Assembly: GCA_031426555.1 (NCBI GenBank)
Contig: JANPLN010000047.1
Span: 1-47,253 of the forward strand
Direction: 5' to 3'
Source of the DNA: Bdellovibrionales bacterium
GTDB taxonomy: Bacteria > Bdellovibrionota > Bdellovibrionia > Bdellovibrionales > JAGQZY01
Length of the DNA stretch: 47,253 nucleotides
Positions 1 to 47,253 of this stretch are shown here, one piece after another; the stretch's first letter is position 1; each line of letters opens with the position of its first letter. The notes beneath the pieces were generated by a model. That model did not search any database and was not told the origin of the DNA. It saw only the letters and a list, made by a program, of their open reading frames with translations. The translations under genes and the position numbers were made by a program.

Positions 1-207
1 CATGAAGAGCTCGAAGCCACTGGCTACGAAGATAAATCCAACTTTGAGTTTTCGGCCATTCTCGGAGGAGAGTTTTTTCTCACCGGCTTGGACAGTTTAG
101 CGTTCACCTTCGAAACGGGAATTGGCATCATCACCGGCGACGGCGGTTCACGCTTTCGCACCATTGGTGACGACCTTTTTAGCGCTGGTATTATTTTTTA
201 CTTTTAA
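1..207 (+). CDS. 3' end of a probable outer-membrane beta-barrel protein (truncated by window edge)
   Basis: Frame 1 open from base 1 to TAA at 205-207: ...FSAILGGEFFLTGLDSLAFTFETGIG...FSAGIIFYF*; alternating beta-strand pattern and C-terminal Y-F signature. Not in the ORF track. Confidence 0.65.
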   Translation, partial: HEELEATGYEDKSNFEFSAILGGEFFLTGLDSLAFTFETGIGIITGDGGSRFRTIGDDLFSAGIIFYF

Positions 208-226
208 ATACATCAAAGGAGCATTT

Positions 227-607
227 GTGAAAAAAGTGATTCAATCAGACAACGCACCAAAGCCTGTGGGCCCCTACTCGCAAGCCATCGAAGCGGGAAA
301 CATGCTTTTTTGCTCCGGTCAAATTGCCATTGATCCTGCGACCGACACAGTTTTGACCGGTGATGTGGAAACGCAAACCCGCCAAGTGATGAAAAACATC
401 AAAGCCGTTTTAGACAAAGCTGGCTACACTTGGAATCAAATCGTAAAAACAACGATCTTTCTGACTGATATGGCAGACTTTGCAAAAGTAAATGCGATCT
501 ACGCCGAAGCTTTTAAAGAACTCCCGCCAGCACGCTCAACAGTTCAGGTTTCCGGATTGCCTAAAGGTGTAAACGTTGAGATCGAAGTGACTGCCTACAA
601 GGGATGA
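227..607 (+). CDS. ridA: RidA/YjgF family enamine/imine deaminase
   Basis: APKPVGPYSQAI, FCSGQI, PARSTVQV..LPKGVNVEIE motifs; GTG start at 227 after AAAGGAG RBS (ORF-track start 122 overlaps the upstream gene). Confidence 0.93.
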   Translation: MKKVIQSDNAPKPVGPYSQAIEAGNMLFCSGQIAIDPATDTVLTGDVETQTRQVMKNIKAVLDKAGYTWNQIVKTTIFLTDMADFAKVNAIYAEAFKELPPARSTVQVSGLPKGVNVEIEVTAYKG

Positions 608-1173
608 AAAGACCAATAACTTATTGGTTCTCGGTGGCGGGAGCTTTGTTACTTTTGGTTTTGTTTTTTCGCTGGTGGATCGTCGAAGCTGTTCTCATCA
701 ACGAACAGCCCGTCAACGCTTGGACAGATGCCCAGCAAGCCGATTGTGCCATCGTCCTCACTGGCGAGCGCAACCGTTTGGATGAAGGCCTTGATCTTCT
801 TTATCAGAGCAAAGTAAAAAAACTCATCATCTCGGGCGTCAATCCCACATCCCATCTCGAGGAAATTTTTCCCCACTTGATGTTTTACGGAAAGATTCAA
901 AAAGAAGATATTGTGCTCGAAAAAAATTCCAAAACAACTTACGGCAATGCCCAACAAACGCTACCACTGATAGAAGCCCTCAAATGCCAAGATGTGATTT
1001 TGATCACGTCCCGCCTCCATATGCGTCGCTCTTTTAAAACATTTCAGGCCGCGTTTCCACCAAACATCACCATTTATCCACGGGCCACATTAGGACGGCA
1101 AAACGTTGTCCCCTGGGATCAGCTCGCAATGGAGTCATTAAAATCCATCTTCTACAGCCCGTGGGCGTATTAA
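604..1173 (+). CDS. YdcF/DUF218 (ElyC/SanA-like) family protein
   Basis: N-terminal TM, AIVLTG..R, LIISG, E..SKTTYGNA, LITSRLHMRR motifs; ATGA overlap with ridA. Confidence 0.85.
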   Translation: MKRPITYWFSVAGALLLLVLFFRWWIVEAVLINEQPVNAWTDAQQADCAIVLTGERNRLDEGLDLLYQSKVKKLIISGVNPTSHLEEIFPHLMFYGKIQKEDIVLEKNSKTTYGNAQQTLPLIEALKCQDVILITSRLHMRRSFKTFQAAFPPNITIYPRATLGRQNVVPWDQLAMESLKSIFYSPWAY

Positions 1174-1175
1174 CC

Positions 1176-1190
1176 GGTGCCTCTGGCACC
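1176..1190. repeat. Short palindrome GGTGCC-TCT-GGCACC between convergent genes (variant of the GGTAC-N3-GTACC family)
   Basis: Perfect 6-bp inverted repeat with 3-nt loop touching the TAG of the minus-strand gene. Confidence 0.5.
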
Positions 1191-1960
1191 TAACAGCCGG
1201 ATGGCGCGAGGCGCGGAGAATTTTTGATTTCGTCGGTAAAGTTGAGCCAAGCGGCTCGGCCTTTACAGCGAGGAAGAATTCGTTCGGCGGTTTTCACTGG
1301 CATTGCCGGGCACCCCAAAGAATTGCCGACATTTTTTTTATCGATTTCGTCCACCACATAAGGGGCACCGTGAGTGACTTTTCCCACCGACGCTGCTGTC
1401 CAATTGGATTTTTCCACACCGTAGAGTCCAAGCCCCATGGACGTGTATTTCATTATGGCCTCACCCTGAAACTTGTAAGTATCGTTCGCTGTGAGAAACA
1501 ACCCAGACAGCGTCGTGCCTGTTGGCTTCAAAGAATTTGTAAATGTCGTTGGCTTTCCATCCACCTCCACAGATCCTCGCCCGTGGGCCACTAAAAAACT
1601 TTCGATCACTGGTGCGGAATCTTTCTGTAAAAAAATACAATGTCCACGGTCTTCATTTTTATGTTTCGTATAATCAATCACACACAGACAGGATTCGTTC
1701 TCGATGCCTGTTTTGAGTTGTTCCTTTTTGAGTTTTCCATCTTGCCAGCGAATTTTATAATTTTTTTCCTGCAGGCAGGATTTATCTTTCAAACCGCCCA
1801 CGGAGGCGCGGTTGTTTTTATAAAAATTAAAAATTTTATCCACCGCAGGGTCGGGAATTTTTTTTTGTTGTTTCACATCCAAAACAAACTGTTCAATTTG
1901 CGGGTCAGAAAAAAGAGCTGCACTCCAAACGAAGTTTACAACAAGAACAAGATAAATCAT
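1190..1960 (-). CDS. Murein L,D-transpeptidase catalytic domain protein (YkuD_2 family), secreted
   Basis: Signal-like N-terminus; VIDY, VAHGRGS, T..SGLF.T, L.L.G.E..N, HGAPYV...GNSLGCPA with catalytic His/Cys. Confidence 0.85.
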   Translation of the reverse strand: MIYLVLVVNFVWSAALFSDPQIEQFVLDVKQQKKIPDPAVDKIFNFYKNNRASVGGLKDKSCLQEKNYKIRWQDGKLKKEQLKTGIENESCLCVIDYTKHKNEDRGHCIFLQKDSAPVIESFLVAHGRGSVEVDGKPTTFTNSLKPTGTTLSGLFLTANDTYKFQGEAIMKYTSMGLGLYGVEKSNWTAASVGKVTHGAPYVVDEIDKKNVGNSLGCPAMPVKTAERILPRCKGRAAWLNFTDEIKNSPRLAPSGC

Positions 1961-2781
1961 AAAGACGCTCGCATCTCTGTGACAACCTTAAGGGCCGCCG
2001 CCTGTGCGGACTCCGCCACGGTCTCGCTTCCCGCGTAAAGGATGCCGCGCGAAGAATTAATGATGAGACCTTTTCGTTTTGAATTTAAACCAGCACGTAA
2101 AACAGCCTTTAAATCGCCGCCCTGCGCTCCCACACCGGGAACAAGCAAAGTCATGTCGCCAACAATCCCACGAATTTTCTTTAAAGCGTCGATATGGGTG
2201 GCTCCCACCACCAACATGACGTTTTGATTTTGATTCCATTCTTGCGCAGCTTTTTTTGCCACAATTTCGTAAAGCTGCGAACCTGTTGTATCGCTTGGCG
2301 CAGAGAGCACCGACAAATCCTGCAGATCTCCACTGCCAGCATTGGAGGTTTTGCAAAGAACGATGACCCCCTTTTCGGCATACTTTAAATACGGCGCGAG
2401 CGTGTCTCCGCCCATGTAAGGATTCACTGTCACAGCATCCGCCGCATAACGTTCGAAAGCCTCTTTCGCATACATTGTTGCTGTGTCGCCAATATCCCCG
2501 CGCTTCGAATCTAAAATCACCGGAATATTTAATTTGCGAATGTAGCGAATGGTTTCCGCAAGCTCATCCTCAGCCCCAACAGCCGAGTAATACGCGATTT
2601 GCGGTTTATAGGCACAAACCAGATTTTTTGTGGCTTCGATAATGACTTTATTAAACTCGAAAAAGGGTTTGGCCTTTTGCAAAAAATCCTTGGGGATTTG
2701 CCGAGGATCAGGGTCCAATCCCACACATAACAGCGTTTTATTTTTAGCCATCAAGGCTTCGAGATTTTCTAAGAACTTCAT
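1957..2781 (-). CDS. pyrF: Orotidine-5'-phosphate decarboxylase (type 2)
   Basis: LCVGLDP, YKPQIAYY, ILDSKRGDIGDTA, VTVNPYMG, LVPGVGAQGG, INSSRGILYA. Confidence 0.96.
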   Translation of the reverse strand: MKFLENLEALMAKNKTLLCVGLDPDPRQIPKDFLQKAKPFFEFNKVIIEATKNLVCAYKPQIAYYSAVGAEDELAETIRYIRKLNIPVILDSKRGDIGDTATMYAKEAFERYAADAVTVNPYMGGDTLAPYLKYAEKGVIVLCKTSNAGSGDLQDLSVLSAPSDTTGSQLYEIVAKKAAQEWNQNQNVMLVVGATHIDALKKIRGIVGDMTLLVPGVGAQGGDLKAVLRAGLNSKRKGLIINSSRGILYAGSETVAESAQAAALKVVTEMRASL

Positions 2782-2817
2782 ATAGCCATTATACGACCAT
2801 CAGCCGCTAGGAGCAAG

Positions 2818-4011
2818 TTACGGTTTTTTCCAAAGATCCGATAAATAAATTAATGCCAAAAGGGAAATCGAATCGCTGTAATAGTCGTATTTTTGCTTCA
2901 TAATCAAATCCCAGCCCCTGTTTACAAACGTTTGGTATTTTGCATCGGTGGCTGCAGCCATGATCCAAGGTGCCGTAAATGCTGCGGACGAATAACTCAC
3001 TTGGGGTTTTCCATCTAAAAAATACCCGGCTTTGATATTTTCAGGTCGACCCGCAGTTTTTTGAACAAGCCACCTAAGACTTAACGAAAGGGAGCTCAAG
3101 GCTTCCAAGCGATTATTCAGTTTATAATCGATCGCCATTCTTAAAGGATATCGACAGGCGTTCCAAGAATAATCCACCAAGCCTTCATCCAAATAATTGA
3201 AGGGTGCGGGGCGAGGATTTCTATCTATAACAAAGTCCGGCATGAGTCCGCTGATGGGTGAATGGTTTTTTTGTATAGACGCTGTAAGCTGATAAACAAC
3301 TTGTACCGCATTTTTCCAAAATGGATCCTGGGTGTAGGTGTAAAAACTTTCAAAATGGGAAGCCATCCAGTCCGAGGATCGCGTATTATAATTGTCTTGG
3401 TCCCAATCACCCAAATTTGTACGCCCGCTAGAGGTAAAATCCGACACTTTGATTCCTTTTTGAATCAAATTCTTAGCTAAACTGAGATAATTGTGCGCTC
3501 CGCCTTGTGAACCCCACTTTTTGTGGGCGAGTAAAAGGGCATAAGCGATATCCAGATCTCCATCCGTCGCGGAACCATAACGATTTGAGAAGTTTTTGTG
3601 AATCATCCACGACATTGTGTAAGGATTGAGGGTACTCCGAAAAGTATTATACGAATTTACAAATCCATCAAAAATATTTCTTGCATTAACGTCAAAGTGA
3701 GCCAACTGCACAAACGTTAACATTCCATAACCGTGCGCTTCAGAGGTGGACACCGAGTTTTCTCCATTGGGACCGAGGCCTTGCATCTCGATGTAGTAGA
3801 GAAGAGTTCCATTGCTTTTTTTAAACGTTCTTAAATATTTACTCTTCCAGTAAAAGTAATAGTCTTTGAGCTGCATGGTCATTTTTTGTGACGACAGATG
3901 ATTGGGCCTAAAAAGCTTACCACTCGTTACTGTGTTGCTCGAAACCAGTTCTGATGCAAAAGACTGATGCATAAAAAGAAAACTGCAAATGACCAAAACA
4001 AGCTGCTTCAC
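2818..4011 (-). CDS. Glycoside hydrolase family 8, chitosanase/endoglucanase (ChoK-like), secreted
   Basis: TSEAHGYGM (acid Glu), SATDGDLDIAYALLLAHKKWG, LGDWD, TRSSDWM, PAPFNYLDE..YSWNACRYP, YYSDS; GTG 4011 after GGAG RBS, then signal peptide. Confidence 0.88.
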   Translation of the reverse strand: MKQLVLVICSFLFMHQSFASELVSSNTVTSGKLFRPNHLSSQKMTMQLKDYYFYWKSKYLRTFKKSNGTLLYYIEMQGLGPNGENSVSTSEAHGYGMLTFVQLAHFDVNARNIFDGFVNSYNTFRSTLNPYTMSWMIHKNFSNRYGSATDGDLDIAYALLLAHKKWGSQGGAHNYLSLAKNLIQKGIKVSDFTSSGRTNLGDWDQDNYNTRSSDWMASHFESFYTYTQDPFWKNAVQVVYQLTASIQKNHSPISGLMPDFVIDRNPRPAPFNYLDEGLVDYSWNACRYPLRMAIDYKLNNRLEALSSLSLSLRWLVQKTAGRPENIKAGYFLDGKPQVSYSSAAFTAPWIMAAATDAKYQTFVNRGWDLIMKQKYDYYSDSISLLALIYLSDLWKKP

Positions 4012-4073
4012 TTTATCTCCGTTCGTTGAATACCTATTCAACCAACGGAGTTTTGCTTACTTTTATAAAGAAT

Positions 4074-5705
4074 TTATTCGTGTCGTTTTGAGAATTTCGC
4101 TACTAAGGTCGCAAATAACAGGCCTGTTGATGACATCGTCAACGTGGGTTCATTGGTGATGTAGTCCTGAACATCGTCGTGAACAACAGCCATCTTGTCT
4201 TGCCAGGGTTTAAAACGATCTGAAGTTTTCAAAACAATTTTGTGTGAATTAAAAACTTCTTCCGATACCGGACCTGGTGCCCAGTATCCAGGTACATTTA
4301 TTTTTTTCAGATCGGCGACTTGATGGTGGGGATACAAAAAATTGTTATGACCAACCTGACTTACAAAACTCACACCCCATTGATTCGCTCCCAACATGTA
4401 ATCCCACTGGCTGAGTGCAAACTGTAAATACGCTTCCGTAGGAACGAGTTGATGGTACATTAAGGCTGCGAGAGCCATTCCCTGGATATGCAAATTGCAG
4501 CCCCAGAAAAATGATTCTACAGAGTAATTGAAAATTGTTTTTTGGCTTTTCGTTAGCGCCGATTCAAAAATTGCTTTCAACTGCTTTAATGCTATCTCTC
4601 TGTGAGGTTCGCTATACAAAGCCAGTTTGTAATAGACGAGGATGTGCACATGACCATAATCAAACGTGTATGGGTTTTTTAAGGTTTCGATAAAGCGTAG
4701 AGCCTGCACCAAGTACGTTTTATCCCCTGTCAGGTAAAACATCTCGAGAGCCGCCAATGCCATGTCGTCTTTACCCTGTTCTTCATCATAAAAGTTATTA
4801 GTAGCCGGCTGTGATTTTGTGAGCTTGAGCGCCCTTTCGTAAAGCTGTCTCGCTCGAAACTCCCACCGCGATGCCTCTTTTGGGGCGGTCGATTTCTGCA
4901 GTTGCGCCAGTAAAGCCATCGCCGCGACGGTTCGCCCAAAAATATTTTCCCCGCTGTTATTTTCCAACGGATACACCTTAACAATTTTATTAGTCACTGC
5001 TGGACTATCTGGAAGGGACCAGTAGGCATGTTCGGATTCATCGCCTACTTGTGAAAGCGCAGGCTCGGACAACATCTTATCGAGCCACTGAACGCCCCAG
5101 AGAACCTCGTCCACGATAGCAGGCTCCCCGCTCGCCACCGCGGACTGGGCCAGCAAAAGGGTTGCAAAACTTGTTGTCAGCGTGAATCGGATGTAATCTC
5201 CAGCATCATGCCAACCACCATCAATATTTCTTCCATCGAGACTCGAACCGTCGTTCATCGTTAATGTCCTCGACGAGCAGGTTTCGCACTTCTGAAATTT
5301 AAAAAATTTTAAGGTTTCTAGAGCCAACCTAGAAGACGACTCTTTTTGAACACGCAAAACCGGAGACTCTTCTCCATTCACTTGCAAATTATACGCCCCC
5401 TCGTCGAGCCCAGGAACTAGAATTTTATAAGTCGCAAAGTCTTTGAAGTCGCTCGAGGCTGAAACCGACAGATTTCTCTTTTTTCCTTCACTCACTAATG
5501 TTGCGGAAATTTTTTTTTTACTTTTTTCCAGCAATACCCAAACGATAAATGGTTGGTGGGGAAGGTATCCAAGCTGATTGTATCTAAAGTGCACTTTCGG
5601 AGCTCGTTGCAAAGAAACTAAAGCGTAGATCATGAAAAGAATAAAGAAAACACATAGAAAAAAACCGATAAAATATTTATACTTTAAAACGATATTACGT
5701 TGCAT
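4074..5705 (-). CDS. Glycoside hydrolase family 9 with N-terminal TM anchor and Ig-like domain
   Basis: N-terminal hydrophobic helix; YNQLGYLP (CelD_N-like), GGWHDAGDY, DYMLGAN.WGVSF, PHHQ, DYITNEP; catalytic residues present. Confidence 0.88.
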   Translation of the reverse strand: MQRNIVLKYKYFIGFFLCVFFILFMIYALVSLQRAPKVHFRYNQLGYLPHQPFIVWVLLEKSKKKISATLVSEGKKRNLSVSASSDFKDFATYKILVPGLDEGAYNLQVNGEESPVLRVQKESSSRLALETLKFFKFQKCETCSSRTLTMNDGSSLDGRNIDGGWHDAGDYIRFTLTTSFATLLLAQSAVASGEPAIVDEVLWGVQWLDKMLSEPALSQVGDESEHAYWSLPDSPAVTNKIVKVYPLENNSGENIFGRTVAAMALLAQLQKSTAPKEASRWEFRARQLYERALKLTKSQPATNNFYDEEQGKDDMALAALEMFYLTGDKTYLVQALRFIETLKNPYTFDYGHVHILVYYKLALYSEPHREIALKQLKAIFESALTKSQKTIFNYSVESFFWGCNLHIQGMALAALMYHQLVPTEAYLQFALSQWDYMLGANQWGVSFVSQVGHNNFLYPHHQVADLKKINVPGYWAPGPVSEEVFNSHKIVLKTSDRFKPWQDKMAVVHDDVQDYITNEPTLTMSSTGLLFATLVAKFSKRHE

Positions 5706-6595
5706 GTTAGTTGCAACCCTTCATAAATCCAAGCTGACTGATTTTGCGAACTTCGAATTTTATTATAAACCAAACGAACATGATTACCATCAAATTGTCC
5801 CCATTGAAGACCCGCAGCCATTAAATATCCTTCGCCGGATAAATTATTTTCTTTAAAATAATTTAGATTCAAAGCAAAAATGCCGGAAAATTTACCATAT
5901 AGAGGAAAGCTGGAATCAAAGCGCGGTCCGTGATTAAAAAATCTGTCTGGCGACCAGTAGCCAACAGCTGTTTGGTCGTAAGACAAACCGTGAACTCCGT
6001 ATCCAACCCAGATCCACGGCCAGCTCGGAGAGAGCCCATAGTGAGTGGAAACATCATAAAGATAGCCTTTGTTTTCGTCGTTTAGATGGGTATGGAAACC
6101 TTGAACACTTGATTTCCAAATGGGATTCCAGTGATAGTTGAATACGATTGTTTTTCTAAATTCGTTTAACAAAACGCCCTGCGACGCAGTGCTTTTGAGA
6201 GTTTCGGCCAAAGATTGTTTTTCGAGAGAAACTAGAAAATCGAACTTGTTCAATACTTTTTGATAACTCAGTTTCCCCATGACTGTCTGTCGATTGTCGA
6301 CAGGTCCCTCAAGCCAGACATGGCTCAAAGCCAAACCCAACACACCTTGTTCCGACAGAATCACCTCGCGCCCAACCTCAAATTTGTGCACGCCCGATGT
6401 TCCAGGCTCAAGTTCTCTGCGAAACTCTAACTCTTGCTCTAAAACACCCACCCACGTTTTATCAGAAAAATCATATCTTGCACTTCCGCCTCGCAAATAG
6501 ATTTCGTCTGATGTTCTGATAGTCTCCAACACCAGATTCGATCCACAACAAACTCCGCAAAAAAAGAGAACTAGAGCAAAGATGTAAAACTTCAT
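5684..6595 (-). CDS. Outer-membrane beta-barrel protein, putative polysaccharide export pore
   Basis: Signal peptide, amphipathic strands, C-terminal Phe, GYWSP motif reminiscent of BcsC/PgaA-type export barrels; ATG 6595 lies 2 nt after the upstream stop. Confidence 0.6.
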   Translation of the reverse strand: MKFYIFALVLFFCGVCCGSNLVLETIRTSDEIYLRGGSARYDFSDKTWVGVLEQELEFRRELEPGTSGVHKFEVGREVILSEQGVLGLALSHVWLEGPVDNRQTVMGKLSYQKVLNKFDFLVSLEKQSLAETLKSTASQGVLLNEFRKTIVFNYHWNPIWKSSVQGFHTHLNDENKGYLYDVSTHYGLSPSWPWIWVGYGVHGLSYDQTAVGYWSPDRFFNHGPRFDSSFPLYGKFSGIFALNLNYFKENNLSGEGYLMAAGLQWGQFDGNHVRLVYNKIRSSQNQSAWIYEGLQLTCNVISF

Positions 6596-6597
6596 CT

Positions 6598-7017
6598 CTA
6601 GGTCCAACGCCAATAATCAATCTGATTGGAGATGGGCTCAGAGAATGATGGGACTTTTGTTACATTGTCGATATTAATGATATCTGAACAAATATCGCCT
6701 TTTTTTAAAAAACCACCAGGCTTCGGACAATAAATATGAGGACGTACGTCGATGAAAGATTCTTTCTGTGGTATCTCTAAACCAATTGACGGAACCACCA
6801 ATCGCGGCAGAAATACATCCAATCGACTAAAAAGCGTTTGCACGTAGAATGATGTTGAGACTGCGATAATGAGAGCGGGTGCCGATGTGGAAATAAAAAT
6901 TCTTTTTTTCACAGCTTTCGAATTTTGCAGGTTTCTGTATTGTCCATAAAATAATAAAGTCGCCGAAAAACTGATAAAAATAACGATTCCTACGATTTGT
7001 TCAATATATATCAGCAT
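6598..7017 (-). CDS. Small membrane protein (2 N-terminal TM helices), putative synthase partner (PgaD-like by size and topology only)
   Basis: 139 aa, two hydrophobic segments; start overlaps the 3' end of the GT2 gene. Confidence 0.55.
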   Translation of the reverse strand: MLIYIEQIVGIVIFISFSATLLFYGQYRNLQNSKAVKKRIFISTSAPALIIAVSTSFYVQTLFSRLDVFLPRLVVPSIGLEIPQKESFIDVRPHIYCPKPGGFLKKGDICSDIINIDNVTKVPSFSEPISNQIDYWRWT

Positions 7018-8392
7018 GTAAACTCTCTTTGCTAGGCGCTAGACCATATCGATCTAGTTTATCCCAGCTCATCGCCGTTTTTTGCCACTCTTCTCGCAGA
7101 CAAAAAAACTTCCATGTTGTGATAATGATTGAAAAAGTAAATCTAGAAAAAATAAGAACAATAAACTGAAACAAAACGCCACGTCTAAAGAGCAAACCGG
7201 AACATAGAAGCAGCAAACTCTCAGATAAAAAAATCATCGCGTTATAGCCAACAAATAAATTAACTTTGGCTGAGGCCACAAATTGCCCCAAGAAAAACAT
7301 CAGCAAACAAAAGTCCATCACCGGTGTCCAAACTTTTTCCATCAAAAGGTAAGAAACAAAAATATTCTTATGCTTGAAGGATGCACCTTGAAGGGAGTCC
7401 ATATTTTTTCGAAGAGCTTGATAAATTCCCCGAGTCCAGCGGTAACGCTGTCGCATAAGCGCCGAACATCGTTCAGGCACCTCAGTGTAAGAAATCATCT
7501 TTGGTTCGAATACAACCCGACCACCGGTGGTGATCAAGCGCAAGGTGAGTTCAGTGTCTTCAGCAAAAGTGGCGGCATCGGTTTCATAGCCGTTTACAGA
7601 CTCCAGTGAAGAGCGGCGAAAAAGGCCTACAGGGCCAGGAATGATGTTAACCAAACCAAAATTAGACATGAAAGATTTTTGTAAATCTCCCAGTCCGTAC
7701 TCCAAATCTTGATACAATGCGATCCATTTTTCGGAGTTAGCTACGCACACGGCCCCGGCAACTGCAACCACACTGGAGTCGCTTTGTAAGTGAGCCACTC
7801 CTTTGTCGAGGGCCTCTGGATGCAACAAACTATCGGCATCCACACACAAAAGGTATTCACCCCGTGCAACTCTAATTCCACGATTCAGTGCATGGGCTTT
7901 GCCAGCGTTTTTCTGAGTAACAACTTCAACCCTGTGTTGGCACTCCGGGATCAACGACTTTACAATTTCGACAGTGTTATCAACACTTCCGTCATCAGAT
8001 ACTATGATTTCAAAATGAGGGTACTTACTACGGTCCAAACTTTGCAAACTCTTGCGTATGACCGCAGCTTCGTTATAGCAAGGAACAATAATGGAAACTA
8101 AAGGAGGATTTGAATCTATTTGTGCGGCAACAGATTTTTCAAGTTTAAATTTCCAGCGAAGAGCCCCGAACAAATAGAAATACATTCGAGCCACTTGATA
8201 AAACGATACAAAAAAAATAAAAAGATAGCCAAAAACAGGATTTTTAATCCAACAACCCACAAAGAAACTGCCGAACACCAAAACGAGGGATAAGGATTTG
8301 AGTCGCGATTCACTAGCGGGTGAGAGTGATGGTGAATTCAGCTGTACATTCGCTTCCACGGGAACCTTCAAAAATTCGGTTGAGCTGCTCAA
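7001..8392 (-). CDS. Processive GT2 glycosyltransferase (PgaC/IcaA-like polysaccharide synthase)
   Basis: VSIIVPCYNE, DDGSVD, KAHALN, VDAD, AEDTELT, QRYRW (D,D,D,QxxRW); 2 N-terminal and about 3 C-terminal TM helices; no PilZ domain. Confidence 0.9.
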   Translation of the reverse strand: MSSSTEFLKVPVEANVQLNSPSLSPASESRLKSLSLVLVFGSFFVGCWIKNPVFGYLFIFFVSFYQVARMYFYLFGALRWKFKLEKSVAAQIDSNPPLVSIIVPCYNEAAVIRKSLQSLDRSKYPHFEIIVSDDGSVDNTVEIVKSLIPECQHRVEVVTQKNAGKAHALNRGIRVARGEYLLCVDADSLLHPEALDKGVAHLQSDSSVVAVAGAVCVANSEKWIALYQDLEYGLGDLQKSFMSNFGLVNIIPGPVGLFRRSSLESVNGYETDAATFAEDTELTLRLITTGGRVVFEPKMISYTEVPERCSALMRQRYRWTRGIYQALRKNMDSLQGASFKHKNIFVSYLLMEKVWTPVMDFCLLMFFLGQFVASAKVNLFVGYNAMIFLSESLLLLCSGLLFRRGVLFQFIVLIFSRFTFSIIITTWKFFCLREEWQKTAMSWDKLDRYGLAPSKESLHADIY

Positions 8393-8564
8393 AAACTAAA
8401 CAGGTTCTACAGCTTTTAATACGTTGAGTCAAATTTGTTTTTAATTAGTAAACTATTGATATATTTGTAATCTTTTCATTTACATTGCAATGCGTAATAT
8501 TTCTTGATAGGACTCTAATGCATCGCACATTTCACTGTCCAATAGGCCCATGGAGATCGATTCT

Positions 8565-9788
8565 ATGATCAAACGAATCTGCTCAAGATACTTAGCAATT
8601 TACTTAACTTTTTGCCTTTTTCTTCTTGGATGGCATTTACCTGCGTCTGCGCAAATGCTGACTCCATCCTCCGTTATAAACTATTGGGACTCCAAGTCTT
8701 TCGAAGTCACAAACACTGGCACGGCCCGTGAAACGATTCGGCTCACAACGAAGGGCGATGGATCGCCAAGTTTTATTGGCTGGGAGCTTCCTCAGCCAGT
8801 AAATATGAAGGAAGTATTTGTCGAGGCTTACATAAAGATCCAGGACTTAGAATCCTGCGGTGGAATCGAACTCAGACTCTCGAACAAAGCAGATCAAAAT
8901 TCTTATATCGCCATCCAATTGCCATTTTTTACGGATCCATTGTTCAATTGGGTTCAACCCGGTGGGTGGCTGCGAATCACTTTAACTATGGGTGAAGCAA
9001 AACTGGTGGGGTCTCCGGATATTACAAAAATTAATAAACTTGGGTTTTACATAAATGATTCGGGCTCGCCCGATAAAAATACTCCTTTTTCAGTAGAACT
9101 CAGTGGCGTCGCATTCTCACCTGTTGGCAAGACCGCATTTATGTCGATCACATTCGACGATGGAATCGACGACCATTTGTTAGCCGCGCAAATCATGCAT
9201 AATCATGGCTTACGAGGAACGGCCTACATCATGCCCGACGCCATCGGACAACCGGGGTTTTTAAAGGAAGAAGATTTAAGCATTTTGTACAATACCTACC
9301 ACTGGGGTATTTCTTCCCATGGATCCATCCCTTTTACAGAGTTTGCACCTGGAGGCGTAGAGCAACATTCCGAAAATGTACTTGGTTTTTTAAAACAGCG
9401 CGGTTTTGGCTTTTCCTCTTCCCATATGGCCTACCCACTGGGGCGATACAATCTTGATTATGTGTTGCCTATTATTTCTAAAAAATTCACGACTGCAAGA
9501 ATCGCTAGCGGCGGCGCCGAAACCTTTCCTCCTGCGGATTGGAAACGCCTAAGAGTTGTAAATGTAATTCCATCGGTTACAGCAGAAATGCTTAAGGAAA
9601 GAATCGAGAAAGCGAAGATCCATAAAGAGTGGATCATCCTTATGTTTCACCATTTGGTCGAGGGAGAACCTCAGAGCGATCTCGAATATAACTTTAAAGA
9701 GTTCGAAAAAGTGATGAAAGCGATAAAAGATTCACAGATTAAAACCCTGCCAATACATGAAATGTGGGAAATACACCGTGTCGACTAA
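8565..9788 (+). CDS. Secreted polysaccharide deacetylase (CE4/NodB) with N-terminal beta-sandwich domain, paralog 1
   Basis: Signal peptide; SITFDDG, SSHG, AYPLG, ILMFHH; ATG 8565 after GGAG (alternative start 8550). Confidence 0.85.
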   Translation: MIKRICSRYLAIYLTFCLFLLGWHLPASAQMLTPSSVINYWDSKSFEVTNTGTARETIRLTTKGDGSPSFIGWELPQPVNMKEVFVEAYIKIQDLESCGGIELRLSNKADQNSYIAIQLPFFTDPLFNWVQPGGWLRITLTMGEAKLVGSPDITKINKLGFYINDSGSPDKNTPFSVELSGVAFSPVGKTAFMSITFDDGIDDHLLAAQIMHNHGLRGTAYIMPDAIGQPGFLKEEDLSILYNTYHWGISSHGSIPFTEFAPGGVEQHSENVLGFLKQRGFGFSSSHMAYPLGRYNLDYVLPIISKKFTTARIASGGAETFPPADWKRLRVVNVIPSVTAEMLKERIEKAKIHKEWIILMFHHLVEGEPQSDLEYNFKEFEKVMKAIKDSQIKTLPIHEMWEIHRVD

Positions 9789-11007
9789 TAAACAAAAAGT
9801 ACTAGCTGCTCTTTTGTTAACACTTTTTACTACAGTGCATGCTGAGGACTGCAGAGACGCATCGGCTTACGAAACGTCAGCCATCGATCTCTCCACCAAC
9901 GAAAGTACACAGTTGTTTGATCAGCTCCCCACTCAATGCGTGGAAACGTCCATGCAACTTATGAAGCAATGGACAAAATCCTTGAACCGATCTTCGAAAC
10001 CGTTTGTTCACTGCGATCCCACCTCGGGGATTCTCGAGCGCAGCAAGACTCCACTCTGCCTTACCGAAAAATTAATCGCGAACACTCAAAAACTGTTTGT
10101 CGCAGTGACCGATTGCTTGGATATACCTGCTAAGGCGCTTTTCCCCCTGATCAATGTGGAGAGCGGTTTTTTGCCAAATGCCGCCGCACCGAATGGCGAA
10201 GACTCAGGCATCGGACAAATTACACCGATCGCGGCGACCGACGTAAATTCTCGGTGGTTATGGTTAGAGGCACATGTCACGGGATCCACAAAATCTAGCT
10301 GTAAAGCTTTAGTACCCCATTTGCCCACCCTTAAATTTGATGAAAGCTTGGTGGAAAACCACATTTGTGAATTCACTCGCCCGGAAATAAACCCAGTACG
10401 GAATATTCTTTATGCAGGATACATCTTCTTGTTAAATACCAAATATTTTAATGATTTGTTTCTGGAGCAAAATCTTACAAACCGTCTCGGAATTTTGAAT
10501 GGTCAGTCGATAACCACAGAACAACAAAACCAAGTTATTCACCTCCTCAGCATTCTTTCGTATAACAAGGGCTTCGCGTGGATGCGTGAAAAATTTCTGA
10601 TGTATTTGGCGCGAGAAGAAGCAAAGCTAAGCTTTGATATTGACGACCTTCTCATTCTTGCCAACGAAATACAAACTATTGAAAAGCAGATTCAAGAAGC
10701 CAAGGAAGCACTGATCGTACAAGGAATTCCAGAATTAAGGGAAGTCTGGCGACAAAAGAAGCTTCGCTATCAAGAACTTTTAAATTTAAGACAGCACGAA
10801 TATGTGCTGGATTTCAAAGTTTTTCATTATCGAAATTTTTCTACGGATTCTATGATTGGTTTTTTTAAGCAGCAGGACTCGAGCCGCTATATCGAGTTGG
10901 TCATCGAAAGAAACGATTCCATTGAAGATAAATTCGGTGTTGGAACATGCAGCGACTTCGATCACCCTCGCCGAAGTTCCGCCCTCGATCATATGATTTG
11001 GTTATAA
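9778..11007 (+). CDS. Secreted lytic transglycosylase (SLT domain) with coiled-coil insert
   Basis: Signal peptide; INVESGF (catalytic Glu), SGIGQIT, LSYNKG motifs; start uncertain (9757 or 9778). Confidence 0.75.
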   Translation: MSTNKQKVLAALLLTLFTTVHAEDCRDASAYETSAIDLSTNESTQLFDQLPTQCVETSMQLMKQWTKSLNRSSKPFVHCDPTSGILERSKTPLCLTEKLIANTQKLFVAVTDCLDIPAKALFPLINVESGFLPNAAAPNGEDSGIGQITPIAATDVNSRWLWLEAHVTGSTKSSCKALVPHLPTLKFDESLVENHICEFTRPEINPVRNILYAGYIFLLNTKYFNDLFLEQNLTNRLGILNGQSITTEQQNQVIHLLSILSYNKGFAWMREKFLMYLAREEAKLSFDIDDLLILANEIQTIEKQIQEAKEALIVQGIPELREVWRQKKLRYQELLNLRQHEYVLDFKVFHYRNFSTDSMIGFFKQQDSSRYIELVIERNDSIEDKFGVGTCSDFDHPRRSSALDHMIWL

Positions 11008-12146
11008 ACGTCTTTGATTGTACGAACTTGTTTTTTAATTGGAGCAAGTTCTTTTAATAGAATTTCAAAAGATTCAAAACTGTATTCCAGATCGTTTGTA
11101 GGCATCTTCGCGGGCACCAAATAATGGAACATTAAAATCAACCAATCCCCTTGTTCCACCGCCTCTTTGGCTAAAAGAGCAATGTCCTGTGGTTTAGTTC
11201 CTGCTGTGACATTGAAGGCTCTTAGCTTTAGGTTTTGTGCTGGAGGGAGGGTTTCAAGCCCTGCGCTTGCAATACGTGCTGTTTTATATACTTTCTTAAC
11301 ATCCTCTAGAACTTTGGCATTCTGTTTTCCTAAGGGAAATGCCAAATGCTCTGGCACGAAACTCCCAGAACATTGTTTCTTCATTGCGAGAAAATCTTTT
11401 TGAATAAAACCACTCAAATTGGTTTTTTCAGTAAATGGTTGAGTCGCATGAGAGCCCACCATCCATCCTTCTCTTGCCATTTTACAAAGGTCGTCCACGC
11501 TGATGTAACCGGGAGTCCCCAAAGCTTCTTGAATCACGTAGGCAGTGGCAACAAAACCATGCCTGCGAATGAGGCGATGTGCATCGAGCAACGAAATATA
11601 CCCGTCGTCAAAAGTAAAAGACACACGTCCTTTTTTGAAGAATTTTTTTTGCTGCACGGATAGATTCTTAAACTCGATTGAGTATTTTTTCGTATCTTTA
11701 AAGCGAATAAAAGCCGAGAAGACTTTGTATTCGCCATCGGCTTTTTTGCCCTTGAGAAAGTGAGATAAACTTAGCGTGATGGTATTCAAGGTGTCTGACT
11801 GCACCCAATTAAATTCTGGATCAGAAAATAAGGGCAATTGATAAGATATAAATGTTTTGTCGCCCGATTTTTTTTGCAGCCTCAAATCAATTCCTGCAAG
11901 ATTTAGGATATCTTTTGAGGCAATTTCAAATTTTAAAAGAGTTTGATTATCCATTTTTTTGCTAAGATTCCACTCAATCAGCAAGGGATCTGTGGTGCTT
12001 TCTGCCGTTAACGTACATTTAGATTTTTCAGACTTAACCGCGCCCTTACCCCAACTCAATCGACAGTCGGGCTGGTGCGCAAAATTCTGCGCTTGAGCCT
12101 GAATAAGAAAGAGGAAAAATAAAAAAAGGACACCAATGGCTGACAT
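10989..12146 (-). CDS. Secreted polysaccharide deacetylase (CE4/NodB), paralog 2
   Basis: SFTFDDG, GSHA, AFPLG, ILMFHY; shares LP.F.DP.FNWVQ and KTARIAS.G.ET.PPA-type segments with paralog 1; alternative start 12170. Confidence 0.85.
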   Translation of the reverse strand: MSAIGVLFLFFLFLIQAQAQNFAHQPDCRLSWGKGAVKSEKSKCTLTAESTTDPLLIEWNLSKKMDNQTLLKFEIASKDILNLAGIDLRLQKKSGDKTFISYQLPLFSDPEFNWVQSDTLNTITLSLSHFLKGKKADGEYKVFSAFIRFKDTKKYSIEFKNLSVQQKKFFKKGRVSFTFDDGYISLLDAHRLIRRHGFVATAYVIQEALGTPGYISVDDLCKMAREGWMVGSHATQPFTEKTNLSGFIQKDFLAMKKQCSGSFVPEHLAFPLGKQNAKVLEDVKKVYKTARIASAGLETLPPAQNLKLRAFNVTAGTKPQDIALLAKEAVEQGDWLILMFHYLVPAKMPTNDLEYSFESFEILLKELAPIKKQVRTIKDVYNQII

Positions 12147-12217
12147 GTCTCTATGGTAAAGACTACTCAATGATGTGTCAAAGAGAATGGAGCAGAAAAA
12201 GCTCTGCTCTACTTTGA

Positions 12218-12538
12218 TTAATTTCTTTGGCTTTTAAGTTCTTGAGAAATCGACTCAAGCTGAGTTTGATCGTCCGTATTAATACGTCTTTCAATCTGCT
12301 GAGCTTGATATGAGTTATCCGAGATGACTGTGGACTCATCTTTAATAACTTGCTTGCTTTGGCCCCGTCGAAACGTTGCCTTTTCGATCTGATCAACAGT
12401 TACCGACAATACAACCTTCGTATTGGCTTTTTCTGTATCAGAACTTTGAATCGCCTGTGAAAGCGCGTCTTTTAAACCCTCAGCAAGAACATTTTGGCTG
12501 ACTGATATTAGTAAAACCGTCATTAATAGTTTTTTCAT
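12218..12538 (-). CDS. Small secreted hypothetical protein
   Basis: MKKLLMTVLLISVSQNVLA signal peptide; AGGGGG RBS; sigma54-type promoter just upstream. Confidence 0.7.
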   Translation of the reverse strand: MKKLLMTVLLISVSQNVLAEGLKDALSQAIQSSDTEKANTKVVLSVTVDQIEKATFRRGQSKQVIKDESTVISDNSYQAQQIERRINTDDQTQLESISQELKSQRN

Positions 12539-12562
12539 AAATCCCCCTATACCTACTACTAA

Positions 12563-12579
12563 AGCAAGGACAGTACCAA
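12563..12579 (-). promoter_or_regulatory. sigma54 (-24/-12) promoter
   Basis: Minus strand TTGGTACTGTCCTTGCT = GG-N10-GC, close to the TGGCAC-N5-TTGC consensus, about 25 nt before ATG 12538. Confidence 0.7.
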
Positions 12580-12656
12580 CCCGGCATGCAATAGATTCGA
12601 TTTCAACGTCACAATCTGGGAAGTGTCTCGACAACTGTCTATCTCTTATACAAAAG

Positions 12657-12727
12657 CGTCTCAGTATACCGTCTCAGTATGATTCAAAAAGTGATTGCGT
12701 CAAAAGTGATTGCTTTAAAAGTGACAG
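12657..12727. repeat. Phased short direct repeats (CGTCTCAGTAT x2; AAAAGTGA(TTGC/CAG) x3), candidate activator-binding sites
   Basis: CGTCTCAGTAT at 12657 and 12670; AAAAGTGA at 12687, 12702, 12717 (15-bp period). Confidence 0.7.
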
Positions 12728-12803
12728 TGTTTGCCTTTTAACAATGCCAATTCGCAATTTTTGGCACTTTTGAGCCGTTAAACTGCTTTAAACAGTTCTG
12801 AGA

Positions 12804-12820
12804 TGGGTACAGATGCTGCA
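12804..12820 (+). promoter_or_regulatory. sigma54 (-24/-12) promoter
   Basis: TGGGTACAGATGCTGCA = GG-N10-GC, about 28 nt before ATG 12848, which has an AGGAGG RBS. Confidence 0.55.
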
Positions 12821-12847
12821 ATGACAGCCAGGATAACAGGAGGCTTT

Positions 12848-13861
12848 ATGTATTCTAAAAAGAAATCATCTAAAACAGTTCGCAACTATTCGGCGCTCGC
12901 GCTTGGAATCCTTGGATTCAGTTATGGCGTAGCTCAGTGGAAGGGACACGTTATGGGACGCGCCTTCTATGTTGCAAAAAGTAGCGTAAAGCTCAATTCA
13001 GCCACAGATGAATTTCGCATGGCAGTTATCTGTCATAAATTACAAAAACAAGATTGCAAAGAAATGTCTCTTGCCAATGCTTACAAAAAATCACCGGAAA
13101 ATCCTAAAATTGTTGGCGAGTATGCCGTGGCACTCACCGAATCTGGAAAACACGATCAAGCCATCCTTACCTATCAGAAATTCTTTTCCCTCACCGAAGG
13201 TTCTCCTCGCCACATGGTGAAATATGCTGAGAGCCTTGGCCAAAAGGAATTCTATACAGACGCTAAAGAGTGGTACTACAAGGCAATTAAAGCTCAGCCC
13301 GAAAATTTAGAATTCGCCGAATCAATGATGTCGATGCTCACGTTTTCACATCAGTATGGAGAAGCTTTAAGCATCATTGGTCATTTTAATCTTGTGATTC
13401 CAAAGACACAGAAAATTTGGCACAACCTCGCCTTAAAAATCAAAGCTGAATTTAAATCTTATCAAGAAAAGTATGCCATCAAAGAAATGACAATCTCAAA
13501 ACTTGGAAACTACTTTTTCGCCCCAGCAGTCATGAATGGATCTTTGGAGACCCAACTGTTTATTGTAAACCCAGAGTCTGTTTATACGACCGTGGATGCA
13601 CAGTATCTTAAAAACAATAATATTCCACACACATCGAAGGGTGAAATCACTGTGACGGCCAACAACGGCCAGCAACTCACTGGTACTCGTGTGATCATCC
13701 CAGAAATTATGTTTGGCGCATGGTCTCTTAAAAACGTAGAAGCCATTGCCTGTGACAACTGTGCTTTCCTTGCCGGAAAAACAGTGCTTAACAAACTTTC
13801 TGTGCAGAACACGCAAGTGAACAATACACAGGTGAGCCTTTTATCAATGAAAGAGAAGTAA
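12848..13861 (+). CDS. Membrane-anchored TPR protein with C-terminal retropepsin-like (degenerate) domain
   Basis: N-terminal TM; TPR-like helices (GKHDQAILTYQK, AKEWYYKAIKAQPEN); C-terminal clan AA pattern (..TANNG..., LAGKTVL) but FIVNPES replaces FLVDTGA. Confidence 0.7.
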   Translation: MYSKKKSSKTVRNYSALALGILGFSYGVAQWKGHVMGRAFYVAKSSVKLNSATDEFRMAVICHKLQKQDCKEMSLANAYKKSPENPKIVGEYAVALTESGKHDQAILTYQKFFSLTEGSPRHMVKYAESLGQKEFYTDAKEWYYKAIKAQPENLEFAESMMSMLTFSHQYGEALSIIGHFNLVIPKTQKIWHNLALKIKAEFKSYQEKYAIKEMTISKLGNYFFAPAVMNGSLETQLFIVNPESVYTTVDAQYLKNNNIPHTSKGEITVTANNGQQLTGTRVIIPEIMFGAWSLKNVEAIACDNCAFLAGKTVLNKLSVQNTQVNNTQVSLLSMKEK

Positions 13862-13933
13862 TTACCACTCTTCTTTGATCTCAATTTTTAAAAACAAATT
13901 GCCAGCGACGACGAGTCCTGGCATTCTTGTTTC

Positions 13934-15337
13934 ATGTCATCCCCTCGACTTTCAACTAACGAAAAAGCTCGATCCATAAACATCAACAAAAGACATTTTG
14001 GTTCCATCGCCGAGATTGGCGCAGGACAAGAGATCTCACGTTGGTTTTTTAAAGTCGGCGGTGCCTCTGGCACAGTCGCCAAGGCGATTTCTGCCTACGA
14101 TATGGCCTTTAGTGACGCAATCTATGGTCCCGAGCCCAGCGGCCGCTACGTCGTCGAAAGTCGAGTGCAAAAAATGCTCGACTACGAGTACAACTTGCTG
14201 ATCACTCGCAGCAAAGCGGAAGTTCAAAAGGAGAGAGCTCTCTTTGCCCTGGCCAATACTGTTGCCGCCAAATCTCCTAAGTATCGCGGCGATTGCCACG
14301 GTTGGATTGGCTTAAAGTATCAGTTAAGCCCAGGCGGCGAAGCTCACGAAATCATTGTGCATATTCGCATGCTCGATTCTACGAACCAACAGCAACAAAG
14401 AACTCTTGGGATTCTTGGAGTGAACCTTCTCTATGCCGCCATCAACCATTCGGACGACGTCAAAAAAATGATTGCCTCGCTGGTCGACGGCGACCTAGCA
14501 GAGAGCATCGAAATCAACACGGTTCGTTTGCGCGGACCTGCGTTTAAAAAAACCGATGTTTATGCAGCAAATCTCATCCCCCTCGAGCTTGGCCTGACTC
14601 CGGCGGTCCTTATCAAGGCGGATGGCACCGTTAGCCACCTCGCCGAGGAGCTGTATTTAAAGCAAGTCCTTATCCATCGTGCAGAGTTTAATCCTATGAC
14701 CTCGTCCGACATGGACATGCTCTTGAGCGCGCGAGATCATTATTGCAACTCGAAGACAGAGGGCGAATGTGCGCCGTTTTTGTTAAGCGAGCTTTTTCCA
14801 GAAAACCTCAACGAGCAAACAACTTCGCAACTTCTCCATCGCATCCGCATGCTCCTGCTTGCAAAGCAAAATATTTTAATTTCTCAATTCAAAGACACTT
14901 TCCAATTAATGGATTATCTAGAAAAATTCACCAAAGATCATATTCACTTTGTTTACCCCTCAAAAAGACTGATCGATATCTTTGAAAAAAATCATTTTTC
15001 ATCGTTTGAAGCTTTAGCGCGAATTTTTAAAGACCAAACACGAATGTACTTCTATCCTACTCCAAGCAACTTGGTTGATCCGCAATACATCAAAGACAAA
15101 AAACAAACTTATTTTACTGTAAAAAATTATACACCGTCGATTAAAAATCAATTTCTATTTCAACACTTACTAGCAGATGGCTATCTTGAAGATATAAGAG
15201 ATCATCGTTGTGATCCCGCCCTACTCATCAGCGATTCCGATCTACAGCAGATGATAAAAGCTAAAAAGAAGGAATGGGAAAAGTTCGTTCCTTCTGTGAT
15301 CGCAAGTTACATTAAGGACAACGGTCTTTTTATTTAA
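13934..15337 (+). CDS. Conserved cytosolic protein of the family usually labelled nicotinate-nucleotide adenylyltransferase-like
   Basis: GSIAEIGAGQEISRWFFKVGGASGTVAK.ISAYDM.FSDAIYG...RYV..R...MLD.EY; CHGWIGL; LGILGVNLLY. Confidence 0.65.
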   Translation: MSSPRLSTNEKARSININKRHFGSIAEIGAGQEISRWFFKVGGASGTVAKAISAYDMAFSDAIYGPEPSGRYVVESRVQKMLDYEYNLLITRSKAEVQKERALFALANTVAAKSPKYRGDCHGWIGLKYQLSPGGEAHEIIVHIRMLDSTNQQQQRTLGILGVNLLYAAINHSDDVKKMIASLVDGDLAESIEINTVRLRGPAFKKTDVYAANLIPLELGLTPAVLIKADGTVSHLAEELYLKQVLIHRAEFNPMTSSDMDMLLSARDHYCNSKTEGECAPFLLSELFPENLNEQTTSQLLHRIRMLLLAKQNILISQFKDTFQLMDYLEKFTKDHIHFVYPSKRLIDIFEKNHFSSFEALARIFKDQTRMYFYPTPSNLVDPQYIKDKKQTYFTVKNYTPSIKNQFLFQHLLADGYLEDIRDHRCDPALLISDSDLQQMIKAKKKEWEKFVPSVIASYIKDNGLFI

Positions 15338-16515
15338 GGCGCCGCGGATTCAATTAGGTAAAGCGCAGGTTCGATGTTCTTTTGGAAAATTCCCTCGATA
15401 GCGCTTGCTCCAAGATAAAATCCACCTTCCCACTGACTTTGTGGATCCAGTTCAAAAGTAAAAGCAAAAATTCCGTGTTCACCGTAGGCCCAGTCGCAGG
15501 TGTCTCCACTTGCTAAATAAAGATCTCCTGATTTCATTGGCCGGTAGCCAGCCATTTTTGCCATGGCTTTTCCCATAGTTTCGAAAGTTAGCAAATCGGC
15601 GGGATCGGAAATTTTTCCTTCCTGGTGCCCCCAGGGCCAAAGCACAAGCTTGGAAAATGTATGGTAGCTCAACATCATTTGTAACTGCGGGGTCTGTTCA
15701 ACCCAATTTTTAATGGCTTGGGTTTCGTTTTCGCTAAACGCGTTCGGCCCGCGATATGTCTCGCTTGACGGATTGGTACTGGCGCCCGCTCCACCCCAGC
15801 CGTACCCATAGTTGCGATTCAAATCCACGCCATAATTATTACCCGACTGAAACTTTCGATTTTTTCGCCAGTACTGATAGTTACCTGTCGAAATATCAAA
15901 TTCAGCCCCATCGGGATTCACCATTGGGATTACAAAGATTTCGTAAGTGTTCAAAAGGGAAACAATTCGGGGATTTTTTTTATTGTATTCTTCTAAGAGA
16001 TATTCCACCAACCGCAGTGGCACTTCCACAGATACATGCTCACGAGCGTGGTGGCCACCCATAAATACGGTGGCAGGTTTTGCTGTTGCGTCGGCGGATA
16101 AGCGAACGAGCCAGAGATCTCTGTTCTCAAAGGTGGACCCGATGGACGTCACAGTCATCGTACCGGTATTTTTAAGTGCGAGATTTTGAATCTGTTGAGT
16201 CAGTTCTGTATAATTATGGAAATCTGCCTCTTGTTTTGGAAAGTCAAACGGGGATAGCCCCTGAGGGTAGCTGGCCAATAACTTTTGCGCCCCTTGAATC
16301 TCACGCAGTTGTTGTTCTGTTCCCAGGACGATCACTCGATCGTCTTCAACAGCCACGATGTCGTAGCCCTGTGTCACAAGCGCGGATCGCTCCTGAACTG
16401 TGTGTGCCGAGATCTCCAGCCACAAAGGCTGGGTTTTCTGCTGAGCTATCGCAGTTTTAAAAAGTAATAACTGAAAAGAAAGACAAAGAAGCTGTAAAGA
16501 ATAATTCCATCGCAT
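15334..16515 (-). CDS. Secreted M14 zinc carboxypeptidase (carboxypeptidase T-like)
   Basis: Signal peptide and prodomain; HHARE, NPDG, WRKNR, GVDLNRNY, YRGP.AFSE.ET, SYHT, FTFEL. Confidence 0.92.
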   Translation of the reverse strand: MRWNYSLQLLCLSFQLLLFKTAIAQQKTQPLWLEISAHTVQERSALVTQGYDIVAVEDDRVIVLGTEQQLREIQGAQKLLASYPQGLSPFDFPKQEADFHNYTELTQQIQNLALKNTGTMTVTSIGSTFENRDLWLVRLSADATAKPATVFMGGHHAREHVSVEVPLRLVEYLLEEYNKKNPRIVSLLNTYEIFVIPMVNPDGAEFDISTGNYQYWRKNRKFQSGNNYGVDLNRNYGYGWGGAGASTNPSSETYRGPNAFSENETQAIKNWVEQTPQLQMMLSYHTFSKLVLWPWGHQEGKISDPADLLTFETMGKAMAKMAGYRPMKSGDLYLASGDTCDWAYGEHGIFAFTFELDPQSQWEGGFYLGASAIEGIFQKNIEPALYLIESAAP

Positions 16516-16590
16516 TCGACCCCCACTCTCTTAAGTGAAGACCCTGGACGCGACGACGTCTATTGAAAGCGTGAGAACTGGGCAAAAGTC

Positions 16591-16615
16591 GTAGAAGGCC
16601 GAAAAAGCCTTCTAC
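16591..16615 (-). terminator. Hairpin, probable intrinsic terminator of the 16659-17198 gene
   Basis: GTAGAAGGC-N7-GCCTTCTAC 9-bp stem followed on the minus strand by GACTTTT. Confidence 0.5.
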
Positions 16616-16645
16616 AGATTATCATGTCCACCACGTTATCGGAAA

Positions 16646-16660
16646 AGGTACTTGGTACCT
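16646..16660. repeat. Palindromic repeat AGGTAC-TTG-GTACCT
   Basis: Identical 17-mer AAAGGTACTTGGTACCT also at 43790; overlaps the TAG stop of the minus-strand gene. Confidence 0.7.
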
Positions 16661-17198
16661 ATTTGTAGCCGATGAAAGTTAGAACGCTGTTGCGGGTTTG
16701 CCATGTTTTTCCGTTGGATAACGACTCACCAGTGGCGCGAATTTTTCTTACACAACGCTGATCACCTGACAAATTGTACCAGTCAGAGGAACTTTGTGTT
16801 CTAAAGTTTCTGTTTACCGATACGTTTTCACGATCTCCGTTTTGGTATGTGATCTGTATAGAGCGAACATACACATTGGCTTGATTCACACGGAATCGCA
16901 GTGCTCTAACAGGATCGTTTTTGCTTACATTGCACTTAGGAAATGAAACAGAGTCTGTGTTGCCAAAAGGCTTAAGAACAACAGTTCCAAGAATCAACTG
17001 GTCGTTCACATGTTTCAAAACAACCTTGTCGTTGTTTTCCCAAACGATGTTGTCATCTTTTTTGTCTTTGTTTTTCTGCTGCAGTTTACCGAGAATAAAA
17101 CCGATGATGCCGATGGCTAGAGCTTCATCGCCGTCAATTTTCGCTTGTGCGGTGGCGGCTGAAACCGAAAATAAAAATAGAACTAAAAACTTTTTCAT
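16659..17198 (-). CDS. Secreted beta-sandwich protein, DUF2541/YaaI-like
   Basis: MKKFLV..AQA signal after GGGGAG RBS; VRALRFRV..ANVYVRSIQITYQNG...SDWYNL.G..RCVRKI pattern. Confidence 0.6.
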   Translation of the reverse strand: MKKFLVLFLFSVSAATAQAKIDGDEALAIGIIGFILGKLQQKNKDKKDDNIVWENNDKVVLKHVNDQLILGTVVLKPFGNTDSVSFPKCNVSKNDPVRALRFRVNQANVYVRSIQITYQNGDRENVSVNRNFRTQSSSDWYNLSGDQRCVRKIRATGESLSNGKTWQTRNSVLTFIGYK

Positions 17199-17360
17199 AT
17201 TAATTCTCCCCTGGTTATGGCGTCTTGCGCCGACTTCGTTATATCCCTGTTTCATCAGCTTTCGCAACTGGCGCGGCGTGGAGCTTCCTTAAAACCGTTT
17301 ATTTCCTATGAAATTCAGCATCTTAAAACAATAAAATGTTATGTTTTAACTGTTATTCAT

Positions 17361-17388
17361 TTGCATTTCAAAAAGATCGTTTTATATT
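17361..17388 (+). promoter_or_regulatory. Possible sigma70 promoter of the sodB operon
   Basis: TTGCAT-N16-TATATT upstream of the AAAGGAGG RBS. Confidence 0.35.
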
Positions 17389-17424
17389 GGAGGTCATTCA
17401 AACCTATCTTAAAGGAGGCCCCAA

Positions 17425-18003
17425 ATGGCTTTTACTCTTCCCGAACTTCCCTATTCGAAAGATGCGCTCGCTCCGACGATTTCTCCAGAAACCATCGAGT
17501 ACCACTACGGAAAACATCACAATGCCTACGTGACGAATCTTAACAATTTAGTCAAAGGAACCGAATTCGAATCCATGACTCTCGAAGAAATTATTAGAAA
17601 ATCACAAGGTGGAATTTTTAATAACGCCGCTCAAGTTTACAATCATACGTTCTATTGGAATTGCTTAAAACCTAAAGGCGGCGGCGAACCCACTGGCAAA
17701 CTTGCCGAAGCTATCACAAAAACATTTGGTTCCTTTGCGACTTTCAAAGAAAAATTTACGGCCGCTGCGCAAACACAATTTGGCAGTGGCTGGGCATGGC
17801 TTGTGCAAAATCCCGACGGCACTTTAACCATCGAACAAACTGCAAATGCCGGCTGCCCGCTGACAAAAAACCAAATGCCTCTTTTAACTTGCGACGTATG
17901 GGAACATGCTTATTACATCGACTATCGCAACGCTCGCCCCACCTACATCGAAGCTTTTTGGAAATTAGTAAACTGGGACTTTGCCGCAAAACAACTGAAG
18001 TAA
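17425..18003 (+). CDS. sodB: Superoxide dismutase [Fe]
   Basis: [43 protein letters not shown]. Confidence 0.96.
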
Positions 18004-18006
18004 CGT

Positions 18007-18963
18007 ATGAATTTTGAACTCCGTTCTCAGAGTTTTGTGCCCTGCTCTCCAGAGCTTTTCTTTCGCTCCACCAAGACGCAAGACCCGCGTCTTGGTGAAT
18101 TCGTGAACACAACGGACGACCCTAGCCTGCAGCGCTATGTGATTGCTGGATACCCCGATGACGAGGGCATTCAAATTAACGGCGGCCGCGTTGGCGCGAA
18201 GCTGGCCCCGGATACAATTCGAAAGTACTTCTACAAAACCACACCCACGTCGCCGGCTCCCACTTTTGCTATTTGCGATATTGGTAACCTAAAAATCACG
18301 GGAACCCTTGAGCAGCGGCATCAACTCGTTAAAGACGAATCACTTAAAAATTTAAACGCTCGTTCAACATGGATTGGTTTGGGCGGTGGTCATGACTACG
18401 GCTACTCAGATGGAGCTGGCTTTTTGCTCAGCTGCCAAAACGAAAAGTATAAACCTTTGGTGATCAATTTCGACGCTCATTTGGATGTGCGCTCTACGGA
18501 TCAAGGGTTTTCCAGCGGCACACCTTTCTATCGTTTGCTCACCGACAGCTCCCTTCCCGCTTTTGATTTTGTCGAAGTTGGTATTCAACGGCAATGCAAC
18601 AGTCCTCATCATGTGGAATGGTTGTTGCAAAAAACACCTCACGTTTACTTTTTTGACGACCTTTCAGTGGACAACAGCTGGTGGCAAAACCTTTACAGTC
18701 GCTTAGCGCCGCTGCTGGTTCAGAAACGTCCCACCTACCTCAGCATTGATATCGACGGTTTTAGCAACGCCTGGGCACCGGGTTGCAGTCAAAGCTGGGC
18801 CACGGGATTTGATCCTATCGGCTTTATGACTTTGTTGGGATTATTAAAAAAACGTCTCGATATTCGCAGCTTCGGAATTTACGAAGTGTCTCCGCCGCTG
18901 GATATTGACGATCGAACCTCCAAACTTGCCGCTCTTTTGCTGCACCATTTTATGCATGTCTAA
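18007..18963 (+). CDS. hutG: Formimidoylglutamase (arginase family)
   Basis: DEGI..NGGRVGA..AP, GGGHD, NFDAHLDVR, SSGTPF, SIDIDG...APGCS. Confidence 0.85.
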   Translation: MNFELRSQSFVPCSPELFFRSTKTQDPRLGEFVNTTDDPSLQRYVIAGYPDDEGIQINGGRVGAKLAPDTIRKYFYKTTPTSPAPTFAICDIGNLKITGTLEQRHQLVKDESLKNLNARSTWIGLGGGHDYGYSDGAGFLLSCQNEKYKPLVINFDAHLDVRSTDQGFSSGTPFYRLLTDSSLPAFDFVEVGIQRQCNSPHHVEWLLQKTPHVYFFDDLSVDNSWWQNLYSRLAPLLVQKRPTYLSIDIDGFSNAWAPGCSQSWATGFDPIGFMTLLGLLKKRLDIRSFGIYEVSPPLDIDDRTSKLAALLLHHFMHV

Positions 18964-19993
18964 AGTTAGTTTTGGCAGCGATAATCATTCGGGAGTCCAT
19001 CCGCAAATCCTTGCCAGTATGTTTTCGCCGCAACTTTCCGCCACTGAAAAATATGCGCCAAGCTACGACACCGACGAAGACTCTACAAAATTAAAAAAAT
19101 GGATTCAAAAAAACTGGGGCGCCGTGGACTCTCACATGGTCTTTAACGGCACGGCGGCTAACGTCTTAGCGCTGTCGTCAGCACTGCGCTCCCATCAGGC
19201 TGTACTTTGCGCCGATATTGCTCACCTCAACATGGATGAGTGTGGTGCTCCGGAAAAATTTGTCGGCGCAAAATTGATTTCAGTTCCTCACCGCGATGGT
19301 AAAATTCCAGTTTTAGAAATTGCAAATTATCTGATTCGTCGTGGTGATCAGCACGCCAGCCAAATAAAAATGATTTCTATCACCCAACCCACCGAACTAG
19401 GCACCGTTTACTCGCTGGATGAACTCAAGGCCTTAAGGCAATTTTGCGATCGAGAAAAGCTCTTTCTGCATATCGATGGTGCCCGCCTCGCCAATGCCTG
19501 CGTGTATCTGCAGTGTGATTTTGCTGAGCTTTTAAAATACGCCGACGTTGCCAGCGTGGGTGGAACTAAAAATGGTCTACTCTTTGGTGAGTTGGTCGTT
19601 TTTATGAATTCTCAATTGAATCAGGATTTTAAATTTTTGCGCAAGCAAGCCATGCAACTTCCTTCGAAAACTCGCTTTATGGCAAAAGCGTTTTTAGCTT
19701 ATCTCGAAACCGGACTGTGGCACGAAATCGCGACGCATCAGTGTGCACTGGCGCGCAACCTTGCGGAGCAAATCTCCCCCTTCCTTGTGCCCAATTACCC
19801 CGTGGAGTCCAACGCCGTTTTTTGCTGTATTCCCAAAAATCTTGTAAAACCACTTCGCGAAGAGTTCTTTTTTTACGTCTGGGACGAGCTGACTTTTGAA
19901 TGCCGCCTCATGACATCGTTCTGTACAACCCAAGAAGAGATTGACCTCTTTGCCGCAAAGCTTAAAACACACTTATCTAGAGGTGACTCATGA
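18956..19993 (+). CDS. ltaE: Low-specificity L-threonine aldolase (PLP)
   Basis: FGSDN, FNGTAAN, DECGAPE, TQPTELGTVY, HIDGARL, GGTKNG; ATG 18956 overlaps the end of hutG. Confidence 0.88.
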   Translation: MSKVSFGSDNHSGVHPQILASMFSPQLSATEKYAPSYDTDEDSTKLKKWIQKNWGAVDSHMVFNGTAANVLALSSALRSHQAVLCADIAHLNMDECGAPEKFVGAKLISVPHRDGKIPVLEIANYLIRRGDQHASQIKMISITQPTELGTVYSLDELKALRQFCDREKLFLHIDGARLANACVYLQCDFAELLKYADVASVGGTKNGLLFGELVVFMNSQLNQDFKFLRKQAMQLPSKTRFMAKAFLAYLETGLWHEIATHQCALARNLAEQISPFLVPNYPVESNAVFCCIPKNLVKPLREEFFFYVWDELTFECRLMTSFCTTQEEIDLFAAKLKTHLSRGDS

Positions 19994-21066
19994 AAAAACC
20001 TTATCCCAAGGTCAATTACGCCGAATATCTAAGAGTTGATCAGATTATCAACTTACAACATCCCAAAAGCGTGGAGTATGGAAAGCCCGCCCACGACGAA
20101 ATGCTTTTCGTGATCGTGCATCAGGTTTACGAACTCTGGTTTAAACAAATTCTTTGGGAAATCGACAGTGCTCTTTCGTTGTTTTCCCAGCCGAGCATCG
20201 ACGAAGGCCATATGCTAAAAATGGTCAGTCGCTTTCAACGGATCATCGAAATTCAGAAACTTTTGATTCAACAGGTGGATGTTTTAGAAACCATGACACC
20301 AATGGACTTTCTAGAATTTCGTGAGTTCTTATACCCCGCTTCAGGCTTTCAAAGTCACCAGTTCCGCTTGATCGAAAACAAACTTGGTCTCATTCGGCGA
20401 CTTAAGTTTAACAACGAAGATTATAAAAATTTGCTGGCCGAGCACGAAAAACCCGTGGTCGCCAAAGCCGAAGCCTCGCCGAATCTATTTGAGTGTTTAG
20501 AAAAGTGGTTAGAACGGACACCGTTTATCACGACCGACACATTTAATTTTTGGCAAAGCTACCGCGAAAAAGTAAATACGATGTTCGACGAAAACGAGAC
20601 GGCCGTGAAAGATGCGAAGCTCGACAAAGCCAGCGAAGAACAACATCTCTCGGGCATTGAATCCTCGCGCGAAAGCTTCCAGGCTATTTTTGATGAGCAA
20701 GCCTACAAAAAAATGCAGGACAACGGTTTGTGGCGCTTAAGTCACAAAGCCCTGCAAGCCGCCTTATTTGTCCAGCTGTATCGCGATGAGCCCCTTCTCC
20801 AGGCCCCGTTTCATCTGATCACCTGCTTACAAAACATCGACGAAAACTTCACGCAGTGGCGGCAGCGTCATGCCCAAATGGCGCACAGAATGTTGGGCGC
20901 GAAAATGGGAACCGGTGGCTCTTCGGGCCACAAGTATTTGGCAGCCGCGGCCGACAAACATAAAGTGTTCACAGATTTATTTAACTTGAGCACTTTTTTG
21001 ATTCCCAAATCACAGCTTCCTGAGCTCCCTCAGGATCTCAAAAAGAAGCTGCGCTTTCAGTATTAG
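19990..21066 (+). CDS. kynA: Tryptophan 2,3-dioxygenase
   Basis: HDEMLFVIVHQVYELWFKQ, LETMTPMDFLEFR..L.PASGFQS.QFR.IE, GTGGSSG. Confidence 0.93.
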   Translation: MKKPYPKVNYAEYLRVDQIINLQHPKSVEYGKPAHDEMLFVIVHQVYELWFKQILWEIDSALSLFSQPSIDEGHMLKMVSRFQRIIEIQKLLIQQVDVLETMTPMDFLEFREFLYPASGFQSHQFRLIENKLGLIRRLKFNNEDYKNLLAEHEKPVVAKAEASPNLFECLEKWLERTPFITTDTFNFWQSYREKVNTMFDENETAVKDAKLDKASEEQHLSGIESSRESFQAIFDEQAYKKMQDNGLWRLSHKALQAALFVQLYRDEPLLQAPFHLITCLQNIDENFTQWRQRHAQMAHRMLGAKMGTGGSSGHKYLAAAADKHKVFTDLFNLSTFLIPKSQLPELPQDLKKKLRFQY

Positions 21067-21092
21067 GTCCTTTGCTGCGCTCAAGATGACGG
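21065..21092 (-). repeat. CGTC-tagged REP-like palindromic repeat, copy 1
   Basis: AGGTCCTTTGCTGCGCTCAAGATGACGG; 26/28 identical to 40073-40100; lies between convergent genes. Confidence 0.8.
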
Positions 21093-21106
21093 CGGACGAT
21101 GATCCG

Positions 21107-22087
21107 CTACTGCAAAATCACGGGGTCGGCGACGGGATTCTCAACGGCTGGAGCCGTTTGTGGCGCTGCTGGAGCTGGAACTGTCTCGACGACTTGCCCG
21201 CCAATGGCACACCATTGTTGGTGCCGCGCTAACATCTCTGGATTGAACTCCACCAAAAAGTTTTGCCCACGCGCCTGGATGGCTAAGCGGTTTTCGGCAA
21301 AAACATTCTTCTGATGGTTACCATTGACGGCACTGACAGCATCATTTCCCGTGCGGTCGCGATCGCGGTTACGATCTATCCGTCGAAACACAACCTCGCT
21401 GGGTGTATTCCCATCGACTGCCCCGAGTTCAAGCTCTTCGGTCACGGCACCCGAAGTCAGAGACAACTTGTATCGCGGCTCCAGACCCTTGCACGAATAG
21501 GTCACTCTGGGATTCAGTGTGGTTTCGTTATGCGAAAAGCGAGTGATGGGAGAACTTGTGAGATGATTCATCTGACAGGTTTCTCCAGACGCAGGTGTGC
21601 CACCCACAGTGAGAGGCTTATTTAGGCGACTGCAAGTCTCCCGCAGACTCGTGAGGTTGGCGAGTTCGAATTTATAATCGACGGAGAAGTTGTTAAAAGC
21701 CAAACGCAACCGATTTTGGTTCGCAACGTTATTCGCAGCCGGAAAGGTTATGACATTTGTATTCGTAACCGTACCTTGTTCGTTTTTCGAGACGAAAATC
21801 GCATTTCCCGTCTGACCTGCGGGCGGCAAAGTAAACACGATGGCGCGTCCGTTGGGATGTATGGTGTTGAGGGCCACAACTCCCTGATGACAGGTCAGCT
21901 GAGCACTCAAAAGCGTTGCGTCCGTGGCCACAGTGGATTCAGTCCGTTGAATTATATTGGCCGCGGGCAAGGAGCATTCAGACGGAACCGAGGGGACATT
22001 GGCAATGTCTCTTTTGCCCGAGGTCATGCTGCTACAACCGATCAAAAATAAAAAACTTCCGGCTACTAATAACTGAGCTAACTTCAT
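21107..22087 (-). CDS. Hypothetical lipoprotein with internal two-domain duplication
   Basis: Lipobox LIGC; two Cys-flanked beta-rich halves each containing NRL; AGGGGG RBS. Confidence 0.75.
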   Translation of the reverse strand: MKLAQLLVAGSFLFLIGCSSMTSGKRDIANVPSVPSECSLPAANIIQRTESTVATDATLLSAQLTCHQGVVALNTIHPNGRAIVFTLPPAGQTGNAIFVSKNEQGTVTNTNVITFPAANNVANQNRLRLAFNNFSVDYKFELANLTSLRETCSRLNKPLTVGGTPASGETCQMNHLTSSPITRFSHNETTLNPRVTYSCKGLEPRYKLSLTSGAVTEELELGAVDGNTPSEVVFRRIDRNRDRDRTGNDAVSAVNGNHQKNVFAENRLAIQARGQNFLVEFNPEMLARHQQWCAIGGQVVETVPAPAAPQTAPAVENPVADPVILQ

Positions 22088-22253
22088 GGAACCCCCTGCT
22101 TTTATCTAATCTATCTGACGCCTAACACAAAAGATATACGACCAAGGAATAGGTCTAATGATTAATCAATGAGCTCATCCTAACACAATCCTGACAATTT
22201 CCTTGACCAAAGGCGTATTTTTGCATGCAATAGAAAAAGGTAGGGGGAGATTG

Positions 22254-22709
22254 ATGGTAGCAATCGTTTTAAGTTCGATAATCGGAAAACTGTTACTCGC
22301 TCTGTCAGCGGCGCTTCCGTTGGCCCATGGCCTGGAGGGACACTTCGCCTTTCAAGGACAGCAACAACTGCTTTCCGCGGACGTTGAATCGGAATTCTTA
22401 GTCAATTTGTTCACCCCCAAAACTCGCGACGTTACATTTGGCGCCGTTCATTCTCTCACTACGCAGTTTGAAGGCGATAATTTGGTTCAATATGTGGCCA
22501 CTCAGCAAGTTCGTATCAATAATTTGCTTTTCGACAAAGCCACCTACTACGAATCTAAAGATTTTGTGAAAATTGCGATTGGTGATCCCGAAACTGAAAA
22601 CTACTTTACGTTTACAGTTGGCAAGAATTCCATCTCGTCGATCGAAACCGTCAGTGAGTTGAATTATAAAACCCACTGGGTGGAATCTACGTTGCAGCAA
22701 ACGCTGTAA
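22254..22709 (+). CDS. Hypothetical secreted/membrane protein
   Basis: GGGGGAG RBS before TTG/ATG at 22251/22254; hydrophobic N-terminus, beta-rich body. Confidence 0.65.
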   Translation: MVAIVLSSIIGKLLLALSAALPLAHGLEGHFAFQGQQQLLSADVESEFLVNLFTPKTRDVTFGAVHSLTTQFEGDNLVQYVATQQVRINNLLFDKATYYESKDFVKIAIGDPETENYFTFTVGKNSISSIETVSELNYKTHWVESTLQQTL

Positions 22710-22732
22710 TTTTTCAGCCCGAGTGTGATCGC

Positions 22733-23245
22733 TTAAAGCTTTTCGACAAAGCCCCAAACTTCGGCCACATGGCCCAGTACTTTTACACTGCGCCATTCGC
22801 GAACCACTTTACCATCCTGAACGACGAACGTGCTGCGGTCCAAACCAAGATACTCACGACCGTACATACTTTTCATTTTCATCACATCAAAGATTTTGCA
22901 CAGGACTTCTTCGGGATCGCTAATAAGATCAAACTGAAACTGAAACTTCGCTTTAAAACCCTCATGGGATTTGACCGAATCGCGCGACACGCCGTAAACC
23001 GCAACACCCTTCTTTTTAAACTTTAAATACTCATCGCGAAAGTTTTCGCCCTCTGCCGTGCAACCGCTCGTGTTGTCTTTAGGATAAAAGAAAATCACGA
23101 CGACTTTATCTTTGAGGTCGGAGGCAGTGATAGTTTGATTCCCTGTCATCGCCAGGTTGAACGCTGGAATCTTTTTTCCTACGAGAGAGCTCTCCGGAGC
23201 TGATTTTTTTAGGGCTGTTTTTTTAGCTATTTTTTTTACTGGCAT
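22733..23245 (-). CDS. bcp: Peroxiredoxin (BCP/PrxQ)
   Basis: FFYPKDNTSGCT.E, GVSRDS..SH..F, LISDP, RSTF; ATG 23245 after GGAGAG. Confidence 0.92.
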   Translation of the reverse strand: MPVKKIAKKTALKKSAPESSLVGKKIPAFNLAMTGNQTITASDLKDKVVVIFFYPKDNTSGCTAEGENFRDEYLKFKKKGVAVYGVSRDSVKSHEGFKAKFQFQFDLISDPEEVLCKIFDVMKMKSMYGREYLGLDRSTFVVQDGKVVREWRSVKVLGHVAEVWGFVEKL

Positions 23246-23273
23246 AATGTTTCTCTCCACGATAAAAAATGCT

Positions 23274-24275
23274 GTGATCAAGAAATATAGCTTAACTCAG
23301 GAATTTCAAGAGAAAATTCAAAAGGCTCTCGAAAGTTTGGGGTATTCCCTCGCAGAGCCGCAAAAAATCGCAAAGTGCGTTCTCAAGCTTTCCGACCACT
23401 ATCAGCAAACACGGCAAACCACACCTTGGAGTGATCCCGACTGCGTAGCCGCACAACTTGCCTATTTTTTGCCTCTAAACGTCATCCGTAACCAAAGGGT
23501 TTTCAACGAAGCCAACGTTCTTCAGTTTCCAAGCTCCGCGGAAATTTTTTTGGATTACGGCGTTGGCCTTGGCCCCACGCACCAAGCCCTTCTGGAGTCC
23601 CCTTGGTGGAGCCATAAAAAATCCTATGCCGCCCTCGATCAGTCGCAAAAAGTACTGGATTTGTTTACGCAGCTTTTTCAGCCGTCGCCGCTGCAAAAAT
23701 GGTCTCCTTCTATGGCGGCCAAAACCTGCGCCGCATTTTCTTATTCTCTGAATGAACTCCTCGAGCCGCCGCCATGGTTTTGGAATTTGGCTGAAATCAT
23801 GATTATCGAGCCCTCCACTGGCGACAAAGGTCGAAAACTGATGCAACTCCGCTCGCAACTCATCGATCGAGGCTACACGATCTGGGCACCCTGCACGCAC
23901 CAGGAAGCCTGTCCTCTTCTCACGCAGTCAAAAAAAGATTGGTGCCATGATCGAACGCACTGGGAGCAGCCGGAATGGTTTCAGAAAATCGAAAAATATT
24001 TGCCGATCAAAAATAACACTCTCACTTTTTCTTATCTTCTCGCCAGCACAACGCCTCAGCCATCACGCGATCAGGGGCGCATTGTGGGAGATCCTCTTAT
24101 CGAAAAAGGAAAGGTCCGTTGGCTATACTGCCAAGGTCCCGAACGAGAATTTTTATCGTGGCTCAACAAACAGGGCTCATCACCCGACTGGCAACGAGGC
24201 GAGTTGCTTCCCTCTCGCTCGTTTGTAAAAAAAGGCAACGAACTGAGATTCACTCGTGATGTAAAAGAAAGCTAA
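23274..24275 (+). CDS. Rsm22/METTL17-family SAM-dependent methyltransferase
   Basis: AYFLPLN, LDYGVGLG, IIEPST...LMQLR, APCTHQEACPL...WCH, FSYL; start uncertain. Confidence 0.82.
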   Translation: MIKKYSLTQEFQEKIQKALESLGYSLAEPQKIAKCVLKLSDHYQQTRQTTPWSDPDCVAAQLAYFLPLNVIRNQRVFNEANVLQFPSSAEIFLDYGVGLGPTHQALLESPWWSHKKSYAALDQSQKVLDLFTQLFQPSPLQKWSPSMAAKTCAAFSYSLNELLEPPPWFWNLAEIMIIEPSTGDKGRKLMQLRSQLIDRGYTIWAPCTHQEACPLLTQSKKDWCHDRTHWEQPEWFQKIEKYLPIKNNTLTFSYLLASTTPQPSRDQGRIVGDPLIEKGKVRWLYCQGPEREFLSWLNKQGSSPDWQRGELLPSRSFVKKGNELRFTRDVKES

Positions 24276-24286
24276 GCTTTAGAAAA

Positions 24287-25717
24287 CTAAACTTTGGTAA
24301 ATTCCAGGCTCGGTGGCATTGAAGAGCTTTGCGAGCGACGATTTTTAATTTGAATCGCAACGATTCCCAATGCTGCCATAGCAATCAATGCAATCGCCGC
24401 CACAGTTAAAACCGAATCATCGGCCGTTTGAACAGTGGGAACATTGCCAGACGCTGGCATTGACGGCATTTGATCGGACGAGATGGGCGCGCTGGAGTTG
24501 GACATGCTGGGGTCTTCGCTCGTCATTGCCATGGGCTCGGGCGAAGGCGGAATCTCTGGCAAAGTCTCTGGCTGCGGAGGGGCCGACTCTTTATCATTCA
24601 CCACACCTGCACCTGTGGTTTCTGTTCCAGAGGACGCGAGCGTCGTGGATGCGGGATCAAAGGCTTTAGGTTCCGTGCCACTCCAGTAACGAATTTTTAA
24701 GCCCGAGGGCAACTGTGCTTGCGTTTGCAAGGTATCATTTGTGGCCCATATTTCTTTCCAACCGTCTTCGTGTCCTAAAACATCACGACCGATCTTTTTG
24801 ATGTCGTCTCCCTTCCGGGTAAGGTAGTACTGAGGAGCCATTTTATTATCTTCGAAGTAAGTTAAAATGGTTCTCTTATCTTCGGGACGATTCGGCGACA
24901 GGTAATAAACCTTGTCCCCCGTTTCGATGCCCTTTGAAAGATGCGGATTGTCGGCAAAAAGCTGACTTGTTTTGTCTTCGTTGTAAATTTTCTGACTTAT
25001 AATCGCCAAGTCTTCATTGGGACGAACCACGTATACCGAGTTCATTAAACGCTCGTTGCGAAAAAACGGATCCTTGTTAATTTTGGCAAGCGGTACAATC
25101 TCTTGTGCTGCTTTCACTGAAGGAAGTGGCGGATCCACCTCGGCAACGAGCGGATCCGATACTCCAAGATCTTCTTGGGGCACTGGGGGATTGATAACTT
25201 CGAAACCATCCGACGAGAATTGGGATGGCGGCTCTTGAACGGCGGCAGCGCTCGGCACATCCGCTGAGTTGCCTCCGGCAGTTGCCATGGTATCTGGTTG
25301 GGCCAGCGGATCCACCGGCACGGGGGGCGGGTTTCCCGCAGGTGCTCCCTCGGGAGGTGGTGTTGCCGTGGCTATATTTTCTTTTTCGAGTTCGTTTTTT
25401 AAATCTTTTTCTTCAAGTTTGTCGGTATCTGTGGCTGGAGAATCCGAATCTTCCGCTAAAAAATCATCATCTTCAGCATCCACCCCGTCTGCATCTTGCG
25501 AATCTTCATCGGCAGTTTTGTCGCCGTCTTCCTCGGCGGCGTCACTGTCGCTCGAAGCGTCCTCCGCCACATCAGTGGGGCTCTCGGCATCTTCTGCCTC
25601 TTCAAGCTCAGAATCTAATTCGTCTTCGAAACCATCATTCTCAGATTCGTTGGTGGTGCAGGAGACTGCGATGGAAAATACAATAAAAAGTAGAGACAGA
25701 AAGCGAAGAAACTTCAT
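24287..25717 (-). CDS. Acidic/Pro-rich lipoprotein with two LysM-like domains and a C-terminal TM helix
   Basis: Lipobox AVSC; YVVRPNEDL..ISQKIY and YLTRKGDDIKKI...W..IWATN LysM-like repeats; TM VLTVAAIALIAMAALGIVAI followed by KNRR. Confidence 0.75.
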   Translation of the reverse strand: MKFLRFLSLLFIVFSIAVSCTTNESENDGFEDELDSELEEAEDAESPTDVAEDASSDSDAAEEDGDKTADEDSQDADGVDAEDDDFLAEDSDSPATDTDKLEEKDLKNELEKENIATATPPPEGAPAGNPPPVPVDPLAQPDTMATAGGNSADVPSAAAVQEPPSQFSSDGFEVINPPVPQEDLGVSDPLVAEVDPPLPSVKAAQEIVPLAKINKDPFFRNERLMNSVYVVRPNEDLAIISQKIYNEDKTSQLFADNPHLSKGIETGDKVYYLSPNRPEDKRTILTYFEDNKMAPQYYLTRKGDDIKKIGRDVLGHEDGWKEIWATNDTLQTQAQLPSGLKIRYWSGTEPKAFDPASTTLASSGTETTGAGVVNDKESAPPQPETLPEIPPSPEPMAMTSEDPSMSNSSAPISSDQMPSMPASGNVPTVQTADDSVLTVAAIALIAMAALGIVAIQIKNRRSQSSSMPPSLEFTKV

Positions 25718-25781
25718 CCTTATAGTTTAAGTGGTACAAAAAACAGACGCAATGAAAGCGAGTTCCCGAAGGAGCTAACAC

Positions 25782-26744
25782 CTACTTAAGTAGGTCTACC
25801 ACAAAGGCTCGAGCCACATCGCGAGGGTTTTTGCTGCCACTTGCGATCTTTTGGATGTCTTGAGCAAGACCTTTGTTGGTCTCGAGCCGAAACTCCATCT
25901 CTCGACGAAGGAACTGAACGATGTAATGATAGGTCCACAGAGACTCCTGCTTTTGACGTTTGTCGTTGATCTGTAATGAGGACTTTTTACTAAAATTTTC
26001 GATCCAACTGCAAAAATCTTCGATACCGAGATCGTACACCGCACTGGTTAACAGTACAGGAATTTCGGATTGTCGAAGGATATGCAACGACGACTTCAAC
26101 TGCTTTTCGGCAAGCTGCGCAGGAATTTTATTTTCACCGTCGTATTTATTAACGAGCACAAAATCAACTTTTTCTAAAATTCCACGTTTAATACCTTGTA
26201 AATCGTCACCCGTTCCAGACAATGCGACCAGCGTGTAAACATCCACCAGGTCGGCAACTTGCGACTCCGACTGCCCGACACCCACCGTTTCAACCAAAAT
26301 CACATCGTAACCTGCAAGTTCGCAAGCTTTGATCGCGTCGTGAGTGGCTACACTTACTCCGCCCAGGTGGCCGCGGCTTGGTGACGGTCGGATAAACGCA
26401 CTGTCGCTGGCCGATAGTTCTTCCATTCGTGTTTTATCACCCAAAACACTTCCCTTAGTTATTTCGCTGGAGGGATCAATGGCGAGAACCGCTACCTTGT
26501 GATTTTTTTTAATAAACGCGAGACCTATTTTTTCAATTAGTGAGCTTTTTCCAGCGCCCGGCGGGCCCGTAATGCCAACGCGAATGGTTGATATGTTTTT
26601 TGTCTCTTTAATCAGATGGCGTACCAATTCATCAACCACGGCTTGGTCGTCGCGGCGGTCGCTTTCTAAAAGTGTGATGGCTTTTGCTAAAGCCAAACGA
26701 CTGCCAGTTTTTATTTGCTCAATCAGTTCCAGAGCTCCACTCAT
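25782..26744 (-). CDS. meaB: Methylmalonyl-CoA mutase-associated GTPase
   Basis: [48 protein letters not shown]. Confidence 0.94.
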
Positions 26745-28867
26745 TGATCGAGTCTTTCCAATAATTTCAGGGCAGCTGTGGTCAACACCGTTCCCGGGCC
26801 AAAAATTTCATGGACGCCCATGGCGTAAAGAGCCTCGTAGTCCGACGGCGGAATTACTCCACCCACCACAATCAAAAGATCCGTACGACCGAGAATTTTT
26901 AATTCTTTTTGTAATTCGGGAACAAGGCTCAAATGCCCGGCGGCTAAACTGCTCACTCCAACGATATGAACATCGTTCTCTACAGCTTGTTTGGCCACCT
27001 CACGTGGAGTTTGAAACAGCGGGCCGATATCCACATCGAAACCAAAATCTGAAAAAGCAGTGGCAATCACTTTTTGTCCACGGTCGTGGCCGTCTTGTCC
27101 CATTTTAGCAATTAATAAGCGCGGCGCCCGTCCCATTTTTTTTCTCAACAGATCGACTTTGTTTCTTAAAGCGTCCACATCCTGTTTATTTTTAGCCATT
27201 TCTGCTCCATACACTCCGCTCATCTGGCGAATCACTGCTCTGTGCCGTCCAAAAACCTTTTCTAAGGCATCACTGATTTCGCCAACTGTGGCCCGCGCGC
27301 GCACAGCTTCGACGGCCAACTCTAATAAATTTCCACTTTCGTTTTGGCAGCTCTCGGTTAAGGCAATCAAGCATTTTTGCAAGCGATCTTCATCGCGATG
27401 GGCTTTGAGCTCCTTCAGCCGTAGAATTTGTTGTTCGCGCACTTTACTATTATCCACTTTAAGAACATCGATTTGTTCTTTGTCGGGATTTTTAAAACGA
27501 TTCACACCGATCAGTGCTTGATCTCCCGAATCGATGCGAGCCTGGATTCTTGCCGCCGATTCTTCGATGCGCATTTTTGGTAAGCCCTGCTCGATGGCGC
27601 GCGCCATGCCCCCGCATTCATCGATTTCACGTAGGTGCTCGCGAGTTCGAGTCATTAAATCAGCAGTTAATTTTTCAACAAAATAACTTCCCCCAAAAAG
27701 ATCCACGACCTCTGTTAATCCAGATTCTTTTTGCAACAACAATTGAGTATTACGCGCTAACCGCGCACTAAAATCAGTGGGTAGCGCTAATGCTTCATCA
27801 AACGAATTCGTGTGCAGAGATTGTGTCTGCCCGATCACCGAAGCTGTGGCTTCCAAACACGTGCGCGCCAAATTGTTGTACACATCCTGTGCGGTCAAAC
27901 TCCAGCCAGAGGTTTGACAGTGCGCTCGCAACGACAAAGACCGAGGATTTTTAGGTGAAAACTTCTGAATCATTTCGGCCCAAAGAATTCGACCCGCCCG
28001 CAGTTTGGCAATCTCCATAAAGAAGTTCATTCCTATGGCCCAGAAAAACGAAACACGCGGTGCAAAGTCATCAATTTTTAAACCAGCTGCCATTCCTGTC
28101 TTTACATACTCCAGGCCATCGGCCAACGTATAAGCCAACTCTAAGTCTGCCGAAGCTCCCGCTTCCTGCATGTGATAGCCCGAAATGCTAATGCTGTTAA
28201 ACTTTGGCATTTTTTGCGACGTGTATTTAAAAATGTCGGCAATGATTCGCATGGAGGAGCGCGGTGGGTAAATATAGGTATTTCGCACCATGAACTCTTT
28301 CAAAATATCATTTTGAATGGTGCCTGTGAGTTTTTCTGGAGGCACCCCTTGCTCTTCTGCGGCCACGATGTAGAGAGCAAGAATCGGCAACACAGCGCCA
28401 TTCATGGTCATGGAAACACTCATCTGATCCAACGGAATATCGCGAAAGAGAACCTGCATATCCAGAATGGAATCCACAGCAACGCCCGCCATGCCAACAT
28501 CACCTAAAACCCGCGGATGATCCGAATCGTAGCCGCGATGGGTGGCCAGATCAAACGCAATGGAAAGTCCCTTTTGTCCCGCCGCTAAATTTCGCCGGTA
28601 AAAAGCATTGCTCTCTTCGGCTGTGGAAAACCCAGCGTACTGACGAATCGTCCACGGCGTGGACAAATACATGGTCGGATAGGGCCCTTTGGCAAAGGGT
28701 GCTAAACCTGGGTAGGAATTTACAAAATCTAAACCCTTTATATCTTCGAAAGCATAATGATCAAAGATTGGAAACCCTTCTGGGGTGACCCTGTTCTCGA
28801 CGGGTGCCGGCGACTTTCTCTTTTGTGGTTTTGCCCAGGGAATTTGCGTGATGTCGGTGCTGTTCAC
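26741..28867 (-). CDS. scpA: Methylmalonyl-CoA mutase, catalytic (B12-binding) subunit
   Basis: [47 protein letters not shown] (DxHxxG), SSLAAGH. Confidence 0.96.
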
Positions 28868-30594
28868 ACACCCTCCAACACAAGACTTTGCATCTCTTTA
28901 ATAATCTCAAGAATATTAACATCTGTTTGTAAAAATTTATCCACCTTCGAAGTGTCTTTGAGCGTATTAAAAGACCATAAACGGGCCCGCGATTGCTGAC
29001 GAAGTTGTAGTGCCATGGTCTCTTCCATTTCATCATTGCTGGGAACGAGGATGATCAAACCCTCTTGAGCCATGGTGGGCCATGATGTGGGTTCGGGCGT
29101 ATGCACGTCCATGGTAAAGCCGGCCACAGAGAAAATTTGCGAAAGCCAATTGATTTTCTTTTCCACAACCGGTCCGCCACCTTTGATCACCTTGATGCAA
29201 GGGCGATTTCTCGTTTTGTGTCGATACTGATCGCTGCGAATTTGTACCACATCCCAATCGTAACAAACCGAATTCACAACCAGAGGTTCCACAGTGAGAT
29301 AATCGTCGGGAGATTTGGTCAAAAATAACGGATCGATGATATCGCTCAAGCGCATGAGCGAATTTTTGTCGACGGTTTCGTCGATGGTTTGTGGAACCAC
29401 ATACTTATTAACGCCAATAATTTCTTTCTGAAAATAACAGAGCTGGTTTTTGGAAAACTCTTCCTGTCGCTTTAGTTCGGTTTGTAACCATCCCGATCGG
29501 ACCGCTTCAAAAAGACCGCCCTTTTTTTCCACTTCCTGAAAGAACATCCATGCTTTTTCACAAATGCTATCAGTCGTTTTTTCGAACAACGACGCGCCAT
29601 CCAACATGTTATGCACACCAGCCACAAAACCTTCTTGTTTTAAAAGCAGTGGAATGTTTGTCGACAAGCGCATGGCATCGGGAGACTTTTTTCGATTGAG
29701 GGCATCGTAAGGGATACATTTAAATCCTTGCGCGCCACCCAGCGCCGCAGAAAGCGCCATGAGCGTAATCCGCAATAAATTATTCTGGGTATCGCGACCC
29801 GAAAAAAACCGCAGCGACGGAAGTGTGTAAATCTCATTATTCAAATCCATATCTTGGCCAAGGACTTCACTCAGCCTCTGCCATAGAATACGAAGGGCTG
29901 CAATTTTAGAAGTTTCGATCAAAATATCGGTACCCAGCGCCAGCCCGAAAGAAAATCTCTTCAGCGTCTGCGCAGGTGGCACGCCTACGGCATCCAGCTC
30001 CCGCAAAGTGGCATAGGCCAACGACAACATCACTCCCAGTTCCACATGGGGCTCGGCGCCGGCCCACTGATAGGGGGCAGAGCTTAAATAAAACCAAATC
30101 ACTTCGTCGGGCATCAACGCCGATGATTTAAAAATCGTGTCCCAGTTTGCAAATGGCTTTTTTAAAATTTCACCGCGGGTGAGTCCAAAGGAAAGGGGGC
30201 TCCATCCCAGATGCAGCTGATGGCCATTCTGTACAAGCTGTTGGATTTTTGCACTTTGCTCAGCACTGGGTAAAAAAGGAAAGGGTTGCGATAAAAACAA
30301 GGTCTTGTGCCGTAAACTTTGCTCAAGTTGAATATCCATAAGTTCACGAAAGCGAAAGCCAACGTCCGCATGGTGAATCCACTCACTCATGCCACGAGAA
30401 ACTAAGTCTTCATAATTCTGAACAGCTAAAAATTTTGTCTCACCGCGAACCTGAAAAGGCTCCGGGGACGAGCCCAAAGAAAATGGACTTACACTTTCAT
30501 TGCCAAAGATTTTTTTATCAAAACGCGGCAGCTCCGTTTTTTTTAACGACGATACGATTTCATTTTCCCAGGTTTTTTGATCAAACTGCCACAT
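28864..30594 (-). CDS. mutA: Methylmalonyl-CoA mutase small (non-catalytic) subunit-like protein
   Basis: [50 protein letters not shown]; no DxHxxG; overlaps scpA by 4 nt. Confidence 0.75.
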
Positions 30595-30638
30595 ACTGCA
30601 GAACTTTAGCAGGACGCTTTAAAAGTCTCAAACACTAA

Positions 30639-33494
30639 TTATTGAGCGCTGGTACGGCGCTCGTCCTCGGTGCCGCTGGGGGGCCCCTGATCAGCACTCA
30701 TACGATGCACATTTTCGATGTACGGCATCGAGCACAGTGGGCCCAAGTCAGGATCTTTAAAAAGCAACTCAATAAATTTTCCCGTCACCTCTGACTGCCA
30801 TCCCGCCGACGTGGCAGACTGCGGTCGATCCGTCATATCCGTAAGTTTCATATCTTGCTTAAATGGTTTCCAACCAAAGAAGTTCCATTCAGATGAATTC
30901 ACCCTATATTCTAAAACCTCATTCCAATACTTCTCCTGGTTCACAACAATCCAATCCTGAAGTTTGGCTTCCACTTTTTCACTGCACTGGGCAAGGCGGC
31001 TTAACTCGTTTAAAATCAATTGTCTGTCGGCATCAGAAGAGGAAAGGTTTTTCAAACCTTTCTCAAAAACATGTTCTTTTTCGTAAAACAACAAATTGAA
31101 AGACTTCAAACGGTTGGAGCGCGCGAACGATGACAGGGCACTGATCACCAAAAGCACATCTTCGCGAGTGGCTTCGAGGCGCTGCAGCTGGCTTGGAAAC
31201 CATTCCGTTTGTTTTTTAAAGGCGCCAATTTGTGCGAGACCTATCCCTTTACCGGCCTCAGTTTGAGCCGTCAAAAGAGCCGGAATGGATTTTTTTAAGA
31301 AAATATATTGAATCAAGTTTTCTTCAAAATTTGGAAAATACGAATAAAGGCTTTTTGCTTCTTCGGCAGAGAGTCCGCCTTTAATAGTCTCGCGAATGTT
31401 AGGCACAATGTGTTTCAAACCGACGTTGAACTCTTCGATGGTTAATAAATCATTTTCATCTTTATCGAAACGCAAAAATAAACTCTCTGCATACTGGCTG
31501 ATCGATCCCATCATGCGGAAGGCATCTGTATCGAAGGGCTCATTAACGATCAGCCCCTGCCGTCCCGCCTTTTCAAGATAATTTAAGTACAACTCCCGAT
31601 CCGCTCTTGGATGGGTTTTAAGATATTTAATAAGTCGTGGAAGAGAAAGTAACATGACTTCTTCGTGCTGCTCTGCAAACGCACTTCGCGCGCATTCGGC
31701 ATCAAAACGATGATAGCCAAAGACATCAAATGGTGCATTTGCATCACGGCACCCAGCAAAATGATTTTGCATAATGTTGTCTGACTTGAGTCCCGTGGAT
31801 ATGGCAATTTCAAAATACTCGACGGCTTCCGAAAAATTCATCTTTTCCGGTTCATTGGATTGGGATCCAAAAAGATTAATTTCCTGAAGCGCCTGTTTTC
31901 CCGAAGTGCGACTTCGCGGATCACCAAGTTTCAGATCCAGAGCCAATGGTCGCAACCACTGATAAAACTCCTGAGACTGTTGAGAACTTAAATAATAGTC
32001 CACTAAGTTACTCTTTTGACCATTCCCATTGAAAGGTCGTACAAACAATTCGGCCAAAGTGTAAATGCTATTAAAAAGAACAAGATCTTTGTAGTTCACA
32101 TTGTCTTCGCCAATGACCACATAATCATTCCAATGGACATGATCTACTCTTGATAAAACACGAATCAGGTTACCCACAACCGGGCTGCTCCGACTGGTTC
32201 GTTGCCTGTAATGAGAATTCACAAATGCTGCCTTAGAACCACTGAATGCTTGTGCGTTTGTGTTGATCCACTGCTGCCGTTCCTGCCACTGTGCAATCAC
32301 TCGTTTCAGCACATCGACATTTTCTACATTTAAAAATTGCAGATCGCAGTCGCCACGACACTCCTGTTCTGTTAGCCAGCGGCCAAATAACTGAGGTACC
32401 ATTTGACGAAGAGTATCCGCCTTTAAACCACTATCGACAAAACAGTCAGTTCGCTCCAAAGTAACGATAAAATCCTGTATATAACGAAGCGGGATTTTTT
32501 GCGATGGTGCTTGTACAAGAGCGCTTCGCACTCCTTTTAAGATTTTATCTTGGGTTGCAATTAAGGCGCTGATCTTCTCATTAGTAAAAACATTAGGATG
32601 TTTTGTCATTCGAGCAACAAGTCCGGGGAAAGTAAAGATGGTTGATATATCTTTCTTAAAAACATGCTCGTCGGAAATAAACTTATGAAATTGCATGTAT
32701 CCTAGATACAAAAACGACAAATTGCTTAACACATCAGGCAGCTTTTGAATTTCCACTGTGCCTTCTTGGCCCACTGAGAGCATGGCCTGAAGGGAATTTA
32801 CGATTTCGAAGGTTCTGTTCCAATGATTTGTGTCGGCATCCTGGCTCAGGAAATATTTTATCAGGCGAATGAGACCGTTGTATTCAAATGTACCGGTGGA
32901 TTTACGTGGCAGATTGCGAAAAACAGAAATGACTTTTTGCAAACGTATTCCAGAGGCTTCGAAACCTTCAAGATCCGTGCTCTGATCTTTGGCAAAAAGC
33001 ATTCTGCGATCAGGAGCCAAAGTTGCAAGACTGTCGTAGACATAATCGATATAAAGAAGGAGTTTTCTTACGTCATCCTTAGAGACTGTTTCAACATCGC
33101 CACCAAGCAAAGATTGCTTTAACAAAAAAGCTTCTTCCATAAATTGGATAGAATATTCATAAGAATCAAAAGCTAGGACTAAGAAATCGTGAATCTCTTG
33201 AGGCGTATAAGATCCTTTTTTTGCACCCTGAGTGTGTTCAACAAAAAGCTTCACCGCATCCTTCAAGCATTTTTTCATCTTCACAAGCTCGGTCGCTATT
33301 TCGCTATCGTCGCGCTGAATATTAAAGTACTCGCGAAGAAGTTTCCCGTTGTCCTTAACACAGGAAACCCCTGACTTTTCACTGAAACTCAACTCGTACA
33401 CGTTGGATTTTTTAGGTTCGTCTTTAAAAAAATAAGAACACGACGTCGTCACTAGCAGCACCAGTCCTAGAACAGTCCATTGTCTAGAAAACAT
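30639..33494 (-). CDS. Large helical hypothetical lipoprotein with EF-hand-like loop
   Basis: Lipobox-like TTSC; 951 aa; FDKDENDLLTIEEF. Confidence 0.75.
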   Translation of the reverse strand: MFSRQWTVLGLVLLVTTSCSYFFKDEPKKSNVYELSFSEKSGVSCVKDNGKLLREYFNIQRDDSEIATELVKMKKCLKDAVKLFVEHTQGAKKGSYTPQEIHDFLVLAFDSYEYSIQFMEEAFLLKQSLLGGDVETVSKDDVRKLLLYIDYVYDSLATLAPDRRMLFAKDQSTDLEGFEASGIRLQKVISVFRNLPRKSTGTFEYNGLIRLIKYFLSQDADTNHWNRTFEIVNSLQAMLSVGQEGTVEIQKLPDVLSNLSFLYLGYMQFHKFISDEHVFKKDISTIFTFPGLVARMTKHPNVFTNEKISALIATQDKILKGVRSALVQAPSQKIPLRYIQDFIVTLERTDCFVDSGLKADTLRQMVPQLFGRWLTEQECRGDCDLQFLNVENVDVLKRVIAQWQERQQWINTNAQAFSGSKAAFVNSHYRQRTSRSSPVVGNLIRVLSRVDHVHWNDYVVIGEDNVNYKDLVLFNSIYTLAELFVRPFNGNGQKSNLVDYYLSSQQSQEFYQWLRPLALDLKLGDPRSRTSGKQALQEINLFGSQSNEPEKMNFSEAVEYFEIAISTGLKSDNIMQNHFAGCRDANAPFDVFGYHRFDAECARSAFAEQHEEVMLLSLPRLIKYLKTHPRADRELYLNYLEKAGRQGLIVNEPFDTDAFRMMGSISQYAESLFLRFDKDENDLLTIEEFNVGLKHIVPNIRETIKGGLSAEEAKSLYSYFPNFEENLIQYIFLKKSIPALLTAQTEAGKGIGLAQIGAFKKQTEWFPSQLQRLEATREDVLLVISALSSFARSNRLKSFNLLFYEKEHVFEKGLKNLSSSDADRQLILNELSRLAQCSEKVEAKLQDWIVVNQEKYWNEVLEYRVNSSEWNFFGWKPFKQDMKLTDMTDRPQSATSAGWQSEVTGKFIELLFKDPDLGPLCSMPYIENVHRMSADQGPPSGTEDERRTSAQ

Positions 33495-34842
33495 ATTTTA
33501 CCCCCGCTTGAAATCGATCCTTATCCAAGTAATTCACTAACAGGTTGTTGTAGGGCTCGTCGTTAGGACGGTCTCCGCCAAACAGATCCATGCGGGCGAA
33601 AACATTCAATGCCTCAATTGGAGCATAGATCAATTCCCAAGAGATCAATGTGGTCTCGGCAGTATAGTCGTAAGCAACCCGGGCTTTTGATTTAAATAAA
33701 AATCCTTGCTCTCTTGGAAAGAAAACCGAGGTCAGGCGAAAATCAACAGCGTTGTCGTATTGGTTGCGAAAAGAAAAAATATCGAGTTGCCCAGCGCCCG
33801 TGAGTCCCTGAATAGATACGTCGTTATTGTAGGTTTTTAAAGCCCCAGCCTCTACAGATTGAAACGGGCTCAACTGATAAAACATATTCAGTCCCACCTT
33901 GTACTGGTCGGAGTAGTGAGGATAAATTTGCGTTTCGATGTCAAACTTCACGTCGTTTTCGTACAGGCCAGAAAGTGTAACACCCCAGCGATTTCCTTTG
34001 TACCCCAAATCCATGGTGGCGATTTTATGCTCTGCCACCTGGGGCTGAACTTTGATGTCGCCCGAATTGGTTGGCGGCAGATTTACTGTTCCATTAAACG
34101 GAGTTACCAGTTCGTTGCGTTGTTTTAAAAAATATCCTACTCGCATCCACAGACTTTCATCCTCAGATTCCAAGAAGACCGACGTGCCCACCGACGGGCG
34201 AAAAATAATTTCTGAGATGTCGGGAGTGTTGACCATGTAATTCAAATCAAAAGATGTTCCCGAGAGAGCTAAAATATCAACGGGGCGCGAAAACCATGGA
34301 TTCCCCGACGTGAGTTTTCCATCGATGATGCTAAAGGAAGGCCCTTGTGTTGGTAAAAATAAAAAGCTGCCATAGAGATCAAAATGAAAATGCGGAGTGA
34401 TTTTATAAGTGGCGAATGCACCGGCCAAGCCCTGCGCTTCCGGTCGAGCGGCGTCCCAACGAAAGAGTGGCAATACGTCGCCCATCATCCAGTAAGTATC
34501 AAGCTGCGAAAAGTTTTTAACCATTCGCCCGACGGTCCATTCGAAGCGATCACTTTTTTGAAATGTGATGTAGGCCTGAGGAATGATGATGTAGTTTTCC
34601 AATCGTTTGCCCGCCAACCCGCCGGCACCTAAATCGAGATAAACTTTGGAGAATTCTTTTTGGCTGAGAAGCTTAAACCGACCGTGGAGTTGAACGTTAT
34701 TGAGATCACTGGCGCTCTCGGTGGCATAAAAATCACCCATCAGGGAGAGATCAAAATAGGGCTCAAACGACACCGCAAACGACGATCTCGCGAAGAATAT
34801 CAACCCCATTAATACCAAAGAGTTCCTTATGTTAAATAGCAA
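33484..34842 (-). CDS. Outer-membrane beta-barrel protein
   Basis: Signal peptide, amphipathic strands, ends GVKYVF; TTG start after GGAGG RBS. Confidence 0.7.
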   Translation of the reverse strand: MLFNIRNSLVLMGLIFFARSSFAVSFEPYFDLSLMGDFYATESASDLNNVQLHGRFKLLSQKEFSKVYLDLGAGGLAGKRLENYIIIPQAYITFQKSDRFEWTVGRMVKNFSQLDTYWMMGDVLPLFRWDAARPEAQGLAGAFATYKITPHFHFDLYGSFLFLPTQGPSFSIIDGKLTSGNPWFSRPVDILALSGTSFDLNYMVNTPDISEIIFRPSVGTSVFLESEDESLWMRVGYFLKQRNELVTPFNGTVNLPPTNSGDIKVQPQVAEHKIATMDLGYKGNRWGVTLSGLYENDVKFDIETQIYPHYSDQYKVGLNMFYQLSPFQSVEAGALKTYNNDVSIQGLTGAGQLDIFSFRNQYDNAVDFRLTSVFFPREQGFLFKSKARVAYDYTAETTLISWELIYAPIEALNVFARMDLFGGDRPNDEPYNNLLVNYLDKDRFQAGVKYVF

Positions 34843-34865
34843 TCAATAGCCTCCACACAGTACTA

Positions 34866-34882
34866 CGCAAGAAACGTTCCCA
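34866..34882 (-). promoter_or_regulatory. sigma54 (-24/-12) promoter
   Basis: Minus strand TGGGAACGTTTCTTGCG = GG-N10-GC with TTGC, about 12 nt above the GGAGG RBS of the 34842 gene. Confidence 0.6.
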
Positions 34883-35030
34883 CAGGCTCCAATAAGACTC
34901 ATTTCATAGCAAGAAAAACCCTCAAAAACTCGAAAAAAGACATGAATTGTCACGATCGCTTAAAAAAATTACAGTGCCTTAAAAAGCCATAAAATTCACT
35001 TATGGGCTAACCCACCAGGCTTGAGCCTAT

Positions 35031-37028
35031 CTAGCGCACAAATGGATAGGCCGAGAGGTACTCCTCGTGTTGCTGCAGCCAGTCTCGCATGGGCTTGGTT
35101 TGTGGTATCCAGCTTAGATCTTGCGCACGGAACGACCATTCCCACTCACGCGCTTGCCCGCTGACCAATTGCCAGCGCGCCTGCCCCTGCCCCTCGATGA
35201 AATCCAGCTGCCCCACAAGACTCAATCGCCCCAGTGCGGGTGCAAAGGCGGTGGATTTTTTGATGTCGAATTTATTTTTAGTGAGCACTTCGCCACTGAG
35301 ATAAACTTGTTGAAAGCGGATTTGCTGGCGAGTTTCTTCTTCAAGAACCGATGCGAACATCCAAAGTGTTGAATCATTTCGCTCGACAGTCACTTGGTCC
35401 GCCGTCAGTGCCAACTGAGGCACTGAAGCGACCCATCCCAAAAGGGCCTTGCCTTTGTTAACACTTAAATTGGTATGCTTGTAGCTCTCCCAAGCAATTT
35501 GAAATTTACCGTTCACACCATCGCCAGAATCCACCAGCCACTCGGCTTCGCCCTCGATCGCCAGAGGCGAAAGCTCTCCCGAAAGCATTAATTTTTGAAT
35601 TTCTGGTGAGAACGAAATTTGCGGTACGCGAATCTGGGCAATCATTTTCTGCTGCTTTTTATAATAAGCAGCCTCCGCCGAGCCGCTAAATTTCCCATCG
35701 CGAATTTTCATATCCGCCACCGAAAACGTGTAATGGCTGTTTTCATAACTCAGTCCCAATTGAACCTCGTCGAGAACTTGCAACAGCCGCTTGTTTTTGC
35801 GGGAAAACAAAAGCGATGCATCTTTGAACTGTAATTGCCCATCCACCTTAGAGCCGATGACGCCGACGTGACCACTGAGTGTCCCATAATCTTTAATCAC
35901 ACCAGATAACGGTAAATGCTCTTTGCCTTTCAAAATTCGGTCTAACTGAATGTTCGTTAGAATCACCTGCAAATCATTGACGTTGGCGAGCGATTTCACA
36001 TTTTTCGAAGTGACTTCCATTCCGCCATGGGGCCCTGTGATCTGACACGGTTCAAGCACCCACGGTGTCTCTTGCCACTGAGAACTTTGGTTTTGCAAAC
36101 TGAGTCCACAGTTAAACCAAACAAACTGAAAAGTCCATGGAGTATCAAACCAGCGATTCACCACACTGAGCGGTAGGTTTTGGCTTTTTAACGATACTGA
36201 AATTTTTTCGCTTTTGTTGAAGTCAACGGCAAGCCGAAGATGTCCTTCGTAATAAGCCCAGTCTCCTGAAAGGAGAATGGTCTCGGCGTTGGCCTGTATT
36301 CGAGCGTGAAACTGTGTTGCAACCGAACGTGTGGTCTTGCCCAAAACCAGTTTTTCAAAATTGAGCTGCGCCACCATTTCATCGCTGTCGACATCATCGT
36401 CCAAGTCGATTGTCAAACTTCCGAGTCCTTGAACATGTTTTTCTTTGAGAGTTTCACCCTGGATTTCTATTTTTTTTAAATAAAAATGGCGAAGGGGCAT
36501 CGTTGACAAGCGCGGCTGATGTTCCGAAAACCATCTGGTAAAATGCGCGAAAAACTCAGGGTTCTTCTGTTGTGTGGGAGCGGAAATGACGTCTTCAAAG
36601 TCGGTTTTTAGAGCATTGATATGTTTCGCCTGTGGTGTGTCGCTACACACTAGGGACTCTTGGATTTGCAGATGAGTTTTTTCGACTTCAAGAGTTCCCA
36701 ACTTTAAACGGCCCAAAAGTATTTGCGTAAGGTTCAGAGGCAAAAATAGCTGTTCGGCTTTGATCTGATATTCAAAACATCGCGAAACGCCTGAGTGCGA
36801 AAGTTTTTCGATGGAGGCACCGAGCATCGGCAAGCCCGAACGCGCAAAAACCACGGTGGGTCGACTCACTTCAATTTTCTTAGCGGCTAAAGAGCGGGAA
36901 AAAAGAGCCCATTTATCATCTAGTATTTTTTGCGCGCGATGGCTTAAAAAGCTTCCTGAAATAATACAGAAAACAACGAACATGAAAAACTTCTTAAAAG
37001 ATCTCGCGGGCTCTATGGTGTTATTCAT
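35031..37028 (-). CDS. Membrane-anchored beta-rich protein, possibly AsmA-like
   Basis: Single N-terminal TM followed by long alternating beta-strand sequence; LTQILLGRLKLGTLEV resembles the AsmA N-terminus. Confidence 0.55.
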   Translation of the reverse strand: MNNTIEPARSFKKFFMFVVFCIISGSFLSHRAQKILDDKWALFSRSLAAKKIEVSRPTVVFARSGLPMLGASIEKLSHSGVSRCFEYQIKAEQLFLPLNLTQILLGRLKLGTLEVEKTHLQIQESLVCSDTPQAKHINALKTDFEDVISAPTQQKNPEFFAHFTRWFSEHQPRLSTMPLRHFYLKKIEIQGETLKEKHVQGLGSLTIDLDDDVDSDEMVAQLNFEKLVLGKTTRSVATQFHARIQANAETILLSGDWAYYEGHLRLAVDFNKSEKISVSLKSQNLPLSVVNRWFDTPWTFQFVWFNCGLSLQNQSSQWQETPWVLEPCQITGPHGGMEVTSKNVKSLANVNDLQVILTNIQLDRILKGKEHLPLSGVIKDYGTLSGHVGVIGSKVDGQLQFKDASLLFSRKNKRLLQVLDEVQLGLSYENSHYTFSVADMKIRDGKFSGSAEAAYYKKQQKMIAQIRVPQISFSPEIQKLMLSGELSPLAIEGEAEWLVDSGDGVNGKFQIAWESYKHTNLSVNKGKALLGWVASVPQLALTADQVTVERNDSTLWMFASVLEEETRQQIRFQQVYLSGEVLTKNKFDIKKSTAFAPALGRLSLVGQLDFIEGQGQARWQLVSGQAREWEWSFRAQDLSWIPQTKPMRDWLQQHEEYLSAYPFVR

Positions 37029-37040
37029 GTTTTAATTTGC

Positions 37041-37520
37041 TTACTTAAAAGTAAATTTGACGACTTCGTATTCTTTATCACCCTTGGGACTTTTCACATG
37101 GACCTCGTCGCCTTTTTTCTTGCCGATCAACGCTCTTGCCAAAGGCGACAGCACAGAAATTAGGCCGTTTTTAACATCGGCTTCATCAAGGCCAACAATT
37201 TGGTATGTGACTTGCTCGTCGGATTCTTGGTCTTTAATTGTGACAGTGGCACCAAAAACGATTTTGTCGCTCACAATTTTTGCAGGATCCACGATCTCGG
37301 CGCCCGCTAATTTTGTCTGCACTTCAATAATACGGCCTTCAACCATGGCCTGACGCTCTTTTGCGGCATCATATTCGGCGTTTTCGCTGATATCGCCATG
37401 TGAGCGCGCTTCCTCGATGGATTTGATCACCGATGGACGCTCTTCGTGAATCAAGCGTCGGAGCTCGTCTTCGAGAAGTTTCTTCCCACGAACTGTGAGG
37501 GGTAGTATTACGTCAGTCAT
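37041..37520 (-). CDS. greA: Transcription elongation factor GreA
   Basis: ARSHGDISENAEYDAAKE, FGATV, YQIVG.DEAD...ISV.SPLARALIGK. Confidence 0.96.
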   Translation of the reverse strand: MTDVILPLTVRGKKLLEDELRRLIHEERPSVIKSIEEARSHGDISENAEYDAAKERQAMVEGRIIEVQTKLAGAEIVDPAKIVSDKIVFGATVTIKDQESDEQVTYQIVGLDEADVKNGLISVLSPLARALIGKKKGDEVHVKSPKGDKEYEVVKFTFK

Positions 37521-37647
37521 TCGGTCTCCATTCAGCCAGCCCGACCGATGTCTATAATGGCGTCGGCGTCTGGTACATCAAAATCAAACAAAAACGCGTT
37601 TATACCTAGGAACCTTTGATAAAGTCAATTCGGTGCGAAAAAATGCT

Positions 37648-37674
37648 TTAAGTTGCTTGAAAATCTGCCGAATT
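37648..37674 (+). promoter_or_regulatory. Possible sigma28 (FliA)-type promoter for mgtE-nrnA
   Basis: TTAA-N15-GCCGAATT versus consensus TAAA-N15-GCCGATAA, about 34 nt before ATG 37708. Confidence 0.35.
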
Positions 37675-37707
37675 GACATAAGACGTAGAGCGCCAATTAA
37701 GGAATTC

Positions 37708-39075
37708 ATGAAGCTGAACTCATCCTCGACCAACATCTTGCGTAGATTGCTCACCGGGCGGCCAAATCGTCCGCTACGCTCGTTGTTAAAACGCATCGAA
37801 ACTGTGGATCTCGCATCGCTTCTCACCCAGCTGCACACTACAGAACGAAAGGTTCTTGTTGAAAATTTAATCAGCATTAAAAAAATCGGCACTGTGCTTG
37901 CGCAAATTCCCGAAAGCCAATTGCGCGACGTACTGAGCGGCATTGACCACCCTACCTTTTTACAAGTGCTCCATGCCTCGGCCATCCATGACAGTGCTTT
38001 TCTGCTGAACAACATCGAGGACGACAAGCGAACTGCGCTGCTTGGCGAACTCCCCTACGCGCTGAAGGAGCGAGTGCTGCAGTATTTAAATTTCCCCGAG
38101 GACTCCGCGGGGCGAATGATGACCTCGCACTTCTTTTCGGTACCCAGTCACACGTCGGCGCAAGAAGGATTGGATCTCCTTCGCCAGCGGGCGCAGGAAG
38201 AATCCCTTTATTACATTTATTGCACCAACGAAGAACAGAAGCTTGTCGGCGTGGTGTCTTTACGCAATCTCGTGACAGCACCCCCGGCGACCCCCATCGA
38301 AAAGCTCGCCAAAAAAGATGTGGTCACAGTAAAGACAGATACGCCCTCCGAGCAGGTGGCCCAAGTTGTGAGTCACTACGACTTTATTGCGATCCCAGTT
38401 GTGAACCACAAAGAGGAGATGGTGGGCATCGTAACCATTGACGACGTGGTGGATCTTATTCAAGAGCAAGCCATTGCCAAGATCTACGCGCGCGCGGGTC
38501 TTCAACAAGACGACCGTGTGTATTCGAATATTTCAGAAAAGGTTCGCAATCGGGTTCCATGGATGATGTTAAATTTGGGTCTATCAGCAGTGGCCAGTAT
38601 TGTTGTTTCGCAATTTGAAGACATTCTCCAAGAACTGGTTATTTTGGCTGTGACTAAAAACATTGTCGCCAGTACGAGTGGTAACACGGCGATTCAATGC
38701 CTAACGGTGGTAACGCGCGGAATTGCCACCAACGATTTTCAGTTTATCACTTACGCCAAAGCATTTTGGCGAGAGTTCATTGTGGGAAGCATCATCGGCG
38801 CCATCATGGGGCTTTTTTCAGGACTTTTCCTCTACTTCTTTATGTGGAATGATGATCGCAGTGTCATCGTTGGCTCCGTGATGTTTATTTCCATGCTCGT
38901 CACATCGGTGGTTGGAGCAGGAGCTGGAGCTGGCGTTCCCTTTTTACTCAAAAAAATGGGGCGCGACCCCGCAGTGGGAAGCGGCGTTTTAGTTACAGTG
39001 ATCACCGATATTTTTGGATTCTTTTCGTTTTTAGGTTTGGCAACGTTTGCAATGAAATTTTTTGGGTCGCATTAA
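37708..39075 (+). CDS. mgtE: Magnesium transporter MgtE
   Basis: N-domain, SAGRMMT, tandem CBS (LVGVVSLRNL; VGIVTIDDVVD), TM region with GNTA.Q and DPA..SG..VT..TD. Confidence 0.93.
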   Translation: MKLNSSSTNILRRLLTGRPNRPLRSLLKRIETVDLASLLTQLHTTERKVLVENLISIKKIGTVLAQIPESQLRDVLSGIDHPTFLQVLHASAIHDSAFLLNNIEDDKRTALLGELPYALKERVLQYLNFPEDSAGRMMTSHFFSVPSHTSAQEGLDLLRQRAQEESLYYIYCTNEEQKLVGVVSLRNLVTAPPATPIEKLAKKDVVTVKTDTPSEQVAQVVSHYDFIAIPVVNHKEEMVGIVTIDDVVDLIQEQAIAKIYARAGLQQDDRVYSNISEKVRNRVPWMMLNLGLSAVASIVVSQFEDILQELVILAVTKNIVASTSGNTAIQCLTVVTRGIATNDFQFITYAKAFWREFIVGSIIGAIMGLFSGLFLYFFMWNDDRSVIVGSVMFISMLVTSVVGAGAGAGVPFLLKKMGRDPAVGSGVLVTVITDIFGFFSFLGLATFAMKFFGSH

Positions 39076-39095
39076 TTAACAGGGAAACAACATCT

Positions 39096-40073
39096 ATGTA
39101 CGAGCAAATTGTTAAAGATATACAGGCCGCTAAAACCATTCTGCTAACCACGCACCGACAGTGTGACGGAGATGGACTGGGAGCTCAACTCGGAATGTAC
39201 CACGCCCTGCGCGCCCTCGGAAAAGAGGTGCGCGTTTTGAATGTGGATGCCACGCCCAATAAATATCGCTTTTTAACTCCTGACTCCTACATTCAGTATT
39301 TTGATAGCCACCACGATTTGATTCAAGGGGTTTCGTTAGCCATTGTTTTCGACACCAACGACTACCGTTTGCTCGAACCGCTTTATGCGGAAATCGAAAA
39401 AAATTGCCAAAAGATTTTATTCGTTGATCACCATCCGGTGTTAAAGACCGGTCCCGAACCCACAGCGGGCTCCGTGATCAACACCAATGCCGCGAGCACA
39501 GGGGAAATGGTCTACGATATCATCACGGCTCTGGGTGCTCCCATGAATCGCGACATCGCTCGCGCGCTTTACACCAGTATCGCTTTTGATACGCAAATTT
39601 TCCGCTACGTGCGAAACTCTTACCGTTCCCACGAAATTGCAGCGGTACTTTTGCGTTACGAGACCGAACCCAGCATCATTCACAAACATATCTTTGGAAA
39701 TTTTACGGCTTTAAAATACAAATACCTTTCCAAGGTGCTCTCCGAAATGGAATTCTTTTACAAAGATCGCTTGGTATTTTTGCAAATTAGCAGCCAAGAA
39801 CTTTCTCAATATGGTCTCAGTGCCGACGACAGCCGCGATTTGGTGGACATGATGATGAATATTGAGTCCGTACAAATTGCCGTGGTTATTCGCGAGGATG
39901 AGATTGGCCACTTTAAAGTGAGCTTACGAAGCAAAGGTCACTTCGACGTCAACGCGCTCGCAGAGTCTCTCGGCGGCGGCGGCCATGTATTCTCCGCAGG
40001 CGCCTCTATAAAAATGCCAGGCGATGTTCTGAAGAAAAAAATTGTCGAGCACTTCGCCAAATTTAACAGTTAA
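39096..40073 (+). CDS. nrnA: DHH/DHHA1 oligoribonuclease / pAp phosphatase
   Basis: TH...DGDGLG, FVDHH, AASTGE, DT..FRY, KVSLRSKG, GGGGH..SAG. Confidence 0.9.
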   Translation: MYEQIVKDIQAAKTILLTTHRQCDGDGLGAQLGMYHALRALGKEVRVLNVDATPNKYRFLTPDSYIQYFDSHHDLIQGVSLAIVFDTNDYRLLEPLYAEIEKNCQKILFVDHHPVLKTGPEPTAGSVINTNAASTGEMVYDIITALGAPMNRDIARALYTSIAFDTQIFRYVRNSYRSHEIAAVLLRYETEPSIIHKHIFGNFTALKYKYLSKVLSEMEFFYKDRLVFLQISSQELSQYGLSADDSRDLVDMMMNIESVQIAVVIREDEIGHFKVSLRSKGHFDVNALAESLGGGGHVFSAGASIKMPGDVLKKKIVEHFAKFNS

Positions 40074-40100
40074 GATCCTTTGCTGCGCTCAGGATGACGG
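40073..40100 (-). repeat. CGTC-tagged REP-like palindromic repeat, copy 2
   Basis: AGATCCTTTGCTGCGCTCAGGATGACGG; contains the TGA stop of the 40089-40532 gene. Confidence 0.8.
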
Positions 40101-40532
40101 GGTACCGCTTATACCGTACTTCTTAAAAAGGGCGTCGACTTCGGGCAAACAGGTTCCGCAGCTCGTGTTGGCTGAACTCCGGGCTCGCACCTTTTCGATG
40201 GTGTGGGCGCCTAAAATGATGGCTCTTTCCACATTGATTTGTGGAATTTTTCGGCAATGACACAACTCCGGGTCCGAGGGTTCATCGCCCCACTCTTCTC
40301 GAATTTTTAACACTAATTCACGCAAGAGCAGCTGTTCGGGCTCTTTCCCCTGCGGGACGGGAAGCTTACTTTTGTGAACCAACATCATTGCCTGCAACTG
40401 ATTGATGGCTGCAGAGAGAGCCAAACGCCCCACGACGTTCCACTGAATTTTGCGAACCGTGTCTTTTTCGAAAGTCACGATCGCTTCGACGGAGTCACCA
40501 CCCTTTATGGCTGCCACAAAGGTTTTTATCAT
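40089..40532 (-). CDS. BFD-like [2Fe-2S]-binding protein
   Basis: C-terminal LCHC.....ANTSCGTC motif. Confidence 0.8.
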   Translation of the reverse strand: MIKTFVAAIKGGDSVEAIVTFEKDTVRKIQWNVVGRLALSAAINQLQAMMLVHKSKLPVPQGKEPEQLLLRELVLKIREEWGDEPSDPELCHCRKIPQINVERAIILGAHTIEKVRARSSANTSCGTCLPEVDALFKKYGISGTPSS

Positions 40533-40987
40533 GGAGTTGGATCTCCAAAGTAGTTTTCAAACAATGCTTTTTGTGGATAGGAAAACCACATGCCAATCAA
40601 AAATAAAAAGTAGAAGGGATAAATTATCCAACCTGTTTGCGTAAAAATGGCAATCATGATTCCGATGATAGCTACAAATTCTAACAGGAGTATATGGATG
40701 GCATAGACAAGTAGAAGCGTTTCTTTCAGCTTTCGGCCTTCGTAGGCTTTGAGTTTTGCCCCGCGAACCTTCATGTAGTTTTGAAAAAAGCGAATCCCGT
40801 AAACAAAACTAATAACGGCCATCAAGACAAACACAACGTAAACTGCCAAAGGCGCCGTTTGTGGACCTGGCTGCGTGATAAAAAATTCGAGGCCCCAAAA
40901 CGAAAAAAGTGTGGATTGAATCAAAATTCCAAAAAATACGAAGCGCGCTGTTTTGACTGTGGAAGCAAGCAGAGATGGTTTATCCAT
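40529..40987 (-). CDS. Hypothetical 4-TM membrane protein
   Basis: Four hydrophobic segments; ATG 40987; 4-nt overlap with the BFD gene. Confidence 0.7.
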   Translation of the reverse strand: MDKPSLLASTVKTARFVFFGILIQSTLFSFWGLEFFITQPGPQTAPLAVYVVFVLMAVISFVYGIRFFQNYMKVRGAKLKAYEGRKLKETLLLVYAIHILLLEFVAIIGIMIAIFTQTGWIIYPFYFLFLIGMWFSYPQKALFENYFGDPTP

Positions 40988-41011
40988 AAAACTATGGTAG
41001 CAATGGAGCCC

Positions 41012-41746
41012 ATGGACGTCCACCAAATCCCGGCCCGCAAAGACAATTACATTTATGTGCTCGAGGACCAAAGGCTCGACCATTGTGCTGTGATTGACGC
41101 CACGGACTTTGAACTGATTCAGCAGTTTTGCAAAGTGCGGAAAAAACGCTTGTCTTCAATCTTTGTCACTCACCACCACGAAGACCACATCAATGCCATC
41201 GGCCGCCTCGTCGATCTTTACCAATGCGAGGTTTATGCGGCCCAAAACGACGCCCACCGAATTCCTGGAGCGACTCAACTTGTGAACAACAATGATACTG
41301 TTTTTTATGGACCCCATGCTCTCAAGGTTTTTTCAACACCCGGGCACACTCTGGGACATATTTCTTACTATGATGCCGTCATTGGTCGGTTGTTCTGTGG
41401 CGATGTGATCTTTCGTTTTGGCTGCGGACGACTGTTCGAAGGCACACGACCAATGATGCTGAATACCCTGACGAAATTGCGCGACCTCCCCGACGACACC
41501 ATGATTTACTGCGCTCACGAGTACACACTGGCCAATTTAAAATTTTGCCAAAAACTCGAGCCGCAAAATGAGTATTTAAAAAATTTTCAACAAGCTCCAC
41601 CCACTGTGCCGTTTCGCCTCGAAGAGCAAAAAGCCCACAGCCCCTTTTTCCGTTGGGACGATCCACTCATCCGCGCGCAATTAAAGACATCATCAGACGT
41701 AGAAACCTTCGCCCGCGTCCGCAACCTCCGCAACCCGTCATCTTGA
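41012..41746 (+). CDS. gloB: Hydroxyacylglutathione hydrolase (glyoxalase II)
   Basis: DNYIY, THHHEDH, TPGHTLGH, FCGD..F..GCGRLFEG, YCAHEYT..N; ATG 41012 after GGAG. Confidence 0.93.
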   Translation: MDVHQIPARKDNYIYVLEDQRLDHCAVIDATDFELIQQFCKVRKKRLSSIFVTHHHEDHINAIGRLVDLYQCEVYAAQNDAHRIPGATQLVNNNDTVFYGPHALKVFSTPGHTLGHISYYDAVIGRLFCGDVIFRFGCGRLFEGTRPMMLNTLTKLRDLPDDTMIYCAHEYTLANLKFCQKLEPQNEYLKNFQQAPPTVPFRLEEQKAHSPFFRWDDPLIRAQLKTSSDVETFARVRNLRNPSS

Positions 41747-41789
41747 GCCTAGCGAAGGATCTTTCCGGCTGAAGCCTTCGAGATGACGG
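41735..41789 (+). repeat. CGTC-tagged REP-like element, copy 3, with partial inverted second arm
   Basis: CCGTCATCTTGAGCCTAGCGAAGGATCT...TCGAGATGACGG; the ends form an inverted pair; contains the gloB stop. Confidence 0.75.
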
Positions 41790-41796
41790 TGGATGC

Positions 41797-42159
41797 CTAA
41801 AGGTTGGTGTATTTGGTGTTTTGGCCCTTTGCTTTTTCGACGGGGTATTTGGCTTTGTTTTTTTGCAGTTTTTTGACGAAGGCGTCCGACAAATCAAAAT
41901 CGTATTTTTGCGAAATTCGCAAAAGGAAAAACAAAACGTCGGCAAGCTCATCCGAAATCGCCTCGCGCTGGGCGGGTTGTTTTAAAAGCTCCCCGATTTG
42001 TGTTTCAGACTGAAAGCGGAACACTTCCAAAAGCTCAGCACTCTCGGTAACCGCGCCGATGGCGAGATCTTTGATGTTATGAAACTGATCCCACTCCCGC
42101 TCTTCGCAAAACTGGCCAGTGGCTTTTTTTAAATCTTCAATCTTGGTGTCTTGGTCCAT
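41797..42159 (-). CDS. MazG-like nucleotide pyrophosphohydrolase (DCTPP1-type)
   Basis: FCEEREWDQFH..KDLA..ESAELLE.F, DELADV, KN..KYP. Confidence 0.88.
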   Translation of the reverse strand: MDQDTKIEDLKKATGQFCEEREWDQFHNIKDLAIGAVTESAELLEVFRFQSETQIGELLKQPAQREAISDELADVLFFLLRISQKYDFDLSDAFVKKLQKNKAKYPVEKAKGQNTKYTNL

Positions 42160-42943
42160 TGGGGTCTCTTTTCCACGAAAAATCACGAAACAGCTCTTTA
42201 ATTTTTGAATCCAGATCTTGTCGGTAACAAATAAATCCGTTGTTGAGATATTGGGGCTTTCCGTAGCGCAGCGATTCCAACGTTTTCAAATCCACAACCC
42301 GACAACCTGCCTCTTCGAGCAGGATTTGCCCCGAGGCCGTATCCCATTCGTAGGTGTTTCCAAAACGTGGATAAAAATCCACATCGCCACGAGCCATGTT
42401 GCACATTTTTAAAATCGACTCTTGATGACGAACTTCTTGAATATTGAGCGCCGACATCAGCGGCTGGGCCTGGGGCTTTAAATGGAAACCCGAGGAATAG
42501 GCCACCAGCGCGTTTCGAGTTTGCGCGTTAGTGATTTTACTGCCGTTAAAAAAACTGCCTTTGCCAAGTTCGGCGCTAAACATCAGACCCGTTGCCGGAA
42601 AATACGTCACTCCAAGGATGGGGCGACCCGCTGAAACCAGCGCGACAAGCACCGCAAAATGCGGGGCCTGATCGATAAAATATTGCGTCCCGTCCAAGGG
42701 GTCGACGATGAAGTAATCCTGATTTGGAAGGGGTAACTGCCGCTCTTCGCTCACTACGGGGGCTCCCAGAGCCTCTAGCTTCTCGATGAGGAATTCGTTT
42801 GAGGCGTGGTCGGCCTCGGTCACTGGGCTGCCATCGGTTTTGTCGATGATTCTAAGATCGGGCTTTTTAAAGTACTTCAGCAGAATTTCGCCGGCCTGAA
42901 TGGTGATTTTTTCAATTTTTTCGCGCATAACTGGGGCCAACAT
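42137..42943 (-). CDS. cysQ: 3'(2'),5'-bisphosphate nucleotidase (inositol monophosphatase family)
   Basis: K.DGSPVTEAD, VSEE, VDPLDGT, YPRFG.TYEWDTASGQ; start at 42943 or 42928. Confidence 0.88.
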   Translation of the reverse strand: MLAPVMREKIEKITIQAGEILLKYFKKPDLRIIDKTDGSPVTEADHASNEFLIEKLEALGAPVVSEERQLPLPNQDYFIVDPLDGTQYFIDQAPHFAVLVALVSAGRPILGVTYFPATGLMFSAELGKGSFFNGSKITNAQTRNALVAYSSGFHLKPQAQPLMSALNIQEVRHQESILKMCNMARGDVDFYPRFGNTYEWDTASGQILLEEAGCRVVDLKTLESLRYGKPQYLNNGFICYRQDLDSKIKELFRDFSWKRDPNGPRHQD

Positions 42944-42985
42944 AGCTTTAAAAGTTTTAAAAACCAAGAATTTCAAAAGGATTCC

Positions 42986-43014
42986 TTGAAAAACAAAAAC
43001 CGAGGCGTTATAAA
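42986..43014 (+). promoter_or_regulatory. Probable sigma70 promoter of rpmG
   Basis: TTGAAA-N17-TATAAA. Confidence 0.5.
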
Positions 43015-43056
43015 ACGACGCTGGATTAAATAGTTTTTCGTTGAAGTGAGGTTTCC

Positions 43057-43236
43057 ATGGCTAAAAAGGGCAAGATTCGAGTAATTACGTTGGAGTGCAC
43101 CGAGGCTCGTAAAGAAGGCGTTCCGCCATCGCGTTACGTGACTCAAAAAAATTCACAAACTCACCCTGAGCGTTTGGAAAAGAAAAAGTACAATCCAAAT
43201 CTTAAGAAGCACACGCTTCACAAAGAAGTTAAATAA
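43057..43236 (+). CDS. rpmG: 50S ribosomal protein L33
   Basis: Own translation [59 protein letters not shown] (59 aa, below the ORF-track cutoff); GAGG RBS. Confidence 0.95.
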
Positions 43237-43266
43237 TCGTCCGTCCCAAATGGTTGATTTGTTTTA

Positions 43267-43297
43267 AAAAGGCTCCTCAAGGAGCCTTTTCTTTTTT
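43267..43297 (+). terminator. Intrinsic terminator after rpmG
   Basis: AAAAGGCTCC-TCAA-GGAGCCTTTT then T-rich run. Confidence 0.85.
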
Positions 43298-43392
43298 ACC
43301 CATGAGATATCTTCATTTGCCGCCCCCAATGCTGCGTGCTATCGCGTAAGAACACTGTGAGCCCCCCGGCTTACCCAACCAAAGGATATGCC

Positions 43393-43710
43393 ATGAGTCT
43401 ACTTCTTCTTGTTTTCGGCCTGTTTGCCTCTTTTTCAAGCGCAGAAACCCTCGAGCCACAAATTTGCATCACCGTTTACACAAGCGACGTCACTTTTGCC
43501 AATGTAGCGCTCACTGCAGCCTCTGAGCAAAAAGACCTTTTTAACGTTGAGTCCTTAAAACTCGAGCGATCAGCAACCGGAGTCGTCGTTTACCTTGAGG
43601 GGTCAAACGCGGGCGGAACTGAGATCAGCCTAGAAGTACGAATGAAACAAGATTGCGGAACTGGCGAAGCGCTTGTGCTTTCGATCACCGGCCCCACTGT
43701 TCTTTTATAA
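43393..43710 (+). CDS. Small secreted hypothetical protein
   Basis: AAGGA RBS, signal peptide ending SSA, two Cys. Confidence 0.65.
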   Translation: MSLLLLVFGLFASFSSAETLEPQICITVYTSDVTFANVALTAASEQKDLFNVESLKLERSATGVVVYLEGSNAGGTEISLEVRMKQDCGTGEALVLSITGPTVLL

Positions 43711-43736
43711 GACGAAAGATTATTCGCAGGCCAAAT

Positions 43737-43768
43737 AAAAAAAGCCCTCATTCGAGGGCTTTTTTTTT
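43737..43768. terminator. Bidirectional intrinsic terminator
   Basis: A7-GCCCTC-ATTC-GAGGGC-T9 between convergent genes. Confidence 0.88.
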
Positions 43769-43789
43769 ACCTAATGCACTGCCGCCGGT

Positions 43790-43808
43790 AAAGGTACTTG
43801 GTACCTTT
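43790..43808. repeat. Palindromic repeat AAAGGTAC-TTG-GTACCTTT
   Basis: Same core as 16644-16660; overlaps the TAA stop of the TonB-dependent receptor. Confidence 0.7.
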
Positions 43809-46366
43809 TAGAACGTGTAGTTCAGAGTTGTGTAGTAATAGCGACCGATTGGATCGTAGATTTCGGTGTTTAAGGCAACCTGTCCTGTTTCATCCAATGG
43901 ACGTGCAGTATCAAATACGTTTTTTACTCCAACGTTCAAACCTACTTTTTTAAACAAGTTTTGTTTGCCGTAGTTTAAATCAAACTCAGTGTGGGTTCTT
44001 AAAGATCCAGCACCCACGGCTCCCACAGCACCATAGTTCGCAGCTTTATCACCGCCAGAGATAGTTCTAAGCGTACCGCGAAGGGAGTGTTCGTTGCGAA
44101 TTGTCGTTACGTTTATATTATTCTTAAAATAATTGTCTTGATCATTTTGGATACCTAGACCCGGAAAAGATTCTCCAGATGTTTTCAAAAACTGAATATG
44201 AGTCATGTTAAACACCACGTTTAAAGGAACTCCTATGTTAGCCTTAGATTGTGTTGTGACACTAAAATCAAGACCCTGTCTGATCCGAGTTGCTATGTTA
44301 TAGGCAGATAACATATTGATACGATCAATCTGGCCTGTCCCATTGCGAACAATATCAATGTTGTATCTATCACGCAAAAACTGTTCGCCAAACACAGAGG
44401 CTGCTCTCATCACTTGGTTCATATCTAAAGCGCCAACAGCGTCATCAATTGTGGCGATAAATACATTGGATTCGATGCTCCAGTTTTTCTTGGGCTGTAA
44501 AATAAATCCTGCGTTGTAATATAAGGATCTTTCCTGAGTCAGATTCGGATTTGCACTTGTTAAAACTTCGTACTGTCTATTGGAGCATGTCGGACCAACG
44601 TTACCTGCAGCGGCGCATCCCACAGCGTCGCGCATTCGCGGATATCCAAGACTTCCACCATTGTACAAATCTGCAAGATTTGGCGCTCTAAAGCCAGAAC
44701 CAATCGATGATCTAAACATCAACTTATCATTGGCCTGCCAACTAAGAGATAGTTTGGGATTTATTGTATTACCAAAATCACTGTAGTTGTCATAACGAGC
44801 GGCTAAACCAATCTCTAGATCTTCGATAGGAAAAATAGATGCTTCTGTGAAAACAGCTTCATAGCTACGAGTTCCAAATCCGTTCCCACCGTTCCCACCG
44901 TAGCTGCTATTGGCGGCGGTAACGCCGTCCACTTCACTGCGATACATTTGCCATGCTGTAGACGCTCCTACAGCCAGCGAAGAGGCGTCAGTGATTTGAC
45001 CCGTGGCAATGGCGCGAGCCTCTGCCTGACGAGACTGTGTTACATCGTAAGGACGGATAATCGTCGAAGCGATGCTTCCTTGTTGATCTAGTGGCAGAAG
45101 CGGGTTGTATCCGTTCCCCACAAGAGCGCTCAGCTTACGAGTGTCTGCATAGCCTTGACCATCGCCGCGTGCTCTTGAGTCTGCATAGGATCCTGTTAAA
45201 TCCAATGTCCAAGAGCCTCCAAGTTTAGTTTCAACTGACTGACTCACATTATAAGCCGTCGTTTGATCTTGGTTGTCACGCGTACCGGCACTTAAAAGAC
45301 GGTAACGAACATCCACAAGTCCGTTTAAAGGGTTGATCGATGGATTTGTGATACCAATGGCCGCTGCCTGCGCTGGAGTGATTTGCAAAGTTCCTGGCGC
45401 AGGAGCTAAACGTGTTTGTACATCTCTGTAAGTAAAATTCGCTTGCGATTTAAGTTTTACATTTTCCGATAATTTATATTGAGCATTTAACAGCGTCGAG
45501 TACTGGGCGATTTTCGGCATTTCCCATGAGTATTTAGAGTAATCAAATAAACAGTAAGAGCCCGAAGAATCTGTCACTTGCTGATCTGCGGGGCAGCTTA
45601 AAAATTGGTTATTCCCGCTAGCATCTGTCCACTGACCAACTTGGCTTGTTCCGCTGCCTTGGTTAGCGAGGTTTGTTACCTTTGTAAATTCGCGATCCGC
45701 ACTCGCCAGTTCTGCATTGTTACGATACTGAATAATCCCCGTAACAGACCCGCGCTTGAACGTTTTCCCGAAGGTTCCAAAAAAATCTGTTCGTTGCGCG
45801 CCTCCAGCTTGGGCCATGGATTGCCCAAGGGAGACCGATCCCCCGTTGTAGTCTTTTTTAGTGATAAAGTTGATAACACCACCGATGGCATCAGAACCGT
45901 ACGTTGCAGATGCACCATCTTTTAAAATTTCGACGCGCTCTATGGCCGCCGTGGGAATTAAGTTAAGATCCACGGAGTTCTCGCCACCCATTTTAGGGAG
46001 GCGATTTCCATCCAGCAACACGAGAATAGAGTCTGAACCGAAAGGTCCAATCCCAGTTGTGGCAGCACCTGGATTTCCGTTGATGGCGTTTTCGCGCTGG
46101 CCGCCCGTGGTGAGAGCGTTGTCTCGCAACACATCGGCCACCGAGTTGTAGCCTGATGTCTTTAGGGTTTCGCTAGTGATAGTCTGCACTGGATTGGGTG
46201 CTTCTTCATCCACCCGTTTAATGTAAGAACCTGTGACTTCTATTTTTTTAAGAGTTTTGGTTTCCTGAATAACTTCTTCGATGGGAAGAGTCGTTTCGGA
46301 TGAGTCGTTTTTCGCAACGGCAAAAACAGAAACTAAACAGTATAATAGTGTAAACATGACTTGCAT
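43808..46366 (-). CDS. TonB-dependent outer-membrane receptor
   Basis: IEVTGS TonB box, plug motifs LVLLDG.R and IERVEILKDGASATYGSDAIGGVINFITK, RYDNYSDFG, ends YTTLNYTF. Confidence 0.93.
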   Translation of the reverse strand: MQVMFTLLYCLVSVFAVAKNDSSETTLPIEEVIQETKTLKKIEVTGSYIKRVDEEAPNPVQTITSETLKTSGYNSVADVLRDNALTTGGQRENAINGNPGAATTGIGPFGSDSILVLLDGNRLPKMGGENSVDLNLIPTAAIERVEILKDGASATYGSDAIGGVINFITKKDYNGGSVSLGQSMAQAGGAQRTDFFGTFGKTFKRGSVTGIIQYRNNAELASADREFTKVTNLANQGSGTSQVGQWTDASGNNQFLSCPADQQVTDSSGSYCLFDYSKYSWEMPKIAQYSTLLNAQYKLSENVKLKSQANFTYRDVQTRLAPAPGTLQITPAQAAAIGITNPSINPLNGLVDVRYRLLSAGTRDNQDQTTAYNVSQSVETKLGGSWTLDLTGSYADSRARGDGQGYADTRKLSALVGNGYNPLLPLDQQGSIASTIIRPYDVTQSRQAEARAIATGQITDASSLAVGASTAWQMYRSEVDGVTAANSSYGGNGGNGFGTRSYEAVFTEASIFPIEDLEIGLAARYDNYSDFGNTINPKLSLSWQANDKLMFRSSIGSGFRAPNLADLYNGGSLGYPRMRDAVGCAAAGNVGPTCSNRQYEVLTSANPNLTQERSLYYNAGFILQPKKNWSIESNVFIATIDDAVGALDMNQVMRAASVFGEQFLRDRYNIDIVRNGTGQIDRINMLSAYNIATRIRQGLDFSVTTQSKANIGVPLNVVFNMTHIQFLKTSGESFPGLGIQNDQDNYFKNNINVTTIRNEHSLRGTLRTISGGDKAANYGAVGAVGAGSLRTHTEFDLNYGKQNLFKKVGLNVGVKNVFDTARPLDETGQVALNTEIYDPIGRYYYTTLNYTF

Positions 46367-46535
46367 TCTTTCCCCCTAGTTATCCCCATCTAAATTCGTA
46401 ATGGCTTCCCATTACTTTATCAAGTTAATATAGATGATGTGAATTTTTTGCGCGCTTCATCATAAGGCACCCCCGTAATCGTTGACAGCTCTCAGCGAAG
46501 TGCGAGACACATTTAGGCCACACGGAGGTCGCTCT

Positions 46536-47240
46536 ATGAGGGCTATACTTGTTCTAACGCTTATGTCGCTGACTTTAATCTCTAAGACTTTTGCTCAGAC
46601 TCCCGCCCAGCCGGCGGCCGTCAAAGCAGCAGAAACTCCTTCCACTCCACAGCCAGCCGCGGCTCCAACAGTGGCGCCAGTGGCGGACCCAGTTACTGAA
46701 TTGCCAACGGCGGATGAAGAACCCGTTGCCAGGCGCGAGCCCATCAAAAAAGGTTTTGTTGTAAACCCAAATTTTACTGTGGCCAGCCGAAAACTCGAAG
46801 ACGGCCAAGGGCAACCACAAGGTAAAGTGCGAACGTTTCAGCTGGATTCAAAATTGGGCTACGTTTTTGATTTTGGTTTGTTTACAGGTGTTCAATTGAA
46901 TTATGGTTTTGGTAGCGGGAGCACTGGTACTGCACCAGACAACGACCTCACGACGTATTACGCAGGACCGTCCATCGGCTACAGCTGGGAGTACACGGGA
47001 CTGTTTTTATCAGCGACCTACATAGCGACGGGCTCCTACGATACAACAGGTGTAGGAAAATACGAAAAAGCCACTGGCTATCAGATCGATATCGGCTACC
47101 CAGTGAAAGTTACTGAGAATGTTCAGGTGGGTCCGCAATTAAGTTTAAAACGAATTGATCTTAAAGATGGCAAAAATGCTTTGGCAGACACTGAGATTAA
47201 AGAGTTAACACCTTACTTCGGTCTTTGGCTTTATTTCTAG
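46536..47240 (+). CDS. Outer-membrane beta-barrel protein (about 8 strands) with Pro/Ala-rich linker
   Basis: GGAGG RBS, signal peptide, amphipathic strands, ends YFGLWLYF. Confidence 0.8.
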   Translation: MRAILVLTLMSLTLISKTFAQTPAQPAAVKAAETPSTPQPAAAPTVAPVADPVTELPTADEEPVARREPIKKGFVVNPNFTVASRKLEDGQGQPQGKVRTFQLDSKLGYVFDFGLFTGVQLNYGFGSGSTGTAPDNDLTTYYAGPSIGYSWEYTGLFLSATYIATGSYDTTGVGKYEKATGYQIDIGYPVKVTENVQVGPQLSLKRIDLKDGKNALADTEIKELTPYFGLWLYF

Positions 47241-47253
47241 GAGAACAAAATGT

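Follow-up and report, generated by a model that had tools for sequence, protein, structure and literature searches.

A putatively swapped gene cassette of a Bdellovibrionales bacterium predicted to encode a polysaccharide export system distinct from pga and bcs

Introduction

Which glycan, if any, is produced by a compact set of carbohydrate-related genes in a Bdellovibrionales bacterium, and does this set belong to one of the established secretion systems? The question is raised by a DNA stretch of 47,253 nucleotides (contig JANPLN010000047.1, in the following "the window"), for which an earlier note had proposed a new synthase-dependent polysaccharide system possibly making a chitosan-like polymer. 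Few synthase-dependent polysaccharide systems have been characterised so far. Here we delimit the gene set, compare its members with known protein families and weigh the products which it might secrete.

Results

Alignment of the flanks with those of a genus mate (G003) reveals that sequence identity ends at position 2793 and restarts at 12217. The cassette thereby delimited (2794 to 12216, no strand assigned) comprises eight ORFs on 9.4 kb between pyrF and an ORF of 138 amino acids. Its GC content amounts to 42.0% compared to 46.0% for the genome, and a value this low occurs in 13 of 573 genome windows. The eight ORFs lie at the coordinates and on the strands reported before, and the span formerly given, 2818 to 12170, agrees with the edges found in the genus-mate comparison. 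The genes for a lytic-transglycosylase-like protein (SLT) and for a second CE4 deacetylase, formerly regarded as trailing neighbours, are conserved members of the cassette; in the comparison all eight genes move as a unit. Direct repeats are not evident at the edges in the flank alignments. A terminator-like hairpin, recognised by consensus match only, is located at the right edge (12188 to 12211, no strand assigned), and a promoter scan returned 13 sites, fewer than the 19.4 found in shuffled sequence.

The cassette site is empty in three out of five genus mates; in the other two it is taken by another cassette, which includes WecB. In G003, where this alternative cassette is seen whole, it carries an NfrB-like synthase together with WecB and thus recalls E. 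coli NfrAB-WecB, which is responsible for the N4 glycan receptor (NGR). The glycosyltransferase (GT2) of the window is absent from all five genus mates at a threshold of E 1e-45. We consider the cassette a likely horizontally swapped block, and its exchange against the NfrB-like cassette suggests that predatory bacteria switch their surface glycans. NGR is described as a surface glycan serving as phage receptor in the available part of the respective paper (PMC8669472).

The GT2 gene (7001 to 8392, minus strand) encodes the D,D,D,QRYRW signature which had been read from it before, namely DDGS133, DAD185, AED277 and QRYRW315, and in addition QxxEY, IIPGP and a C-terminal WxKLxR motif. Judged by its sequence, the protein possesses the D,D,D,QxxRW residues and membrane helices of a processive synthase; a PilZ domain gave no match in Pfam. 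Its best NCBIfam family is PgaC_IcaA with 192 bits, yet the cut-off of this family is 422; the NodC model scores 112 bits (cut-off 550), the BcsA cut-off is likewise missed, and identity to E. coli PgaC amounts to 29%. Pfam Chitin_synth_2 matches as well, a model which, according to the accessible part of PMC5122149, also matches enzymes other than chitin synthases (CHS). The QxxEY-type and C-terminal tryptophan motifs are common to the GT2, PgaC and NodC, whereas the BcsA loop is absent. These motifs favour GlcNAc as donor, just as the hydrolase families described below favour a beta-1,4 linkage. The C-terminal motif also resembles that of Listeria PssC, which makes another polymer. Together with a GH113 protein (22% identity) that the NfrB-like cassette has in common with relatives of the present one, this likeness is consistent with a different amino-sugar chain, for instance one that contains ManNAc or repeats two sugars, the Listeria Pss and E. 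coli NGR systems being examples; we hold such a product for quite improbable, as no WecB homologue is found in the window's genome or in the loci of the GT2 lineage, and the GT2 has no significant similarity to the NfrB-like one (E 0.08). Since GH113 occurs in this unrelated cassette, the hydrolase family does not fix the substrate.

All GT2 trees are quick SH-aLRT trees comprising no CHS or hyaluronan synthase sequences. In these, the GT2 falls outside the PgaC group, whose support is 100, and its own lineage is supported with 70 and 53 in two trees. Nesting of the window's GT2 within PgaC is marginally rejected (p-AU 0.046) whereas a position of the whole lineage as sister of PgaC is not (p-AU 0.236); the branch joining the lineage with NodC reaches a support of 28 only. 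With respect to phylogeny, a point raised in the earlier note, the synthase is thus placed outside PgaC, NodC and BcsA, but the trees do not clearly separate its lineage from PgaC, NodC and a mat-type group. This neighbouring group includes a Streptomyces mat-type locus, L062, composed of an unknown gene, a CE4-GT2 and an acyltransferase. In one tree the lineage also took in NodC and a Roseomonas GT2, both on long branches; this was given no weight. A divergent PNAG synthase is a rival reading: the same machine would make ordinary or modified beta-1,6 PNAG, with hydrolases shifted in specificity or role. We judge this unlikely, weighing the PgaC_IcaA match, the sister position that is not rejected and the vicinity of L062 (MatAB are reported to make PNAG in the available part of PMC5972031) against the large distance from the PgaC cut-off, the low identity to PgaC, the marginal rejection of nesting and the result that no homologue of PgaB (two queries) or PgaD was found in the window's genome or in the GT2-lineage loci.

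While a single-protein query retrieved no match from the genome contigs, an alignment query retrieved at least 600. Among the matches listed, the lineage extends over Bdellovibrionota, Ignavibacteriota, Chlorobiota, Myxococcota, Gemmatimonadota, Acidobacteriota, Campylobacterota and one Rhodanobacter; no experimentally tested member was found among them. Its members are commonly annotated as PgaC or cellulose synthase, yet fail those family tests. Thiothrix-named proteins occur among the homologues. The glucosaminoglucan of the Thiothrix sheath was considered as a possible link and remains a lead; the term is absent from the papers among the literature matches listed.

We surveyed 42 dereplicated, well-flanked loci of the lineage. 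CE4 genes are located near the GT2 in 40 of them and a PgaA/BcsC-like barrel in 39, so that the genes do co-occur in other genomes, a point on which the former proposal could have failed. GH9 is found next to the GT2 in 14 loci, GH113 in seven, GH18-like in five, GH8 in one and none of these four families in 16; the hydrolases of the lineage are interchangeable. GT2 and the CBM-CE4 type described below are present in the same four of 26 genomes of the family, and all eight other genomes of the phylum with a full-length CBM-CE4 also have the GT2. In the Rhodanobacter locus, a lineage GT2 and a CE4 gene lie among BcsE-like, BcsD, BcsQ and BcsB genes, together with a BcsA remnant without motifs and a weak GH18 fragment. 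Because CE4 and barrel are kept in nearly all loci and because SLT and both CE4 genes are conserved members, synthase-dependent export is well supported. Very probably the cassette encodes such an export system that is neither pga nor bcs, as had been held before: family cut-offs are missed, PgaB and BcsB are not found in the window's genome and PilZ is not found in the GT2.

The ORF of 139 amino acids (6598 to 7017, minus strand) overlaps the GT2 ORF and encodes the two hydrophobic segments ascribed to it earlier (residues 8-24 and 40-56). A comparable small ORF comes after the GT2 in 11 other loci as well. It belongs to no Pfam, NCBIfam or ESM Atlas family. Of its suggested likeness to PgaD, size, position and two helices hold, and no sequence similarity was found; we regard it as a candidate synthase partner.

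The adjacent ORF of 309 amino acids (5684 to 6613, minus strand) contains YWSP and resembles outer-membrane barrels, the role formerly assigned to it. In a small reference set its family HMM gives E values of 1e-7 and 9e-5 with PgaA and of 3e-3 with BcsC, and it falls into the PgaA_barrel cluster of the ESM Atlas (0.97), in which 12% of the members carry that family. The PDB profile search with the barrel family matched PgaA (4y25) at a non-significant E of 0.39, and the single-sequence model (pLDDT 35) is too poor for a fold search. In other loci, its homologues are the C-terminal parts of TPR-barrel proteins. TPR-barrels are present in relatives outside Bdellovibrionota; by Pfam, no TPR part exists in the barrel and neither a TPR scaffold nor a c-di-GMP receptor in the cassette, and TPR-barrel and KaiC-like queries gave no match in the window's genome. 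We predict an export barrel distantly related to those of PgaA and BcsC, and its being nearer to PgaA is in keeping with PNAG.

Both proteins named deacetylases in the earlier note are recognisable as CE4, one by fold and one by Pfam, their activity being predicted only. CE4a (8550 to 9788, plus strand) has no Pfam match, nor did a single-query PDB profile search give a significant one. Its predicted structure (pLDDT 88) consists of a signal or anchor helix, a beta-sandwich resembling a carbohydrate-binding module (CBM) and a CE4 deacetylase fold. The N-terminal domain resembles CBM11 and CBM16 (residues 31-197 match CBM11 with Z 12.9). The best fold match of the whole model is the HFTV1 turret head protein gp31 (8qpg; Z 34.1, rmsd 2.6), which has the same two-domain architecture over 344 aligned residues. 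Unlike CE4a, gp31 is an archaeal virus capsid protein; it is 14% identical, and the available part of its description (10.1101/2024.12.09.627619) reports a galactose-binding-like domain and a zinc deacetylase domain that is putative only. CE4b (10989 to 12170, minus strand, convergent on SLT) exceeds the Pfam cut-off with 29 bits and is a paralogue of CE4a (33% identical). The pair exhibits the NodB fold and CE4 motifs 1, 3 and 5, and TFDD, H, YP and MFH motifs are invariant in the cassette family. Of the Asp-His-His metal triad, however, the second His of motif 2 is absent in CE4a, CE4b and the family alignment; in the wider lineage, this pattern recurs in only 19 of the 74 long CE4 proteins. 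The near-invariant His292 could replace this third ligand. By sequence, the CE4 profile is closest to 6dq3, 6go1 and 4hd5, which we take to form the IcaB/PgaB-like group, a further point for PNAG.

The SLT ORF (9757 to 11007, plus strand) scores 20 bits (E 5e-4) with Pfam SLT, below the cut-off of 21.3. Its ESG135 and GIGQ151 motifs are invariant in ten homologues, whereas a PDB profile search with the family gave no significant match. The four best non-self matches in the phylum are copies adjoining the GT2. Weaker relatives of the family are present in 49 of 53 genomes of a neighbouring family and would suit the notion that CE4s, SLT and hydrolases serve predation or foraging by attacking prey walls or glycans of the environment, the GT2 being a passenger or a lipid glycosyltransferase; Bdellovibrio reportedly uses CE4 enzymes on prey peptidoglycan. 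This notion has hardly any likelihood in our view: these CE4s co-occur only with the GT2, Bd3279 ranks merely 37th in the CE4a fold search, the GT2 carries QxxRW and lies near a conserved barrel gene, and genus mates do without it.

GH8, GH9 and both CE4 proteins have N-terminal hydrophobic segments, and for these modifiers and hydrolases we infer a periplasmic location. GH8 (2818 to 4041, minus strand), likely secreted, exceeds the Pfam cut-off with 66 bits; in the PDB it matches chitosanase 7cju/1v5c at E 5e-84, 5xd0 at 1e-65 and CelA at 4e-18, and is thereby assigned by sequence to the chitosanase/glucanase subfamily. It is far from BcsZ (21.9 bits, cut-off 299). In the Bacillus chitosanase E74, E261 and N271 are catalytic while E59, D63, D131, D135, E263, D315 and E362 form acidic subsites (PMC6362164). 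E101, E286 and N294 of GH8 align with the catalytic residues, Asn replacing the CelA-type Asp as in chitosanases of the ChoK/CSN-MN type; of the seven glucosamine subsite acids D135 alone is kept (read by eye), other acids being nearby. A glucosamine-active GH8, as had been envisaged, is therefore backed by subfamily and catalytic residues but not by most of the subsite acids. GH9 (4074 to 5705, minus strand; 192 bits, above the Pfam cut-off) has an N-terminal hydrophobic anchor and intact GGWHDAGD, HHQ and TNEP motifs. The best of its 27 PDB matches are endoglucanases and none is named glucosaminidase, and these matches do not support the role suggested for it before. It is 25-27% identical to the GH9 proteins that adjoin a GT2 of the lineage in five further loci, Ignavibacteria/Chlorobi among them, whereas the nearest complete relatives contain GH113, which matches mannanases in the PDB, in place of GH9. 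GH9, GH113, GH18-like and GH8 enzymes are known mainly for beta-1,4 substrates. We know of no endoglucanase-type GH9 or mannanase-type GH113 acting on chitosan, and of no beta-1,6 activity of GH8, GH9 or GH113, the latter arguing against PNAG.

A neutral beta-1,4 glucan or glucomannan-like chain, with the CE4-fold proteins as binding scaffolds or O-acetyl esterases, would agree with the endoglucanase-type GH9, the GH8 cleft with few acids, the mannanase family of the nearest relatives, the CBM11/CBM16-like domain, the incomplete metal triad and the bcs accessory genes of another locus (L034). Such a chain appears improbable to us, to about the same degree as PNAG, in view of GT2 motifs that are PgaC/NodC-like and not BcsA-like, a genome devoid of BcsB, the retention of CE4 across the loci with its invariant motifs, and the GH18-like genes in some of them.

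Discussion

A partly deacetylated, beta-1,4-linked chain containing GlcNAc/GlcN, made and exported by the swapped cassette, is the reading we tentatively prefer, with a likelihood somewhat short of even. Of the chitosan-like polymer first proposed, beta-1,4 GlcNAc persists as the likeliest interpretation; strict chitosan is weakened because GH8 keeps one of seven acids, GH9 is endoglucanase-like and the third metal ligand is missing in the CE4 sequences. The GT2, probably aided by the small membrane protein, would polymerise UDP-GlcNAc, possibly along with UDP-glucose, and thread the growing chain across the inner membrane. In the periplasm the CBM-CE4 proteins would bind the chain, remove some acetyl groups and stand in for the absent TPR scaffold. 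Export would proceed through a gap that SLT may make in the peptidoglycan and then through the barrel to the outside, and GH9 and GH8 might trim the chain or clear stalled chains. The product could serve as a variable coat or adhesin, which strains would exchange in the manner of a capsule locus.

A broader proposal, which we regard as rather doubtful, is that an unnamed class of systems extending over several phyla enables Gram-negative bacteria to coat their surface with secreted polymeric chitosan or with a copolymer of glucosamine and glucose. Predatory Bdellovibrionota would have a TPR-free miniature with its own lytic transglycosylase, and at a single chromosomal slot phages would drive a change of coat in which this miniature and an NfrB-type cassette replace each other. 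Should the chain consist of beta-1,4 GlcNAc/GlcN, the cassette would provide bacteria with a way to make polymeric chitin or chitosan. Being only 9.4 kb long with natural edges, it is suited to transfer in one piece to a laboratory strain.

With pgaABCD and icaADBC the cassette shares a GT2 that lacks PilZ, is similar in size and precedes a small membrane protein, besides a CE4 gene and a PgaA-related barrel. It differs in its GT2, below the PgaC cut-off and outside the PgaC group, and in having, instead of TPR and a PgaB-type CE4-hydrolase fusion, the CBM-CE4 pair, SLT, GH8 and GH9. With bcs it has a GH8 gene and a barrel weakly related to BcsC in common, but it lacks PilZ and BcsB, its GH8 is remote from BcsZ, and its gating-loop motif deviates from that of BcsA, which we take to be FxVTxK. 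Distant relatives show bcs-like traits: one has BcsB, BcsD and BcsQ, and KaiC-like ATPases recall the N-terminus of BcsE as described in the available part of PMC7439463. NodC and bacterial chitin synthases, GT2 enzymes forming beta-1,4 GlcNAc, share the proline-glycine acceptor motif region and a QxxEY-like motif, whereas bacterial chs operons, as far as the accessible part of PMC5122149 describes them, contain DUF1501/DUF1800 and an epimerase and not the gene set of the cassette. Streptomyces matAB and GH18-CE4-GT2 fusions fall into the neighbouring GT2 group, whose motifs at the active site and the C-terminus are similar, and are always tied to CE4; they form, however, a separate group (support 98-99) and are fused, while the cassette GT2 stands alone. 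Compared with these systems, the cassette would represent a variant of synthase-dependent polysaccharide secretion with a synthase lineage outside PgaC, NodC and BcsA.

A mobile eight-gene cassette at the pyrF site

The eight open reading frames (ORFs) that the earlier note had described from the sequence are all present as reported: genes for a GH8, a GH9, a barrel, a small two-helix protein and a GT2 on the minus strand, CE4a and SLT on the plus strand, and CE4b again on the minus strand. Pfam identifies GH8, GH9, GT2 and, in the last gene, CE4, with SLT scoring below threshold, and returns no match for the barrel, the small ORF or CE4a. The pyrF site was compared across all five genus mates. 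In three of them (G002, G004 and G005) a 138-aa ORF adjoins pyrF with nothing in between. In a fourth, G003, the flanks share 87-88% DNA identity with the window, the identity ending at position 2793 and restarting at 12217. The GC content of the cassette is 42.0% versus 46.0%, a value equally low in only 13 of 573 genome windows. From the identity edges, the empty sites and the GC content it follows that the span proposed earlier (2818..12170) corresponds to the natural cassette (2794-12216), SLT and CE4b included. The eight-gene block is one mobile unit. We hold with high confidence that it encodes a synthase-dependent polysaccharide system, its GT2 belonging to an apparently uncharacterised lineage.

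The gap in G003 holds a different cassette of 10 kb (L275:2493-12472), comprising a 282-aa ORF, an NfrB-like GT2, GH113, GH26, a DUF2334 protein, a 573-aa ORF, WecB and a 243-aa ORF. Its GT2 is short (447 aa) and reaches 363 bits on the NfrB model, which is under the cut-off, while WecB exceeds its model cut-off; the 243-aa ORF weakly matches 3-keto-disaccharide hydrolases, and the 282-aa and 573-aa ORFs could be assigned to no family. In the fifth genus mate, G001, only the end of such a cassette is visible before the contig stops (L279:2114-4006). The G003 block is a candidate NGR-like system in Bdellovibrionota. Elsewhere in the window, three large minus-strand ORFs of 951, 452 and 665 aa (30639-37028) and further ORFs at 21107-22087 and 24287-25717 have no Pfam match at E 1e-4.

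Co-occurrence and gene order in relatives

Close homologues of the GT2 (E < 1e-45; counts include the window's own genome) occur in 4 of 26 family genomes and in 21 of 401 sampled phylum genomes. The CBM-CE4 family is found in the same four family genomes. Within the phylum sample, eight of the nine other genomes with a match carry a full-length CBM-CE4, all eight together with the GT2, and the ninth has a weak partial match and lacks the GT2. GT2 with the small gene, a divergent CE4-SLT-CE4 arm and the barrel are retained in the nearest complete relatives, which have GH113 in place of the window's GH9 and GH8 only in two loci (L015 and L016). At least 114 loci with a lineage GT2 were reduced to 94 at 95% identity, 42 of which, the window included, extend 5 kb or more to both sides. 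These 42 are not independent because many are related Ignavibacteria or Chlorobi; within 8 kb there is a CE4 in 40 of them, a barrel in 39 and one of four hydrolases in 26 (GH9 in 14, GH113 in 7, GH18-like in 5, GH8 in 1). The cassette genes thus stand together in other genomes, as the earlier proposal implied; that they serve something other than a polymer appears to us very improbable.

In loci outside Bdellovibrionota, the genes are usually arranged as KaiC-like ATPase, TPR-barrel, GT2, small protein and long CE4. The ATPase genes lie 5' of the TPR-barrel gene (for instance L018:5567-6799, L021:1195-2874 and L030:6379-7353), and some of the ATPases also contain a receiver domain. In many loci of Bdellovibrionota a response regulator takes this position; the window has neither. 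The N-terminus of BcsE has been modelled on KaiC (PMC7439463). The connection to BcsE is only a lead, since the KaiC-like profile finds no match to E. coli BcsE. Two variant loci (L125:7609-16916 and L132:2514-12092) contain ORFs of 976-1045 aa and about 460 aa, assigned to no family, between GT2 and long CE4. In one MAG the CE4 gene is broken into two ORFs (L033:8448-9658) by a frameshift or an assembly error.

The synthase and its putative partners

The GT2 shares 29% identity with E. coli PgaC and scores 192 on the PgaC_IcaA model (cut-off 422), 112 on NodC (550) and 60 on CelA (699). In three quick trees, computed without chitin and hyaluronan synthases and without MatB itself, it joins none of the PgaC, NodC and fused CE4-GT2 groups, which have support of 98-100 each. 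The lineage consists of two well-supported halves whose union receives support of only 70 and 53. A tree that places the window's GT2 within the PgaC group is rejected, though marginally (p-AU 0.046), while one with the whole lineage as sister of PgaC is not (p-AU 0.236). In its QxxEY motif and its C-terminal tryptophan loop the GT2 is like PgaC and NodC rather than BcsA, and the acceptor region IIPGP is nearer to NodC and the fusion group than to PgaC. The tryptophan loop is not specific, because a similar tail is present in Listeria PssC, which was recognised from the BcsB-like and GGDEF genes next to it. Altogether, the motifs favour GlcNAc as the probable donor; a polymer of some other amino sugar strikes us as quite improbable.

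The barrel-family profile matches PgaA (E 1e-7 and 9e-5) and BcsC (3e-3) within a small reference set, and in the ESM Atlas the barrel retrieves barrel clusters including PgaA_barrel. The cassette barrel has no TPR part, and a TPR-barrel query of the genome gave no match. An ORF with TPR and aspartyl-protease-like parts lies outside the cassette at 12803-13861 and is kept in all five genus mates; by this context it is not the missing TPR scaffold. The small protein has two hydrophobic segments, and in 11 further loci a relative of it follows the GT2. No similarity to PgaD was found, and it is a candidate GT2-binding partner. In SLT the ESG and GxGQ motifs are invariant across 10 homologues. 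Its best four matches are copies beside a lineage GT2, weaker relatives being common in a neighbouring family, where they occur in 49 of 53 genomes (L271-L274), often in several copies; Pfam barely recognised the members scanned.

CE4a (8550-9788) is confidently modelled as a CBM-like sandwich followed by a CE4 domain. Among solved structures, the one closest to CE4a across its two domains is that of an archaeal virus capsid protein, the HFTV1 turret head (8QPG; Z 34.1, rmsd 2.6, 344 residues aligned; next match Z 19.3), which suggests that both proteins may belong to one glycan-binding deacetylase family. No variation is seen in CE4 motifs 1, 3 and 5. Because the family as a whole lacks the second histidine in motif 2, deacetylase activity is probable without being certain.

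Hydrolases and the nature of the product

GH8 enzymes of the subfamily represented here often cut glucans and chitosan alike. The cassette GH8 matches, in this order, the Bacillus chitosanase ChoK (E 5e-84), the glucanase 5xd0 and CelA; compared with the subsite list in PMC6362164 it keeps the catalytic pair and the aromatic residues, yet only one of seven acidic residues. The matches of the intact GH9 are endoglucanases, and the GH113 of a relative, a family also represented in the NfrB-like cassette of G003, matches beta-1,4 mannanases; GH18-like proteins of other loci give weak matches. Together the hydrolases point to a beta-1,4 backbone, not specifically to chitosan. Of the chitosan-like polymer proposed in the earlier note, the beta-1,4 linkage is backed by the hydrolase families, while specificity for chitosan is undercut by the loss of all but one of the listed acidic subsite residues in GH8 and by the endoglucanase-like GH9. 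A neutral beta-1,4 glycan would suit these enzymes as well; with GT2 motifs favouring GlcNAc, we regard it as unlikely. Our tentative preference is for a product containing beta-1,4 GlcNAc/GlcN.

Comparison with known systems

The literature searched, with most subscription journals outside its reach, contained no description of this architecture; the main text of the operon survey PMC7112194 mentions neither Bdellovibrio nor Ignavibacteria, and its supplements may list such loci. In a Rhodanobacter MAG (L034:6034-21059) a lineage GT2 and a CE4 lie within a bcs-type operon composed of a BcsE-like gene, an 888-aa ORF, BcsD, a proline-rich ORF, two BcsQ and BcsB. The BcsA-like ORF there lacks catalytic motifs and the GH18 is truncated and weak. 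This single locus, cut at 10 kb, would fit export by cellulose-type machinery. In the neighbouring fusion group, most of L040-L097 are GH18-CE4-GT2 fusions of about 1100-1200 aa, widespread in Bacteroidota, Alphaproteobacteria and Acidobacteriota. The same group includes L062, which has the Streptomyces mat layout. MatAB is reported in PMC5972031 to make PNAG, on the evidence of an antibody, dispersin B and periodate. This precedent speaks against a beta-1,4 product and for PNAG as the product of the cassette as well, a reading which, next to hydrolases pointing to a beta-1,4 backbone, we give a minor chance. According to the same paper the CE4 of MatAB nevertheless resembles enzymes for 1,4 substrates, a precedent for helper genes whose families can mislead.
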